Counted from the first letter of the stretch, positions 1-64,000 are shown. The stretch: DNA of 64,000 nucleotides from Candidatus Woesearchaeota archaeon (GCA_018664115.1 JABJOX010000004.1:10089-74088); one strand, 5' to 3'. A program made the numbers and translations. The notes: generated from the sequence alone by a model not told the origin.

Positions 1-1181
1 ATGGATTCGCTCCGTTAGAAACACCAATCATAGAACGTTACGAAACTTTGGCCGCAAAATTTGCTGCTGGAGAAAGTTCAGATATCATGAAAGAAACATT
101 TACCTTAACTGATCAAGGAAAAAGAAATCTGGGGTTACGATTTGATTTAACTGTTCCTTTAGCCAGATTTATCGCGATGAATCCAACTTTAAAAATGCCT
201 TTCAAACGTTTTGAGATGGGCGTTGTTTTCAGAGACGGACCAATTAAAGCTGGCAGAGTAAGACAGTTCTGGCAATGTGATGTTGATACAATAGGATCAA
301 AATCTATGTTAGCCGATGCAGAAATTCTTGCCGCTATTGATACCGGTTTTAACAAACTAAAATTAGACACAGTCATTAAAGTCAATAACAGAAAGTTACT
401 AAACGGAATTTTAGAACAAGCAAAAATTGAAGATAAAGAAACTGCGATAACTTCCATTGATAAGTTAGCTAAGATTGGAGTGAAAGGAGTTACAGATGAA
501 CTTCTTCAGAAAGGTTTCCAAAAGAAACAAATCACTGCAATTTTCAAATTAATTCAAGAAAACATTTCTTTAGCGAAACTAAAAAAACAAATCAAGACTG
601 AAGAAGGTCAAGAAGGAATTAAAGAATTGGAAGAATTATTTACTTACTTGAGAAACATGGGCATTAAATCAGTTAAGTTTGACGTTTCTCTGGCCAGAGG
701 TTTAGCTTACTATACCGGAACAATCTTTGAAGCGTTCATGAAAAAAGGTAAAATCACTTCTTCGTTAGCTGCTGGTGGAAGATGGGATAAAATGATTGGC
801 GACTTTATGGGTGGTAATAGAATTGTTCCTGCTGTTGGCGGTTCGTTCGGAATTGTTCCTATCATTGAATCGATTAAAGAGAAAGAACAGTTAACCAAAA
901 AAACTCTTGCTCAAGTTTTAGTAATCCCCATTAATACGCAAAAAGAATCTTTACAAATTGTTGAACAGTTGAGAAAAGAAAATATTAATGCTAGTTTAGA
1001 TCTTAACGGCAGAGGAATGAGTAAGAATTTACAATATGCCAACGCTTTAGGTATTCCATATGCTATTATCATCGGTAGCGATGAACTAAAGAAAAATAAA
1101 GTTCTTTTAAGAGATATGGTTACTGGGGACCAGAAATTGCTTGCTTTGAAAAGTGTGGTTACAAAACTAAAACAACAATGA
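1..1181 (+). CDS. hisS: Histidyl-tRNA synthetase, 5'-truncated at window edge. The reading frame is open from nt 3 (GFAPLETPIIERYETL...); the track start at 48 is internal.
   Basis: Class II aaRS motifs seen in translation: LRFDLTVPLARFIA (motif 2 region), AAGGRWDKMIGDF, GGSFGIVPI (motif 3), anticodon-binding C-terminal domain. The ORF continues upstream to position 3 with no stop. Confidence 0.85.
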   Translation, partial: GFAPLETPIIERYETLAAKFAAGESSDIMKETFTLTDQGKRNLGLRFDLTVPLARFIAMNPTLKMPFKRFEMGVVFRDGPIKAGRVRQFWQCDVDTIGSKSMLADAEILAAIDTGFNKLKLDTVIKVNNRKLLNGILEQAKIEDKETAITSIDKLAKIGVKGVTDELLQKGFQKKQITAIFKLIQENISLAKLKKQIKTEEGQEGIKELEELFTYLRNMGIKSVKFDVSLARGLAYYTGTIFEAFMKKGKITSSLAAGGRWDKMIGDFMGGNRIVPAVGGSFGIVPIIESIKEKEQLTKKTLAQVLVIPINTQKESLQIVEQLRKENINASLDLNGRGMSKNLQYANALGIPYAIIIGSDELKKNKVLLRDMVTGDQKLLALKSVVTKLKQQ

Positions 1182-1360
1182 ATAATCCTCAAAAACTAAA
1201 ATTAACTGGATACTTTATTCTAGCGATCTTAATTGCCAACTTAATTCTTTTTGCTTTAAGATTAATCAACTGGATAACTTTCTGGGGAGTAATTCTTCTC
1301 GGATTCTTGTTTGTTTGGAAAGTATTACCAAAACTAAAACATAAACTCTCCATTAAATAA
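1178..1360 (+). CDS. Small hydrophobic protein (60 aa), hypothetical
   Basis: ORF with two predicted TM-like hydrophobic stretches and a 4-nt overlap with the hisS stop. No recognisable motif. Confidence 0.3.
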   Translation: MNNPQKLKLTGYFILAILIANLILFALRLINWITFWGVILLGFLFVWKVLPKLKHKLSIK

Positions 1361-1393
1361 ATACTTATAAGTAATTCATTTTTCACTTTAAAT

Positions 1394-1639
1394 ATGCCTA
1401 AACAAATAGCTTTACTGTACAGGGACCTGTTAAAAGATTATGTTGTTAATGAACGAGGTAATTTAATTTATGAACCTAGAAACTCTGAAATCTTTCCAGA
1501 ACTAAATGAAGCAAGAAATTATATTCTGAAAAATTATGGTGGTAAGAAAACAAGAATTTTGATTGATGATCATTGTTTGGAAGAAGGCGGTTCAGAATTA
1601 GAAAAAAAACTTAAGAAAGCAAAAATTAAGATTGAATAA
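1394..1639 (+). CDS. Hypothetical protein (81 aa)
   Basis: ORF only, lysine-rich C-terminus. Confidence 0.3.
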   Translation: MPKQIALLYRDLLKDYVVNERGNLIYEPRNSEIFPELNEARNYILKNYGGKKTRILIDDHCLEEGGSELEKKLKKAKIKIE

Positions 1640-1641
1640 TC

Positions 1642-2535
1642 TTACTCTTCATACCAAGTAGTCACAACAGGTTTCTCGAAAACAATTACTGTATGTTCTG
1701 CTTGTGAAACCATTCCACGATTTTGATCAAACAAGGGTGGGTGTTCTTCAACACAATTAGCTCTTTTTAACATTCGTAAAGCGAAATTAGTTTTTGCACT
1801 GCCAAACTCTTTTTCTAACCATCTTTTAGCAAAAGGCAAACCATTATTTTTTTTCAATTCAATTAAAACTTTCCTTGAAATCGGATCTCTAACTCCGGAA
1901 TCGTTAGTTAATGTAAAAACTGTTGCTGGTGAACTTTCTTGCACAATCCCTGCTCCAGTAGAAGCGAAAGGTTCAATCGCAATTACATCGCCCTCTTTTA
2001 ACACATTCTCATTACCATTGTCAAAGTTTGGAACTGATGGAGGGACATGAATTTGATATTCGCCTAATCCATGACCAGATAAATTTTTTACTGGTGCAAA
2101 ACCATAATTGGTAATTGTATCATGAATAATTCCTCCTATTTCACCAAGAGTAACTCCCGGCTTAATTATTTTCAAAGCATTATTCAAAGCGTCACGACTC
2201 GCTTTAACTAAATCTGAATGTTCGCCAGATAAATCTACAGTTAAAGCATTATCAGCAATAAAACCATCAAGATGGACACCCACATCCAATTTAATAATCT
2301 GATCAGACAAAACAGTCTCATCATTTAAATCTGAACAGGAATGGGCTGCAAATTCGTTTAATGAAATCTGAGCTGGAAAAGCTGGCTTCCCACCTAATTC
2401 AACAATCTTCTCTTCAACGGCGTCAAGAATTTCAATTACTTTTGCTCCTTTAACGATTAAAGATTTTCCGTAATGTAAAGCTTCTGAGGCAATCTTGCCA
2501 GCATCAATGTACTTTTGTAAAGTTTTCTCATCCAT
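1642..2535 (-). CDS. map: Methionine aminopeptidase, type II (archaeal/eukaryotic type)
   Basis: About 297 aa, with the pita-bread metalloprotease pattern typical of archaeal MetAP2 (N-terminal MDEKTLQKYIDAGKIASEAL..., internal D/H/E metal ligands). Confidence 0.85.
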   Translation of the reverse strand: MDEKTLQKYIDAGKIASEALHYGKSLIVKGAKVIEILDAVEEKIVELGGKPAFPAQISLNEFAAHSCSDLNDETVLSDQIIKLDVGVHLDGFIADNALTVDLSGEHSDLVKASRDALNNALKIIKPGVTLGEIGGIIHDTITNYGFAPVKNLSGHGLGEYQIHVPPSVPNFDNGNENVLKEGDVIAIEPFASTGAGIVQESSPATVFTLTNDSGVRDPISRKVLIELKKNNGLPFAKRWLEKEFGSAKTNFALRMLKRANCVEEHPPLFDQNRGMVSQAEHTVIVFEKPVVTTWYEE

Positions 2536-2610
2536 TTTTATTGATTAATCTTTATTTGTTTTAAATGTTTTGTCAAAAGCTTTATAACTAACTACTATTC
2601 AGGAAGTAAA

Positions 2611-2976
2611 ATGACTGATCCAAATAAAAATTACCAACTAGAAAACATGGCTAAAAATTGTGAAACTCCAGAGATTTATGATAATCTTAAATCTCATCGT
2701 GGAACCATTGGTTACGAAGCTTTATCTATTGCTTTTGAAGCTTCTCAACAAAGAAATGAATCTTTATTAGGTAAGGCATTAGATTTAGTTCGAGATTATA
2801 CTTCTTTGAATGGAATGACTATGCCTAATAATTTACCTGCTGAATTATATCTAAATTTAACTTTTAATGAGTTTACTAAAAGAAAAAAATCCTCAAAGAA
2901 AAGAAATTTGGAAGATAAATGTTCAACATTAGGGACAGTAAGAAAAAATAATCGTTTCAGATTAAATCATTTTTAA
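2611..2976 (+). CDS. Hypothetical protein (121 aa)
   Basis: ORF diverging from map. A TATA-like ctttataa lies about 25 nt upstream of the ATG, suggesting a leaderless mRNA. Confidence 0.4.
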   Translation: MTDPNKNYQLENMAKNCETPEIYDNLKSHRGTIGYEALSIAFEASQQRNESLLGKALDLVRDYTSLNGMTMPNNLPAELYLNLTFNEFTKRKKSSKKRNLEDKCSTLGTVRKNNRFRLNHF

Positions 2977-2981
2977 TTTTT

Positions 2982-3743
2982 TTAATTAAAAAATTCTTTT
3001 AATTTATTTAACGTATCTTCAGGATTATTAACTGCGATACAATCAACGACTTTGGAAGCAGCAAAATCGTTTCCTCCAGGATGTAATTTATCACCAAAGA
3101 AGATTATCTCTGAATGATCTATTCCTCGATGTTCAGCAAACTTTCTGATACCCCATTCTTTATCAAAACCTTTCTTGGTTATATCTACGGAGGTTGTCCC
3201 ACCAATTTTCATGTGATACTTCTCAGAATCTAAATGCTTTTTCAAAAACTCAATCCATTCTAATCTTATTTTTCCATCAGGATCATAAACTGCTTTCATT
3301 TCACTAGAAGCATGTCTACCAATAGCAGACAAAGTTATTTGTGAATCTCGGTCTTGTACTTGATCTTCTTTAGTAGTCATTGATTGAATGTTATAATTTG
3401 AAATTAGTTTATCAAAAGCATTAATAATCTCTTTCTTCTCATCATCTGAAAGAGAATATTTATAGATTACTTCAACAGAATTATCATTTTTCACAAACGT
3501 ATAATTTGTTCCTGTCGTTCCTAAAATATGATGTTCTTTCTTTAATTTTGAAGAAATCATCCTTTGTAAACTTTCACTTTTTGTTCCACTGATGAAAGCG
3601 AAACTAAAACCAGCATCAACTAATCTAGAAATTTCAAAAGCCATCTCATCAGAAATTAATTGACAACTTTCACAAATAGTATCATCAACATCAGCAATGA
3701 TGACTTTCTTCTCATTAGAATTGATATTTTCTACGATTGGCAT
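2982..3743 (-). CDS. Eukaryotic-type phosphomannomutase (HAD-IIB family)
   Basis: N-terminal DVDDT (a DxDxT HAD motif I variant) and C-terminal FFGDKLHPGGNDF, which matches the PMM signature FFGDKTxxGGNDxE. Confidence 0.7.
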   Translation of the reverse strand: MPIVENINSNEKKVIIADVDDTICESCQLISDEMAFEISRLVDAGFSFAFISGTKSESLQRMISSKLKKEHHILGTTGTNYTFVKNDNSVEVIYKYSLSDDEKKEIINAFDKLISNYNIQSMTTKEDQVQDRDSQITLSAIGRHASSEMKAVYDPDGKIRLEWIEFLKKHLDSEKYHMKIGGTTSVDITKKGFDKEWGIRKFAEHRGIDHSEIIFFGDKLHPGGNDFAASKVVDCIAVNNPEDTLNKLKEFFN

Positions 3744-3745
3744 TT

Positions 3746-4483
3746 TTATAACAATGGCCTATAACTATGATAAGCGTGTTGATATTTATCTAAAGTGTCA
3801 GTAGGAAACCATTGATTTTTATGGATATGTGCAGATATTTCTCCTAACGGTGCAATTTTTTCAAAACAATCTTTTTCCATGGAAGACTTTCCTTCTGGCA
3901 GAATTTTAAGACATTCGGGTTCAATAATAAACCCGCCCGCGTTAATCAAATTGCTTGGCGCTTCTTCCCGTTGAGGTTTTTCAACGAAACTAATAATCTT
4001 ATTTTCTTTCAAAGTAGCTACTCCGAAATTTTCTACATCTTCTCGAGGAGTTAAAGCCATTGTTACTTGCGGTGCATCTCGTAAAAAATCTTTATACATA
4101 GTATTCAAATCAATGTCCATTAAGTTATCTCCCCATAATAAAGCGAATGGTTTTACTAATCCAGCAGCAGCTTGTTTAATTGCTCCTCCAGTTCCAAGTG
4201 GTTCAGTTTCAATGGAATAAGAGATATTTACTCCTAAATGGGATCCATCTTTGAAATGTTCTTTGATGTCTTCTGCTCTGTAACCTACAGAAAGGATAAC
4301 ATTTTTCACACCATACTTTCTTAAATTATCGATGATGTGTTCGATAATTGGTTTGTCTTGAATGGGTAATAATGGTTTAGGTGTTTTATCAGTTAATGGC
4401 CTTAACCTTGTTCCCAGTCCTCCTGCCAGAATAATTGCCGTTTCTATCATTTTATATTTTCCCTCTTTTTGTGTGTTAATCAA
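3746..4483 (-). CDS. Sugar-phosphate nucleotidyltransferase (mannose-1-P guanylyltransferase / glucose-1-P thymidylyltransferase-like). The true start is likely the internal Met of MIETAIILAGG.
   Basis: AIILAGGLGTRLRPLT N-terminal G-x-G-T-R-L motif of the NTP_transferase family. Adjacent to PMM, giving a GDP-mannose supply pair. Confidence 0.8.
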   Translation of the reverse strand: MINTQKEGKYKMIETAIILAGGLGTRLRPLTDKTPKPLLPIQDKPIIEHIIDNLRKYGVKNVILSVGYRAEDIKEHFKDGSHLGVNISYSIETEPLGTGGAIKQAAAGLVKPFALLWGDNLMDIDLNTMYKDFLRDAPQVTMALTPREDVENFGVATLKENKIISFVEKPQREEAPSNLINAGGFIIEPECLKILPEGKSSMEKDCFEKIAPLGEISAHIHKNQWFPTDTLDKYQHAYHSYRPLL

Positions 4484-4534
4484 AATGATTCTTTCTCTTT
4501 TTTAAAGGGTTATGGAATAAGAATCAAGAATTAA

Positions 4535-4553
4535 CAGAAACTTTTATAAATAG
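4535..4553 (+). promoter_or_regulatory. Archaeal-type BRE/TATA box (cagaaa / ttttataaata) about 20-25 nt upstream of the 5S rRNA 5' end
   Basis: Purine-rich BRE-like element followed by an 8-10 nt TATA-like element, spaced appropriately from the 5S start. Confidence 0.4.
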
Positions 4554-4568
4554 CTCCAAGAAATAGCT

Positions 4569-4686
4569 TAATGGACGGCCATAGGGGCGCGGTTCACCTG
4601 TTCCCATTTCGAACACAGAAGTTAAGAGTGCCTCCGTACCGGGGTGTACTGCGTTTTTGCGCGGGAAATCCAGTAAGCTGTCCACT
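4569..4686 (+). rRNA. rrf: 5S ribosomal RNA (about 118 nt), stand-alone
   Basis: Sequence ggacggccataggggcgcggttcacctgttcccatttcgaacacagaagttaagagtgcctccgtaccggggtgtactgcg...gctgtccact. It carries the universal 5S loop motifs (CCCATTTCGAAC...GAAGTTAAG...GTACTG) and 5'/3' end complementarity (helix I). Confidence 0.85.
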
Positions 4687-4693
4687 CTTTTTT
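4687..4693 (+). terminator. Oligo-T tract (T7) immediately after 5S rRNA, an archaeal-type terminator
   Basis: ccactcTTTTTTTaatacc. Archaeal Pol III-like/RNAP termination occurs at T-runs. Confidence 0.35.
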
Positions 4694-4780
4694 TAATACC
4701 TCTCTTGCACAACACTTTTAAACACTTTTTCTTTAGTTTCTATTAATTAAATATATCATAATCAAAATAGGTGATCAAAA

Positions 4781-5521
4781 ATAAAAGCATTAATCTTAGC
4801 TGCAGGGTACGCAACTCGTTTATATCCTTTAACAGAGAATCAAGCAAAGCCTTTGTTAAAAGTGGCAGGAATACCTATTGTTGAACATATTTTAAAAAAA
4901 TTAGAAAAACTTGATACTATTAATGAAATTATTATTGTAACTAATAACAAATTTTATGGTCATTTTATGGTTTGGTTAAACGATTATTCTTGTTCTAAAA
5001 ATGTAAAAGTGATTAATGATGGTACAATTAGTAACGATGACCGTTTAGGCGCTGTAGGTGATATTAATTATATTCTTAAAAATCAAGAAATCAATGATGA
5101 TTTATTGGTAATTGCGGGAGATAATCTTTTCGGATTTGAAATCAACAATTTTCTTAACCATTTCCAGCAAAAAAATAGTTCCCTTGTTGCTTTACATGAT
5201 TTAAAAGATAAAGAAAAAATAAAAAACAAATTTGGTGTTGCTATCTTATGCGACCAATTATCTAAAGTGATTGACTTCGAAGAAAAACCAGCTGAACCAA
5301 AAAGTACTTTAGCAGCAACTGCTTGTTATGTCTTTCACAAAGAAGATTTAAAACATGTTGAAGCTGCAGTTGAAAATGGTAAAGCAGACAATCCTGGTGA
5401 TTTAGTTAAATATTTAGTAAAAGAATCCGAAGTTCATGGATTTGTTTTCGATCATCATTGGTTTGATATTGGTAGCATGGAAGGTTTAAAACAAGCAGAA
5501 GAGGTTTACAGAAAACTATGA
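4781..5521 (+). CDS. Sugar-phosphate nucleotidyltransferase (NTP_transferase family). The conserved N-terminus (KALILAAGYATRLYPLT) lies upstream of the first canonical start (TTG at 4853), so the gene probably starts at ATA 4781 or has a damaged start.
   Basis: In-frame translation from 4775 gives SKIKALILAAGYATRLYPLTENQAKPLLKVAGIPIVEHIL, the classic G-x-G-T-R-L nucleotide-binding N-terminus. No ATG/GTG/TTG occurs between the stop at 4772 and 4853. Confidence 0.7.
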   Translation: MKALILAAGYATRLYPLTENQAKPLLKVAGIPIVEHILKKLEKLDTINEIIIVTNNKFYGHFMVWLNDYSCSKNVKVINDGTISNDDRLGAVGDINYILKNQEINDDLLVIAGDNLFGFEINNFLNHFQQKNSSLVALHDLKDKEKIKNKFGVAILCDQLSKVIDFEEKPAEPKSTLAATACYVFHKEDLKHVEAAVENGKADNPGDLVKYLVKESEVHGFVFDHHWFDIGSMEGLKQAEEVYRKL

Positions 5522-7257
5522 ATTCAGAATCTTACATAATTAGAATTGGTGGAGAAGCAGGTTGGGGAATAGCTTCAGCAGCAGACATTATTGCTAAACT
5601 TTTCATTAAATTAAACTATCATCTTTTTTCAAGTAAAGAATATATGTCTCAAATTAAGAAAGGCCACAATTTCCATACTATTAGAATTTCTAAAAAAAAG
5701 ATTCATGCAGATATTGACAGAATTGATTTGCTTCTTGCTTTAGATCAAACTACATTTGATACTCATTATGATTTAGTTTCAAAAAATGGAATCATTATTC
5801 ATGATGATAAAATTAAAATTGATCCTCAACAATTAAAAAACAAGAATTTAATCCAGATCCCTTTAACCAAGATTGAAGAGAAACTTAAAGAAAAAAATAT
5901 TCATAATGCTGTCTTTTTAGGGGCTTTAGTAAAAGCAATCGGAATTGATTATGCTCTATTGAGAAAAATAATTAAAGAAAGGTTTGTAGGTAAAGAGAAT
6001 CTTGTTAGTAAATTACTTTTAGCAGCAAAAGAAGGTGATGATTCCGTTAATAAAGTTAAAGATTTTCCTCTTCAAGAAGAAAATCAAGAAACAAAAACCA
6101 TTCCGGATTTCTTAGATGGAAATGAAGCCATCTCTCAAGGAGCATTAAAAGCGGGGTTAACATTTCACGTTCAATATCCCATGACTCCGGTATCAGGAAT
6201 TCTTCATTATCTTGCTAAAGAAGCAACAAAAAATAAAAGTCTAACAATTATTCAACCGGAAGATGAGATTGCGGGAATAAATTTTGCTCTTGGTGCATCT
6301 TATGCTGGAGCAAGAACAATGACTGCAACCTCGGGTGGGGGATTTGCTTTAATGGTTGAATCTTTTGGTCTCGCTGGCGTAGCAGAAATCCCTTTAGTTT
6401 TAATTGAAGGGCAACGGCCTGGTCCAGGAACTGGATTGCCTACAAAAACTGAACAAGGTGATTTAAAATTTGTTTTATCTGCAGGAACAGGAGATTTTCC
6501 TAAAATAATAATCGCTCCTGAAACTGTTGAAGGCTGTTACACTGAAACAAAACGTGCATTTTATCTGACAGAGAAATATCAAATTCCTGTAATTGTTTTG
6601 GTTGATAAACATTTAGCAGAAAGTTCTAAAACTTTTAACTTAAATGAAGAAGAAAAGAATTTCACTTTTGATTACGAGCAAAAAATTAATACCATCAATC
6701 AAGTTGACTCTTCTAAACTAAATTCTGACGGACTATTCAAACGTTATGAGAAAGAAGAAACTCAAAGAACAATTCCCGGAACAGAAAATGGAATATACAC
6801 TTGTGCTGGAGATGAACATGATGAAGTGGGAGTGATTACTGAAAATAGAGATATTAGAAATCAAATGATGCAAAGAAGGATGAATAAACTCAATCTTATC
6901 AAAGAAGAACTTCCAGTTCCAACACTTATCGGACCCAATGATGCAGATTTAACAATTGTTTCTTGGGGAAGTAATCACGGAGCAATCATTGAAGCCATGG
7001 AACTCTTAAATTCTGAAGAAAAGAAAGTCAATTTCCTTTCCATAAAATATATGGCCCCTTTCCAAGAGAATGAAATTCAAACAATCTTAGAAAAAGCAAA
7101 AAAATTAATCATTATTGAAAATAATTATTCTGCCCAATTAGCAAATCTTATCAGAGAAAAGACTGGAATCAATATAAAAAACAAAATCTTACGTTCCGAT
7201 GGCAGAACATTTACTGTTGATGATATTTACAATCAAATAAAACAAAACCAAAAATAA
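5518..7257 (+). CDS. korA: 2-oxoacid:ferredoxin oxidoreductase, alpha subunit (gamma-alpha fused, two-subunit archaeal type)
   Basis: 579 aa with an N-terminal gamma-like domain (IIRIGGEAGWGIASAADII) and an alpha catalytic domain. ATGA overlap with the upstream gene and followed directly by the beta subunit. Confidence 0.8.
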   Translation: MNSESYIIRIGGEAGWGIASAADIIAKLFIKLNYHLFSSKEYMSQIKKGHNFHTIRISKKKIHADIDRIDLLLALDQTTFDTHYDLVSKNGIIIHDDKIKIDPQQLKNKNLIQIPLTKIEEKLKEKNIHNAVFLGALVKAIGIDYALLRKIIKERFVGKENLVSKLLLAAKEGDDSVNKVKDFPLQEENQETKTIPDFLDGNEAISQGALKAGLTFHVQYPMTPVSGILHYLAKEATKNKSLTIIQPEDEIAGINFALGASYAGARTMTATSGGGFALMVESFGLAGVAEIPLVLIEGQRPGPGTGLPTKTEQGDLKFVLSAGTGDFPKIIIAPETVEGCYTETKRAFYLTEKYQIPVIVLVDKHLAESSKTFNLNEEEKNFTFDYEQKINTINQVDSSKLNSDGLFKRYEKEETQRTIPGTENGIYTCAGDEHDEVGVITENRDIRNQMMQRRMNKLNLIKEELPVPTLIGPNDADLTIVSWGSNHGAIIEAMELLNSEEKKVNFLSIKYMAPFQENEIQTILEKAKKLIIIENNYSAQLANLIREKTGINIKNKILRSDGRTFTVDDIYNQIKQNQK

Positions 7258-7259
7258 AA

Positions 7260-8015
7260 ATGACAGAATTAAAAACATTCAATCGAACTGAAATCCCTAA
7301 CTGGTGTCCTGGTTGTGGTAACTTTGGCATTATTGCGGGTGTAAAAAAAACACTCGCGGAATTAGACTTTAAACCAGAAAATACTGTGTTAGTTTCCGGA
7401 GTAGGCTGTTTTGCCAAACTTCCTTATTGGGTAAAAGTCAATGGTTTCGTTGGTTTGCATGGCAGATCGCTTCCAGTTGCGCAAGGAATTAAATTAGCAA
7501 ATCAAAATTTAAACGTTATCGCTTTTGGTGGTGATGGTGATGGTTATGGGGAAGGTGGCAATCATTTCACTCACGCTTGTAGAAGAAATATTAATATGGC
7601 TTATTTTGTTCATAATAATGGCGTTTTCGGTTTAACTACGGGGCAATATTCTCCTGCTTCTGAGAAAGGAAGGAAAAGTAAATCCTCTCCATTAGGTTCA
7701 ACAGAAAAACCAGTTAATCCTCTTGCTTTAGCAATCTCTGCTGGGGCAACTTTTGTGGCTCGAACTTATGCTGGAAATTTGAAAGAAATGGTCGAGATCA
7801 TGAAGAAAGCAATTCTTCATGATGGTTTTGCTTTTGTAGATATTATTCAACCTTGTGTCACATTTAATCCACAACACTCATTTGATTATTATAATGATAA
7901 AGTCTATTATCTAGATGATAAACATGATTCAAATAATAAGCTGCAAGCTTTAGAAAAAGCTTTAGAATGGGAACAAGAAGAAAAGTTTGCTTGTGGTATA
8001 TTCTATCAGGAATAA
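7260..8015 (+). CDS. korB: 2-oxoacid:ferredoxin oxidoreductase, beta (TPP-binding) subunit
   Basis: CPGCGNFG...GVGC cysteine cluster and GGDGDGYGEGGNHF TPP-binding motif (GDG-x-GxG-xN). Confidence 0.85.
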   Translation: MTELKTFNRTEIPNWCPGCGNFGIIAGVKKTLAELDFKPENTVLVSGVGCFAKLPYWVKVNGFVGLHGRSLPVAQGIKLANQNLNVIAFGGDGDGYGEGGNHFTHACRRNINMAYFVHNNGVFGLTTGQYSPASEKGRKSKSSPLGSTEKPVNPLALAISAGATFVARTYAGNLKEMVEIMKKAILHDGFAFVDIIQPCVTFNPQHSFDYYNDKVYYLDDKHDSNNKLQALEKALEWEQEEKFACGIFYQE

Positions 8016-8045
8016 ATAGTGATTATAACAATAAGAAAATAAAAA

Positions 8046-9368
8046 ATGAAAATTAGTATTTTTGGAACTGGATACGTTGGACTGGTAACTGGAGCAAGTT
8101 TAGCTAACTTGGGCCACGATGTTTTATGTGTGGATATAGACCAAAAAAAGATTGATTTAATCAATTCTGGAGAAATGCCTTTCTATGAACCCGGATTGAA
8201 AGAATTAGTTTTAAAAAATAAAGAAAACAAAAGAATAACATTTTCAACTGATATAGAAAAAGCAGTTCATTTTGCTGAAGCCATTTTTAATTGTGTGGGT
8301 ACGCCAATGAAAGAAGATGGTTCTGCTGATTTAAGTTATGTTTTTGAAGTAGTTAAGAGTGTAGTAAAATATTCTGATCAATATAAATTATTAATCAATA
8401 AAAGTACTGTTCCCCCTGGGACGGCAAAGAAATGTCAAGAATTAATAACAATCACGAACCCAAACGCAGAAATAGATGTAGCTTCTAATCCTGAATTCTT
8501 AAAACAGGGTAATGCTGTTTATGATTTTAATCACCCCGATAAGATTGTGGTTGGAGCCCAATCAGAAAAAGCATTTCAATTAATGCGTAAAGTGTATCAC
8601 GGTTTAATCAAGACTTATATGCCAATTATTGAAACTAACTGGGAAACTTCTGAAATGATTAAATATGCCAACAATTCTTTTCTAGCAACTAAAATAAGTT
8701 TTATTAATGAAATTGCCAATATCTGTAATAAAGTTGGTGCTGATGTGAAAACAGTTTCTAAAGCCATTGGAAAAGATTATCGGATTAGTCCTAAATTTCT
8801 TAATGCGGGCATTGGTTATGGGGGAAGTTGTTTTCCTAAAGATGTTCAGGCGTTAATTAACACTGCAAAAAGCTACAATTATCAACCCCAATTCTTACAG
8901 CAAGTTGAAGAACTTAATGAGAGACAGAAAACTATTCTTGTTCCTCAAATCATTGATAAACTTAAAGAGATTAATGGCAACCAAGTTACTATTTGGGGAT
9001 TAACTTTCAAACCAAAAACTAGCGATTTACGAGGAGCGACATCATTGAAAATTATTGAGGAATTGATAGATAATGGATTTAAAGTAAATATTTATGATCC
9101 TATTGCGTTAGAAGAAGTAAGAACTATCTTCTCAGACAAAGTTACTTATTCTAATTCTGTAAAAGATTCCGTTGTTAATAGCAATTTAATTGTTCTTGTA
9201 ACCGAATGGGACGAATTTAGAAATGTTGATTTCTCAGAATTAGGAAAATCAATGAAAACCAAAATTCTCTTTGATGGCCGAAATATTTATGAACCAGAGA
9301 CTTTAAAAGAGAACGGATTTGAATATTATGGAGTGGGGAGGAAAAATAAAAATCAAAACTTTATTTAA
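8046..9368 (+). CDS. ugd: UDP-glucose 6-dehydrogenase (nucleotide-sugar dehydrogenase)
   Basis: N-terminal Rossmann FGTGYVGLVTGASLA and catalytic GGSCFPKD motif, 440 aa. Confidence 0.9.
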   Translation: MKISIFGTGYVGLVTGASLANLGHDVLCVDIDQKKIDLINSGEMPFYEPGLKELVLKNKENKRITFSTDIEKAVHFAEAIFNCVGTPMKEDGSADLSYVFEVVKSVVKYSDQYKLLINKSTVPPGTAKKCQELITITNPNAEIDVASNPEFLKQGNAVYDFNHPDKIVVGAQSEKAFQLMRKVYHGLIKTYMPIIETNWETSEMIKYANNSFLATKISFINEIANICNKVGADVKTVSKAIGKDYRISPKFLNAGIGYGGSCFPKDVQALINTAKSYNYQPQFLQQVEELNERQKTILVPQIIDKLKEINGNQVTIWGLTFKPKTSDLRGATSLKIIEELIDNGFKVNIYDPIALEEVRTIFSDKVTYSNSVKDSVVNSNLIVLVTEWDEFRNVDFSELGKSMKTKILFDGRNIYEPETLKENGFEYYGVGRKNKNQNFI

Positions 9369-9670
9369 TATTATTAAAAAAAATGCTAAATCTGTAATTG
9401 GAGTAGATATTGAAAGCTCAGATATAGAAATAATTAATGGAAACGTGAAAACTATTAAATTAAATAAGAAATTTTACATTATTGTGGCAGGAGATCTTAT
9501 TGAACAATTATGTTGTCCCAGACCATTTTTAAATAATATCTGTTTGCATTTAAAAGATAAAAGTTCAATGATTAGTGTTACTCTTAGAAGAAAAAGGAAT
9601 AAGTTTAATTATTTATTTAGACTTATATTTGCAAACCATTTTCTGATAGTGTGTCATAAAAAGAATAGGG

Positions 9671-10378
9671 GTGAAATCTTCTCAGATGAATGATAAAAGA
9701 ATCAGGCTTGCTATAACACCAAGACATTTAGAGAATAGAGATGGTGAATTTTTTTCAGTACAAAAGAATTATTTAGATTTTTGGTCTAGTTATGGTTATG
9801 AACTTATTTTAATACCATTTATTGAAGATATGGATTTTGAGTCATTTTTTAATGAGTTAGGTATAAAAGGATTATTAATTGCTGGGGGTTATAAATATTA
9901 TTCTGAAAAGATTAGGGGATTTGAACATAAAGTTATTTCAGCGGCTTTAAACAAAAAACTTCCAATTATTGGTGTTTGTTGTGGACTTTGGAGCATTAAT
10001 GGTTTTTTTGGAGGAAAATTAAAATGGAACGAAAGACATAGTAAAAGAAATATTAAATTTGTTTCTCATTTTCTTTATAATAAAATTCTTGGAAGAAAGT
10101 ATATTCCGAAACACAAAATATTTCTCACTGGTGATATAATTAATAAATGTGAAGCAGAAGTTAACAGTTATCATAGAAAAGTAGTTAGTAAACTTGGTGA
10201 TGGTTTAAAACCTTTTATTTTATCTGATGATGGTGAAATTGAGGGGATTTATAATCTTGAGAAAAAAATTATTGCGGTTCAGTTTCATTTTGAACATGGT
10301 AATTGTAGTAAGTGGCTAGAAATAGATTGTATAAATTATATTAATAATCTATTTAATTTTAAAAATAATGGTGAATAA
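9671..10378 (+). CDS. Class-I glutamine amidotransferase-like / peptidase C26 (gamma-glutamyl hydrolase-like) protein
   Basis: PIIGVCCGLWSINGFFGG (nucleophile Cys in G-x-C-x-G) and a C-terminal AVQFHFE (His/Glu). Sits inside the insertion flanked by duplicated ugd 3' ends. Confidence 0.65.
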   Translation: MKSSQMNDKRIRLAITPRHLENRDGEFFSVQKNYLDFWSSYGYELILIPFIEDMDFESFFNELGIKGLLIAGGYKYYSEKIRGFEHKVISAALNKKLPIIGVCCGLWSINGFFGGKLKWNERHSKRNIKFVSHFLYNKILGRKYIPKHKIFLTGDIINKCEAEVNSYHRKVVSKLGDGLKPFILSDDGEIEGIYNLEKKIIAVQFHFEHGNCSKWLEIDCINYINNLFNFKNNGE

Positions 10379-10424
10379 TTATAAATTGAAATTTTTTGTT
10401 ATAATTGAGATCTGTTTGAGGTTA

Positions 10425-10583
10425 TATTAAAATTATTTTCATAGGGTGTTGGGATTTTAGAATTATTGACTATTATGGATTTAAAAAATTAATGAGAAAT
10501 AAAGTTTTGTTTAATATCCAAAATATTTATAAACTAAACGCTTTAAAAGAGAATGGATTTGAGTATTGTGGGGTAGGGAGGAA
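10425..10583 (+). pseudogene. Decayed duplicate of the 3' end of ugd (about 50 codons). Its stop overlaps the ATG of the downstream glycosyltransferase (ATGA).
   Basis: 10521-10583 aligns to 9281-9344 at about 84% identity (aaatatttat.aac.a....ctttaaaagagaa.ggatttga.tatt.tgg.gt.gggaggaaa). Weaker similarity continues upstream to about 10440. It translates as ...NIYKLNALKENGFEYCGVGRK*, compared with the ugd C-terminus NIYEPETLKENGFEYYGVGRK. Confidence 0.6.
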
Positions 10584-11441
10584 ATGATAGTATCTATTGT
10601 GATTATTTTTGATGAATTGAGGAAAGAGAAGCTTAATCGACTAATTAATTCTTTTAAAGATCAATTAAATCAACACGAATCAGAAGTAATATTGGTCCAT
10701 GAATCTATAGAAAAAGATAACAGTTTACATTTACCAACAAATTTCAAATATTTTATAGTTCCTCCTAAAAGGGGGATAGCATTTAATCGGAATAAAGGCA
10801 TAGAATACTCTAAGGGGGAAATAATTGTTTTTATTGATGATGATTGTTGGGTTCAGGAGAAATGGTTATCTTCTTTACTTGAATCTTTTAATGATAACAA
10901 GACTTTAGTAACTACTAGTGGAACAAGAATTCCCAAATCTAATCTTGTTGGTAACTGTATTTCTGCTTTAGGTTTTCCGGGCGGTGGTAATTTGGGCTTT
11001 GAAAAAGTTTGGAAAGTTTCTAATGAGGGTTATACCAATCATCTTGCTGTTGGAAATTCTGCTCTTAATAGAAAAGTTTTTGAATTAGTTGGCACTTTTG
11101 ACGAAAGTATGACTTTTGGAGCTGAAGATGCAGAAATATCTTATCGTTTAGAAAAAGCAGGAATATTAATAAAATATGTCCCTAATGCTTACGCTTATCA
11201 TGAAGCGAGAACTACTTTATCTTCATTTTCAAGATGGCAGATAAGGAGAGGAAGAGCAAATTATTATTTTAAAAAGAAGGTGGGTAAAGTGGGTAGTTTT
11301 ATTAAATTACGTCTGTGGTCGACTAAGAATATTTTATCGGAAAATAAATTCAATTTAAGACTTCCTTTAATTTTAATATTGTTATCTTTTAGTTTTGTTT
11401 TACAACAGATGGGTTACATTTATGAGAGGTTTAAAAAATGA
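10584..11441 (+). CDS. Glycosyltransferase family 2
   Basis: VFIDDDCWVQEKW (DxD region), GT-A fold pattern and C-terminal TM segment. ATG at 10584 is preceded by GGGAGG. The track start at 10566 is an alternative upstream start. Confidence 0.8.
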   Translation: MIVSIVIIFDELRKEKLNRLINSFKDQLNQHESEVILVHESIEKDNSLHLPTNFKYFIVPPKRGIAFNRNKGIEYSKGEIIVFIDDDCWVQEKWLSSLLESFNDNKTLVTTSGTRIPKSNLVGNCISALGFPGGGNLGFEKVWKVSNEGYTNHLAVGNSALNRKVFELVGTFDESMTFGAEDAEISYRLEKAGILIKYVPNAYAYHEARTTLSSFSRWQIRRGRANYYFKKKVGKVGSFIKLRLWSTKNILSENKFNLRLPLILILLSFSFVLQQMGYIYERFKK

Positions 11442-12907
11442 AAGTAATATTAGTGAATCCAAGAATTTATGATGTACCTAATCATCCTTTAGGTATACTC
11501 TATATCGCTGGTTATTTAGAAAAAAATGGTTTTGAAGTTGAAGTAATAGATCCTAATTTTGATGAATCTGCAATCGAAATTGCAAAAAAAATAATCTCTC
11601 TCAACCCCGACGTGGTTGGGATTAGTACAAGAACTCCACAATTTGATCATGCTAAAAATATTGCCTCTCATCTAAAATTATCTTCTGATATTCCAATTGT
11701 TTTTGGGGGTCCACATCCAACAGTTCTTCCTCAAGAAGTATTAAAAGAAAATTGTATTGATTTTGTAGCTATTGGTGAAGGCGAAATAACTTTTTCGGAA
11801 CTTTGTGAAGCTTTGAAAGAAAATAAGGGATTTAAGGATGTAAATGGTATAGGTTATAAAAAAAACGGAGAACTAATCTTTACAGAATCAAGGGAATTAA
11901 TTCCAGATTTAGATTCAATACCTTTCCCTGCAAGACATCTTCTTCCTTCAAAATGGTACTTTGCCCCTCCTAGAATAAGGGGGATATGGACAAAAAGCAC
12001 CGCTACTATTATGGCTTCAAGAGGTTGTCCATATCGGTGTATTTTTTGCGGAAGCCACCGTATTTTTGGAAGAAAAACTAGATTTAGATCTCCAGAGAAT
12101 ATTATTGAAGAACTTAAACATTTAAGAAATAAATACCATATTGATGCGGTCTGGTTTGCTGACGATACTTTCACACTTCACCCCGCTTGGGTAACCAAAC
12201 TTTGCAGTTTAATAAAACAGCAAGGGTGGAACGATTTTAAGTGGGTAGCGCAAGCAAGAGTTAATACTGTTAGTTATGAATTACTTAAAACAATGAAATC
12301 TGCGGGATGTGTGCAAATAGATTTTGGTGTTGAATCTGGTTCGCCAAAAGTGCTAAAAATATTAAAAAAAGATATAACACCTGAAAAAGTAATTGAGGCT
12401 TTTAATATTGCTAAAAAAGCAGGATTGCTTAGATATACTAGTTTTATTATAGGAACTCCGGGAGAAAAAGAAGAAGATTTGAGATTAACATTTAAACTCT
12501 TAAAAAAAATAAAACCTGATTATGTGGATTTTTATTTTATGACGCCTTATCCAGGTACAGAAGTTTACCAAATTGCAAAAGAATTAGGTGTTTTTGAAAA
12601 AGGTGTTTCTTTTAATAAATGGCTTCTTGGAAAACACAGTGATAAGCCAGTTATGTGTACAGATTTGTCTGAAAAAAAAATTATTGAATGGAGATCAAAA
12701 TTGTACAACGCCAGTTTTATTAGGAATTATAAAACTTTGATGAGAAATCCTTCTTTTATATTTGGGGGGTTGATGATAGCTTTTAAAGGAATTGGTGGTT
12801 TAAGAAAAGGATTAGGCCGTTTTTTTAAAACTGGCAAAATAGATAGTATTTTTGTAGAATTATTAGTAAATTATCGTATGAAAACAAAAAAACAATTTTA
12901 TAAATAA
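11438..12907 (+). CDS. Cobalamin (B12)-binding radical SAM protein (class B radical SAM, putative methyltransferase)
   Basis: N-terminal B12-binding Rossmann-like region (GILYIAGYLEKNGFEVEVIDPN) and radical SAM CxxxCxxC (ASRGCPYRCIFCGS). Confidence 0.8.
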   Translation: MKVILVNPRIYDVPNHPLGILYIAGYLEKNGFEVEVIDPNFDESAIEIAKKIISLNPDVVGISTRTPQFDHAKNIASHLKLSSDIPIVFGGPHPTVLPQEVLKENCIDFVAIGEGEITFSELCEALKENKGFKDVNGIGYKKNGELIFTESRELIPDLDSIPFPARHLLPSKWYFAPPRIRGIWTKSTATIMASRGCPYRCIFCGSHRIFGRKTRFRSPENIIEELKHLRNKYHIDAVWFADDTFTLHPAWVTKLCSLIKQQGWNDFKWVAQARVNTVSYELLKTMKSAGCVQIDFGVESGSPKVLKILKKDITPEKVIEAFNIAKKAGLLRYTSFIIGTPGEKEEDLRLTFKLLKKIKPDYVDFYFMTPYPGTEVYQIAKELGVFEKGVSFNKWLLGKHSDKPVMCTDLSEKKIIEWRSKLYNASFIRNYKTLMRNPSFIFGGLMIAFKGIGGLRKGLGRFFKTGKIDSIFVELLVNYRMKTKKQFYK

Positions 12908-12909
12908 AA

Positions 12910-13794
12910 ATGCAAAAAGTAAATCCTTTGATAAGTGTTATAATCCCCTCATATAATTCAGAAAGATTTATCTCAAAATGTTTATTTTCTTTATTATCTC
13001 AAAAAGTTGATTTTGATTATGAAATCATTGTTGTTGATAGTTCAAAAGATAACACTTCAGAAATAATAAAAGATAAATTTCCTTCCGTTAAACTTATCCA
13101 CTTAAAAGAACAAACCTTGCCGGGAGCGGGAAGAAATATAGGGATTTCAGAAGCTAAAGGTAAAATAATAGCATTTACGGATTCTGATTGTATTGTTAAT
13201 AATAATTGGCTCCAAACCGCTTTAGAAAGTATTAATAAGGGGTATAGTGTTGTTGGTGGATCTGTTAAAAACGCAAATTCACAGACACTAATTAGTATTG
13301 CTGATTACTTCCTTACATTTAACGAATTTCTTCCTACAATGCCAAAGAGAGAAGTTTTATTTATGCCCACATGTAACCTTATTTGTAAAAAAGAAGTTTT
13401 TGAAGATATCGGTGGTTTTCCTCCCCATTTAGCAGCAGGTGAAGACACTATTTTTAATTATAAAGCTTCCAAGAAGTATAAATTATTATTTAATCCAAGA
13501 ATAAAAATTAGTCACAATAATCGTGATTCTTTTAAAAAATTCTTTAAACATCATTATAATTTTGGATTACATGCAGCATTACTTCGAAAAAAATATAAAT
13601 TACCAGGTAATATATTTGTTAAATATCCCCCTTTGATTGTGTTAATTCCTTTTGTTCGTTTTTTTTTAATATCTTTAAGAATGGTCCGTTGGAATTGGAA
13701 AATGTTACCTTCTTTTATTGTTAGTTCTCCATTAATTTTCATTGGAATATTGATTTGGAGTGTGGGTTTTATGAAAAACATGTGGTGGTCTTAA
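12910..13794 (+). CDS. Glycosyltransferase family 2
   Basis: ISVIIPSYNSERFISKCL...TDSDC (DxD), GT2 pattern. Confidence 0.8.
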   Translation: MQKVNPLISVIIPSYNSERFISKCLFSLLSQKVDFDYEIIVVDSSKDNTSEIIKDKFPSVKLIHLKEQTLPGAGRNIGISEAKGKIIAFTDSDCIVNNNWLQTALESINKGYSVVGGSVKNANSQTLISIADYFLTFNEFLPTMPKREVLFMPTCNLICKKEVFEDIGGFPPHLAAGEDTIFNYKASKKYKLLFNPRIKISHNNRDSFKKFFKHHYNFGLHAALLRKKYKLPGNIFVKYPPLIVLIPFVRFFLISLRMVRWNWKMLPSFIVSSPLIFIGILIWSVGFMKNMWWS

Positions 13795-13853
13795 TAACAC
13801 AATAAAATCATTTCATCATAAGTTTTTTAAATGATACCCTCTGCAATCAATAA

Positions 13854-15035
13854 ATGCGAAGATCCTATCTTAATTTGTTGAAATACTATTTTATTAAAAA
13901 TCCTAAAACCCCTATCCAATTAATTCATTTTGTAACTTCAAAATGCAATGCTAAATGTAAACATTGTTTTTTTTGGAGTAAACTTAATTCTAAAGATGAA
14001 TTATCTTTAGAAGAGATAGATAAATTTAGTAAAAGTTTACCTGATTTGATTATTTTAAACATAAGCGGCGGTGAACCTTTTATTCGTCAAGACTTTGCAG
14101 AAATAATAAAAACTTATTATCGTAATACTCCGGTTAAAGAAGTAGCTGTTCCGACTAATGGTACTTTTACAAGTAAAATTGTAAAAGATTGTATTGACAT
14201 TTTAGAAAATTGTCCTGATTTAAATTTAAATGTGGTTATTTCTCTTGACGGCCCTGAAAATATTCATGATGAGATTAGGCAAGTTAATGATTGTTTTAAT
14301 ATGGCAATTAAAACTTTTAATGAATTAAAATTATTACAAAAAAAATATTCTCACCTGCAACTTTCAGTAATTTCAACTTTAACTTCTATTAATCAGGATA
14401 AATTAGAAGAATTCCATAGTTATGTTAAAAATGTAATGAAACCAGATGTTTTTGGGCTAAATTTAATTAGGGGAGAAGCAAGGGTGATGAATTTATTTGG
14501 AGTTGACTTAAATAAGTATAAACTTTTTTTCCAACTTCAATCTAAATCTTCTAAAAAAGGAATTAAATCTATAATTAGAGATTATATGAATAAATTAAGA
14601 ACTGGAATGATAATAAAGACTATAGAAAATAAAAAATTTATCATTCCTTGTAAAGCAGGAAGTTTGATGGCGGTAATATATGAACAAGGAGAGGTATATC
14701 CTTGTGAACTTTTAAATAATAAATCTTTAGGTAATATTAAAGATTTCAATTATAATTTTAAGAAATTATGGGCGTCACAAAAAACTAAAGAGACTTGTAA
14801 GTTTATTAGAGAGACAAAATGTTATTGTACCCATGAATGTTTTCAGAGGTTTAATATTATTTATAATCCAAAATTTATCACTAAACATGCTAGTAAAGCA
14901 ATATTCAGAAAATCAAAAATAATTAATGCTCTTAAAATCAATTATGAAGAGAAAAATAATCAGCAAGAGATGGTTGAAATAGGACAATTAAGAGGAGTAA
15001 GACATGATTACAAAGAAAATTACAAAGAAAAATAG
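13854..15035 (+). CDS. Radical SAM protein with C-terminal SPASM/twitch-like Cys cluster
   Basis: FVTSKCNAKCKHCFF (CxxxCxxC) plus downstream Cys-rich stretch CKAG...PCELL...CKF...CYCTHECF. Confidence 0.75.
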   Translation: MRRSYLNLLKYYFIKNPKTPIQLIHFVTSKCNAKCKHCFFWSKLNSKDELSLEEIDKFSKSLPDLIILNISGGEPFIRQDFAEIIKTYYRNTPVKEVAVPTNGTFTSKIVKDCIDILENCPDLNLNVVISLDGPENIHDEIRQVNDCFNMAIKTFNELKLLQKKYSHLQLSVISTLTSINQDKLEEFHSYVKNVMKPDVFGLNLIRGEARVMNLFGVDLNKYKLFFQLQSKSSKKGIKSIIRDYMNKLRTGMIIKTIENKKFIIPCKAGSLMAVIYEQGEVYPCELLNNKSLGNIKDFNYNFKKLWASQKTKETCKFIRETKCYCTHECFQRFNIIYNPKFITKHASKAIFRKSKIINALKINYEEKNNQQEMVEIGQLRGVRHDYKENYKEK

Positions 15036-15101
15036 GGTGGTTTAGAAAATTAATAATTTTTTAAATCAGTTTATTTTCATATCAAATAGATTTAATTATT
15101 T

Positions 15102-16019
15102 ATGTCTCTGATTATAATAATCTTTATAAATTACCTATTAATCATAACACTAATGTTACATAAACTTATGAATAAATATAATCGGTTTTCATTATTTCGT
15201 TATTTATATCATGGTTTTTTCCGGTTGTACTGTGATCATGTTAGTGATTACGTGATGATATCTTTTCCTAAAAGTGGCCATACTTGGTTAAGAGTTATGC
15301 TTGCCAAAGCATTTTCACTTCATTATGGTCTTTCTTCTCTTAATCTTGATCTTATTTTAATGGCAAAAGAAAAAAAAGGGATTCCAAAAATTGCTATTTA
15401 TCATGAAATATCTCCATTATTCTCAGTTAACTTCAGTTTAAAAAATAAAAAATTTTTGGGTTCATACGCAGAATCTGAAAAGGTTTTCATACGCACTCCT
15501 CTTAAAAAGAAAAAAATTATTTTTCTTGTACGAGACCCCAGAGATGTTGTAGTGTCGTTATTTTTTCATTTGACAAAGCGAAACAATTTTTATTTTAGAA
15601 ATGAGATGTCTCATTTTCTTAAAGAACCATTTAGTCTTACTAAAATCTTAAATTATATGAATCTTTGGTGTAAGGAAATGCAACGACGCCCAAATGAATT
15701 TTTATTTATTCGTTATGAGGATATGAAAACAAATACTGCAGAACAGTTAAGAAGAGTATTAGATTTCTTGGAAATAAATGTATCATATGATATTTTGAAT
15801 GAAGCTGTTGCTTTTGGTTCAATTGATAACATGCGTAAGATGGAAAAATGCAATTTGTTTGCCGATTATCGTTTGCAAGCAAAAAATCCAAGTGATCCTG
15901 AATCTTATAAAGTAAGAAAAGCTAAAGTGGGTGGTTATACTGATTATTTAAATCCTCAAGACTTGGAATATATAAATTTACGAATAAGTAAAGAGCTAAA
16001 TTCTGTATTTGGATATTAA
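15102..16019 (+). CDS. PAPS-dependent sulfotransferase with N-terminal membrane anchor
   Basis: 5'-PSB motif ISFPKSGHTWL (PKSGTTW-like) and 3'-PB motif VRDPRDVVVS (RDPxDxxVS). Hydrophobic N-terminus MSLIIIIFINYLLIITLML. Confidence 0.8.
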   Translation: MSLIIIIFINYLLIITLMLHKLMNKYNRFSLFRYLYHGFFRLYCDHVSDYVMISFPKSGHTWLRVMLAKAFSLHYGLSSLNLDLILMAKEKKGIPKIAIYHEISPLFSVNFSLKNKKFLGSYAESEKVFIRTPLKKKKIIFLVRDPRDVVVSLFFHLTKRNNFYFRNEMSHFLKEPFSLTKILNYMNLWCKEMQRRPNEFLFIRYEDMKTNTAEQLRRVLDFLEINVSYDILNEAVAFGSIDNMRKMEKCNLFADYRLQAKNPSDPESYKVRKAKVGGYTDYLNPQDLEYINLRISKELNSVFGY

Positions 16020-17455
16020 CTTGATTTTTTTAAAATTGATTTTACTAATTTTAGGTCTTTGATTGTGATTTCATTTAGAATTATGAGAATTAAAAAATAA
16101 GTTATTAACCATACCCCATAGTGGATTAATAGTTTCCACCCTGAAGAAATAGTTCTTGTTGCCATTATATAAATAATGAATGAGGATATAACAATTCTAA
16201 TGAATGACTTAGCAGTTATAATGACGGTTCTAAATCTTTTATATATGTAAATTAATGATAATAAAACACTTAAAATTGCAGTTATTAATAATGAGATGGC
16301 AGCTCCAATGGCGCCGTATATTGGGACAAAGATTAATGTAAGGGTGAGAGATAAGAATACACCTATCGTGGTTATAATTAGATCTATATTTGGTTTTCCT
16401 GCCCCATTGATTATAGAAGCGAATACTCTAAAAATAGAAAAGCAAGTTGTACTTATAATTAATATACTTAGAATGGCCCCCGCTGATACAAATGAGGAGG
16501 TATAAAAAAAGGTTACTAATTCATCTGCCGTTGTTGCAACAATAATCATGATCGGGGTGATAAGAAGTAGTAAATATCTTGTTGATTGACGAATGTATTT
16601 TTGAATTAGTTTATTGTTTTTTTCCGAAATGGCTTTTGAGATTGAAGGCATTAAAGTGAGGGATAAAGGTTGAAAAATAAGAAAAGAAACATTTGATAAT
16701 GCTGCAGCAGCGGTATAGAATCCAATTAAAGAATAATCTATACCTAAAAGTTTTAGAATGAATGGATTTGCGTTTTTAATAATTGTAAAGTTAATTGCAG
16801 TTAAAGTAATTGGTATTGAAAAATTAATGAGTTTTTTATTTTTAAATTCTCCAGTTGATTTCATTTTATCTTTAAGATAATAATGGCTAAGCCATATTGT
16901 GAGTGTAACTGAAATAAAATAACCCACTAGTATCCCCCAAATCTTAAATCCCATTAATACAAAAAGGAAAACTAATCCCACTCGAAGAATATGATGAACA
17001 CTTTTGACAATGGATTGTTCAGCGAACATACGTAGACCATTTAGATATCCGTTTGTGTAGAGTGAACGAATAGCTATTGGAACAACCATTATTCCCATGA
17101 AAATTATATAATACGTGAGGGAAGAATCTTTTAGTGCTTTAGCAATTAGTTTGGAAAAAATAATGTAAATAAATCCAAAACTTAATGAAGAATAGAGTTG
17201 TAATCTAAAAGATTTTACAAAAATATTTTTAAGACCATTTTTAGATTCTGCGATAAATTTTGAGACCGATCTTGGAATTCCGGTGTTAAGAAATGAAGTA
17301 TTTAAAAGATAAAGAGACATAAGTACGCCAAATATACCATAAATTTCCGAACCCAAAATTCTTCCAATTCCAATATTAATACTATAATTTGCGAGAACCG
17401 CTAGGAACTGAGCAATTATTAAATATGCAGTTCCACTAGCCAATTTTTTCTTCAT
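16016..17455 (-). CDS. Polysaccharide/oligosaccharide flippase (Wzx-like, MOP superfamily)
   Basis: 479 aa, about 12-14 predicted TM helices, with a Wzx-like layout. Confidence 0.7.
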   Translation of the reverse strand: MKKKLASGTAYLIIAQFLAVLANYSINIGIGRILGSEIYGIFGVLMSLYLLNTSFLNTGIPRSVSKFIAESKNGLKNIFVKSFRLQLYSSLSFGFIYIIFSKLIAKALKDSSLTYYIIFMGIMVVPIAIRSLYTNGYLNGLRMFAEQSIVKSVHHILRVGLVFLFVLMGFKIWGILVGYFISVTLTIWLSHYYLKDKMKSTGEFKNKKLINFSIPITLTAINFTIIKNANPFILKLLGIDYSLIGFYTAAAALSNVSFLIFQPLSLTLMPSISKAISEKNNKLIQKYIRQSTRYLLLLITPIMIIVATTADELVTFFYTSSFVSAGAILSILIISTTCFSIFRVFASIINGAGKPNIDLIITTIGVFLSLTLTLIFVPIYGAIGAAISLLITAILSVLLSLIYIYKRFRTVIITAKSFIRIVISSFIIYIMATRTISSGWKLLIHYGVWLITYFLILIILNEITIKDLKLVKSILKKSS

Positions 17456-18327
17456 TTTTTAGCAAGAAAAATAACTGCGTTTCCAAAACTGAATGGTCGT
17501 TTTTTAGAATCACTCCATTTTTGTAATTTTAATGATAGTTTTCTTGGAAGTATACTATAGTTACTATAAAATCCTCCTGCTCCACATCTACAAATAGTGA
17601 AACCAGCTTTTTTAATGAGAAATCTTAAACGTTTTGGTGTTATCAAGTTTTTTCGAGGAAGTTTTGTTTTTTTAATTAATCTGAGTTTTTTTTTACTTTT
17701 AAGATTGAATATAATGGCTATGAACAGAATCCAGTTTAAAATAAATGTATTTCTGATATAGAACTCATATTTCCCCCCAGTAATAATTGTGTAAATGACT
17801 TTAAATAATCCGAAAGGATTATCAAGATAATGTAACCCATAAAGATTTTCTTGACCGATGATAAAATATCCTCCTCTTTTAAGAACACGCTTTGCTTCAC
17901 GAAGACATTGCAATGGTGATTCCATATATTGCAAGAACCCTATGCCAAATACAACATCAAAGTAATCATCTTTAAATTGTAAATTTTTTGCATCCCCCAC
18001 ATTGAGACTAAATTTACCTTCAGTATTCGTAACTTTATAACAATTTTTTCTTGCAATTTTACAAAGGGTTTCTGAAATATCAATACCATGAAGATAATAA
18101 CCTTTTCTTATAATTTTAGCTGAAGTTATTCCTGCTCCAAATCCCAGTTCCAGAATTTTTGATTTTTGTGGCATGTTAAGGCTATCTAAAAATTTTATAA
18201 CCTTTTGTTCTCTTGCTTTTAGTCTTAAACCCTGAAAATCTTCTTTATAATAATAATCTTCCCATTTTGATTGTTGATCTGAATTCCACCAATCTTCCGA
18301 ACTCTTTTGATTTATATTTGAATCCAT
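17452..18327 (-). CDS. Class I SAM-dependent methyltransferase
   Basis: ILELGFGAGITSAKI (motif I, GxGxG) ... DVVFGIG. Overlaps the flippase by 4 nt. Confidence 0.75.
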   Translation of the reverse strand: MDSNINQKSSEDWWNSDQQSKWEDYYYKEDFQGLRLKAREQKVIKFLDSLNMPQKSKILELGFGAGITSAKIIRKGYYLHGIDISETLCKIARKNCYKVTNTEGKFSLNVGDAKNLQFKDDYFDVVFGIGFLQYMESPLQCLREAKRVLKRGGYFIIGQENLYGLHYLDNPFGLFKVIYTIITGGKYEFYIRNTFILNWILFIAIIFNLKSKKKLRLIKKTKLPRKNLITPKRLRFLIKKAGFTICRCGAGGFYSNYSILPRKLSLKLQKWSDSKKRPFSFGNAVIFLAKK

Positions 18328-18895
18328 AATTTAATTATCACTCCATAATACTTTAATTTATTGTTTTTATTTTTTGTTTGAAAGTTTAGTTATTAATTTA
18401 TTTATAATTAATATGGTTCTTTTATCTGTTTTAAGTTACTTTTTGAATTTATTGACTTTATTTGTTTTTCTTAAAACAAATAATCCCTTACTTTTTAGTA
18501 TTTTTCCCATAATATCTCTATTTTTTGTCGGTTTAAAAATATTATGTAACTATCAAGTTAAGTTTCTAATTTTACACTAAAAAGTTAAATTGGTATTACA
18601 GAGATTCCTTTAAGAGATATCTTTTTATTGTACCATTTCTGATACTTCTTTAGTGTTTCGAATAACTATTCTAAGAATATCTTTAAGTAGTTAAGAAACT
18701 CTTCTGCAATATTCCGGATTGTTCTTTCAACTTTTTATTTACCTTATGGATAATACGAGTGAGCAAATATTGGTTCTATATCATAGGCTTTGCATAATTT
18801 CTCCTATTTTTCATTTTTTAAAAATGTATACCTCAAAAGTTTACTTAATAAATTCACAACATTTTTAAAGTAACAATTTTTTACTAAAAATAGAT

Positions 18896-19615
18896 ATGGA
18901 TCAAAAAAAACATATTATAACTATAGATGGTTCAGGTTGGACTGGCAAATCTTCTACTGCAAAAGCATTAGCAAGAATTCTTAACTTTAAGCATATTAAT
19001 ACAGGCTCAATGTTTAGGGCTGTAGCTTGGAAAGCAAAACAATTAGGTGTTTTATTAGAAGACAATCAGGAAATAATAAAAATTACTAAAAATATGGTGA
19101 TTAACTTTAGAATAGAAAATAATTCTCAGCAGATTTTTGTTGATGGAGAAAATATAACTGCATTTTTATTATCTTCTTCATTGGTACCTTTAGCAGGAAA
19201 AGTTGCTCAAATTCCCGAAGTAAGAAAAGTTCTTTTGGAGCTTCAAAGGAAAATGGCAAAGGAAGGAAATGCTATCTTCGAAGGAAGAGACATGGGAACA
19301 GTTGTTTTTCCTAATGCTGATTGGAAATTTTATCTTGAAGCGTCTGTGCCTATTAAGATTAAAAGATTTCTGAAGATGCTTTCAAATGAAGAAAAAAATA
19401 AATATACTCTTGAAGAAGTAAAAAAGATAATAGAAGAAACAGACGAAAAGGATAAAAATAGAGAATTTGCTCCATTAAGAAAACCAAACAACGCAATCTT
19501 TTATGATAATAGTGAAAGTCCAACCCCTGAACAAGATGCAATTGTATTATGGTATTATATCACCCATCAAAAAGAAATTATTGATAATGCTTTAATTTTA
19601 CAATCTAGATTATGA
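18896..19615 (+). CDS. cmk: Cytidylate kinase (bacterial-type CMP kinase)
   Basis: ITIDGSGWTGKSSTAKALARILNFKHINTGSMFRAVAWKA. This matches the Cmk N-terminus pattern IDGPxGxGKxT...LDTGAMYRAVA. Confidence 0.75.
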   Translation: MDQKKHIITIDGSGWTGKSSTAKALARILNFKHINTGSMFRAVAWKAKQLGVLLEDNQEIIKITKNMVINFRIENNSQQIFVDGENITAFLLSSSLVPLAGKVAQIPEVRKVLLELQRKMAKEGNAIFEGRDMGTVVFPNADWKFYLEASVPIKIKRFLKMLSNEEKNKYTLEEVKKIIEETDEKDKNREFAPLRKPNNAIFYDNSESPTPEQDAIVLWYYITHQKEIIDNALILQSRL

Positions 19616-20328
19616 ATGAAACAAAAACATTAACAACAAAAGAACTTAGAGTTAAAGGAAGAAAAAAATGCTGGAGTCCATCCCAACGTTTTTGGATGGA
19701 AGTTTCTCTTTATTTAACTACACCGTTCTTAAGAACTTCCATTACTCCTAATATGATTACTGTTACTTGGATTATTTTAGAGATTTTTGCATTTTATCTT
19801 TTTACTTTGGGCGAATATTGGATTAATGTTCTAGCTGTAATTTTGTTCAATTTTATTGCATTAATTGGGGATCATATTGATGGTAATCTTGCAAGGATGA
19901 AAGAAAAGTTCAGTTTACTGGGACCTTATTTAGAGCAGTTAGGAATTTTCTTTGGTACACCTTTAATTTTTCTAGGATTAGCGATTGGAAATTATTTTCG
20001 TTATCAAAATTTTCTTTTTTTAATAATTAGTCTTGTAGGGGTATTGTTTTGGCTCTTTGAGAAGATTATTAGAATAAATCCTGTTTGGTTCAGTGAGAGG
20101 CAAGAAGAAATAGTAAAGAAGTTTTACGTTAAAGCATCATTTAGATCCGCTTCAAAGACAAGAATATTTTTTGAGATATTTCGTAGAGGGCAACCTTTTA
20201 ATTTCCTTTTCTTTTGTGTTGTTTTTGATTATACTCAACTTGCATCTTTGGTATATTCTTTTCTTTTCCTTTTTGAGTTTTGTAGAAAACTTTATATTAA
20301 TATAAAGAATCTAAATAAAAAAGTGTAA
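19612..20328 (+). CDS. CDP-alcohol phosphatidyltransferase-like integral membrane protein (divergent motif)
   Basis: GDHIDGNLAR...LLGPYLEQLG fits the D-x2-D-G-x2-A-R part of the CDP-OH phosphotransferase signature. Multi-TM, 238 aa, ATGA overlap with cmk. Confidence 0.5.
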   Translation: MNETKTLTTKELRVKGRKKCWSPSQRFWMEVSLYLTTPFLRTSITPNMITVTWIILEIFAFYLFTLGEYWINVLAVILFNFIALIGDHIDGNLARMKEKFSLLGPYLEQLGIFFGTPLIFLGLAIGNYFRYQNFLFLIISLVGVLFWLFEKIIRINPVWFSERQEEIVKKFYVKASFRSASKTRIFFEIFRRGQPFNFLFFCVVFDYTQLASLVYSFLFLFEFCRKLYINIKNLNKKV

Positions 20329-20385
20329 AGATGCATGATTTGAATTCTAACTTTTTCTTTTATAATATCTCAAAAAAATTTATCA

Positions 20386-21108
20386 TTAAAAATCGTCTAC
20401 TTGTGAAAATACAGATTTTTCATTAGCAATATATTGGGTAATTATTTTTCTTACTAGTTCTAGAAAAAAGAATAAAGTATAGAGGATTAATGTGTAGTTT
20501 GGGTATCCAAAAACAACTCCCCAAAACAAAATATTGAAAAAGTGTTCTAGTCTAAATAGGGCAAAAACATTATAAATTAGTTTATGTTGGAATCTTAAAA
20601 GAGACTTTTTCCCAGTATCACTAATTAAGTTTCTTTGTTCTTTTGGATACCACATTGGATTAAGCGTTATTGCTTTATTCAGTAAAAAGAATATTACTGC
20701 TAAGATTCCGTAGAGCAAGTAAATTGCATTATTATACCACCGAAATACTCCAATTGAAAATGTAAGTAATAAAATTGAGTTGGCAAGATAGTGACCAAGC
20801 TGATCAAGGTAAATTCCATTAATGGAAAATTGTTTTCTATAACGGGCAACAATGCCATCACTACAATCTATAATAAAGAATGCTTGAAAAAATATAAGGG
20901 AGATAATCATAGTTAATTGATCTCCTGTTGCTAGAAATAATGCCGAAATTATTTGTCCAATAATCCATATTATTGTAATTTGATTCGGAGTTAAAGGAGT
21001 ATAAAGAAATAACTTTGCTGGATAATAAGCTAAATTATTCATCAACCGATAAATTGGGTCTCCTCTCTTTGCATTTGCTTTTTCTTTAAGCTCACGAATC
21101 GTCGGCAT
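20386..21108 (-). CDS. CDP-alcohol phosphatidyltransferase-like integral membrane protein (paralog, convergent)
   Basis: IIDCSDGIVARYRKQFSINGIYLDQLG gives D-x2-D-G-x2-A-R...G-x3-D. Multi-TM, 240 aa. Confidence 0.55.
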   Translation of the reverse strand: MPTIRELKEKANAKRGDPIYRLMNNLAYYPAKLFLYTPLTPNQITIIWIIGQIISALFLATGDQLTMIISLIFFQAFFIIDCSDGIVARYRKQFSINGIYLDQLGHYLANSILLLTFSIGVFRWYNNAIYLLYGILAVIFFLLNKAITLNPMWYPKEQRNLISDTGKKSLLRFQHKLIYNVFALFRLEHFFNILFWGVVFGYPNYTLILYTLFFFLELVRKIITQYIANEKSVFSQVDDF

Positions 21109-21176
21109 TTTTATATGTTTATTGCTTTCTTTTAAATATTTTCCGAAATAAGGAACATTTTTTAGAGTAAATTAAT

Positions 21177-23978
21177 TTATTGTCCTTTTAAGAATAATAT
21201 TAATTGATTAACACTTTCATTTAAACTAATTTGTTGGGTTTCTAACTTTATGTCTGGACTATCTGGAATTTCATAAGGATTACTTTCTGCAACACCAATA
21301 AAATTATTAATTTCTCCGGCTAATGCTTTTTTGTAAAGTCCTTTCGTATCCCGCCTGATACATTCATCTAAGGAAGCATTGATGAATAGTTCTTTGAAGT
21401 TTTCTCCAACAATTAAACGGACCATCGTCCGATCTTCTTTGTAAGGAGAAATTATTGGTACTAAAACAAAATCATTATTTGCTGCTCTTTCTTTAGCTAA
21501 TTCCGCAATCAAACGATTATTTTCTCTTATATCCTCTCTAGAGAATCCAAGATCTTTGTGTAACGTATCTCTAACAACATCACCATCAAGAATTTCAACT
21601 TTATTTCCAAGACTTTCAAGTTTCTTTTTAAGTTCTAAAGCAATTGTTGTCTTTCCAGATCCAGACAAGCCTGTAAACCAGATTACTTTTCCTTCTTTGT
21701 TAGATATGTTATTTATTTTATTATATTCATTATTTTCATTTGGCTCAACTTTCTTCATTTCTTCTCTAACAAAAACTTCTTCTCCATTTTTAATACTTTC
21801 AACAATTAAACTGGAGACTTCTGGACGCATAAACCACTCTGGTGGAACTTGACCCAATTCAAATCTTTTTCTTGCTTCTGTTCCACTAATATGAAGCGGT
21901 TCTAACTCTTCGCCACTCTCCGTTTCTTTTTCGTGGACATGATGATTCAATTTATCCGAGTAGAATACTTTTCCATATTTTATAGGCTTAATCCCGATTT
22001 CAGGAAACTTATCAAAGATTTGATGCGAAGCATTAGGATGGTAGTAATCGCCTACACCTGTATGATCTCTCCCAACAATAAAATGGCTACACCCAAAATT
22101 TTTCCTGCAGAGAGCAGTAAATATAGCTTCTCTGGGACCAGCATAACGTGAGAATGTTGAAAATGTTGAAAATACTACTTTATTTTTTGGATAAATATTT
22201 TTCATCATTTCTTCATAACTTTTAATTATAAATTTAGAATTATAATCCCCAACTTTCTTTTTCCCAATAATGGGGTGAACAAATAATCCATCACAATTTT
22301 CTTTTTTCATTGCATCTAATTGAATGAACTCATGACCGCGATGAATAACATTTCTAGTATGGAAACCCACTATTTTAACCCACCCTCGATCTTCAAATAA
22401 TTTTCTGACTTGCTTTGGAGTTAGTTCATATTCTTTATGTTCAGATTCTCTTCTTTTAATCAAATTAATTTTTCCTCCAAGCAAAACAGGTTTCATATTA
22501 AAGACTATTTTTGCCCCAGGATGATTTTTATCATCAGTACAATACAATTTACTGATTACTTCTTCTTTATCATAATTATACTTTTCTTTAACTTTCATCG
22601 TTGCAACAATTTCATTCTTATCATTGGTTAAAATAATAGTTTCATCTAAATCAATTTGACTAGCAATCTCTTCAGAAACATCTAAAGTTACTGGTAATGG
22701 CCATACAACCCCATTTTTAAGTTTCATATGATCTAAGATCCCTTGAAAATCTTCTTTACCCATAAAACCTTCAATCGGACTAAATGTCCCAATAGCTATC
22801 TGTTCTACATCCATTAATTGTTCAGCATTCAATTTAATCTTTTTTAAAGAGTTTACATTTTCTGGAATCTCTTTGACAAATCTTTCAACTAATTTTCCTC
22901 CGTGTGGTTCAATTAAAGAACTAGTTTGAGAATTATCAGAGAGGTATTCATGATGGCTAATATTCTCAATATCATCGACATACTTTGAATGTTCAATCAG
23001 TTTATTTAACATATTAACACATTCCATTGGGTTTTCACCAATGGCTGTTTCTGCAGAAAGGATTAACCCACTTGCTCCGTCAATTATTGTATTTATTACA
23101 TCATTAACTTCTGCCCTAGTTGGTTTTTTATTAACAATCATAGATTCTAAAAGATTAGTTGCAATATATACAGGAGTATTTCTTTCTTTGGCTTTTTTAA
23201 GAATAATCTTTTGAATCAGAGGTATTTTTTCAATGGGGACTTCTTTACTCATATCTCCCCGATCCATCAATACAGCATCAGATTTCTCAATAATTTTATC
23301 AATGTCATGTAGTGATTCTTCTGCTTCAACTTTAGAAATAATATACATAGCATTATTAGTTACTTTCCTAACTTCATCAAGATCTTGGCTTTTTCTGACA
23401 AAGGACAAAGCTAAATGGCCAATCCCCTCTTCTAGCCCAATATTGATTGATTGTTTATCCTTTTCAGATAATACTGGTAAATGATAAACTTTATTGTTTC
23501 CAGGACTAACAATTACTGCTTTATTGTTTCCTAAATTACCTTCAGTCATTATTCTTGCAGAAATGTATCCCTCTTTAATAGTTGAAATATCAGAAATTTT
23601 AAGTATTAATGTATCAAAATCTACAAAAAGTAAATCACCTGTCTCTAATTGTTCTAAAATGTGCCCTGGAGTTAAACAGATCTCTTTTTTGTTTCCTATA
23701 ATTTTATTGCCATAAATTTTAATAATCTCGCCTTCATTATAATGGATGATTTTCTCCTCTAAATCACCAGTTCTTATTTGTGACCCCTCTGTATCAATAA
23801 TAAATGGAATATCAACTTTCTTTGCAATTTTAATGAAATATCTCAAGTCTTCAATACTAGAATGAGACATATTAATTCTAACAAAATCTACGCCCTTATC
23901 TTTTATTTTTTTCAAATCTTCTTCAGTATTTGTTGCTGGACCTAAAGTAACAATAATCTTAACATTTTTTTCTTCCAC
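21177..23978 (-). CDS. Tri-domain protein: pyruvate-kinase-like TIM-barrel domain + ATP sulfurylase + APS kinase (PAPS synthase with N-terminal PK-like module)
   Basis: N-terminal: KIIVTLGPATNT...VRINMSHSS...DTEGSQIRTG...ISKVEAEES...MDRGDMS...IATNLLESM (PK barrel motifs, no C-terminal regulatory domain). Middle: LIEPHGGKLV...GFHTRNVIHRGHE...GRDHTGVG...ISGTEARK (ATP sulfurylase). C-terminal: VIWFTGLSGSGKTTIA...ILDGDVVR (APS kinase P-loop). Confidence 0.85.
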   Translation of the reverse strand: MEEKNVKIIVTLGPATNTEEDLKKIKDKGVDFVRINMSHSSIEDLRYFIKIAKKVDIPFIIDTEGSQIRTGDLEEKIIHYNEGEIIKIYGNKIIGNKKEICLTPGHILEQLETGDLLFVDFDTLILKISDISTIKEGYISARIMTEGNLGNNKAVIVSPGNNKVYHLPVLSEKDKQSINIGLEEGIGHLALSFVRKSQDLDEVRKVTNNAMYIISKVEAEESLHDIDKIIEKSDAVLMDRGDMSKEVPIEKIPLIQKIILKKAKERNTPVYIATNLLESMIVNKKPTRAEVNDVINTIIDGASGLILSAETAIGENPMECVNMLNKLIEHSKYVDDIENISHHEYLSDNSQTSSLIEPHGGKLVERFVKEIPENVNSLKKIKLNAEQLMDVEQIAIGTFSPIEGFMGKEDFQGILDHMKLKNGVVWPLPVTLDVSEEIASQIDLDETIILTNDKNEIVATMKVKEKYNYDKEEVISKLYCTDDKNHPGAKIVFNMKPVLLGGKINLIKRRESEHKEYELTPKQVRKLFEDRGWVKIVGFHTRNVIHRGHEFIQLDAMKKENCDGLFVHPIIGKKKVGDYNSKFIIKSYEEMMKNIYPKNKVVFSTFSTFSRYAGPREAIFTALCRKNFGCSHFIVGRDHTGVGDYYHPNASHQIFDKFPEIGIKPIKYGKVFYSDKLNHHVHEKETESGEELEPLHISGTEARKRFELGQVPPEWFMRPEVSSLIVESIKNGEEVFVREEMKKVEPNENNEYNKINNISNKEGKVIWFTGLSGSGKTTIALELKKKLESLGNKVEILDGDVVRDTLHKDLGFSREDIRENNRLIAELAKERAANNDFVLVPIISPYKEDRTMVRLIVGENFKELFINASLDECIRRDTKGLYKKALAGEINNFIGVAESNPYEIPDSPDIKLETQQISLNESVNQLILFLKGQ

Positions 23979-24092
23979 TTTTTTCCCTCTTAATTAGTAT
24001 TAAAATTCAGTGAAGAATTAGTTTAAAAACATTATGGAAGATAAGAATCAAAGATAGATTGCTCTGGTTTTTTTTATTTTCCTCCATTTTTT

Positions 24093-24794
24093 TCACTTCT
24101 CCCAAAACAATTCTCTATTTACAAAAGCTCTCACTAATTTATCATTAAAAGCAGTATCACCTAATTTTATTCTTTCTGGGTGCCAAGTTACTGCTGCAAT
24201 TGGATAATCCGGATGATAAGCAGCTTCTATTGTTTCATCACTAGAACAGACAGCAAACGCTTTTAATTGCGAAGATAATATTTCGGGAAGAATTGCTTGG
24301 TTATGATAGGAATTCACTAAAACTTTTTCCAAGCCAAAAAATTTTTTAGTTTGATCATCAGTTAAAATAACCTCATGTTCGGCGGCCACATGTTTAACTT
24401 GGCTGTTTGTTTCATCTTTTATACTTTGTAATAAACTACCAGCAAAATGAACATTAAGATAATGTAACCCCCGACAAATACCTAAGATAGGAAGTTTTTT
24501 TTCAATTGCGTAATCGACAATTGCTTTCTCAGTTCTCTCCCGATCTAATGACCATTTGTTAGGAAATTTCATTTCTTGTCCGTACAAGCTGGGATGGACT
24601 CCGTTACCTCCGGTTAGAATTACACCTTCAACACCTAACTCTTCTAAATATTCTGCTGGATTTTCTAAAGAATTAGGAATTGGCACTAAAGTAATTCCAA
24701 ATTTAGGATAATATTGAGTATATTCTGTTTCCAGGATATCAACTGTTCCACCATATTCTGTTTCCAGTTGTTTTGTAGTAATTGCAACTCTCAT
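24093..24794 (-). CDS. Class-I glutamine amidotransferase-like / peptidase C26 (gamma-glutamyl hydrolase-like)
   Basis: KKLPILGICRGLHYLNV (Cys nucleophile) and NSYHNQAI (His). Paralog of 9671-10378. Start is 2 nt after the stop of the 1515-aa gene. Confidence 0.7.
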   Translation of the reverse strand: MRVAITTKQLETEYGGTVDILETEYTQYYPKFGITLVPIPNSLENPAEYLEELGVEGVILTGGNGVHPSLYGQEMKFPNKWSLDRERTEKAIVDYAIEKKLPILGICRGLHYLNVHFAGSLLQSIKDETNSQVKHVAAEHEVILTDDQTKKFFGLEKVLVNSYHNQAILPEILSSQLKAFAVCSSDETIEAAYHPDYPIAAVTWHPERIKLGDTAFNDKLVRAFVNRELFWEK

Positions 24795-24795
24795 T

Positions 24796-27700
24796 TTAAT
24801 CTAATAAGTTCAAATCAATAAACTTTTTAATTTCTCCGTTTTCAGTCCATTTAAGTGCATTTTCATAATCTTCATTTGTGTCAAATTCCATCCATCCCCG
24901 TTGAATCTTATTAGCCATTACTGTCCATCCATTATCAATCCAACTTTGAAGAAGATTAGTCATATTAATTTTTCTTACTGGCTTCCCATCAATTAAAGGT
25001 GTATCCCAATGTGAAGCTTTGATTTTCCTCCAGTGTTCCAAGACTTTTGGAACAAAATTTTTAGAGATGAAAGTTAAACTTGCATCTCTGCCATGTAATC
25101 TAGCTTCGTCAATAACATTTTCCTCTCCAATCTCAATAATAGAACCGTCTGGATTTAAAGTACAAGATTCAGAATCTTCTTTCCAATCACCATTACGGGC
25201 GGTCCAATAATCTTTATAATCAACATCAATTGCCTTACTAAGACTGAAATTTTCTTCCATAATTTGTTTAATAACTTTTGGTTCATGAATTGTGTCTGCG
25301 TAAGCAATTAATATGTCGCTACTGCCATCAAATTCTGCTTCTGCACAGAACAAAGAAGCAACCATATTTGTATTTTCCCAATCAGGATTATTATAATATT
25401 TAATTCCTGGGAAATTTATCTTTTCTGCGTTGAAACCGCGGACAATAGAGATATCAGTAAGGCCGGCTTTTTGAAATGTTTCAATTTGTCTTTGGAGAAG
25501 CGGTTTTCCTGCTAAAGGCAGTAATCCTTTCGGAAGAATTTCTGTATATTTATGTAATCTAGAACCTCGTCCAGCAGCCAAAATTATTACTTTCATTTTT
25601 TTATTCTTTAGTGTTTCATTTTCTTTATCTTCTTTTTTTTCATTACCTTTCAAAGTAGTAATCGGTCTAACCTGCAATAAATGTAGTTCATTATTATAAT
25701 AACACCATTCGCATTCAATTTCTTTGCCATAATCTTGCCGTAAACTTTCTCCTAATTGAACTAACTCTTTAATCTCATCTTCGTTAAGCACTCTGCCAGT
25801 CTTTTTAGAAACTTCTAATGACCCATCCATAATATAGGAGTAAGCTTCCCTTTCTTCATTAATTATATTAGCTTCAATTTCACTCCCATTGATAAAATAT
25901 TGATCAGGTTTGACTTTACCGGATACCACCGATTCACCAACACCAAAATTTGCATCAATCCAAATTCCTTCTTTCAAACTATCGCTAGGGTTTTGTGAGA
26001 ACAAAACCCCTGCTTTTTCACTTTGCAGAAATTCTTGTATAACAACAGAAATGTAAAACTTTTCTTGACTTATTCCTGATTGGTGAGCATAAAGCAAAAC
26101 ATTTTCTTTAAATGCAGAAGCAATACATTCTTTAATTGCTGAAAACAAGCTTTTTTCTTCTATTCCTAAGAGGGTCTTGAATTGGCCAGCAAAACTTGCT
26201 TTACTAGAATCTTCACTAGAGGCTGAACTTCTTACTGCTACCGCTTTTGTGTTTAATTGTTTAAACTGACCCAAAACTTCATTCTTGAATTCGTCGCTAA
26301 ATTGATAATCATTCACAAACTTTCGTAATGCTTTTAATTTTTCTTGTGATTGTTCTGGATAATTAAAATCAATGATGTAATCTTCTTTGTCGTTTAAGAA
26401 TGAATTAATAATTTGGTCATAAGCTCTTCTTGTTACGCTAAACGCTTTTGGAACATTATATCTCATCGAACATTTGGCAAGATTCTTTCCTTTCCCCCCT
26501 ACCAAAGAATATTCCTCTTCATTTATCTCATTTAGACTTGATGTGTATGGGATGCTTCTTAGAAAAAGACTTTTTTTAATTGTTATGAGGGGTTCTTTTT
26601 TATCTTCTGTTTTCTTTAAATCTATACCCTGAATATTTTTGGCTTTAAATTCTTCTGTTTCTCTTTTAGTTAATTTTCTAACAAATTTGTTATAAGTATC
26701 CACTTCAATAAAATCTCCTGTTTTAAAGAAACGTGTTGAGATTCTCGTTCCAACTAAACAAGGGATATTTAATTCTCTGGAAATAATTGCTGCGTGGCTG
26801 GTTATTCCACCTTCATCTGTAATTATTCCTTTAGTTTTGTGAAGAATGGAAACCATTGCTGGATGAGTCATTGTTGTAATATAAATGTCATCAGAGGTCA
26901 TTTCTTTTTTTGTTTTCATTAGCGATTTAATACTATCATCAGTTACTACTAAAGCTCTCCCTTTAACTCTTCCTAAATTTCCGACATCTCCACTTAACCC
27001 TTTAAGATTTTCTGGGATAGTATTAACTTCTTTTGAGTATTTTGGAATAAAGCTATACTCGGTAGATTCTGGGGATATTTCTATGTTAAAATATTGTAAT
27101 CTTTTCTTAACTTCTTCAGGAGTTAGTTTCTTATTTTCTTCTAAGAAATCTTTAACATCTTTTATCCTATAAGAAAACAAAAAGTCTTCAATATTCAGCT
27201 CTAATCTTTTTGCTATCTCTTTGAATAAACCTAAGAATAATAATTCATAACCTGCCCAGATATTTTTATTCTCTAACCTTATCAAAGCAATCTCTTGTAG
27301 ATAAAGGCATAGTTCTTTTAGTTTATTTGAACTTTGTCTGGCAAGACATTCTTCCTGTTTTTGCTTTAGAATCTTGCTTTCATTTATTGTTTTATTAATT
27401 TCATTTTCTAATTCTTGTGCATTAGTCTCGGAAATTTCGTTTTCTAAAAATTGATTGATAATTTCCCATGAATATGTGTTGATAAATCTCCAAGAATATT
27501 TTAATGCATACTCTTTAATGGCTTTTGGACCAACATTTATTTCCCTAATCAGTTTTAATTTGTCTTTTTTTTCTTTCAAAAATAAATCTTCTTTTGTTGG
27601 TGTTGTTAATAATTGTAATAACTCTTCTTTATTATCTGCAATAATCAAGGAAAGAATTCTGTCTTTTACTGCTTTTGTTGGTTCTTCTCGAGAGTATGGA

Positions 27701-29343
27701 AAGAATGAACCATTTTCCATCACTAAATTTATCAGTTGATTATAAATGGGAAATAGTTCTTTATTTGTTTTTAAAATATAATTGATATTTTTGTTTTTTT
27801 CATAAAATGAGAAAAACTTGGCGATTTGTTTTTTATTTTCTTCGACTACCTTTTCCTGTTCACTTTTATTGATTAATTTAAACCCTTCATAATTCCAGCG
27901 TTTAATATCTTCTTGATCAAAATAAACGGTGTGGTGTTTATCTCTAACTTCTGTAAAGATTTTCCCAATAATACTGTTACCAATTTGTTCCGGGAACATT
28001 ATGTATCTTAATGTGTGACATTCCAATGATTGTAATGATGTTGTTCCACCCCAACCATGGTATAAACTTGTAAATAAAGGTTTAACTTGAAAGATAATTA
28101 TTTCATTATTATTATCAATTACGAATTCAATCTTTAACTCTACTCTTGGAATTAATTCTTCAATTTCTTTTACTGCAAAGAATATTTGTTCGGCTTCTGG
28201 AAATAATTGAAACTCTCCTTTGAGTTTTACTTCCTCTAGATTCGAAACATTAATTGTCCCTTTACTTTCTTCTGCGATTGTTTCATCATTTTTACTTAGA
28301 GATGTGTAACTATAATTGATGATATATTTATTAGGATTATTTTTAATCAGGGCTGAACCTACCAGTTTAATATTGTTTGTTTGATTTTGCACCAATACTT
28401 GATGGAAAGAACTTTCTGGCGCTTTATTTTTATAAGAAGCGATGGTTTCATTAATTGCTTCTTCTACCTGAAGATTATCTTTTGGCTCTACATCCAACAA
28501 ACTTTTAAAACAACCACTTAACGTTCTTTCAGTCTGTTCATCAATTACAGAACTCCTAACCACAATTTTTTCTGGAAATTCTTCTTTAATTTTTTCCAAT
28601 ATTTGTTTTTTATCATTTTTCCAATCATTAATGGTAAAAGAAAACAGTTTTTCTACCTTTGATTTAGTTAAAATGGGTTGGAGTGTTTTTAATGTATCTG
28701 CTTTAGTTGAAATGATGTTTTTGTTTTTCCATTCTTTAGCAAAGTTTTCTTTTGTTTCATTATCCTCTTTATTTTCTTTAATTACTGAAGCAAAATGTTT
28801 AATATCCTTAAACTTATCTTTGTTTTCTAATAAGTAATTTATAATTTTAAAATTTGATAATCGTGAATAATAAGGGTGTTGTAATAATTTTCCACCAATA
28901 CTTTTAATGTACTCTGCTCCTGGAATATCTCCCCAGTTATCACCATGAATCAGAATTATTTCTGCATCTGGATATTCTTCATGGATTTTTTGCAGATTAT
29001 CTGTGGGGTCTCGATGATATTGAACTAAAACTCGATCTACAACTTTTAAATTTTCAATTACTGCTTTCCTTTCTTTTAAGTTTGAGATGGGCTTAACCCT
29101 ATATTCTTCCACTGCTTCATCAGTAAAAACCCCTATAATGTTATAATCAGAGACAGACTTAGCAAATTGGATAGACTGCAAATGCCCATAATGAAATAAA
29201 TCTCCTACTACTCCCACATAAGAGATCCGTTTAATTCCCGACTTTTTAATTTCTACATAATCTCCCTCTTGCATTTCAGAATTTTTAGGGATAGTTACAC
29301 ATAACTGATCATTAGATTTATTTTTCCATACAACTCTTTTCAT
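24796..29343 (-). CDS. Giant (1515 aa) multidomain enzyme: N-terminal HIGH-motif cytidylyltransferase + PEP-utilising phosphohistidine domain + PPDK/PEP-synthase ATP-grasp (PPDK_N) domain + MobA/GlmU-like NTP-transferase domain + uncharacterised C-terminal region
   Basis: N-terminal: VGVVGDLFHYGHLQSIQFAK (TagD/ECT-like HxGH). About aa 770-880: GLSGDVGNLGRVKGRALVV...GGITSHAAIISRELNIPCLVG (PEP-utilisers mobile domain). About aa 900-1150: VPKAFSVT...AVAVRSSASSEDSSKASFAGQFKT (PPDK_N hallmark). About aa 1200-1330: MKVIILAAGRGSRLHKYTEILPKGLLPLAGKPLL (NTP_transferase). Confidence 0.8.
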   Translation of the reverse strand: MKRVVWKNKSNDQLCVTIPKNSEMQEGDYVEIKKSGIKRISYVGVVGDLFHYGHLQSIQFAKSVSDYNIIGVFTDEAVEEYRVKPISNLKERKAVIENLKVVDRVLVQYHRDPTDNLQKIHEEYPDAEIILIHGDNWGDIPGAEYIKSIGGKLLQHPYYSRLSNFKIINYLLENKDKFKDIKHFASVIKENKEDNETKENFAKEWKNKNIISTKADTLKTLQPILTKSKVEKLFSFTINDWKNDKKQILEKIKEEFPEKIVVRSSVIDEQTERTLSGCFKSLLDVEPKDNLQVEEAINETIASYKNKAPESSFHQVLVQNQTNNIKLVGSALIKNNPNKYIINYSYTSLSKNDETIAEESKGTINVSNLEEVKLKGEFQLFPEAEQIFFAVKEIEELIPRVELKIEFVIDNNNEIIIFQVKPLFTSLYHGWGGTTSLQSLECHTLRYIMFPEQIGNSIIGKIFTEVRDKHHTVYFDQEDIKRWNYEGFKLINKSEQEKVVEENKKQIAKFFSFYEKNKNINYILKTNKELFPIYNQLINLVMENGSFFPYSREEPTKAVKDRILSLIIADNKEELLQLLTTPTKEDLFLKEKKDKLKLIREINVGPKAIKEYALKYSWRFINTYSWEIINQFLENEISETNAQELENEINKTINESKILKQKQEECLARQSSNKLKELCLYLQEIALIRLENKNIWAGYELLFLGLFKEIAKRLELNIEDFLFSYRIKDVKDFLEENKKLTPEEVKKRLQYFNIEISPESTEYSFIPKYSKEVNTIPENLKGLSGDVGNLGRVKGRALVVTDDSIKSLMKTKKEMTSDDIYITTMTHPAMVSILHKTKGIITDEGGITSHAAIISRELNIPCLVGTRISTRFFKTGDFIEVDTYNKFVRKLTKRETEEFKAKNIQGIDLKKTEDKKEPLITIKKSLFLRSIPYTSSLNEINEEEYSLVGGKGKNLAKCSMRYNVPKAFSVTRRAYDQIINSFLNDKEDYIIDFNYPEQSQEKLKALRKFVNDYQFSDEFKNEVLGQFKQLNTKAVAVRSSASSEDSSKASFAGQFKTLLGIEEKSLFSAIKECIASAFKENVLLYAHQSGISQEKFYISVVIQEFLQSEKAGVLFSQNPSDSLKEGIWIDANFGVGESVVSGKVKPDQYFINGSEIEANIINEEREAYSYIMDGSLEVSKKTGRVLNEDEIKELVQLGESLRQDYGKEIECEWCYYNNELHLLQVRPITTLKGNEKKEDKENETLKNKKMKVIILAAGRGSRLHKYTEILPKGLLPLAGKPLLQRQIETFQKAGLTDISIVRGFNAEKINFPGIKYYNNPDWENTNMVASLFCAEAEFDGSSDILIAYADTIHEPKVIKQIMEENFSLSKAIDVDYKDYWTARNGDWKEDSESCTLNPDGSIIEIGEENVIDEARLHGRDASLTFISKNFVPKVLEHWRKIKASHWDTPLIDGKPVRKINMTNLLQSWIDNGWTVMANKIQRGWMEFDTNEDYENALKWTENGEIKKFIDLNLLD

Positions 29344-29432
29344 GATAAAAACCTCTACTAGTGAGACTAGTACAATTCATTTCTTTAAATAATTAATATA
29401 TAAGCTTTATTTAACAAAAGTATAGAACGGGT

Positions 29433-30320
29433 TCATTTATGTAACATATCAGCAAAAAATCCAAATAAAATGATTTGAATTCCTGTTAACATTAAAAGCA
29501 TACTTAAAATCACTCTGGGAATTCCACCAACGACTCCTGTAAGAATAAAAGTGATGGTGATGTAAATACCCAACAGAAATCCCAATAGAAAAAAAATCCC
29601 ACCAATCTGCCCAAAAAACTTTAATGGTTGATAATCACGATAAATCCTGAATATATTTATCCAAGCTTTAATTGCATACTGGAACGGATTATTAAATAAT
29701 CTACTTTCTCTGGTTTTTCTACAAACAATTGGTACTTCACAGATTTTAAAACCTTGTTTAGCTGCTTTAATAATTTGTTCTTGAGTATAAGTAAATGTAT
29801 TAATGTAATTTATGTCTCTGGCAACTTCTGCAGTAAATGCACGATAACCAGTTGTGGAATCAGTGATTTTAACTTTAGTTAAAGAACTAATCACTTTAGC
29901 AAAAGCCAGATTTCCAATCTTTTTGAGAAACGGCATATGTTTAATGTTTCTCTTAAATCTACTACCTAAAACAAGTTCATAACCAGATTTAACTTTTTCA
30001 ATCATTTCGGGAATATGTTGTGGATGATATTGTCCATCAGCATCAGTATGGACAATAATGTCTGCTTTTCTTTTTAGGCACTCTTGCATCTCTTTTTTGA
30101 AAGTTTCCGCTAAACCCAAATTTCTTCTGTTAGAAACCACTATTGCTCCATCTTTTTCTGCAACTTCTTTTGTTCTATCTTTAGAACCATCATTAAGAAT
30201 CAAGAATTCGTATTTATAATTCGTATTACTCATTACCTCTTTAATCTCTTCTAAAACACGAGGTAATGTTTTCTCTTCATTATATGCTGGTATGGAAATA
30301 ATTATTTTCATTGGTTTCAC
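29433..30320 (-). CDS. Polyprenyl-phosphate glycosyltransferase (GT2, Dpm1/GtrB/ArnC-like) with C-terminal TM helices
   Basis: IIISIPAYNEEKTLPRVLEEI...LILNDGSKD...HTDADGQYHP and two C-terminal TM segments typical of GtrB/ArnC. Confidence 0.8.
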   Translation of the reverse strand: MKPMKIIISIPAYNEEKTLPRVLEEIKEVMSNTNYKYEFLILNDGSKDRTKEVAEKDGAIVVSNRRNLGLAETFKKEMQECLKRKADIIVHTDADGQYHPQHIPEMIEKVKSGYELVLGSRFKRNIKHMPFLKKIGNLAFAKVISSLTKVKITDSTTGYRAFTAEVARDINYINTFTYTQEQIIKAAKQGFKICEVPIVCRKTRESRLFNNPFQYAIKAWINIFRIYRDYQPLKFFGQIGGIFFLLGFLLGIYITITFILTGVVGGIPRVILSMLLMLTGIQIILFGFFADMLHK

Positions 30321-30366
30321 TTCTTACTCATTTTAATATTTGAATTATAAAGATATAGCTTTTTCA

Positions 30367-31803
30367 TTAGATACTTTCCTCATTGTGAGTGTGGGCTTTA
30401 ACAAGATTGTAAAGTAACATTGTAACCGTCATTGGTCCGACTCCTCCTGGAACAGGAGTAATAAACGAAGTTTTTTCTTTAACATTCTCAAAATCAACAT
30501 CTCCAACAATCTTACCTTCTTCTGTTCGGTTCATACCCACATCAATGATTATTGCTCCTTCTTTAACCATTTCTGCAGTGAGTAATTTTTCTTTACCTAC
30601 TGCAACAACAATTATGTCTGCAGTTTTAGTATGTTCAGCAATATCTTTAGTTCTACTATGGGCCATGGTTACAGTAGCATTTTTCATTAACATCAATTGA
30701 GCCATTGGTTTTCCGACAATATTACTTCTCCCAATAATAACAGCTTTTTTTCCTTCTAAATCGAGATTGTAGTGTTCAATCATTTTCATTATTCCGTAAG
30801 GTGTAGCAGGAATCATATCTTTCTCTTCATCAGACAATCCTAAGAAAATTTTGCCCATATTTATGGGATGAAAACCATCCACATCTTTTTTCGGATTAAT
30901 ACTATCAATCACTTTATTCTCATTAATTTGTTTTGGTAATGGTAATTGGACAATAAATCCGTCAACATTTTCATCTTTATTTAGCTTCTCAATCAAACCC
31001 AACAATTCACTTTCTTTTGTTTCTTCATTTAGTTTGTAATGTCGCGCTTTTACTCCAATCTTTTCAGCAGTTTTAAGTTTTTTTTTAATATAAATTTTAG
31101 ATGCCGAATTTTCTCCTACAGAAACAATTGCCAATGTTGGTTTGTCTTTTAGCTTTTTTACTTTTTCTTTAAGTTCTATTAATATTCTCTCAGATACTTC
31201 TTTTCCCGATAATAATGGTCTCATTTTATTTTCTTTTTTATTCTGATTAGTTTTAATAATCCTCTTTTCTGTTATAATATAATCCACCGGCACATCATGG
31301 CTTTTAACTTTTATGGAATCAACTATCTGGAAATCGTAAGCAATTCCCACTTTAATTCCTTTAAAATCTTTAAGAAATCGGTCATAATAGCCTAAACCAT
31401 GACCCAATCTATTTCCAGCTAAATCAAAAGCAACTCCAGGAACAAAAACAATGTCAACCTCTTCTTTATTAATCTCTAAACAATTTTTCTTTGGTTCCAT
31501 GATTTCAAATGCGCCTTCTTCCAAATCTTCACTTAAATTATTTATTTGATAGATTTTCATTGAAAAATCATCTTTATTTGTTTTTGGAAGAATTACTTTT
31601 TTTACTTGGAAATTTAATAACGAATTCATTAAACCATTCAAGTTAGCTTCATTTCCTTTTTGATAATAGAACATTGTTGAATTAGATTGATTGAAAAAAG
31701 AAAATGAGGATATTCTTTCTATAATCTGTTTACTTTTTAACATTACTTCTTCATCACTCATAGAATCTCTTTCTAACTTAATATTTTCTCTTAATTCTTT
31801 CAT
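30367..31803 (-). CDS. folD: Fusion: 5-formyltetrahydrofolate cyclo-ligase (N-terminal) + bifunctional methylene-THF dehydrogenase/methenyl-THF cyclohydrolase FolD (C-terminal)
   Basis: N-terminal half has the MTHFS motif GNRLGHGLGYYDRF. C-terminal half MRPLLSGKEVSERI...VGENSASKIYIKKK...DGFIVQLPLP...GGVGPMTVTML matches FolD. Confidence 0.8.
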   Translation of the reverse strand: MKELRENIKLERDSMSDEEVMLKSKQIIERISSFSFFNQSNSTMFYYQKGNEANLNGLMNSLLNFQVKKVILPKTNKDDFSMKIYQINNLSEDLEEGAFEIMEPKKNCLEINKEEVDIVFVPGVAFDLAGNRLGHGLGYYDRFLKDFKGIKVGIAYDFQIVDSIKVKSHDVPVDYIITEKRIIKTNQNKKENKMRPLLSGKEVSERILIELKEKVKKLKDKPTLAIVSVGENSASKIYIKKKLKTAEKIGVKARHYKLNEETKESELLGLIEKLNKDENVDGFIVQLPLPKQINENKVIDSINPKKDVDGFHPINMGKIFLGLSDEEKDMIPATPYGIMKMIEHYNLDLEGKKAVIIGRSNIVGKPMAQLMLMKNATVTMAHSRTKDIAEHTKTADIIVVAVGKEKLLTAEMVKEGAIIIDVGMNRTEEGKIVGDVDFENVKEKTSFITPVPGGVGPMTVTMLLYNLVKAHTHNEESI

Positions 31804-31916
31804 TTTTAACTTAAACGAACAAAATCACTTTAAAAACTTATGATACATTAACTTTAATATATTAATCACTCTTCCAAAAAGTATATAAAATAAAAGATTA
31901 GGGTTTCTTTGAAGAA

Positions 31917-32693
31917 ATGGAAAAAGAAATAGAAAAAACAATAGAAAAAGAAATAGTGAAAGATATAGGGAAAGAAGTAGATCATTCAGAAATCGAAGTT
32001 TCAGTTATATTTCCTACCTATAACGAAGCAGAAAACATAATCCCATTAATTCAGAGAACACAACAAGCTTTAGTTAATCATTCTAAAGAAATTATTATTG
32101 TTGATGATAACAGTCCTGACCTTACCTGGAAAATTGCAGAAGATTTAAACTCTTTTGATGTAAAAGTAATTAGGAGATTAGAAGATCGAGGTTTAGTCAA
32201 ATCAATTTCAAATGCCATCAAAGAAGCAAAGGGTAAATATGTTGTTTGGATGGATGCCGATCAATCAATGCCTCCAGAATTAATTCCGCGAATGTTACAG
32301 AAATTTAATAATTATGATATTGTTGTTGGTTCAAGATATGCTAAAGGCGGTAAAGATAAACGGCCTTTGTTAAGGGTTGTATCAAGTAGATTTATCAACG
32401 TTTTTACTAATATCATCCTTAACTTTAATGTGTTGGATTATGATAGTGGTTTTATTGCTGCAAAAAAAGATCTTCTTGAAAATATCACTCTTTCTGATTC
32501 TGCTTATGGAGAGTATTGTATCGAGTTTCTTTATGCTGCAGGAAAGAAAGGTTACAAAATCAAAGAAGTAGGATATCCTTTTGTTGATAGAAGAGCCGGA
32601 CAATCAAAAACTGCTGATACTTTATCTGGCCTTTTCAAGTATGGGATGTTATATCTGAAAAGAATAATTGAACTGAGATTTAAAAAGATTTAA
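31917..32693 (+). CDS. Polyprenyl-phosphate glycosyltransferase (GT2, Dpm1/ArnC-like, soluble-type)
   Basis: VSVIFPTYNEAENI...IIVDDNSPDLTWKIA...VWMDADQSMPPE. Paralog of 41765-42493 (shared IIVDDNSPDLTWK). Confidence 0.8.
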   Translation: MEKEIEKTIEKEIVKDIGKEVDHSEIEVSVIFPTYNEAENIIPLIQRTQQALVNHSKEIIIVDDNSPDLTWKIAEDLNSFDVKVIRRLEDRGLVKSISNAIKEAKGKYVVWMDADQSMPPELIPRMLQKFNNYDIVVGSRYAKGGKDKRPLLRVVSSRFINVFTNIILNFNVLDYDSGFIAAKKDLLENITLSDSAYGEYCIEFLYAAGKKGYKIKEVGYPFVDRRAGQSKTADTLSGLFKYGMLYLKRIIELRFKKI

Positions 32694-32726
32694 TTTTTAC
32701 AAAAGTTATCATTTGATAAACAAAAG

Positions 32727-33575
32727 ATGAAAGATATTATCGTTTTCACTCAGAATACAATGGCTTCTATAGTGGCTACAAGAGAAGTCTTAATAAATAA
32801 TTCAGACAGAATCAAAGCAATTGTCCTTGCCAGTCAATTTAAAGGAGAATCATTTACTGATCAACTAAAAGTTGCCTATAAACTTACAAAAAAATCTTCG
32901 TTTAGTTTTTTCTTTTACAAGTTATTAGAATCAAAAGTTTATAACTATCTTTTGTGGGGTCATAAATTAATAAAAACAAAAAATTATCAAAATGATTCTG
33001 CTAAAACTATTGAAGATCTCGCGGGCCAATATAATATTCCTATCATTAAAACAACCAACCTTAGTGATAATGATTTCTTAATTAACATTAAAGAATTAAA
33101 TCCAACATTTGTACTTTGTTTAGTGGCACAAATTTTGAGAAAGAATGTTTTTGAAACTCTTGGCAATAAGTTAATTAATGCTCATGGTTCTTATCTCCCA
33201 GAATATAGGGGTGCCGCTCAATATTTCTGGTATTTATTTAATGGGGATCGGCAATATGGGGTGACTGTTCATTTTATGGAAGCTGGATTGGATACTGGAG
33301 ATATTATTTTTCAAAGAAAATTTGATTATAATCAAAATGTCTCGATGTATGAATTACATCATAAATTAGCTACTTCATTTGGTTTTATGTTAAATGAGTT
33401 TATCAATAATTATGCTAATGACAATGACGACGATCATAATAATGAACTGATCTCATTTAAACAAGATGAAGAAAAAGCTACGATGACTAGGATGCCCACC
33501 AAAGAAGATTTTAGTCAGTTAAAGAAAAAAGGAAACAAGTTAATAACTTTTAAAGATTTTTTTAAATATATATAA
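32727..33575 (+). CDS. N10-formyl-THF-dependent formyltransferase (Fmt/ArnA-N/VioF-like sugar N-formyltransferase)
   Basis: Formyl_trans_N motifs: INAHGSYLPEYRGAA (H...SLLP..RG) and HFMEAGLDTGDII (catalytic Asp). Confidence 0.8.
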   Translation: MKDIIVFTQNTMASIVATREVLINNSDRIKAIVLASQFKGESFTDQLKVAYKLTKKSSFSFFFYKLLESKVYNYLLWGHKLIKTKNYQNDSAKTIEDLAGQYNIPIIKTTNLSDNDFLINIKELNPTFVLCLVAQILRKNVFETLGNKLINAHGSYLPEYRGAAQYFWYLFNGDRQYGVTVHFMEAGLDTGDIIFQRKFDYNQNVSMYELHHKLATSFGFMLNEFINNYANDNDDDHNNELISFKQDEEKATMTRMPTKEDFSQLKKKGNKLITFKDFFKYI

Positions 33576-33595
33576 TACATACAAAAAGGTGAACT

Positions 33596-35065
33596 ATGAA
33601 TTTGGAAAAAAATAAGAAAATTGTTTATTTGATTTTATTTCTAATTGTAATTTTAGGTGCCACCTTACGTTTTTATGATTTAAATACAGAATCTTTATGG
33701 ACAGATGAGATGGTTTCTTTGAACCACCTTAATAAAAATAGTCTTAAAGGGTTGGTTGATTCTGTTATTTACATGGAGTTAATGCCTCCCGGTTATTTTA
33801 TTATCTTAAAAGGATGGGTGGATATTTTTGGCAATACTGAATTTTCTTTAAGATTCTTATCTGCTTTTTTTGATAGTCTATCCATCATCTTAATTTATCT
33901 TTTTGGGGCAAGACTTTTTAATAAGAAAGTGGGCCTAATTAGTGCTTTAATTTTCTCAACAACAATGTTACAAATTGTCTATGCTCAAGAAGCAAGGCCT
34001 TATGCTTTATTTGGGTTTTTAGTTTTGCTTTCAACTTACTTGTTTGTTATTTTGTTCAAGAATCCTCTCAACAAAAGAAAGAAATTTTCTCTTCTGTTTG
34101 GCTATTCATTAGTAAATGCCTTACTACTATATACTAACTACATGGCTTTATTTGTAATTATTTTCCATTCTTTAATTTTATTTCTTTATTACAAGAAAAA
34201 CAAATCTTACCTGAGTTTAAAAAATCACTTTTCTTCGGCAATAATTTCAATCATTCTCTTTATTCCCGGATTGCAAATATTATTTATTCAAACAATGATT
34301 CGACATCCCAGTTTACAAGAAAGTTTAATTTTAAGGGGTGTACCAGTTTTCTTAAGTAACTTAGGTGTCGGTTTTTATTTACTCCCGTTAATTTTACTTT
34401 TATTATTTACGTTCATCATTTTCATTTTATTTAGAAAATATTCATTTAAAATGCCTAAAAATAAAACATTTATTTGGGTTACATTTATTTCTTTAGCACT
34501 TATTAGTATTGCTCATTTATTTTTAATAGATACCATCACAAGATCTTTTGCTTTAGTAAGACATTCTTTTTTTATTATTCCTTTTTTTTATATTGTAATT
34601 GCAAAAGCAATTAGTTTATTAAAATCAAAGAGAACTCAAACAACAATTGTTTTTTTAATCTTAATTTTTAACCTTTTTACTCTAACTATATATTACCATG
34701 AAACTACCAAAGCCCCCTGGGATAAAGCAGTAATCAAAATTAAAGAACATTCTTCAAGTAAACCTTTGATTTTATTTGATCGTTCTGGTTCTAACATTCT
34801 TTTGTTCGATTATTATTGGAATCATGAATTGTATAGTAAATATGACCAGATTAAGCTTACTTGGGAAAATAAAAGAGAACTAATGAAAATAGATGAGTCT
34901 CAACTATTTAATTTATTAAATCAGAAAAAAGAATTCTGGCTTGTTTCTTCAAGAAATATAAAAACTGGCGATTATTATGTTAATTTATTGAAAGATAAAT
35001 ATAACTTAATTTATTCGGAAAGTTATAAAGAATTAGATTTATATTATTACAATTCTATAATTTGA
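33596..35065 (+). CDS. GT-C fold membrane glycosyltransferase (ArnT/PMT-like, GT83/GT39-like)
   Basis: 489 aa polytopic protein with an acidic motif in the first extracytoplasmic loop (LWTDEMVSL) and a hydrophilic C-terminal domain. Follows ArnC-like and formyltransferase genes. Confidence 0.6.
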   Translation: MNLEKNKKIVYLILFLIVILGATLRFYDLNTESLWTDEMVSLNHLNKNSLKGLVDSVIYMELMPPGYFIILKGWVDIFGNTEFSLRFLSAFFDSLSIILIYLFGARLFNKKVGLISALIFSTTMLQIVYAQEARPYALFGFLVLLSTYLFVILFKNPLNKRKKFSLLFGYSLVNALLLYTNYMALFVIIFHSLILFLYYKKNKSYLSLKNHFSSAIISIILFIPGLQILFIQTMIRHPSLQESLILRGVPVFLSNLGVGFYLLPLILLLLFTFIIFILFRKYSFKMPKNKTFIWVTFISLALISIAHLFLIDTITRSFALVRHSFFIIPFFYIVIAKAISLLKSKRTQTTIVFLILIFNLFTLTIYYHETTKAPWDKAVIKIKEHSSSKPLILFDRSGSNILLFDYYWNHELYSKYDQIKLTWENKRELMKIDESQLFNLLNQKKEFWLVSSRNIKTGDYYVNLLKDKYNLIYSESYKELDLYYYNSII

Positions 35066-35146
35066 TTATTTCTTTTATATCTTCTAATTTAATTAACTTT
35101 ATATACTCTTAATAACATAGATTCATTTAATTTAAAAAAAGAAAAA

Positions 35147-37099
35147 ATGGTTAGTATAATAACAATTATTTTGTTTTTCTTGTATACTTGGGGCTTAGGT
35201 TTTACAGTCACCTATTTCGTAAAACAATCTGAAAATACTTTAGAAAGACATTTGATGAATATTGGGATTGGTTTAGGTGTTTTCGCAATATTATCAATCA
35301 TTCTTAACTTTTTTCGAGTTCCATTGGATTGGAAAATATTTTTGGTTTTGAGTTTAATCATTCCGGTTTACGATTTAATTAAGAAGTATAAGAATAAACA
35401 ATTGTCTTTTCCAAATTTTAAATTAACTAAATCAAATCTTGCAATTTTGATTGTACTCTTAATTTTCTTAACTTCTTTTTACATTTATACTAAAGGTGCT
35501 TTTAGTTATCCTTATTTAGAAGATGAAGACCCTTGGGGCCATGCTATTGGAGTAAAATATGTTGCATTAGAAAAAGATGCTTATGACCCTCCATTAATTG
35601 GCGAGGACCTTCAGGGACAAGATTTAGTTCTTTCTTATATTGATCCTTATCCCCCCGCTTATGACGTTTTTTTAGGAATATTGCATCAAACATCTCCAGA
35701 TTTGACTTGGACCATGAAATTTTTTAATGCTTTAATAATTTCTTTGGGTTTCATTTTTTTCTTTTTTTTTGCCTGGCAATTTATAGGAAATAGGAATAAA
35801 GCTTTATTTGCAACTTTTATTTTGGCAGCAATTCCTTGTTATTTAAGCCATTTTATCTGGGCACATTCATTGGTTGTCACATTATTTTTTCCGACAATGT
35901 ACGCTTTTGAAATGATTAAAAAAGATAGAAAGTGGATGTTTGTTGCTTTAATTCTGGTTGCTGCAATTTGGGTTTCTCAAAATTTATCACAACCAATAAA
36001 AATCACAATGATGATTCTATTATATTTAATTGTTATTTCTATAGTTCAAAAGAAATTTTTCACAAAAGGTTTTATTGCTTTATTTGGAGGTATGATTTTG
36101 TCCCAAGTTTGGTGGGGCGCCATGGTGAAAAAATATACATTAAAAGGTTTTATTAGAATTTGGCAGGGGAATTTGTTAGATTCTGGAGGAACTTCTTCTT
36201 CAACTTTGATTAGCTTATCTAACAAACTCATTTCTGTTCTTCAATCAATCGTTAATCCTGGGGGAAGTGGATCAAGAGCTTATCTTTTTAATGATTTTTT
36301 TATTGCTAAATCTCAAAATATGATTAATAATCCAATCGGTGTTGGGATTGTTATTTCATTATTGGTTTTAATAGGATTTATCTTTGTAATCTGGAAACAC
36401 AAATCTGCTATTGTTAAATCAAAACAGACTTGGGTTATTGTTACTTTATTTTGGTTAATTTTCACTTTTTGGGGTGTAAATGGCCAAACTTTTCCTATCT
36501 CTGTTGCTCGAGGACCTTTTAGGATTTGGATGTTAATGGCTATTCCAATTGCTTTAATTTCTGTTGAAGGGTTGTACTTTGTTAAAGCATTATTCAAACA
36601 AAAACATTTGAAAATTTTAGTTGTAATTTTAGTTGTTACTGGAATTATTTTTACTTCCGCTCAACAAAAATATGAACATAATACTTCTATTTGGCCAACT
36701 TCTGGTTCTTATTCTGGTGCTCATCAGTCTGAACCTTTTGAATATGGTTTGTGGTTCAATTCAATTCCAGATACCACTTCTGTTTTTACATATTCTCCCC
36801 GAGATAAATTAACTATTGGTTATGGAAAATATAGTTGTGCTTGGTGTCAAAACATTTTGGATTTTAGAGAAAACATACTACATGAAAATGCAGAAGAACT
36901 TCATCAATTTTTAAAAGAAAATCAATATCAATTTTTAATAATTAATGCTCGAATGGAAAATAAATATTTCAAGGGTATATTTGGAGAAGAAGAAACAAAT
37001 AAATTGCTTCAAGTTCGTTATAATGAAATAATCAATTCGGAACTTTTTATTCCGGTTTATCAAAAAGAAAATATGTTTGTGGTGTTTGAAGTAAAATGA
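35147..37099 (+). CDS. Large polytopic membrane protein, putative GT-C-like glycosyltransferase
   Basis: 650 aa, more than 12 TM segments, acidic loop motif YPYLEDEDPWGH after the third TM, hydrophilic C-terminal domain. Confidence 0.4.
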   Translation: MVSIITIILFFLYTWGLGFTVTYFVKQSENTLERHLMNIGIGLGVFAILSIILNFFRVPLDWKIFLVLSLIIPVYDLIKKYKNKQLSFPNFKLTKSNLAILIVLLIFLTSFYIYTKGAFSYPYLEDEDPWGHAIGVKYVALEKDAYDPPLIGEDLQGQDLVLSYIDPYPPAYDVFLGILHQTSPDLTWTMKFFNALIISLGFIFFFFFAWQFIGNRNKALFATFILAAIPCYLSHFIWAHSLVVTLFFPTMYAFEMIKKDRKWMFVALILVAAIWVSQNLSQPIKITMMILLYLIVISIVQKKFFTKGFIALFGGMILSQVWWGAMVKKYTLKGFIRIWQGNLLDSGGTSSSTLISLSNKLISVLQSIVNPGGSGSRAYLFNDFFIAKSQNMINNPIGVGIVISLLVLIGFIFVIWKHKSAIVKSKQTWVIVTLFWLIFTFWGVNGQTFPISVARGPFRIWMLMAIPIALISVEGLYFVKALFKQKHLKILVVILVVTGIIFTSAQQKYEHNTSIWPTSGSYSGAHQSEPFEYGLWFNSIPDTTSVFTYSPRDKLTIGYGKYSCAWCQNILDFRENILHENAEELHQFLKENQYQFLIINARMENKYFKGIFGEEETNKLLQVRYNEIINSELFIPVYQKENMFVVFEVK

Positions 37100-37353
37100 A
37101 TGAAAAAATAAATTTATGGCAAAAAGGATTGTTGATTGCGTTATATGGTTTAATTATTTTAATGGTTATATTTTCAATTGGAGCTACAAAAAATCTTGGT
37201 GAAGATGGCTATAACAATTGTATTCAAAAAAAATGTGATAAAAAAGGAGAAGATTTTTGTCATAAATTTAGAGAAATAAATAATTGTTGTTTAGGTGCGG
37301 GAGGAAATGTTGCTCAATCAAATAGTGGTTTAATTTGTATTTTTGATAAATAA
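37096..37353 (+). CDS. Small membrane-anchored cysteine-rich protein (85 aa)
   Basis: N-terminal TM helix followed by 8 Cys in 50 residues (CIQKKCDKKGEDFCHKF...NNCCLGAGG...LICIF). ATGA overlap with the upstream gene. Confidence 0.4.
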   Translation: MNEKINLWQKGLLIALYGLIILMVIFSIGATKNLGEDGYNNCIQKKCDKKGEDFCHKFREINNCCLGAGGNVAQSNSGLICIFDK

Positions 37354-37405
37354 ACATAATATATAAATTAAAGCTTTATAAAAAATAAAATCATTAAACT
37401 GTAAT

Positions 37406-39133
37406 ATGAGATTTAATAAAAATAATTTTTACTTGATCTTAATTTTTTTGTTAGCATTAGTTATAAAAATAATTACTGCTTTTTATACTCCTCTTGATAC
37501 TGATGAAATGATTTATTCTCTTATTCCTCTTAATATCATTTCTGCAGAAAGATTAGGTAATGTTTTTCAATCTCATCTTTATTTTTATTTTGCAGATATT
37601 GGATACCAAATCGCAGGGGGTTTAAGTCCTTTTACAGCAAGGTTACCTTCGATTATTTTTGGTTCTTTTTTGGTATTTATTATATACCTGGTTGCTTTTA
37701 ATTTGTTTAAGAATAGAAAGGTTGCATTAACTTCTTCTTTTTTGTTTGCGCTTTCTGGATATGTGATTAGATACAATATTGAAACTGATATGCCCGCATT
37801 TTTTTTCAGCCTGTTAAGTATTTTATTTTTTATAAAAGGTTTACGTGGAGACTATAGAAATTTTTATTTATCCTCATTATTTCTTGCTTTTAGCGTACTT
37901 ATTAAAAATATTGTGCTTATATTTATTCCCGTATATTTACTCATTTTGATATTTTATTATTTTAAGAAGAAAACACCCCATTTAACTTTGAATAAAGCAA
38001 TTAAAGAATTATTTTTTAATAAGAAAATAATTTTGAGATCTCTCATATGTTGTAGTATATTTGTTTTAATTATATCACCCGTATTAATATATAATTATCT
38101 GATTTACAAATATAATGGATTTACAGATATTTATTTTGCTTCTTTTGGATTTGGAAAAGATCTTTATAGTAGTATTCAAAATAAACCTTGGAATTTATTA
38201 AAATTGACGGCTTCTGCTTCCAATTTTATTGTTAATTTTTTTAAGAAAGATGGAATTATTTTTATTTTTGGTTTATTTGGGGCTTTTTTTTCTTTTCGGA
38301 AAAATAAATATTTTACCTCTTTACTTTTACTTTCTTTAGTTACATTATTTGTTTTTGTTGGTGGAATTACTGGTGTTGGTTCTCACGCTCTTTGGGTTCC
38401 TATAGTATTAAGTATTTTTTCTGGTTATTCGTTAGTGTTAATTTCTAAAAAAGTTTCATCATTTTTTAATATTAAATTCTTTCTCAAAGGAATCTTAGTC
38501 ATTGCTTTAATACTTAGTATTTTTTCTATTAAAGAAGTAGTTGAATTGAGTAATCATTCTAGTACTCTTCAACTTTGGGATGTGGTTCACGAACAGATTC
38601 CTTCTAATGCAATTGTGGTTATGGATCCTCGTATTTATCGAGGATCATATGCTTGGGTTTTTAATGACCGAGATTATCTTGAAGGAACTCAATTCTTTAC
38701 TTTTTTAGAATATATTGAAAGTTCTTCTGAGGAGAAACAGAATATTCCTTTTTATTATATTGAGTGTAGGCCGGGAAGCTATTGTGGATGGAAGCCAGAA
38801 GATTTTAATAATATTGAAAGTTATAGTAAACAGTTAAGTGAATTTCTATTGCCAAAAATGAAGAAAATAGCAGAAATAAAATCAGAACATAATTATTGGA
38901 TTTATCAAGGTACAATTCTTGCACCAAAATTTGTTCATGAATCAATTATTAAACCGGAATTTTGGTTTTATCCAGTTGGGTGGTGGAAAAATAGTCAAAT
39001 TATTGATGATTACAATCCTGTTGGAATAGACATTTTATTTAATAAATTTGGATTTGTAATTTTTTATCTTACTGTTTTTTGTTCTTTATTAACTATTTTC
39101 TTTGTAATTTACTTAGTAATCACGGAAAAATGA
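37406..39133 (+). CDS. GT-C fold membrane glycosyltransferase (ArnT/PMT-like), paralog of 33596-35065
   Basis: 575 aa polytopic. First-loop motif YTPLDTDEMIYSL parallels LWTDEMVSL of the 489-aa protein. Confidence 0.55.
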   Translation: MRFNKNNFYLILIFLLALVIKIITAFYTPLDTDEMIYSLIPLNIISAERLGNVFQSHLYFYFADIGYQIAGGLSPFTARLPSIIFGSFLVFIIYLVAFNLFKNRKVALTSSFLFALSGYVIRYNIETDMPAFFFSLLSILFFIKGLRGDYRNFYLSSLFLAFSVLIKNIVLIFIPVYLLILIFYYFKKKTPHLTLNKAIKELFFNKKIILRSLICCSIFVLIISPVLIYNYLIYKYNGFTDIYFASFGFGKDLYSSIQNKPWNLLKLTASASNFIVNFFKKDGIIFIFGLFGAFFSFRKNKYFTSLLLLSLVTLFVFVGGITGVGSHALWVPIVLSIFSGYSLVLISKKVSSFFNIKFFLKGILVIALILSIFSIKEVVELSNHSSTLQLWDVVHEQIPSNAIVVMDPRIYRGSYAWVFNDRDYLEGTQFFTFLEYIESSSEEKQNIPFYYIECRPGSYCGWKPEDFNNIESYSKQLSEFLLPKMKKIAEIKSEHNYWIYQGTILAPKFVHESIIKPEFWFYPVGWWKNSQIIDDYNPVGIDILFNKFGFVIFYLTVFCSLLTIFFVIYLVITEK

Positions 39134-39201
39134 TCGTTAAAATACTTTGTTGATTCTTAAAGAAGATTTTTTTTGCTGTAATTTAAAGTTTAATTATTAA
39201 G

Positions 39202-39948
39202 TTATTTTCTTTCGCGATTATCTTCTTTTACAGTAGCTATTGCAAAAAGCCGATCTCCAATAGGAAAAATAAAATGATTTTCAAGATATTTATACCACCA
39301 ATACATTAGTTTGTTAACGATAGGATTTAGTTTTTCATAAGGGTACTCGTCTTTTTTTGTGATCTTTAAATAAATACTTGCAAAAAGCATTAAGAAGTTA
39401 TAATATTTAAGTTTAATATCTTTATATCCTGCGGATTTTAATTTAAGATATAACATTTTTTTTGTATAGCGTCTAACATGACCAATACGCCGATCCCTTT
39501 CGGTGAATAAACAATTAAATGTTGGTTTATCAGTTATCATAATTTTACCATTATGTTTTAATAGCCTTCTAGCTGCTGCCATCATTGCGACATCATCTTC
39601 AATATGCTCAAGAACACCAGCAAATAGTATTCCATCAAACTTATCTTTAGTTTCAAATTCTTCTATTCTCTTAATCTCAAAATTAATTTGAATACCATTT
39701 TCTTCTGCTTTTTTTTTAGCTAAAGCAATTAAAGGTTCACTAACATCTATTCCCGTAACATCAAATCCACTTTTAGCTAAATGCACTGTTACTTTTCCAA
39801 GACCACAACCAACATCAAGGACACGATTTATATTTTCTTTTTTAAGAATTTTAGCAATAATTTTAGCTCGTTGTTCATTATAAAAAGGTGTTTCTTTATC
39901 TAAACTCATCTCTGCAAGTTCAGTTTCATGTTGCTCTTTTTCATTCAT
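39202..39948 (-). CDS. Class I SAM-dependent methyltransferase
   Basis: VLDVGCGLGKVTVHLAKSGFDVTGIDVSE (motif I/II), GILFAGVLEH. Confidence 0.8.
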   Translation of the reverse strand: MNEKEQHETELAEMSLDKETPFYNEQRAKIIAKILKKENINRVLDVGCGLGKVTVHLAKSGFDVTGIDVSEPLIALAKKKAEENGIQINFEIKRIEEFETKDKFDGILFAGVLEHIEDDVAMMAAARRLLKHNGKIMITDKPTFNCLFTERDRRIGHVRRYTKKMLYLKLKSAGYKDIKLKYYNFLMLFASIYLKITKKDEYPYEKLNPIVNKLMYWWYKYLENHFIFPIGDRLFAIATVKEDNRERK

Positions 39949-40147
39949 GGTTTTTTCTTCCTAAGTTAAAGTATTTAAATTTATTGGTTTAATCGTTTAT
40001 GTTTTTAGGAAGAGAAAAGAACATTTTGATTCTTAATATCTTCTCCATTCCCACAACCTTTTTATATAAAGATTGGATTGAGACTTTATTGATTAGGATA
40101 TTTATTAAAACATTAGTGTAAAGATCAATTAAAATTGGCAGTTTAAA

Positions 40148-40618
40148 GTGGAAAATTCAATAGAAAGAATTGAACGTAATGGTAAGATTCTCGCAATTGT
40201 TACTCGAGCAAAAGCATTGCAAGAATTGGAACAATCTGGTAAAAGCATGCTATTTGTTAGTCCGGACGAATTTTCATTTCAAGTTGGAATACATAATCGA
40301 CCAAAGGGCGATATTTGCACTCCTCATGTCCATATTCCTTTCTCTCAACTTACAAACTTTCCAGTGCAAGAATTTTTTTATATAATCTCAGGTAGTGTTA
40401 AAATTGATATTTATAATCCTGATGATAACAATTATGATCTTAAAGTTTCTGAAGTAACAATCAATGAGGGAGATTCTATAATTCTTAATTGTGGCCATGG
40501 CTTTACTTTCTTGGAAGATAATACTAAAGTGATTGAATTGAAACAAGGCCCTTATCGGGGCCGAGAGAACGAGAAACGAGATGTTAAAGAAACAAATAAA
40601 GAAGGTGATTACATATGA
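40148..40618 (+). CDS. Cupin-fold protein, putative NDP-sugar 3,4-ketoisomerase (FdtA/QdtA/WxcM-like). GTG start.
   Basis: About 150 aa with a cupin-like His pattern (TPHVHIPF...GHGFTF). Its stop overlaps the start of the DegT aminotransferase (ATGA). FdtA-FdtB-like gene order. Confidence 0.5.
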   Translation: MENSIERIERNGKILAIVTRAKALQELEQSGKSMLFVSPDEFSFQVGIHNRPKGDICTPHVHIPFSQLTNFPVQEFFYIISGSVKIDIYNPDDNNYDLKVSEVTINEGDSIILNCGHGFTFLEDNTKVIELKQGPYRGRENEKRDVKETNKEGDYI

Positions 40619-41781
40619 GTCAAGATTTTATCCCTGTTTGTGAACCCACTCTGAGTGGAAATGAATTAAAATATGTTACTGAAGCTGTGCAAACTGGTTG
40701 GATTTCTTCCGGCGGATCTTTCTTAAAACAGTTTGAAGAAAAGTTTGCTGCTTATTGTGGTGTCAAACATGGAATTAGTTGTACAAATGGAACAACTGCT
40801 TTACATTTGGCGATTGAAGCTTTGGGTATTGGTAAGAGTGATGAAGTTATTACTCCTACATTTACCATGGCTGCCTCTTCCAATGCGATCATTTATTCAG
40901 GGGCTAAACCCGTACTTATTGATTCTGAATTAGATACTTGGAACATGGACATCAATAAGATTGAAGAAAAAATTACCGAGAAAACAAAAGCAATCATGGT
41001 GGTCCATACTTATGGCCATCCTGTTGATATGGATAGAGTAAAAGAAATTGCTGACAGATACAATTTGTTTATTATTGAAGATGCTGCTGAAGCGCATGGT
41101 GCCGAATATAAAGGAAGAAAAGCTGGCAGTTTAAGCGATGTGGCTTGTTTTAGTTTTTATGCTAATAAAATTATTACTACTGGAGAAGGTGGGATGGTTA
41201 TTACAAACAATGACAAAATTGCCGAAGAAGCCAGAAAATTAAGAAACCATTATTTTGGCGAACCAAGATTTTTGCATCAGAAAGTAGGATATAATCATCG
41301 CTTGACAAATCTTCAAGCAGCTATTGGTCTTGCTCAAGTTGAGAAATTAGATGATTATGTTGGGATGAGAAGAAATAATGCTCATCTTTACAATGAACTG
41401 CTTAAAGATGTTCCAGGGATAACTTTACCGCCAGAAAAAGATTGGGCCAAGAATGTTTATTGGATGTATGGAGTTTTAGTACAACCAGAATTTGGAATGA
41501 CTATGCCCGAACTTTGTAAAAAATTAAAAGAAAGAGGAATTGATACTAGAACTTTCTTTATTGGGATGCATAAACAACCTGCTTATTTTGGCGATGATCC
41601 AAGATTTCCTGACACTACTGGAAATTATCCCGGTTCAGATGAATTAGAAGCTAAAGGATTCTATTTGCCTTCTACTAGCCATTTAACTAATAAGCAAATA
41701 ATTTTCATTGTTAATCAGATAAAAGAGATTCAGGAAGATAATAGAGAAAGGAATAGAGAAGAGAATGCAACTAAACAATAA
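40615..41781 (+). CDS. DegT/DnrJ/EryC1/StrS-family PLP-dependent sugar aminotransferase (ArnB/FdtB-like)
   Basis: GWISSGGSFLKQFEEKFA...NGTTALHLA...HTYGHP...FSFYANKIITTGEGG (PLP-Lys region). Confidence 0.9.
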   Translation: MSQDFIPVCEPTLSGNELKYVTEAVQTGWISSGGSFLKQFEEKFAAYCGVKHGISCTNGTTALHLAIEALGIGKSDEVITPTFTMAASSNAIIYSGAKPVLIDSELDTWNMDINKIEEKITEKTKAIMVVHTYGHPVDMDRVKEIADRYNLFIIEDAAEAHGAEYKGRKAGSLSDVACFSFYANKIITTGEGGMVITNNDKIAEEARKLRNHYFGEPRFLHQKVGYNHRLTNLQAAIGLAQVEKLDDYVGMRRNNAHLYNELLKDVPGITLPPEKDWAKNVYWMYGVLVQPEFGMTMPELCKKLKERGIDTRTFFIGMHKQPAYFGDDPRFPDTTGNYPGSDELEAKGFYLPSTSHLTNKQIIFIVNQIKEIQEDNRERNREENATKQ

Positions 41782-42493
41782 TCTTAACGAATTTAAAGTT
41801 TCTGTAGTTCTTCCTTCTTATAATGAAAGAGATAGTATTGTAGAAGCGATTAATCGAATCAACAATGCTGTTGGTGAGCAATTATTAGAAATTATCATCG
41901 TTGATGACAATTCTCCTGATTTAACTTGGAAATTGCTTGAAGAACTAAATCATCCAAAAGTAAAACTTATTCGTAGAATTAATGAAAAAGGTTTAGCTTC
42001 ATCTTTAGATGATGGGATCAGAGCTGCTCAGGGTGATGTAATTGTTTGGTTAGATGCTGATTTAGGATTATCTCCAGAAGAGATTCCGGGCTTGGTATCT
42101 CAATTAAATAAATATGATGTTGCGATTGGTTCGAGGTATGTTAAAGGTGGTAAAGACCCTCGACCAGCATTTAGAGTTTTTGTTAGCATTCTAATAAATC
42201 TTTATGCAATGACTTTTTTAGGTTTTGGAGTGAGAGATTATACTTCTGGATTTGCTGCTGTCCGCAAAGAAGTGTTTGATAAAGTTCATTTTTCTAGGAA
42301 AGGTTTTGGAGAATATTTCATTGATTTTGCTTACAAATCAAAAAAAGCAGGATATAAAATTATTGAAATGCCTTGCGTTTATCAAGTTCGTTCTGGCGGA
42401 GTATCTAAATCAGATGGTGATTTAGGAACATTATTTAGCTTGGGAAAAGATTATGGTTTAAGAGTCTTAAAATTAAGATTTGGAAAAGATTAG
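41765..42493 (+). CDS. Polyprenyl-phosphate glycosyltransferase (GT2, Dpm1/GtrB-like)
   Basis: VSVVLPSYNERDSI...IIVDDNSPDLTWKLL...VWLDADLGLSPEE. Immediately followed by a GtrA-like gene. Confidence 0.8.
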   Translation: MQLNNNLNEFKVSVVLPSYNERDSIVEAINRINNAVGEQLLEIIIVDDNSPDLTWKLLEELNHPKVKLIRRINEKGLASSLDDGIRAAQGDVIVWLDADLGLSPEEIPGLVSQLNKYDVAIGSRYVKGGKDPRPAFRVFVSILINLYAMTFLGFGVRDYTSGFAAVRKEVFDKVHFSRKGFGEYFIDFAYKSKKAGYKIIEMPCVYQVRSGGVSKSDGDLGTLFSLGKDYGLRVLKLRFGKD

Positions 42494-42495
42494 CT

Positions 42496-42930
42496 TTGGT
42501 TAAAAATATGAATTACACAAAAAGCAATGAATTAGGTCAAAATTATTTTAATCCTAAGATATTAAACTCAAACTATTTTCGTTATTTTAAATTTTTAATT
42601 GGCGGAGGATTAAGTTTACTTTTAAATTTATTTATCACTTTTATTTTAACCGAATATGTTCATATTTGGTATATGGCTTCATTTGCAATTGCTTTAGGCA
42701 TGGAAATATTTTTTTTATTTTTATATCACTCTGTAATCACATTTAAGAAAAAAGGTAATTTTATTTTATTTTTTCTTATCATCTTATTTATCAGCGACTT
42801 AAATTGGATTTTAGTTTATTTAACTACTGAATTATTAAATTGGCACTATTTATTTGCCATTGTAATTGTTGCGGGCACTGTTTCAATTATTAATTTTCTA
42901 TTTAACAAATATTTTGTCTTTAAAGTGTGA
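42496..42930 (+). CDS. GtrA-family small membrane protein (4 TM)
   Basis: 144 aa, 4 hydrophobic helices, FKFLIGGGLS...NFLFNKYFVF typical of the GtrA family, paired with a GtrB-like GT2. Confidence 0.7.
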   Translation: MVKNMNYTKSNELGQNYFNPKILNSNYFRYFKFLIGGGLSLLLNLFITFILTEYVHIWYMASFAIALGMEIFFLFLYHSVITFKKKGNFILFFLIILFISDLNWILVYLTTELLNWHYLFAIVIVAGTVSIINFLFNKYFVFKV

Positions 42931-43006
42931 AACTTTCCTAAATATTCTTTTTAAGTGTTAGAGAACAGAAAACTTTATAATATTTAGATAAGGGTATGTC
43001 TTTAAT

Positions 43007-44308
43007 ATGGACAATCAACAAAACGAGGTTGGAAATGAGACTAAATTAAGTCCTGATAATCAAATCCCTACTGCTTATACTACAAGAACAACTTGCCGAG
43101 TTTGTAATTCAGATAAGTTAACATTCTTATTCACTCTTGGAGATCAATACATTAACGATTTCCCAAGAAAAGAAGATTTTCACAAACTTAGAAAAGCACC
43201 TTTAGAAATGATTTTTTGTGAGAACTGTTCATTAGTACAATTGAAACATACTGCTCCTCAAGAATTGCTTTATACTGGTTTTTATTGGTACAAGTCTGGC
43301 GTTACAGAAACGATGATTAAAGCGCTTAAAGAGATCGCTAATCTTGCTGAACAAAGATTCAATCTTCAGTCTGGTGACGTTATGCTTGACATCGGCAGTA
43401 ATGATGGCACTCTTTTGCGACAATTTACTGTTCCGGGATTAATCACTGTTGGTGTAGAACCAGCAACTAATTTGGCTGAGGAAGGTAGCAAAGGAATAAC
43501 TCATTTAATTAACGATTTTTGGATTTATGATAAATATTTTTCCGTTGTGGGCAAGAAAGCTAAAGTAATTACAGCTTTAGGCATGTTTTATGATATGGAA
43601 GACCCTAATCAATTTATTGCTGATGCTGAAAAAGCTTTAACTGATGATGGCGTTTTCATTGCGCAATTAATGTGCCTAAAAAACATGTTGGATAGTAATG
43701 ATGTGGGCAATATTTGTCACGAACATTTAGAATATTATTCTTTTGCTTCTCTTGAATATCTTTTCGGACAGAACGGTTTAGAAATTTTTGATATTGAAAT
43801 AAATAATGTTAATGGTGGTAGTTACAGGTTATATGCAAAAAAGAAAGGTGCAATGATCAATATTCCAGAAGGGGCTGCAGAAAGAATAGCTCAAGTTAAA
43901 GAAGAAGAAAAAGACTTTCAGGATAAGAAAGTTTATCAAGATTTTTTTCAGAGATTAGAAGATAATAAGAAGAGATGTGTTGATTTTATCAAACAGGAAA
44001 CTGCTAAAGGCAAGAAAGTTTGGGTTTTTGGCGCTTCTACTAAAGGCAATGTTATTTTACAATATTATGGTTTAGATGATTCATTGATTACTGCTGCTTC
44101 TGAACGAAGTCCTTGGAAATTTGGACGATATACGGTAGGAACAAATGTCCCTATTGTTTCAGAAGAAGAAGCTAGGAAAGCTCAACCTGATTATTTTTTA
44201 GTATTACCTTATGCTTTTTTTAATGAGATGTATGCTCGTGAAACAGAATGGAGACTAAAAGGTGGGAAATGGATTGTTCCTTTACCAGAATTTAGAGTTG
44301 TTGATTAA
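43007..44308 (+). CDS. SAM-dependent methyltransferase of the NDP-hexose C-methyltransferase (TylCIII-like) architecture
   Basis: N-terminal putative Zn-ribbon (CRVCNSD...CENC), SAM motif LDIGSNDGTLL and a long C-terminal domain, 433 aa. Confidence 0.6.
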   Translation: MDNQQNEVGNETKLSPDNQIPTAYTTRTTCRVCNSDKLTFLFTLGDQYINDFPRKEDFHKLRKAPLEMIFCENCSLVQLKHTAPQELLYTGFYWYKSGVTETMIKALKEIANLAEQRFNLQSGDVMLDIGSNDGTLLRQFTVPGLITVGVEPATNLAEEGSKGITHLINDFWIYDKYFSVVGKKAKVITALGMFYDMEDPNQFIADAEKALTDDGVFIAQLMCLKNMLDSNDVGNICHEHLEYYSFASLEYLFGQNGLEIFDIEINNVNGGSYRLYAKKKGAMINIPEGAAERIAQVKEEEKDFQDKKVYQDFFQRLEDNKKRCVDFIKQETAKGKKVWVFGASTKGNVILQYYGLDDSLITAASERSPWKFGRYTVGTNVPIVSEEEARKAQPDYFLVLPYAFFNEMYARETEWRLKGGKWIVPLPEFRVVD

Positions 44309-44310
44309 AA

Positions 44311-45946
<1,636 letters not shown>

Positions 45947-46013
45947 TTTTTTCTTACTAACAAATAGTTATTGTTTCAAAAGATTTATAAACTAAAAGTT
46001 TTCTAATTAATTT

Positions 46014-46460
46014 ATGGTTGAACACTCTAAAAAACACGATGTTTGTGGATATATTCGAAGAATATCTGGAATGGATGATAAATTAGAAGAATTCTTAACA
46101 AGTACTGAAAGAGAACAGTATAATACCCGTAGACAAAGAAAAGGTGTAAACAAAATTGCTAAAGAAGTATTTAAAGACTGTGGGTTGGGATATCAACTGA
46201 ATAGATGTTTTGGATATCCAGCAAATAATACTCGGATTTTACCTTTAGATGATCTTGCTAAAGTTTTGTATCAAGTTGGTGTTGCTTCATCTGTTGAAGA
46301 AGGAAAAGAAATTATTCCTGAACTTACTAAACTTCCTGAAAACACATTAAAATTTAGGGAGGGTGGTCCTCGCTTACTTTTTAAAGAAGCAACTACTTCA
46401 AATGGTTTAGAAGGAGAAGTGAAGTATGGGGTAGTAATAAGTTCAGACCATCTCGAATAA
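46014..46460 (+). CDS. Hypothetical protein (148 aa)
   Basis: ORF only. Confidence 0.35.
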   Translation: MVEHSKKHDVCGYIRRISGMDDKLEEFLTSTEREQYNTRRQRKGVNKIAKEVFKDCGLGYQLNRCFGYPANNTRILPLDDLAKVLYQVGVASSVEEGKEIIPELTKLPENTLKFREGGPRLLFKEATTSNGLEGEVKYGVVISSDHLE

Positions 46461-46497
46461 ATTATCATTAAAGAAACATTCTATGAGGTAAATAAAA

Positions 46498-47448
46498 ATG
46501 ACAAATACAAATGATTTTCAAGTTGAAGAAGTAAACTATTTTGATTATGTAACGACGGTACCTATAATTGAAAAACGGTTAAGAAAAAGTTTATCAAGAG
46601 AACTTATTAGTCATTGGTGTGTTGATCACATGTTCACAAAAGAGGGATTATGTGCAGCTAATCCTGATGACATTTCTCAATCAAGAGACTTTCAATGGCA
46701 TATTGATAATGTTATTAATCCTCTGGTGAAGAGTGGAGAGATTAGTGATGGTAGTGATTCTCCATTTGATGATCGGAAATTAAGATATAATACTCCAACA
46801 CTTATTCCATTATCATCAGTCAGAGATCGAACTTCATTTACCTTACCTTTTGGAATAACTCACTACAAAGCTTTCCAAGCCGATCAAAATAGAAGTGATG
46901 AAGAAAATTTAGCTCTTCAAAAGAGAGGTGAAGAATTGTTTGGTGATAAATACGCTTTCTTTTCCAGAGCACCAGGAATTGCTGTTCTTCCCATAACTAA
47001 AGAAGGTTCTGTTTTTATTGGAGAAAGAACAAATGAAGATGCTAAAGGGTTACTAAATGCAGTTGCCGGACATTTAAAATATCGTCATCCAGAAAAAGTT
47101 GATTTGAATGAAGATTTATTAGCAGAAATGGAAGAAGAGTTTGGATTATTAGAATCCTCTTTGATTGAACGTCCATTTTTTGCTGGTGTTTATTCAAATC
47201 CAATTAAAGGCGATTTAGATTTCACTTATATTGCTCAAACAGATGCTCCTGATGAGTACTTTTCTTCAGGTAGATGGATGGAAAAAGTTTCTGAAAGAGA
47301 ACATAAACCTTTAATTCAATTAAGTTCAATGAGTGATGTTCAACGTATATTAGATACTGGTAAAGTGCCAGATGGTAGAGAATTTGATATCATGTACTCT
47401 ACTCGTGGAGCTTTAATGAGTCTTAAACCAGGAGAATTAAGAGACTAA
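46498..47448 (+). CDS. Hypothetical protein (316 aa) with a weak Nudix-box-like segment (…AEMEEEFGL)
   Basis: GHLKYRHPEKVDLNEDLLAEMEEEFGL loosely resembles GX5EX7REUXEEXGU with altered spacing. Its position between the gmd paralogs recalls gmm, but the match is weak. Confidence 0.35.
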   Translation: MTNTNDFQVEEVNYFDYVTTVPIIEKRLRKSLSRELISHWCVDHMFTKEGLCAANPDDISQSRDFQWHIDNVINPLVKSGEISDGSDSPFDDRKLRYNTPTLIPLSSVRDRTSFTLPFGITHYKAFQADQNRSDEENLALQKRGEELFGDKYAFFSRAPGIAVLPITKEGSVFIGERTNEDAKGLLNAVAGHLKYRHPEKVDLNEDLLAEMEEEFGLLESSLIERPFFAGVYSNPIKGDLDFTYIAQTDAPDEYFSSGRWMEKVSEREHKPLIQLSSMSDVQRILDTGKVPDGREFDIMYSTRGALMSLKPGELRD

Positions 47449-47454
47449 TAATCT

Positions 47455-48261
47455 TTGATAGTAATGAAACAAATAAAATCAATTTTGGCCGACGCCGATG
47501 GTACTCTGATCGAAGGAGGAAAGTTTCATAACTTTCCCGAAGAATTAAAAAGAGCTATCGCTGATATCCGTTCTGATGGAGTATTATTCAACTTAGCTTC
47601 TGGGAGACCTTTCTTTGAACAAGAGATTCTTTATGACCTTCTGATTGGAGATGAGAACAAAAACCCTCAAGAAGGGATCCTTTATGAGGGGTCATCATTA
47701 AAATTGTTTGATAGAGATGAACCTTTTGTTCTCGGGGGTTTAACTAAAGAACAAGTTCAAGATATTAAAACTTTTATTACAAAACATAATTTGTGCGATG
47801 GATTAGTTCCACAATCTAATAACGAGAAATATGAAACTCAAACTGGTTATGTGACTCCAACATTTATTTCTGATGGGAAAACTGATTCAGTTTTATTACA
47901 GAGCAGATTCCCAGCAACTAAAGATACAATTGAATCACAGTTCCCATACGCAGAAGTTTCTATGTCTGCCGATGCAATTGATGTTTTTGCGAGAGGTGTA
48001 ACCAAAGCCAAACCAACCGCAAAATATTCTCAAGTTACGGGCATTCCTTTAGATCAGATTGCCGTATTTGGCGATTCTGGGAACGATATGCCTATGTTTG
48101 AGGTTGTTGGTAAAGAAGGCGGATTAACTGTCTATGTGGGGACAAATCCAGAACAAGAAGAAACTATTCGATCTTACAAACATCATTTCATTCCAGAACA
48201 ACGGGGACCTTTAGGAGCCGTGAAAGGGATAGAATACATTTTAAAATTAAATAAAGAATAA
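47455..48261 (+). CDS. HAD-superfamily hydrolase, subfamily IIB (Cof-like sugar phosphatase)
   Basis: ILADADGTLIEG (motif I DxDGT) and VFGDSGNDMPMF (motif IV GDxxNDxxM). Confidence 0.7.
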   Translation: MIVMKQIKSILADADGTLIEGGKFHNFPEELKRAIADIRSDGVLFNLASGRPFFEQEILYDLLIGDENKNPQEGILYEGSSLKLFDRDEPFVLGGLTKEQVQDIKTFITKHNLCDGLVPQSNNEKYETQTGYVTPTFISDGKTDSVLLQSRFPATKDTIESQFPYAEVSMSADAIDVFARGVTKAKPTAKYSQVTGIPLDQIAVFGDSGNDMPMFEVVGKEGGLTVYVGTNPEQEETIRSYKHHFIPEQRGPLGAVKGIEYILKLNKE

Positions 48262-48275
48262 AAATTAAAAAACTT

Positions 48276-49409
48276 TCAACCTTTCAACAACTTTTTCCAA
48301 GTAGATTTCTTTTTCTTTCCTGCTAATTTCTTCCCACCAATTGCAGCCGCTTCTCTCTTAGCATCCCTGGTAACATTCCGAGCAATAACATCCATTCCAT
48401 GCGGGAAACTTGGCGCGTCCCAAGGGAAATTTTCTCCAGAAGTAAATTTCTTCCATAATCTCAAATCAGATTCTACCATCATTTTTACAAGTTCTTTAAA
48501 TTTAATTTCTGCTTCCCAACCAAGTACATCTCTCGCCTTTCTTGCATCTCCACATAATTGATGAACTTCCATTGGTCGATGTAATTTTTGGTCAGATTTA
48601 ACATATTTTTTCCAGTCTAAACCAACAACTTTGAATGCTTCTTCTGCAAATTCTCCTACAGAATATGTTTCCCCAGTAGCAATAACAAAATCATCTGGTT
48701 TATCATGCTGCATCATCATCCACATCATCTTAACAAAATCTCCAGCATAACCCCAGTCTCGTTTAGCGTCTAAATTTCCAAGAACTAATTCTTTTTGTAA
48801 TCCTAATTTGATCTTTGCTACAGAGTTAGTGATTTTTCTAGTAACAAACTCTAATCCTCTGAGTGGACTTTCATGATTAAATAAAATTCCATTACAAGTG
48901 AAGATTCCATAAGAATGACGATAAATTTTTGTCATGTGATAAGCATGCAATTTTGCTGCCGCATAGGGTGAGTTTGGCATCATTGGTGTTCTTTCATCTT
49001 GTGGACATTCTTTTGCTCCTCCAAACAGTTCTGAGGTAGATGCCTGATAAAATTTGATGTTTTTATTCAAATGCCTAATAATTTCTAAAAAACGAGTTGC
49101 TCCACTTGCATCAATTTCTGTTGTGTGTAAAGGCTGATCAAATGATGCTCCAACAAAACTTTGCGCAGCTAAGTTATAAATCTCGTCTGGATTGGAAACA
49201 GTAACCGCTTCTAATAATGAGGACATATCGCTTAAGTCAGCAGGAATCAAAGTAATTTTTTTCAATATGCCTAAATGTTGTAATCGCCAAAAGTTTGGTG
49301 AAGAAGTTCTTCGATAAGTTCCGTAAACTTTGTATCCTTTGCTTAATAATAATCTTGCTAAATATGGCCCATCTTGGCCAGTAATTCCCGTAATTAATGC
49401 TCGTTTCAT
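48276..49409 (-). CDS. gmd: GDP-mannose 4,6-dehydratase (second paralog) with Lys-rich C-terminal tail
   Basis: ALITGITGQDGPYLARLLLSKGYKVYGTYRRTS...NLAAQSFVGASF. The C-terminus AAAIGGKKLAGKKKKSTWKKLLKG is atypical. Confidence 0.85.
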   Translation of the reverse strand: MKRALITGITGQDGPYLARLLLSKGYKVYGTYRRTSSPNFWRLQHLGILKKITLIPADLSDMSSLLEAVTVSNPDEIYNLAAQSFVGASFDQPLHTTEIDASGATRFLEIIRHLNKNIKFYQASTSELFGGAKECPQDERTPMMPNSPYAAAKLHAYHMTKIYRHSYGIFTCNGILFNHESPLRGLEFVTRKITNSVAKIKLGLQKELVLGNLDAKRDWGYAGDFVKMMWMMMQHDKPDDFVIATGETYSVGEFAEEAFKVVGLDWKKYVKSDQKLHRPMEVHQLCGDARKARDVLGWEAEIKFKELVKMMVESDLRLWKKFTSGENFPWDAPSFPHGMDVIARNVTRDAKREAAAIGGKKLAGKKKKSTWKKLLKG

Positions 49410-49538
49410 GGTATTAATTGTCTGGGGAATGAGCGTTTAAAAAGCTTCTGGAACACTGAAATCATTACTAGAGAATATAAATGATGATTGTTAGAAGATA
49501 GTATCAATAACTTTAAAAAGTCTCATTTGAAGTTTTAA

Positions 49539-51026
49539 TTGATGGCTAATTATACAAAAAAAGCAATAAAAGGGGCAGGGATAACTTTAATCATGAGCAT
49601 TCTTGCTGCAGTTGTTGCTTATGTTACCAGAATAATTTTAGCAAGGAATCTTGGTCCTTATGAGTATGGGTTGTTTTCGGCAGTCTTCACTTTTATTATC
49701 TTCTTACTTTTTTTTCGTGATTTAGGATTGAGACAATCTTTATCAAAACATATTGCTGAATTTAAAGCAAAACAGGATTACAATCAAATAAAAACTGCTA
49801 TTAATGTAGTTCTCTTATTCCAACTATTTAGCTCATTAATGTTTGTTTTGATACTTTATTTCTTATCAGATTATCTCGCCATCAATTACTTCAAAGACAT
49901 CAATGCTTCTTTAGTATTAAAAATCTTTTTGCTTTATGTTCTTTTTAGTATTTTCTTTATTGTTTTGAAAGGAATTTTTCAGGGCTTCCAGAAAATGTTT
50001 TTTTTCTCTTCAGTTGAGTTTTCTAAGAATCTTATAATTCTAATATCTGTTTTAATTCTTTTTAAATTTGGATTTACTTTGCTTGCTCCCATCATTGCTT
50101 ATGCTTTAGTTAGCTTAATCCTTTTCATGATTTATTTTTATCCAGCATTAAAGATGTCACAATACTTTAAACATAACATTATCAATTTTAAAATCACTAC
50201 AAAAAAAGTTGTTTTGTTTGGGATACCTCTGTTGGCAGCTTCTTTTGCAGGAAAAATTATTGGTTATATTGATACTTTACTTCTTACTTATTTTGGAACC
50301 TTGACAGAAGTCGGGGTTTATAATGTTGTTTTGCCAACAGCACTAATTTTACTCCTTTTTGGCAGGTCTATTTCCGCAATCATTTTTCCCATGGCATCAG
50401 AATTGTGGGCTAAGAAAGATTTAAAAAGAATCAATGAAGGATTACGTTTAATTCATAAGTATTCATTCATCATTTTAACTCCCATAATATTTTCAATTTT
50501 AGTTTATTCTCAGATAATAATCAGAACATTTTTTGGTTCGGAATATGAATCTGGATATTTGGCGATGCAAATTCTATTAGTTGGAATGGCATTTTTTATC
50601 GTTGCGATGATTAATAATCAAGTTATTTCTGCTCTTGGTGAACCTAAATATGTAGCAAAGATAATTGCGGTCGCAGCATTTCTTAACATTGTTTTAAATC
50701 TATTTTTAATCCCAAAATACAGCATTAATGGTGCGGCTATAGCTACTTCCATCAGTTATTTTTTAATCTTATTTCTTTCTATGATCAAACTAAAGAAATT
50801 AATTAGAACAAAAATCCCTTCATTGATTTGGATTAAACAATTTATTTTAGCAGTTCTGTTTGTCATTGTCGTTATAATGGTAAAAAGTAATTTATCAGTT
50901 AACATTTATTTAGAAATCATAACTTCTGTTTTGTTTGCTAGTTTAATCTATTTTATAACTACTTATCTTTTTGGTTTAATTAACATTAAAGAAATAAAGT
51001 ATTATTTGAGGATATTAAGAAAATGA
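49539..51026 (+). CDS. Polysaccharide flippase (Wzx-like, MOP superfamily), second copy
   Basis: 495 aa, about 14 TM, Wzx-like. Confidence 0.7.
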   Translation: MMANYTKKAIKGAGITLIMSILAAVVAYVTRIILARNLGPYEYGLFSAVFTFIIFLLFFRDLGLRQSLSKHIAEFKAKQDYNQIKTAINVVLLFQLFSSLMFVLILYFLSDYLAINYFKDINASLVLKIFLLYVLFSIFFIVLKGIFQGFQKMFFFSSVEFSKNLIILISVLILFKFGFTLLAPIIAYALVSLILFMIYFYPALKMSQYFKHNIINFKITTKKVVLFGIPLLAASFAGKIIGYIDTLLLTYFGTLTEVGVYNVVLPTALILLLFGRSISAIIFPMASELWAKKDLKRINEGLRLIHKYSFIILTPIIFSILVYSQIIIRTFFGSEYESGYLAMQILLVGMAFFIVAMINNQVISALGEPKYVAKIIAVAAFLNIVLNLFLIPKYSINGAAIATSISYFLILFLSMIKLKKLIRTKIPSLIWIKQFILAVLFVIVVIMVKSNLSVNIYLEIITSVLFASLIYFITTYLFGLINIKEIKYYLRILRK

Positions 51027-52330
51027 GCGTTATCAATATGATTAAAGATGTACTTGAGAAACTTAACACAAATAATCTTTCTTATTGCATTCTAAGAAAC
51101 TATGACTTTTTATTAGAAAACAGAGCCCCAATAAAAGATTCTGAAAGAAGTATTGATTTGGTTGTTGCAGAAAATGATTATCTTAGATTCTCAAAAATCT
51201 TAAAGTCATTTGGTTTTAGAAAAAGAAAACAACAATTCTCACTTAAACATAAAGCCTTCTTTAAAATTAACGAAAATTTGGATGTAATCAGTTTTGACGT
51301 TCAAGTAGGAGGCGTGCATTGGAACGACATGTGTTATCTTGAAGAAAAAATTATTCTAAAGAACAGACTCAAAAAATCTTTCTTTTACATCCCACATGAT
51401 AATGATACTTTTGTGATGCTTCTTGTCCATTCCATTTTAGGTAAAAGATATTTTAAACCGGAATACCAGAAAATATTGCTTAACTTAATCTCTATTGTTG
51501 ATTACGATTATGTAAAAAAAGAATTATCTAGAATATTTAATAAAAATATTGCGGAAAAACTATTTAAATTAATAAAAGAAGATAACTTTGAAAAAATAGA
51601 TTGTTATCCACTTATATTTTTTTACATTATCAAGAAACCAAAAAACTTTTTCATTTTTACCACTTTATCCTGGCGTTATTTCCTGCAAAGAAAAAATCCT
51701 TTTCGAATTGGACCATTGATTAGTATTCTTGGTCCTGATGGCTCAGGAAAATCTACCCTAGTTAGAGAATTGAATAATCATCTTGTTCAACAAAACAGAA
51801 AAACTTCGCTGATTTATACTGGCAGAGGAAGAGACCATATTTTGCCAATCACTCATTTGGGTAGATCCTATAAAAAGAAAGAAAAAGATTCTTATGGAGA
51901 TAAAGAAAAACAATTGACAAATAAAACTTCATTTAAAACAAAGTTACTTTATACTTTTGCTGCCCCCGTTTTTACTTTGGATCTTTATCTCAGATACTGG
52001 TTAAGAATTTTTCCACAAAGATTTAAGAAAAAGATAGTAATTACTGACAGATATTGTTCAGACATCATTTTAATGAGAAATGTTCCATTCTTCTTTAAAA
52101 GATTTCTTTTAAGTTTGTTTCCAAAACCCACTATTTCAGTTTATCTTCATAACGACGCAGAAATACTTCATCAAAGAAGACCAGAAGAACCAGTTATGGA
52201 ATTAGATAGGCAAATGAATATTTTCAGAAAGTTTAATTATTCTTTAACTTTAAAAACTGATGATAAAAATTTGACTAAGGAAAAAAGTATTAATTATATT
52301 TTCTCTAAACTTCTTCGTGATTGGCGTTAA
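51023..52330 (+). CDS. Two-domain protein: N-terminal uncharacterised nucleotidyltransferase-like region (NTP_transf_5-like) + C-terminal P-loop NTPase/kinase-like domain
   Basis: C-terminal Walker A ILGPDGSGKSTLV. The N-terminal region (YCILRNYDFL...IDLVV) resembles uncharacterised nucleotidyltransferase families by eye only. Confidence 0.45.
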   Translation: MSVINMIKDVLEKLNTNNLSYCILRNYDFLLENRAPIKDSERSIDLVVAENDYLRFSKILKSFGFRKRKQQFSLKHKAFFKINENLDVISFDVQVGGVHWNDMCYLEEKIILKNRLKKSFFYIPHDNDTFVMLLVHSILGKRYFKPEYQKILLNLISIVDYDYVKKELSRIFNKNIAEKLFKLIKEDNFEKIDCYPLIFFYIIKKPKNFFIFTTLSWRYFLQRKNPFRIGPLISILGPDGSGKSTLVRELNNHLVQQNRKTSLIYTGRGRDHILPITHLGRSYKKKEKDSYGDKEKQLTNKTSFKTKLLYTFAAPVFTLDLYLRYWLRIFPQRFKKKIVITDRYCSDIILMRNVPFFFKRFLLSLFPKPTISVYLHNDAEILHQRRPEEPVMELDRQMNIFRKFNYSLTLKTDDKNLTKEKSINYIFSKLLRDWR

Positions 52331-52340
52331 TAATATTAAT

Positions 52341-53462
52341 TTAATTTTTTTTATCTTTTAATAATTCTTCATATAATTCAATAAATTGTTGAGTTATTTT
52401 CTCAACAGAGAATTCTTGTGATTTCTGATATGCTTTTTCAACCATCTCCAAATCAGGATTTTTTAAAGCATAAATAATTGTTTCTTGAAGAGATTCGACA
52501 TTTCCTGGCTTGGCCATAAAAACACAACCATCTGCAATTTCTCTTAGCTCAGGCAAATCTGTTGTTACAACTGGAGTTTTACATGCCATTGCTTCAAGTA
52601 AGCAAGAAGGATTTCCTTCAGTTCCTTCTAAATGTGGATAAGGTAAGATAACTAAGTCTGCCATGGCCACATAATCTTCTATTTTTACTTCTTCTGCAAT
52701 AAAATTAATTTGTCTTGCGAACCCTTTCATTTCAAGATAAGATTTGTATTTTAAAGAATAAGTAAAATTTCGTGGAATGCAAATAAATATGTTTTTTTCA
52801 TGTTCTTCCAATATTTTAGGTATTGCTTTTATAAGAATATTTGACCCTTTTATTTCCCATAGTGCTCCATAGTATAAAATTATTTTATTTCCTTCGTACC
52901 CATACTTCCTTTTTAAGGAAAGCCTTTTCAGAGGCATGAACTTATTATGATCAATAAATGATCTCACAACTCTTATCTTATCTTTTGGAACACCTTTTTT
53001 GATTAGTTTATCAGCATGAACATTTGTTGAAACAGTAACAAAATCTGCATATTTTAATAACCAGTAACATGAATTTGCAATATAGCTTATAAATTTATTT
53101 TTTTTCTTAATTTTTATATCCCTTATTATTGGATACGATTTTAAAGTATGTACTAATAATGGTTTTTTTGTGAACAGTTTTGTTAAAAGACTTCTTATAA
53201 ATAATGCAGGTGAGGAACTAACGCTGTAAATAATATCAATTTTTTTTTCTTTTCTCAGGAGAAAAGCTGGGCTGAATAATGTATGTAGGAATCCATTTTT
53301 GAATTCAATTATTGGAATATTTTTTGTATCGATGGTATGCCCTTTTTTCCCGATTATTTTTACATTATGTCCTTTTTCAATTAATTCTTGAGCAAGTTCT
53401 ACTGTTGTAAGAGAAGTAGCTTCTTTTTTCATTAGTCCAGTAGCAAGTATGATGATATTCAT
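52341..53462 (-). CDS. Glycosyltransferase family 4 (GT-B, group 1)
   Basis: EGNPSCLLEAMACKTPVVTTDLPELREI (E-x7-E motif region of GT4). Confidence 0.8.
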   Translation of the reverse strand: MNIIILATGLMKKEATSLTTVELAQELIEKGHNVKIIGKKGHTIDTKNIPIIEFKNGFLHTLFSPAFLLRKEKKIDIIYSVSSSPALFIRSLLTKLFTKKPLLVHTLKSYPIIRDIKIKKKNKFISYIANSCYWLLKYADFVTVSTNVHADKLIKKGVPKDKIRVVRSFIDHNKFMPLKRLSLKRKYGYEGNKIILYYGALWEIKGSNILIKAIPKILEEHEKNIFICIPRNFTYSLKYKSYLEMKGFARQINFIAEEVKIEDYVAMADLVILPYPHLEGTEGNPSCLLEAMACKTPVVTTDLPELREIADGCVFMAKPGNVESLQETIIYALKNPDLEMVEKAYQKSQEFSVEKITQQFIELYEELLKDKKN

Positions 53463-53592
53463 TTTATTTACAATTTAAATCCATCTTATAACCTAAATCC
53501 TCTTTTTCTCTTATTAAAAGAATATTGGAACTATGTTCATTATTGAACAATATTCCGAAAGTCTTTTAAATAATATTGAATAATAAAAAATC

Positions 53593-54132
53593 ATGCCTAT
53601 TAGTCCTAAAACAGTCAGTAAAATAACTCGCGTTGGTCTTTTAAATAGAATTTTTGGGAATATTTATTTGGGGTTAAGATTGTTTTATCAAGAAATGAAA
53701 TGCGCTGAATTTCGTAAAAAATATAATATTCATCCCTCATTTCGTTTTAATGGTCCAGGAACAATTTTCTATGGTGCTGGAAAAATATTTGCTGGTGAGA
53801 ATTCTTATATTGGGCGTTATAGTGCAATTTCTACATCTAAAGGAAATAAGGTGATTATAGGGAAAGGATGTGCTATTAGTCATTTTGTGATGATGTATAC
53901 TACATCAAGAAAAACTAATCAAGATTTTTCTCAGGTTCCGCACCAACAAGAGTTTGGAGATATTATTATTGGACCTTATACCTGGATTGGCGCTCGTGTT
54001 TTTATTAAACACGGTGTGACTATTGGAAAGAATTGCGTAATTGGGGCTAATAGTGTAGTGACAAAAGATATCCCTGATTTTTCTGTTGCTGTTGGTTGTC
54101 CAGCTAGAGTTGTGAAAAAGATAATTATTTAA
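53593..54132 (+). CDS. Left-handed beta-helix (hexapeptide-repeat) acyl/acetyltransferase
   Basis: Hexapeptide repeats WIGARVFIKHGVTIGKNCVIGANSVVTKDIP. Confidence 0.75.
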   Translation: MPISPKTVSKITRVGLLNRIFGNIYLGLRLFYQEMKCAEFRKKYNIHPSFRFNGPGTIFYGAGKIFAGENSYIGRYSAISTSKGNKVIIGKGCAISHFVMMYTTSRKTNQDFSQVPHQQEFGDIIIGPYTWIGARVFIKHGVTIGKNCVIGANSVVTKDIPDFSVAVGCPARVVKKIII

Positions 54133-54790
54133 TTATTTCTCTAATCAACATAAAAGTCTCTGCAGCTTCTAAACATACTTCATTTCCACGTTGTATGGCT
54201 TTTATTTCAGCTCCTTTTAATGATCGTGGATGAGGATATTCTCGCAATTCTGATTTATATAATGACATTGCTTCCCCTTTCTTTGCTAACTCTTGTGAGA
54301 TGTCAATATAAATATTAGGTATAAATGGTGTTGTATATGGTGATGATTGCTCAGTTTCACTTATAACTTCATAACTAAATATTTTTTTAATAAATGGGTT
54401 TATTTTTGGTTTAGCTGCAATTAAAGCACATTGAAAAGTTATTTGATGGTCTTTATGTAAATCCCCTTGATGTGGTATAAATAACTCGTTTGGTTGACAT
54501 TCTTCAATAATTTCTTTTAATTTATGATTAATTTCGTTTTGAGGTACGACATCTAGACTAGCAGCGATAAAATCACAAAAGAATACTTTTTTTATTCCAA
54601 TTAAATTTGCTACTCTTAGGACTTCTTTTCTCTTTTCTTCCAGGACTTCTTTTCCATAGTAAGTTTCTTCTCCTTTAGTCATAATACAAAGAAAAACTTC
54701 ATTTCCTGCTTTAATATTTTTAATTATTGTCCCTCCACAGCCAAGAACTTCGTCATCGGGATGGGGTGCAATTACAAGTATTTTTTTCAT
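54125..54790 (-). CDS. PIG-L/LmbE-family N-acetyl-sugar deacetylase
   Basis: ILVIAPHPDDEVLGCGGTI (PIG-L signature HPDDE) ... HKDH. Confidence 0.85.
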   Translation of the reverse strand: MKKILVIAPHPDDEVLGCGGTIIKNIKAGNEVFLCIMTKGEETYYGKEVLEEKRKEVLRVANLIGIKKVFFCDFIAASLDVVPQNEINHKLKEIIEECQPNELFIPHQGDLHKDHQITFQCALIAAKPKINPFIKKIFSYEVISETEQSSPYTTPFIPNIYIDISQELAKKGEAMSLYKSELREYPHPRSLKGAEIKAIQRGNEVCLEAAETFMLIREIIK

Positions 54791-55485
54791 TAGTAAAATC
54801 CTCCTGAATTTTTAATTATCTCTTTGCTTTCCTTTCCTTTGTTAAAGAGGAGATCAATAATCCCCATATTTGGAAAAAAATTATTATTATCACTGAATCT
54901 TTGTTCATATTGAGGATGTTCAAACCGCTGGTATACCAAAGAGATTCCTGCTTTATTAAATAAATTTTCATCTATATATCCTTTACTTCCTGGTCCGGAT
55001 ATGTAGGTGTTGGCATTGATTGATTTACAAATGTTTATTAATCTTTCATTAGATTTACCACTGATTTTTAATGATGATTCAGTTACGATTTTTATGTTTA
55101 TTCCTAGGTATTCTAATAAGTATTTAATAAGTTCTAAATCTAATTCATGTAATGTTAAGCTTTCTTTGTTTATTATTTTTTTTATTTTCGGAAAAATTTC
55201 ATTAAAATGGGGTGAATTTTTATAATAACATTCAATTGACTTAAGATGTTTTTTTCTCCAAGGTAGCTTATTATTTATTTTAATGTTTTTAATGATTTTA
55301 CTTTCTTTAATAAGAGGTATTGTTAACCACATATATCCATTTGGAGTTATAATTTTATTTCGATGTATAAATCCTTCTTTATTAAACTCAGTGTTATCCA
55401 TAACTACATAAACATCAGCCAATGATAATTTGTGGAAAAAACCAATGTAAGGGAAGTACTGTGGTTGATGTATTACTATTCTCAT
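54790..55485 (-). CDS. WbqC-like family protein
   Basis: MRIVIHQPQYFPYIGFFHKLSLADVYVVMDNTEFNKEGFIHRNKI...GYMWLTIPL matches the characteristic WbqC-like N-terminus. Confidence 0.65.
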   Translation of the reverse strand: MRIVIHQPQYFPYIGFFHKLSLADVYVVMDNTEFNKEGFIHRNKIITPNGYMWLTIPLIKESKIIKNIKINNKLPWRKKHLKSIECYYKNSPHFNEIFPKIKKIINKESLTLHELDLELIKYLLEYLGINIKIVTESSLKISGKSNERLINICKSINANTYISGPGSKGYIDENLFNKAGISLVYQRFEHPQYEQRFSDNNNFFPNMGIIDLLFNKGKESKEIIKNSGGFY

Positions 55486-55492
55486 CTTCTTT

Positions 55493-57217
55493 TCATTTTA
55501 AGTATGATTTAATTATTAGTTGACATATTTTAGTTGTTGCTTTTCCGTCAATTAGTTGTTGTCCTTTTTTTGACATTTCTCTTCGGGTTTCTGTATTTAA
55601 TATCAAGTTTCTTAGTTTCTCTTCTGCTTTACTTATAGTCCATTCATTCTTGTGTCCTAAATATATACTTACTCTTGCATCTTCAAAGGCCTTTGCAAAG
55701 AATTGCTGGTGATCATCATGATTAAAATCATAGGAAGCTGTTAAGCATAAGGTAGGAACACCACATCTCGCAAATTCATACAACACATTTCCACCGCCAG
55801 ATATGCCAATATCTGCTTTAATCATTAATTCTTTTATTTCTTTGACATTATGTAATATTGTGGTATTATCCACTGATTGATAAGTTTCAATTACTTCTTT
55901 TCTGTTTTGTTCACTTATTCCTGGTCCAAGAACCAAAGTAAAATTTTGTTCTGGAAATTTTTCAATTACTTCTTTTAACTTTAAAATCTGGAAACATTGA
56001 TCACCCCCACCTAATAAAACTAGAATCTCTTTAACATCTTCAACTATCTTTGTTGATACATCTTCAAATCCTTTCCTTAATGGCATGTAATTCAAACCCG
56101 AATAGTAGTTAGACTTTGTATTAGAAAAGTTTATTGGGAATGAGTTGATTATAAGGTCTCCTCTAACATTTCTTTCTTTCTCACTGTCGATGAATCTGAC
56201 TCTTAATGATTTACCAAATCTCTCGGAACTTGTATCATCTAAGTATTTTCTTAAATCAGTCACAATAATATCTGGATCTTCTTTAATTATTGATTCTTTG
56301 ATTTTTTCAGCAGGTAAAGAGGAATATCCATATTCATTCAGGAAGTTTCTTGCTTCTTCATTTGAAAAGAATAATATTTCTACTTTTGGTAACATTTCTC
56401 TTAATGATTCACAAATAGTAATACCTCTATATATGTGGCCCATACCTATTTCACCATCTCCATCAGCTCTCACAAATATTTTCAATCTTTTTTTTAAAAT
56501 TATTTCTGGATTAGCGCGTAAAGTTGAGAGAAGGTCTTCAGTTTTATAATAACCATTGTTAACCGGTGTTGTCATATCTACAATTGTTTTCATAAAGTCA
56601 AAATCATCTTGGGTGTCAATAGCAAAACTTATTCTAAAACTTCTTTTTTCTTTAGGAACACTAACCTGTAATATTTTATATTTATCTGGGTGTTGAAGTA
56701 TCCACTCGTCGAGATGTTCACGATGTTCATCGGTTTTAGCTAGTTGAACAGATTCTTTAAATGCTTTACGTGAGATAACTTCTGCTCCGCAAGGAAGCCC
56801 TTCCAAATGATAATAATTAGTACTTAAGTCGCAACCCTCTTTCTCGTGTGCTTCAATCAGGTTGTCAATCTCTTCATAGTCTAGGAAAGGCGAATCAGCA
56901 CAAACTCTAACAATGTTAACAAATTCAGGATTAAGATTTTCAACTATATCATTAAATCTTTCTAAGACGTTATCTTCAGATCCAAAATGTATATTTACTC
57001 CCAATTTTTGAGTAACATTTTCAAGAACCTTATTTTTCTGATCTTTAGAAGTGGCAAGGCAAATTTTATCAATTCTTTTACATCTCTGTAAGATGCTTAA
57101 GGCATGTTCAACAATGGGTTTTCCTCCGATTTCCATCATAATCTTATTTGGTAACCTAGTTGAACCCATTCTTGCTTGGATAATTGCAATTGTTTTTCTG
57201 GGATTATTAGTATACAT
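55493..57217 (-). CDS. Fusion: acylneuraminate/pseudaminate cytidylyltransferase (PseF/NeuA-like) + PseG-like UDP-sugar hydrolase (MurG-like GT-B)
   Basis: N-terminal AIIQARMGSTRLPNKIMMEIGGKPIVEH (CTP_transf_3). After about aa 245: KIFVRADGDGEIGMGHIYRGITI (PseG-like start) and a C-terminal GT-B half. Confidence 0.75.
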   Translation of the reverse strand: MYTNNPRKTIAIIQARMGSTRLPNKIMMEIGGKPIVEHALSILQRCKRIDKICLATSKDQKNKVLENVTQKLGVNIHFGSEDNVLERFNDIVENLNPEFVNIVRVCADSPFLDYEEIDNLIEAHEKEGCDLSTNYYHLEGLPCGAEVISRKAFKESVQLAKTDEHREHLDEWILQHPDKYKILQVSVPKEKRSFRISFAIDTQDDFDFMKTIVDMTTPVNNGYYKTEDLLSTLRANPEIILKKRLKIFVRADGDGEIGMGHIYRGITICESLREMLPKVEILFFSNEEARNFLNEYGYSSLPAEKIKESIIKEDPDIIVTDLRKYLDDTSSERFGKSLRVRFIDSEKERNVRGDLIINSFPINFSNTKSNYYSGLNYMPLRKGFEDVSTKIVEDVKEILVLLGGGDQCFQILKLKEVIEKFPEQNFTLVLGPGISEQNRKEVIETYQSVDNTTILHNVKEIKELMIKADIGISGGGNVLYEFARCGVPTLCLTASYDFNHDDHQQFFAKAFEDARVSIYLGHKNEWTISKAEEKLRNLILNTETRREMSKKGQQLIDGKATTKICQLIIKSYLK

Positions 57218-57219
57218 TT

Positions 57220-58263
57220 TTATGTCCGTTCAGTAATATCTTTCCACCTGATGAAGTCATCTTTTGCAATATCCTTATTAACTTTAGCACCTAGTATGGC
57301 CTCGTAATGTTGGGGCCAAATTCCTTTTCCTGGTCTTTTCACAATAGTATTATTTTCAGTAAGAACTTCACCTTTTTTGATATCTCTCCAGGCAATAAAG
57401 CTTTTTCTGAATCCTTTGGCAGTCTTTTTTTCTCCATCTAGTATTTTCTTTTCTGCTGAACCCAAAGCAGCTTCTGCTATTCTAATGCCTTTACACATTT
57501 CTCTGAATTCATTTGGTTCTAAAGCAAAGAAAGTGTCTGTCCCTGGGTCATTTCTGGAAAGGCAAAAATGTTTCTCAATCATATTTGCACCAATTGCAGC
57601 CGCAGCAATTGGTGTATAGATGTCTGCTGTATGATCTGAAAAACCAACTGGAACGCTAAAAGCAAGTTTATACATTTCCATTACTCTTAAATTTGCATCT
57701 TTGGGGTCATTCGGATAAATAGAAGTTGTTTGAAATAATAAGATGTCTTTGTTTCCTTCTTCCTTAATTGCCTCAATTGCCATTGAAATTTCTGTCATTG
57801 TTGAAATTCCAGTTGACATGAAGATGGGTTTACCTTTTCGTGCAATATACTTTAAAAGAGGGATATTTGTGATTTCGTCTGCGCCAGTTTTGTAGGCATC
57901 GGTCCCTAATTCTTCTAGAAAATCAGTTGTTTCTCGACAACTTGGTGTGGAAAATATAATCATTCCATTTTCTCTAGCGTAATCAAAAATTTGTTGATGT
58001 GACTCTTTATTTACTTCAAATTTTTTACACACCTGGTATTGGTCAATTTCTCCAAGGCCTTTTACTTCAAATCTGGATTGTGGTTGGGCAATCTTATCTG
58101 CAAAGTAAGTTTGTAGTTTTATGGCATCTGCACCAGCGTCTTTTGTATAATCTATCATTTTTTTAGCTTGCTCAATAGTCTCATAATTCCCACCTATTTC
58201 AGCTATTATAAAAATAGGTTGATTTGGTCCAATTATTCTATTAACAACAGTGACTTGTTTCAT
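57220..58263 (-). CDS. Nonulosonic acid synthase (NeuB/PseI/LegI family) with C-terminal SAF domain
   Basis: IAEIGGNYETIEQAKKMIDYTKDAGADAIKLQT (NeuB signature) and a C-terminal antifreeze-like domain (KKGEVLTENNTIVKRPGKG). Confidence 0.85.
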   Translation of the reverse strand: MKQVTVVNRIIGPNQPIFIIAEIGGNYETIEQAKKMIDYTKDAGADAIKLQTYFADKIAQPQSRFEVKGLGEIDQYQVCKKFEVNKESHQQIFDYARENGMIIFSTPSCRETTDFLEELGTDAYKTGADEITNIPLLKYIARKGKPIFMSTGISTMTEISMAIEAIKEEGNKDILLFQTTSIYPNDPKDANLRVMEMYKLAFSVPVGFSDHTADIYTPIAAAAIGANMIEKHFCLSRNDPGTDTFFALEPNEFREMCKGIRIAEAALGSAEKKILDGEKKTAKGFRKSFIAWRDIKKGEVLTENNTIVKRPGKGIWPQHYEAILGAKVNKDIAKDDFIRWKDITERT

Positions 58264-58350
58264 TTTAATCTCTTTTATTTAAAATTTTTCATTTAAATAT
58301 TTTATGAATAAGAATACTATTTTTTTAACAATAGACTTTTCATAATTCAT

Positions 58351-59493
58351 TTAAACTATTTTTTTAATCAATTTTTCGTTTCTAATGTTGCTTTCATCAA
58401 GATGACCGCCTTTCTTTTTTATTTCTTTCATATTTTTAAATTCAAAACCTAAGTCTCCACTGACAACTTCCCGACCACTAATTTTAACTTTTATTGTTTT
58501 TCTCCTATCGCCATCAAAACATTCAGTGCAAGCTTTTAACTTTAATCTTTCACTTTTTAATATTAATTTACGAACTTCTTTTAATTCTTTGCCGAGCCAT
58601 ATTTCTTTAATTGTTTGTTTATTTAAATCTCCAACATAATTACGATCATTGAAATCATTAATGCATTGAACAACTTTACCATTCCAGCAAATAACCATCC
58701 TTTGCCAAGGTACTGGGCAAAAGTAGTAAGGATTTTGATCTTTATTTTTAAGACTATGATCTTGTGTATCATTAACAGCAATTTCATCAACTATTGGGCC
58801 TAATGCATTATAAAACTCTTCAGGATTGTCTTTTATTGCTGAAAATACTGATTGAACTTTTAGAATTGGTTTTTTGGTTCCTTTTTCTTTTTTAATTCTT
58901 TGAATAGTTTTTAATCTTTTTAAAGATTCTTCATATTTAGCAGGGTCTCTGATGGCTTCATAAACTTTACCAGTGCCATCAAAGGAATTTGTAATCCAAT
59001 CAACTCCAGCGTCTACTAGTTTTCTAGACATTTCTTCACTCATATTTAGACCATTTGTAAGGAAAGAAACTTCTTTAATGCCTTTTATTTTAGCATATTT
59101 TATCATATCAACCACTTTTGGATGAATTAGGGGCTCACCCCTCCAACTGAGACGGATAGAATAAACTTTATTTTTTGATGCTTCATCAATAATCTTAGTA
59201 AATAATTCCCACCTCATAAAACCCATTGTTTTATCTTTAAAATTAAATTGTTTTTTCCAGATATTATCTCTATAACACATTGGACATTTCATATTACATG
59301 AATTTGTTGTTTCGAGATCTAAATGGTCTGGGAATTTAGGTAAAATTTTTAATTTTGGATAGATATGCCACTTAATCCTGTTTTTTATAAAAGGAATCAT
59401 GTGGCCTCTACCTCTATTGATAATAAATTTAAGTTTAGTTTTCCAATCAGTAACACTATATTGCATTGAGTGTTTTTTATTATTTATATCCAT
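58351..59493 (-). CDS. Radical SAM protein with SPASM-like C-terminal Cys cluster
   Basis: LETTNSCNMKCPMCYRD (CxxxCxxC) and C-terminal CPVPWQRMVICWNGKVVQC...CTEC. Confidence 0.75.
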   Translation of the reverse strand: MDINNKKHSMQYSVTDWKTKLKFIINRGRGHMIPFIKNRIKWHIYPKLKILPKFPDHLDLETTNSCNMKCPMCYRDNIWKKQFNFKDKTMGFMRWELFTKIIDEASKNKVYSIRLSWRGEPLIHPKVVDMIKYAKIKGIKEVSFLTNGLNMSEEMSRKLVDAGVDWITNSFDGTGKVYEAIRDPAKYEESLKRLKTIQRIKKEKGTKKPILKVQSVFSAIKDNPEEFYNALGPIVDEIAVNDTQDHSLKNKDQNPYYFCPVPWQRMVICWNGKVVQCINDFNDRNYVGDLNKQTIKEIWLGKELKEVRKLILKSERLKLKACTECFDGDRRKTIKVKISGREVVSGDLGFEFKNMKEIKKKGGHLDESNIRNEKLIKKIV

Positions 59494-59575
59494 TTGATAT
59501 TAACTTCCATATTAATGATTTTATTACTTTGATTGTTTAGGTTTTACTTATAAAAGTTGTTGAAAAATACTTTTT

Positions 59576-59935
59576 TTAAATTTCATTCTCTTTGATAAAA
59601 ACAACTTTAGTTCCAATACTCTTTTCAATTTGTTTTTTCCGTTGAAGTAAAGCATCAAGAATAGGTTGTTCATATTTTTCACTATAAATTTTCATGAAAA
59701 TTGGGCTTGGTTGTCTAGAGTTAGTTATTACATTTCGGAGATGAAACAAATCTTTTTCAGTTTCTCCTTTTTTTTTGAGAAAGTAGCAAGGGCGACCCGA
59801 TCCAAACAACTTTTTTTCCACTTTAGTTTTAATTTCGATTCTAAGTGTTTTTTCAACTTCAGATGAAAATTCATTTAAGATTGTTAAAAATTTTATATTT
59901 TTTTCTTTTAGTTCATTTAATTCTTTAAATGTCAT
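59576..59935 (-). CDS. Hypothetical protein (119 aa)
   Basis: ORF with a 4-nt overlap with the upstream gene in the same operon. Confidence 0.35.
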   Translation of the reverse strand: MTFKELNELKEKNIKFLTILNEFSSEVEKTLRIEIKTKVEKKLFGSGRPCYFLKKKGETEKDLFHLRNVITNSRQPSPIFMKIYSEKYEQPILDALLQRKKQIEKSIGTKVVFIKENEI

Positions 59936-61050
59936 ATTGTCACCTTTTTGGCTTTAAGTATCATGAAGCCACCTTCTAGGTCTTCTATTTTATCTAAATA
60001 TACTTCAAACATTTTTTTAATAACCGGTATCCATATTTCTTTCATAGTTTTTCCTAAATCTTTATTTTTGTATTCATCATATTTTTTTATAATATCTACA
60101 GAGAAAGCTCTAGTCCCAATATCAAAGAGTTTAATGAGGTCAGGAGAGGCATAGGTAATTACTTTTTCTAAAATAAATCCTGCTCTTTGTAATTCATCTT
60201 TCCATTCTTCTAGTGACTTTTGGGTTGCGCTATAAACAGATCTTCCACGATCATAATTTACAAACAGTTGTGCTTTTTTTAGATCATTTTTTTCTTCTAA
60301 CTTTTTAGCTTCATTAATGAAGAAAAGATTTTTTTTAAATTTGTTATTTGGGGTTGTTAGGATAAGTTGGCCATCTTTTTGTAGGACTCTATTCACTTCT
60401 TTTAGGATTGGTTGTACATTTTCAAAATCTTTTATTACATTTGAATATACTGTTCTGAATGTTTTTGAAAGATAAGGTAAGTTATGGATGTCACCTTCTA
60501 ATATCTCTTTATACGTATTAAGCATTTGAGCTTTTTTTACTAAACTTTTTTTGATATCAATGCCGGAAGAAATTTTCTCCTCAATTTGATTGGTTAAAAT
60601 AGGGTGATATTCTTCTCCAACGTTATCATAAATATCTTTTTTGTCTAGTTTTACACCCTGAAATGTATCAAACTCTAAAGAAAATTTGTTTCCCTTTGCA
60701 ATTGATAAATTAATCCCATCCCCACATCCGAGATCTAGTAGTGGTTCTTGTAAACAATCCCACTCTTTAAGTATTTCTGCTTCAATTGTTCTCCAAACAG
60801 CTGTTTCTGGACGAAGCCAGTAGACATTAAGATACTGGTCAAAGAAAAGTGAATCAATGATTTGTTTTTTCTTTTCAATTACTTTTTTTTTCTTTTTAGC
60901 AACAACATTCAATAACAATGAAAGAATGAAATCCTTATCTTCTTCAGTATAATCTGAAATTTTTCGAATATTTACTGGACTAACACATTTCTTACAGAAA
61001 AGAACAGTGTTTTCATTTTCTTCTTCACAAACCGAACATTTTTCAAGCAT
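59932..61050 (-). CDS. SAM-dependent methyltransferase with N-terminal Zn-ribbon
   Basis: CSVCEEEN...CKKC (CxxC...CxxC) and LLDLGCGDGINL (motif I). Stop at 59932 forms ATGA with the downstream gene start at 59935. Confidence 0.55.
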   Translation of the reverse strand: MLEKCSVCEEENENTVLFCKKCVSPVNIRKISDYTEEDKDFILSLLLNVVAKKKKKVIEKKKQIIDSLFFDQYLNVYWLRPETAVWRTIEAEILKEWDCLQEPLLDLGCGDGINLSIAKGNKFSLEFDTFQGVKLDKKDIYDNVGEEYHPILTNQIEEKISSGIDIKKSLVKKAQMLNTYKEILEGDIHNLPYLSKTFRTVYSNVIKDFENVQPILKEVNRVLQKDGQLILTTPNNKFKKNLFFINEAKKLEEKNDLKKAQLFVNYDRGRSVYSATQKSLEEWKDELQRAGFILEKVITYASPDLIKLFDIGTRAFSVDIIKKYDEYKNKDLGKTMKEIWIPVIKKMFEVYLDKIEDLEGGFMILKAKKVTI

Positions 61051-62620
61051 CTTCTCTTCCTCTTTGCATAAACTCTTTAATCGAATTAATTATTAAATCT
61101 AATTCTTCTTTAGGTATTCCCGGATACATTGGTAATGTTAAAATTCTGTTTGATATCTCTTCAGTTTTTGGAAGTTCCCCTTTTTTACATTTTTTTTTTT
61201 GATAAAATTTTGTAAGATGAATTGGTGAATAATAAATTCTGCTCATTATTTTATTTTCTGTCAAATGTTTTTGTAATTTGTCTCTGTTTTCTTTATTTTT
61301 TAATTTGATGGTGTACATTTGATAAAAATGATTAGAATTTAAATATGGTTTTGGAACTTCAATATCTTTAAACTCACTTAATTTTTGATTTAGATATGAT
61401 GCGCTACTAATTCTTGATTGCATAATTTCATTGAAATGATTAAGTTGTGATGACCCTAATGCAGCATTCATTGAAGACATACGAAAATTATGCCCCACTT
61501 CAAGATATTCCATCTCATCAGTTGTAGAAAAATAATCTTGACCATTATCAACTCTTCCATGGGATCGTATAAGTTTCATTTTTTCGTATAGATGTTGAGA
61601 ATCAGTAATAACTGCTCCCCCTTCACCAGTTGTAATTAGCTTGTTTTGACAGAAACTTAAGATTGATGCAATACCAAAAGTTCCGCACAATTTTCCATTT
61701 TTTCTGACACCCAATGAATGAGCATTATCTTCTAAGAGATGGATGTTATGTTTGTTTGCAATTTCTTTTAATTTCTCAATATCTTTTGAAACGCCACCAG
61801 CGTAATGTAAAGCTACAATTGCTTTGGTGTTTGCTGTAATCTTTCTTTCAACATCTTCTGCATCCAATCCTAATGTTTCTTCTTCAGACTCGGCAAATAT
61901 TGGAATTCCTCCAGCAAGAATAATGGCATTAGCAGTGGCAATAAATGTAAATGAAGGTACAATAACTTCTTTTCCTTCAACTCCAATTGCTTTATACATC
62001 GCAAAGAGGGCAGAAGTGCCAGAATTGAATGTTAAAGCATATTTGACTCCATTAAATTCAGCTAATTTTTTTTCAAATTCTTCTATTTCCGGTCCTGCAG
62101 CCCAATGCGTCCCTCTTCTGATTACTTTATTTACGGCTTCTACATTATCTTCTGACCATTCTGTTTTGAACAAAGGAATCTTCCATTGATTTGTTTTTTT
62201 AATTTCTCCCCCATTATTGTTGTTCATTATTTTTTTCAAAAATTTAGCAGGGCTACCAATCCAAACTTCATTTGCAGGAATATCTTTATTAACAAAACTC
62301 ATTGCCCCAACGATAGAATTCTCTCCTATAGTGATTCCTGGCATGACCACGCAATGTGAACCTAATGAACTATTTTTTTCTAAAATTATTTTTCCTTTTT
62401 TATTGTCAATATCTGTTCTTGAATAAAGTGAACAATGTGAACCAATCTTGACATTTTCCCCAATGGAAATACTTTCAGAAGCATCAAGTAATGAAAAAGC
62501 CCCAATGTCGGTGTTTCTACTTAATTTTAAGTTCTCTTTATGAAGCACTAACCAATTATATTTATTAAGTTCTCTATTTTTTATCTCTGGTTGTTGCCAA
62601 TTATTGTTTTCGTCATCCAT
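61043..62620 (-). CDS. Fusion: hexapeptide-repeat sugar N-acetyltransferase (PglD/PseH-like) + DegT-family aminotransferase (PglE/PseC-like)
   Basis: N-terminal left-handed beta-helix repeats (IGSHCSLYS...LGSHCVVMPGITIGENSIVGAMSFV). C-terminal DegT motifs (HWAAGPEIEEFEKKLAEF...NSGTSAL...SFCQNKLITTGEGG). Also contains an A11 homopolymer at 61190-61200. Confidence 0.8.
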   Translation of the reverse strand: MDDENNNWQQPEIKNRELNKYNWLVLHKENLKLSRNTDIGAFSLLDASESISIGENVKIGSHCSLYSRTDIDNKKGKIILEKNSSLGSHCVVMPGITIGENSIVGAMSFVNKDIPANEVWIGSPAKFLKKIMNNNNGGEIKKTNQWKIPLFKTEWSEDNVEAVNKVIRRGTHWAAGPEIEEFEKKLAEFNGVKYALTFNSGTSALFAMYKAIGVEGKEVIVPSFTFIATANAIILAGGIPIFAESEEETLGLDAEDVERKITANTKAIVALHYAGGVSKDIEKLKEIANKHNIHLLEDNAHSLGVRKNGKLCGTFGIASILSFCQNKLITTGEGGAVITDSQHLYEKMKLIRSHGRVDNGQDYFSTTDEMEYLEVGHNFRMSSMNAALGSSQLNHFNEIMQSRISSASYLNQKLSEFKDIEVPKPYLNSNHFYQMYTIKLKNKENRDKLQKHLTENKIMSRIYYSPIHLTKFYQKKKCKKGELPKTEEISNRILTLPMYPGIPKEELDLIINSIKEFMQRGREDA

Positions 62621-62622
62621 TT

Positions 62623-63561
62623 TTAATAATTCTCCGGATTTGAAGCAATTTCTTTTGCTACTTGAGTTAATCCATCTTTAACATTTACCTTCGCTTTAAA
62701 TCCCAATAATTGTTCAGCTTTAGTAGTATCTGCTTGTCTTCTGGTAACTAATACTTCACGATCTCTAAAAATGGGTTGGATATCTTTGTCAAGTGCTTGG
62801 ATAATTATTTGTGCTAGTTGTGCTATAGATGTACTGATGCCAGTTCCTACATTGAAAACTTCATTGACTGCTTCAGATTCCATGGCGGCAATATTGGTTT
62901 GAACAACATCTGAGACATGAGTAAAATCCATTGATTGATTTCCTTTACCATCGATTATTGGTGACTCATTATTTATAATTCTCTGGATAAAATGAGTTAC
63001 AACAGTAGTATAATAAGCATGAGCAGCTTGTCTTTCTCCGTAAACATTATAGTAACGTAAGGAATTGTATTTTAATCCTTTTGTTGCTAAATGTTGAAGT
63101 AAATGTTCACAATATAATTTTGCAGCCCCATATGGTTCTTTAGGATAAAGTTGGTCCTCCTCGTGCATAGGTAATCTCTTTGGGTCACCATAAACGCTTG
63201 ATGAAGAAGAGAAAATAACTCTTTTCACACCATGATCAAGGGCAGATTTAAAGATGTTATAAGAACCTTGAATGTTAACTCCTAAACAATCATCTGGAGA
63301 TTTTACACTCGCTTGAATATGAATTGCTGCTGTATGAAAAACATAATCAACGTTTTTCATAGCTAAATCTACAATGTCTTTGTTCCTAATATCTCCTTCA
63401 ATAAATTCTACTTTCCCTTCATCAATTAAATATTGTATAGTTGACTTCTTTCCTTTTATTAATGAGTCCAAAACTTTTACATTTATTCCTTTTTTAACTA
63501 AAGCTTCAACTAAATGACTGCCTATAAAACCAGCCCCTCCTGTTACTAATGCTGCTGTCAT
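62623..63561 (-). CDS. NAD-dependent NDP-sugar epimerase/dehydratase (extended SDR, GalE/WbpP-like)
   Basis: ALVTGGAGFIGSHLVEALV (GxxGxxG), YGAAKLYCE (YxxxK). Confidence 0.85.
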   Translation of the reverse strand: MTAALVTGGAGFIGSHLVEALVKKGINVKVLDSLIKGKKSTIQYLIDEGKVEFIEGDIRNKDIVDLAMKNVDYVFHTAAIHIQASVKSPDDCLGVNIQGSYNIFKSALDHGVKRVIFSSSSSVYGDPKRLPMHEEDQLYPKEPYGAAKLYCEHLLQHLATKGLKYNSLRYYNVYGERQAAHAYYTTVVTHFIQRIINNESPIIDGKGNQSMDFTHVSDVVQTNIAAMESEAVNEVFNVGTGISTSIAQLAQIIIQALDKDIQPIFRDREVLVTRRQADTTKAEQLLGFKAKVNVKDGLTQVAKEIASNPENY

Positions 63562-64000
63562 ATTATCACCCTCTTAATATTATATAATGATTCTTCCAAC
63601 GGTTTGAAAATAAAACCGCATTCTTGTTCTGTAAAAGTACAATCTAATGAATTGTTCTTAGACCGATAACTTTTTTCTTCACTTTTTTTTATAATCACTA
63701 AATTAGTATTAAAACTAAAAAATTTAGCTACCTCTATAGTAAAATCATAAATAGACCTCGTTTTTCCTCCTGCATGAAAAATTCCTGTTTTCTCTTTTTC
63801 AATAATGTTTTTTGTAAGTAGTGCCACATCTTGTACAAAAACTGGACTTTTAATCTGGTCAAAGTGAGCTGTAAATATATCTCCTACTGAGAGCGCATCA
63901 TAAATATAATTAAAAATGGTTTTGTGTTGATATTTTTTTGGTAATCCAAAAATAAGGCACGGCCTTATAATCACATGATTCTTCAATTTTCTAATTATAT
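63558..64000 (-). CDS. SDR-family NDP-sugar reductase, C-terminal portion (RmlD / dTDP-4-dehydrorhamnose reductase-like). The gene runs off the window end.
   Basis: The reading frame stays open to nt 64000. C-terminal GIFHAGGKTRSIYDFTIEVAKFF resembles the RmlD C-terminus (G.YHL.g.g.tSWyDFA). Confidence 0.5.
   Translation of the reverse strand, partial: IIRKLKNHVIIRPCLIFGLPKKYQHKTIFNYIYDALSVGDIFTAHFDQIKSPVFVQDVALLTKNIIEKEKTGIFHAGGKTRSIYDFTIEVAKFFSFNTNLVIIKKSEEKSYRSKNNSLDCTFTEQECGFIFKPLEESLYNIKRVII

Follow-up and report, generated by a model that had tools for sequence, protein, structure and literature searches.

The stretch of DNA analysed here (64,000 nucleotides, hereafter the window) comes from Candidatus Woesearchaeota, consistent with a preliminary description that had referred it to small-genome archaea, and, in this marine DPANN archaeon, bears a genuine operon for a nine-carbon, sialic-acid-like sugar of the cell surface. 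The operon conforms to neither of the textbook pathways and is missing their customary first enzyme; it includes uncharacterised tailoring enzymes that are widely conserved as a set. It occupies minus-strand positions 64000 to 54125 as a densely packed 11-gene series, in the order RmlD-like reductase, GalE-like SDR, acetyltransferase–DegT fusion, SAM methyltransferase, 119-aa protein, radical-SAM/SPASM enzyme, NeuB with SAF domain, cytidylyltransferase–PseG-like fusion, WbqC and PIG-L deacetylase, after which come an acetyltransferase, a GT4 glycosyltransferase and a flippase. According to the gene coordinates, seven of the nine gene boundaries inside the window show an overlap or a gap of at most 8 nt and the remaining two show gaps of 82 and 87 nt, a tenth boundary lying past the window end. 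Because housekeeping NadE (279 bits) sits upstream of the RmlD-like gene, the latter was taken as the start of the operon. ORF and profile searches located all the ORFs named in the preliminary description, whose inventory of positions 52341–63561 had nevertheless left out the methyltransferase, the 119-aa ORF, the radical-SAM/SPASM enzyme and the GT4. The features of the region are:

48276–49409, minus: canonical GDP-mannose 4,6-dehydratase (GMD), 377 aa; TIGR01472 408.5 (cutoff 415), motif ASTSELFG
49539–51026, plus: Wzx-type flippase (Polysacc_synt), 495 aa; conserved in related clusters L087 and L089
51023–52330, plus: P-loop protein (GPDGSGKST), 435 aa; conserved beside GT4 and Wzx
52341–53462, minus: GT4 glycosyltransferase, 373 aa; best named family BshA, 75 bits, far under cutoff
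53593–54132, plus: accessory hexapeptide acetyltransferase, 179 aa, of WbbJ/WcaF/LacA O-acetyltransferase type by family profiles
54125–54790, minus: PIG-L/LmbE-family metal-dependent N-deacetylase, 221 aa; PF02585, 90 bits
54790–55485, minus: WbqC-family protein, 231 aa, proposed amide ligase; PF08889, 246 bits
55493–57217, minus: cytidylyltransferase–PseG-like fusion, one 574-aa ORF; CTP_transf_3 106, Glyco_tran_28_C 38, TIGR03590 (PseG) 98.5 bits
57220–58263, minus: NeuB-family nonulosonic acid synthase with C-terminal SAF domain, 347 aa; NeuB 264, SAF 47 bits
58351–59493, minus: radical-SAM enzyme with SPASM/twitch auxiliary cluster domain, 380 aa; Radical_SAM 60, SPASM 46 bits
59576–59935, minus: conserved small protein, 119 aa; position conserved in relatives
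59932–61050, minus: zinc ribbon (N-terminal CxxC...CxxC) plus class I SAM methyltransferase, 372 aa; Methyltransf_11, 43 bits
61043–62620, minus: hexapeptide acetyltransferase–DegT aminotransferase fusion, 525 aa; DegT 352, Hexapep 41 bits
62623–63561, minus: extended SDR of GalE/WbpP/TviC type (epimerase or oxidoreductase-like), 312 aa; solved-structure matches and motif
63558–64000, minus: RmlD-like NAD(P)-dependent reductase, C-terminal part, first operon gene; RmlD_sub_bind, 34 bits on the fragment

Judged by its sequence, the synthase is a true NeuB-family enzyme, as had been proposed together with its SAF domain. Against solved structures it scored 213 bits with PseI (the C. jejuni enzyme being the top match), 198 with NeuB and 195 with SpsE, versus just 25–30 bits against DAHP synthase models, so that the DAHP-synthase-like grouping named in the preliminary description as a possible objection was not observed. 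Its SDHT and EKHF motifs line up with the matching segments of solved NeuB and PseI, and its equivalog scores were 320 for NeuB (cutoff 400) and 313 for PseI (cutoff 340). The existence of a nonulosonic-acid (NulO) module is thereby supported.

The adjoining 574-aa ORF consists of an SpsF-like cytidylyltransferase domain (residues ~8–243) and an SpsG/PseG-like GT-B domain (~246–570). Its AF2 model (pLDDT 89) showed a TM of 0.86 between the N-domain and the Leptospira protein 6oew, the best solved match of the cytidylyltransferase, and a MurG-like GT-B fold for the C-domain. The catalytic-looking motifs QARMGSTRLPNK and RxDG...GMGH are intact, and R16, K25, G258 and G260 were invariant among 19 sequences. 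The exact protein was found on 20 independently assembled contigs (Logan, NCBI, JGI and ENA assemblies) and fused orthologues are known at 45–53% identity. The fusion and its PseG-like half had been correctly described, but the PseF/NeuA-type identity proposed for the other half was ruled out by a score of 26 bits against PseF (TIGR03584; cutoff 205.7) and by 6oew as top match; by sequence, this domain is assigned to the SpsF type. Among 80 loci encoding SpsF-type cytidylyltransferases, each fetched with at most 10 kb of flanking sequence per side, 67 also contained a NeuB homologue. Since SpsF–SpsG fusions are widespread in bacteria and methanogens, the architecture is not new or noteworthy, contrary to the earlier view. 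In Bacillus subtilis, spsG and spsE are needed for making Leg and spsF for its transfer (PMC7439481). This SpsE/F/G route is closer to the pathway considered here than canonical Pse or Campylobacter Leg biosynthesis.

The WbqC and PIG-L genes, both recognised in the preliminary description, share a 1-nt overlap, and WbqC adjoins PIG-L in 30 of 32 loci. The AF2 model of WbqC (pLDDT 94.6) predicts a Rossmann-like, BshC-like fold with class-I aminoacyl-tRNA-synthetase-like nucleotide binding (HUP class). Its top Foldseek match in the PDB was the bacillithiol ligase BshC (4wbd; prob 0.99, E 1.1e-3, TM 0.47), a weak likeness at the level of fold only, and a search for sequence-level signal between the two proteins gave none. 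To our knowledge, the ligase activity of BshC itself has never been shown in vitro. PIG-L has an APHPDDE motif and BshB1 as best named family (74 bits). WbqC was also found fused to GNAT and to Bac_transf (PglC-like phosphoglycosyl transferase) domains, and the DPANN NulO cluster L173 encodes both a fusion of PIG-L with a NeuC-like domain and a fusion of NeuB with a formyltransferase. The recurrent WbqC/PIG-L pairing and the weak BshC likeness of the WbqC model together suggest an N-acyl exchange in which PIG-L deacetylates and WbqC religates. The N-acyl remodelling put forward earlier is thus plausible, with comparative support, minus its third proposed member: the 179-aa acetyltransferase, present as described on the plus strand and convergent with the operon, looks by sequence like an O-acetyltransferase, and its absence from the related clusters L087 and L089 makes a role in the remodelling trio improbable. 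A 5-N-formyl-Leg is known in Halorubrum (PMC6137143).

The radical-SAM enzyme contains a CNMKCPMC motif, and the best solved match of its auxiliary domain is BtrN. The enzyme further aligns with TIGR04321, a family of SpsF-like–radical-SAM fusions, over the C-terminal half of that family, and orthologues (230–303 bits) occur in NeuB/SpsF/WbqC/PIG-L cassettes of Proteobacteria and metagenomes. The core formed by radical-SAM, NeuB, SpsF, SpsG, WbqC and PIG-L is kept in Rhizobium, Neorhizobium, Methylotenera, Propionivibrio and Sulfurimonadaceae, as well as in a deltaproteobacterium, metagenome contigs and other DPANN. Two bacterial cassettes (L066 and L077) are without an aminotransferase, and the conserved core itself therefore needs no 7-amino sugar.

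Upstream of this core, the 525-aa protein comprises an N-terminal left-handed beta-helix (LbH) acetyltransferase (residues ~20–135), a linker of ~17 aa and a DegT-family sugar aminotransferase (~148–520). The exact protein was found on 13 independently assembled contigs, and about 25 fused relatives include orthologues at 47–71% identity. Relative L174 encodes the two halves in separate neighbouring genes, an acetyltransferase of 129 aa and an aminotransferase of 378 aa, and each product shares 68% identity with its counterpart in the fusion. Combined with the data for the 574-aa protein, these observations indicate that neither fusion is an artefact, a concern raised in the preliminary description. 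The acetyltransferase half had been called PglD-like, an identity ruled out by the absence of the PglD N-domain and by a best solved match (60 bits) to an O-acetyltransferase-like LbH protein. For the aminotransferase, proposed as PglE/PseC-like, family scores were 285 for PseC (best named), 248 for WecE and 238 for LegC, all under their cutoffs. Among solved structures it matched perosamine synthase at 188 bits and PseC at 176 bits, and its JGI annotation reads perosamine synthetase. Fused relatives adjoin genes for CBS-PglF-like dehydratases, NeuC-like proteins, NeuB and CTP_transf_3 proteins, that is, Leg-type clusters. The methyltransferase and aminotransferase genes share 8 nt, and relatives encode the same aminotransferase with a C-terminal fusion to this methyltransferase (640–774 aa; 764 aa in L087). 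Profile searches found no family for the 119-aa protein, and proteins of 115–119 aa hold the equivalent position in L087, L088 and L174.

The RmlD-like gene, cut by the window end and rightly described as a fragment, encodes a complete protein of 297 aa in L001/L176, which scores 124 bits against TIGR01214 (rmlD) and has dTDP-4-dehydrorhamnose reductases as top solved matches. The extended SDR, also present as described, matches 6dnt (177 bits), UDP-glucose 4-epimerase (173 bits) and WbpP (143 bits). It is not recognisable as a 4,6-dehydratase: it scored 173 against LegB (TIGR04180; cutoff 475) and 73 against PseB, and its motif, SSSSSVYG...YGAAK, lacks the catalytic Asp/Glu and corresponds to an epimerase-type active site, whereas SDRs of the bacterial cassettes carry STSEVYG. 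In an unrelated context (L175), an orthologue of the SDR (68% identical) again adjoins a 63%-identical aminotransferase.

No HexNAc 4,6-dehydratase of PseB, PglF or LegB type was found in the operon, the 64-kb window or the 10 kb upstream; the only 4,6-dehydratase in the window is the canonical GMD, 3 kb from the operon. The absence of any 4,6-dehydratase nearby had been named as evidence against the proposed pathway, and this objection is half borne out. For this reason the di-N-acylated, Pse/Leg-like nine-carbon product is only partly supported: the NulO module stands, but a di-N-acylated 9-deoxy structure is unproven. As the NeuB, PseG, PseC and LegB scores are all under equivalog cutoffs, they do not allow the stereochemistry and deoxygenation pattern of the product to be called.

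Beyond the operon, GT4 directly follows PIG-L in L087 and L089 and is absent from the bacterial cassettes. Homologues of the P-loop protein adjoin GT4, Wzx or Epimerase_2-like genes in L087, L089, L090, L091, L173 and L176; counterparts of 453 and 494 aa (L089 and L173) match NTP_transf_5, weakly in L089.

We consider it somewhat better than an even chance that the region directs the synthesis and export of a tailored, CMP-activated NulO on a surface glycan, following the SpsE/SpsF/SpsG logic of the B. subtilis legionaminic-acid pathway, unlike canonical PseBCHGIF/LegBCHGIF. The GalE-like SDR, RmlD-like reductase, acetyltransferase–aminotransferase and methyltransferase would convert an NDP-HexNAc to an NDP-acetamido-amino sugar, 6-deoxygenation not being assured. 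PIG-L would act on the nucleotide sugar, stripping its inherited 2-N-acetyl group, and WbqC would place a different acid on the free amine, which would become N5 of the NulO. From family assignments, with chemistry by analogy, the SpsG/PseG-like domain would hydrolyse the NDP-sugar, NeuB would condense the free sugar with PEP and the SpsF-like domain would activate the product with CTP; with SpsF and SpsG in one protein, the fusion thus brackets the step of NeuB, encoded by the neighbouring gene. The radical-SAM/SPASM enzyme may add further tailoring, possibly an oxidation or epimerisation, and GT4, the Wzx flippase and the conserved P-loop protein would serve in transfer and export.

An unlikely, though not negligible, alternative is that one operon serves two sugars, the front module (RmlD-like reductase, SDR, acetyltransferase–aminotransferase and methyltransferase) making a separate N-acetylated/methylated amino-deoxy sugar, such as N-acetylperosamine from the GDP-4-keto-6-deoxymannose supplied by the nearby GMD, and the core converting a simpler HexNAc-derived precursor to a 5-amino rather than 5,7-diamino NulO. 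The bacterial cores without aminotransferase, the SDR–aminotransferase pair moving as a unit in L175, the perosamine synthase match and JGI label of the aminotransferase, the proximity of GMD, and the synteny of the front triad with NadE in L090, where the downstream NulO genes differ, all point this way. However, fused aminotransferase relatives reside in Leg-type clusters with PglF-like dehydratases and NeuB, L174, and in part L087, retain the order precursor module, radical-SAM, NeuB, SpsFG, and the operon contains no second NDP-sugar-forming enzyme set for the core. It is quite improbable that GT4, PIG-L and WbqC instead form a BshA/BshB/BshC-like (or MshA/B/C-like) trio, independent of nonulosonic acid, that attaches GlcNAc to an acceptor, deacetylates it and ligates an amino acid to yield a GlcN-based conjugate. 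The best named families of GT4 and PIG-L, the top fold match of WbqC, the PIG-L–GT4 order kept in L087 and L089, and the presence of NeuB beside the WbqC/PIG-L pair in just 5 of 34 loci (of at least 6 kb) are in its favour; yet every Bsh score is far under cutoff, bacterial cassettes hold WbqC and PIG-L as overlapping genes within the NeuB–SpsF–SpsG run without GT4, a NeuC-like NulO enzyme of L173 carries a fused PIG-L, and the WbqC–PglC-like fusion points to a nucleotide-sugar substrate.

That the locus encodes canonical pseudaminic acid biosynthesis (PseB, C, H, G, I, F) by way of partly fused enzymes, as the title of the preliminary description suggests, has very little probability. The PseG-like domain, the PseI match of the synthase and PseC as best named family of the aminotransferase agree with it, but neither PseB nor a Polysacc_synt_2 dehydratase/5-epimerase was found in the window and the adjoining 10 kb, a GNAT PseH is missing from the operon, the PseF score is far from its cutoff, PseI, PseC and PseG each fall under theirs, and NeuB-type and PseI-type models tie on the synthase (320 versus 313). 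Only slightly more credit is given to a Kdn-like route from GDP-mannose in which GMD would make GDP-4-keto-6-deoxymannose and the 525-aa fusion would yield GDP-N-acetylperosamine from it by amination and acetylation. After hydrolysis of this product by the SpsG-like domain, NeuB would form 7-acetamido-7,9-dideoxy-Kdn, no 2-epimerase being needed because the manno configuration is already there. We know of no such sugar. GMD as the only true 4,6-dehydratase nearby, the perosamine synthase resemblance, and the use of a simple PseG-like hydrolase rather than a NeuC-like hydrolysing 2-epimerase would fit such a route, which, however, leaves PIG-L with no inherited N-acetyl group to remove. Moreover, oppositely oriented genes separate GMD from the operon, and GMD is grouped with a second GMD-like gene, a C-methyltransferase and another aminotransferase in what looks like a pathway of its own.

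The 3' end of the window holds a real nonulosonic acid (NulO) locus of a marine DPANN archaeon (Candidatus Woesearchaeota), in which the assembly enzymes are of the Sps type, the early steps are unconventional and a conserved set of tailoring genes is uncharacterised. It comprises 11 consecutive genes, all read from the minus strand, between the window end and 54125. At seven of the nine junctions inside the window the genes overlap or are separated by no more than 8 nt, and the two remaining gaps measure 82 and 87 nt. A housekeeping NadE gene (279 bits, above cutoff) lies upstream of the RmlD-like gene, which is therefore the start of the operon. The operon and its neighbours are the following:

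63558-end, minus: RmlD-like reductase, truncated by the window end (297 aa in L001 and L176)
62623-63561, minus: extended SDR of 312 aa (SDR312)
61043-62620, minus: LbH (hexapeptide) acetyltransferase and DegT aminotransferase in a single 525-aa ORF
59932-61050, minus: Zn-ribbon and SAM methyltransferase
59576-59935, minus: 119-aa protein
58351-59493, minus: radical-SAM/SPASM enzyme
57220-58263, minus: NeuB with SAF domain
55493-57217, minus: CTP_transf_3 and PseG-like domain in a single 574-aa ORF
54790-55485, minus: WbqC
54125-54790, minus: PIG-L deacetylase
53593-54132, plus: hexapeptide acetyltransferase, convergent with the operon
52341-53462, minus: GT4 glycosyltransferase
51023-52330, plus: P-loop protein of 435 aa
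49539-51026, plus: Wzx flippase
48276-49409, minus: GDP-mannose 4,6-dehydratase (GMD)

All ORFs named in the preliminary description were correctly recognised, and the methyltransferase, the 119-aa ORF, the radical-SAM enzyme and the GT4 gene had been left out of it. Exact copies of eight window proteins are found under NCBI names in Woesearchaeota MAGs (e.g. MBT4804650.1). The GC content of the window is about 30%, and a tRNA scan of it detected no tRNA.

Both fused ORFs had been pointed out previously, with the caution that read support was needed against frameshift artefacts. An exact copy of the 574-aa protein was found on 20 contigs of unrelated assemblies (Logan, NCBI, JGI and ENA) and one of the 525-aa protein on 13, and fused orthologues share 45–53% and 47–71% identity with them, respectively. 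In the DPANN contig L174, where the complete operon is present with unchanged gene order, two adjacent genes encode the acetyltransferase (129 aa) and the aminotransferase (378 aa) separately, each product being 68% identical to the corresponding half of the 525-aa protein, indicating that this fusion arose by the joining of neighbouring genes; in the window protein a linker of about 17 aa connects the two halves. Identical proteins on 13–20 independent contigs, together with fused and unfused orthologues, discard a frameshift or assembly artefact and establish both fusions as genuine. NCBI record MBT4804655.1 hides the fusion: its sole annotated product, an aminotransferase of 394 aa, begins at an internal Met, and the acetyltransferase half, which belongs to the same continuous ORF, is uncalled.

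The 574-aa fusion, considered noteworthy at first, turned out to have a common architecture. Relatives of about 590 aa, covering 97–99% of its length and mostly named 'SpsF', occur in Geoalkalibacter, Desulfuromonas, Rhizomicrobium, several Bacillaceae, Methanoregula, Methanobacterium and others, and this wide spread across bacteria and methanogens means that the SpsF-SpsG fusion is not new. Other DPANN NulO clusters (L173 5207-8903; L091 3585-5774; L172 3015-4577 and 15979-17601) are rich in fusions of further types: NeuB+SAF+formyltransferase (603 aa), Epimerase_2+PIG-L (614 aa), AP_endonuc_2+NeuB+SAF (729 aa), CTP_transf_3+short-chain dehydrogenase (520 aa) and Epimerase_2+hexapeptide (540 aa). 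NulO genes of DPANN archaea are unusually prone to fusion, and the fusions serve as Rosetta stones for pathway order.

The identity of the synthase is well supported. Its NeuB domain (PF03102, 264 bits) spans residues 36–272 and its SAF domain (PF08666, 47 bits) residues 288–343, and it aligns over nearly the full length to PseI 8h2c and NeuB 1xuu. Against the solved PseI, NeuB and SpsE proteins it scored 213, 198 and 195 bits, and against the NeuB and PseI models 320 and 313 bits, compared to only 20–30 bits against DAHP synthase models; the alternative contemplated in the preliminary description, a grouping with DAHP or KDO-8-P synthases, thus falls away. The protein remained below the equivalog cutoffs of both NeuB (TIGR03569, 319.9 versus 399.65) and PseI (TIGR03586, 312.7 versus 340.25), and therefore its product cannot be named.

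The N-terminal half of the 574-aa fusion contains a CTP_transf_3 domain (PF02348, 106 bits) with the nucleotide-binding motif QARMGSTRLPNK, in which R16 and K25 are invariant. Its fold matches 6oew, CMP-Kdo synthetases and one CMP-Neu5Ac synthetase, and the proteins most closely related to it are 6oew, which is from Leptospira, and proteins named SpsF. It was initially taken for a PseF/NeuA-type enzyme; with 26 bits against the PseF model TIGR03584 (cutoff 205.7), it is of the SpsF type instead. Among 80 loci of this SpsF-type family, fetched with up to 10 kb of flank per side, 67 contained a NeuB homologue. The AF2 model of the fusion (pLDDT 89) consists of an N-terminal cytidylyltransferase (6oew, TM 0.86) and a C-terminal MurG-like GT-B domain (TM 0.66–0.77 to MurG structures, normalised to target). 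This second half matches Glyco_tran_28_C (38 bits) and positions 2–269 of the 280 of the PseG model TIGR03590, with 98.5 bits against an equivalog cutoff of 153.55. It carries an RxDG...GxGH motif (FVRADGDGEIGMGH, residues 248–261) in which R250, D252, G258 and G260 are invariant and the His, which we take to be catalytic from the literature on C. jejuni PseG, is present in 17 of 19 fused homologues.

Synthesis of legionaminic acid (Leg) in B. subtilis requires spsC, D, E, G and M, and its transfer requires spsF (PMC7439481). By analogy with the genetics of spsG, the SpsG-like domain is predicted to be a hydrolase of an NDP-2,4-diacetamido sugar rather than a transferase (PMC7439481). The sps genetics make a three-step assembly the best reading of the NeuB, SpsF-like and SpsG-like trio: the SpsG-like domain would hydrolyse the NDP-sugar, NeuB would condense the free sugar with PEP, and the SpsF-like domain would activate the resulting NulO with CMP, the 574-aa fusion catalysing in this scheme both steps that flank NeuB.

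The supply of the sugar precursor is the unconventional part. No NDP-HexNAc dehydratase of the PseB, PglF or LegB type was found in any ORF of the window nor in the 10 kb upstream. The lack of any 4,6-dehydratase in the neighbourhood had been named in advance as an observation that would count against the pathway; the only one present is the canonical GMD, 3 kb off. Three other genes could be considered for the role. 4,6-Dehydratases have a Ser/Thr-Tyr-Lys triad and an acid/base residue next to the Ser/Thr, as in the reference motifs TDE, TSE and STDK. SDR312 has the motif SSSSSVYG, without the acid/base residue, where the SDRs of equivalent bacterial cassettes have STSEVYG and those beside methanogen SpsFG genes have STDKS or STDKA. 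Its closest relatives are UDP-hexose and UDP-HexNAc 4-epimerases (6dnt, 177 bits; WbpP, 143 bits; TviC model, 146 bits), and it stays below the dehydratase cutoffs of PseB (73 versus 408) and LegB (173 versus 475). Active-site motif and closest structures thus rule it out as a LegB-like dehydratase. The RmlD-like gene, which is not conserved in bacterial cassettes, encodes an ordinary RmlD-type reductase and is not a hidden dehydratase. A second GMD-family protein (44834-45946, plus strand), 48% identical to the canonical GMD at 48276-49409, is an unlikely substitute for LegB: its motif, VSSNMFG, has no catalytic Glu, and the replacement of TSE by SSN makes dehydratase activity improbable. The protein may instead act as a reductase of the Rmd type, and the genes around it (40148-45946) encode a GNAT, a sugar C-methyltransferase, a LegC-like aminotransferase and a WbuC cupin. 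The absence of the dehydratase turns the first steps of the pathway into a testable question.

The aminotransferase half of the 525-aa fusion (PF01041, DegT/DnrJ/EryC1, 352 bits over residues 157–514) is below the equivalog cutoffs of PseC (285 versus 423.5) and LegC (238 versus 420), and its scores against solved structures are 188 bits for perosamine synthase, 176 for PseC and 165 for ArnB. The genomic context of its relatives favours a Bac/Leg type. The acetyltransferase half had been described as PglD-like; it comprises the LbH part only, aligned to positions 116–202 of the 202 of NeuD, and has no N-terminal nucleotide-sugar-binding PglD_N domain. Its best solved match is the galactoside O-acetyltransferase-like protein SACOL2570 (60 bits). 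One relative, of 621 aa, combines PglD_N, Hexapep and DegT. In three DPANN contigs (L091, L172 and L173), distant relatives of the fusion (49–52% identity) directly adjoin CBS-PglF-like dehydratases, as well as NeuC-like, NeuB and CTP_transf_3 genes; these clusters are of the Leg type. In the lineage of the window (with L090 and L174), the place of the dehydratase beside the aminotransferase is taken by the pair of RmlD-like and GalE-like SDR genes. An SDR and an aminotransferase, 68 and 63% identical to those of the window, are also paired in an unrelated context. On this evidence, the 525-aa fusion is still the probable source of a diamino sugar's second acetamido group.

Comparison of 80 SpsF loci and 80 WbqC loci with the window proteins revealed a recurrent cassette of radical-SAM/SPASM, NeuB, SpsF, SpsG, WbqC and PIG-L genes, often with the methyltransferase, in which the radical-SAM/SPASM proteins score 230–303 bits to the window enzyme. 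It was found in Rhizobium hidalgonense, Neorhizobium, Methylotenera, Propionivibrio, a Sulfurimonadaceae MAG, a deltaproteobacterium and several metagenome contigs, and in the DPANN relatives L087, L089 and L174. The precursor module ahead of it is variable: bacteria have a sugar-1-phosphate nucleotidyltransferase, a dehydratase-type SDR and a second SDR, two cassettes (L066 and L077) lack an aminotransferase, and the archaeal set consists of the RmlD-like, GalE-like, acetyltransferase, aminotransferase and methyltransferase genes.

Three Rosetta-stone fusions support functional coupling of these genes. Relatives of 640–774 aa fuse the aminotransferase to the methyltransferase. TIGR04321 ('spiro-SPASM') combines an SpsF-like and a radical-SAM/SPASM part, and the window SpsF-like domain (46 bits) and radical-SAM enzyme (52 bits) match its respective halves. 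EpaA of Acinetobacter baumannii prophages, which tailors pseudaminic acid (Pse), is a CTP_transf_3 domain fused to an aldo-keto reductase (PMC12053666), so that here too the cytidylyltransferase is joined to a second NulO-pathway enzyme. In the window, by contrast to both cases, the SpsF-like domain is joined to the putative NDP-sugar hydrolase, and a gene of its own encodes the radical-SAM enzyme. The latter contains the CNMKCPMC motif and matches PF04055 (60 bits) and SPASM (PF13186, 46 bits); it reaches no equivalog cutoff, and its auxiliary domain aligns best to the sugar dehydrogenase BtrN, with only 27.6 bits. In L087 (3603-4071) and L174 (10708-11176), a [2Fe-2S] ferredoxin of 89 aa and a 65-aa ORF lie between the small-protein and radical-SAM genes, where the window has an 82-bp gap and neither of them. 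A role for this ferredoxin as reductant of the radical-SAM enzyme is plausible.

The PIG-L protein (PF02585, 90 bits) has an APHPDDE metal-binding motif at residues 8–14 and scored 74 against BshB1 (cutoff 182.5), and is therefore not a bacillithiol enzyme. WbqC covers positions 1–217 of the 218 of PF08889 (246.5 bits), a family of 18,185 representatives (50%-identity clusters) at E ≤ 1e-3. Among 32 WbqC loci flanked by 1.5 kb or more of sequence on each side, a PIG-L gene was present in 30, within 1.5 kb in 27 and adjacent or overlapping in 17, and a DegT aminotransferase in 18. NeuB was found in only 5 of the 34 WbqC loci of at least 6 kb, which points to WbqC/PIG-L as a general amino-sugar module recruited by the NulO cassette. 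Across the loci surveyed (L092–L171; P0391–P0539), the two genes form a near-obligate pair, for the most part away from NulO clusters and usually accompanied by a DegT aminotransferase. WbqC is also found fused to GNAT in both orders (597 and 505 aa), to a PglC-type phosphoglycosyl transferase (Bac_transf, 423 aa) and to itself in tandem (489 and 494 aa); the GNAT and PglC-type fusions fit an action of WbqC on the amine of a nucleotide-sugar.

BshC is the putative cysteine ligase that acts after the PIG-L enzyme BshB in bacillithiol synthesis. The AF2 model of WbqC (pLDDT 94.6) has BshC 4wbd as its top solved match (probability 0.99, E 1.1e-3, TM 0.47), followed by class-I aminoacyl-tRNA-synthetase-like (Rossmann-type, HUP-class) folds. 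At the sequence level, no link to BshC was detected in NCBIfam (E up to 10) or with the WbqC profile against PDB sequences, nor any link to another solved structure among PDB sequences. The literature searched contained no characterised WbqC member, and nothing informative on WbqC, on NulOs with radical SAM or PIG-L, or on DPANN NulOs. The side-by-side occurrence in the window of a GT4, a PIG-L deacetylase and a BshC-like fold (WbqC) recalls bacillithiol and mycothiol synthesis (BshA/B/C; MshA/B/C/D), and the shared logic would be that an N-acetyl amino sugar is deacetylated and an acid is then ligated to the amine; WbqC-GNAT fusions parallel the order MshC then MshD. By contrast, the window GT4 and PIG-L scores are far under the Bsh cutoffs, WbqC (231 aa) has no sequence match to BshC (540 aa), and the context is glycan/NulO and not thiol biosynthesis.

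In L173, one protein joins a PIG-L domain to a NeuC-like enzyme and another joins NeuB to a formyltransferase, which fits removal of the inherited N-acetyl group followed by its replacement. From the WbqC/PIG-L pairing, the L173 fusions, the BshC-like fold and the WbqC fusions, we infer that PIG-L would deacetylate the sugar and WbqC would then ligate a different acid. The N-acyl remodelling proposed in the preliminary description is upheld in spirit by the PIG-L and WbqC evidence, and the 179-aa acetyltransferase included in it, which belongs to the O-acetyltransferase type and has no counterpart in L087 or L089, is probably not involved. An archaeal NulO with a non-acetyl N5 group is known: 5-N-formyl-legionaminic acid, on the N-glycan of Halorubrum sp. 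PV6 (PMC6137143).

A bolder reading, which we regard as rather improbable, is that the core of radical-SAM/SPASM, NeuB, SpsF, SpsG, WbqC and PIG-L specifies an undescribed class of NulO. The N5 acyl group would then be exchanged by PIG-L on the nucleotide-sugar and an ATP-dependent, BshC-like ligation by WbqC. In the archaeal variant, which lacks a 4,6-dehydratase, addition of the second amino group would involve no classical 6-deoxygenation; either the radical-SAM enzyme or the GalE-like SDR would supply the keto group, and the product would be a 9-hydroxy 5,7-diamino NulO, or one deoxygenated late by radical chemistry. If true, this would give the WbqC family (about 18,000 clusters at 50% identity) its first function and describe a general route to unusual N-acyl or N-aminoacyl amino sugars of O-antigens and archaeal glycans. 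The enzymes that install the varied N-acyl groups of pseudaminic and legionaminic acids are largely unknown (PMC5378307), and the locus offers a widely conserved candidate pair, PIG-L and WbqC, plus the radical-SAM enzyme, all three testable in vitro.

Among characterised NulO systems, the Leg pathway of B. subtilis (SpsM, C, D, G, E, F; Dubois et al. 2020, PMC7439481) shares with the window the SpsF-type cytidylyltransferase, the PseG-like SpsG, the NeuB-family SpsE and a DegT aminotransferase. Unlike sps, the window has no SpsM/PglF-like dehydratase, an LbH acetyltransferase stands in place of the GNAT SpsD, and SpsF and SpsG are fused. Five window genes (methyltransferase, 119-aa protein, radical-SAM/SPASM, WbqC and PIG-L) are additional, and to our knowledge none of them is present at the sps locus. 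With the Pse pathway of Campylobacter and Helicobacter (PseB, C, H, G, I, F), the PseG-like domain, the NeuB-family synthase, a DegT enzyme and a CTP_transf_3 enzyme are shared; however, every shared enzyme is below its Pse equivalog cutoff, PseB and the GNAT PseH are missing, and the cytidylyltransferase is not PseF-type. The Leg pathways (LegB, C, H, G, I, F) of Campylobacter jejuni and Halorubrum sp. PV6 (PMC6137143) have in common with the operon an LbH N-acetyltransferase, a DegT enzyme and a NeuB-family synthase, whereas a LegB-type dehydratase and a NeuC-like LegG are absent, the latter with a PseG-like domain instead.

The glycan island extends over at least 56 kb, a large share of a small genome, and documents the investment of DPANN archaea, whose life depends on host-cell contact, in elaborate acidic surface sugars. 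Its 8046-21108 part encodes a UDP-glucose dehydrogenase, a GATase, three GT2, a CMP kinase, a B12-binding radical-SAM protein, another radical-SAM protein, a sulfotransferase, a second Wzx and two CDP-alcohol phosphatidyltransferases. The P-loop protein at 51023-52330 (plus strand; about 435–495 aa in the family) recurs beside GT4, Wzx and a weakly Epimerase_2-like gene of about 525 aa in many DPANN glycan loci (window, L087, L089, L090, L091, L173 and L176); it has the P-loop GPDGSGKST, dTMP-kinase-like similarity and, in some relatives, an NTP_transf_5-like N-terminus. About 5 kb past the window end, strains vary (L176 2806-4394 versus L177 345-1934 and L178 2588-4177): two assemblies have an intact gene for a weakly Epimerase_2-like protein of 529 aa, and a JGI contig has ORFs of 403 and 117 aa instead, representing either a frameshift or a different allele. 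At 21177-29343 (minus strand), a 1515-aa protein with CTP_transf_like, PEP-utilizers, PPDK_N and NTP_transf_3 domains, named L-glutamine-phosphate cytidylyltransferase by JGI, neighbours a Peptidase_C26/GATase (233 aa) and a 933-aa ATP sulfurylase/APS kinase. The pattern resembles that of the Campylobacter O-methyl-phosphoramidate genes Cj1415-Cj1418, here partly fused; a pathway of that type, if such it is, would be unexpected in an archaeon. At 30367-33575, a fusion of 5-formyl-THF cyclo-ligase and FolD (478 aa) has a formyltransferase (282 aa) and GT2 genes in its vicinity, suggesting synthesis of an N-formylated sugar by another part of the island.
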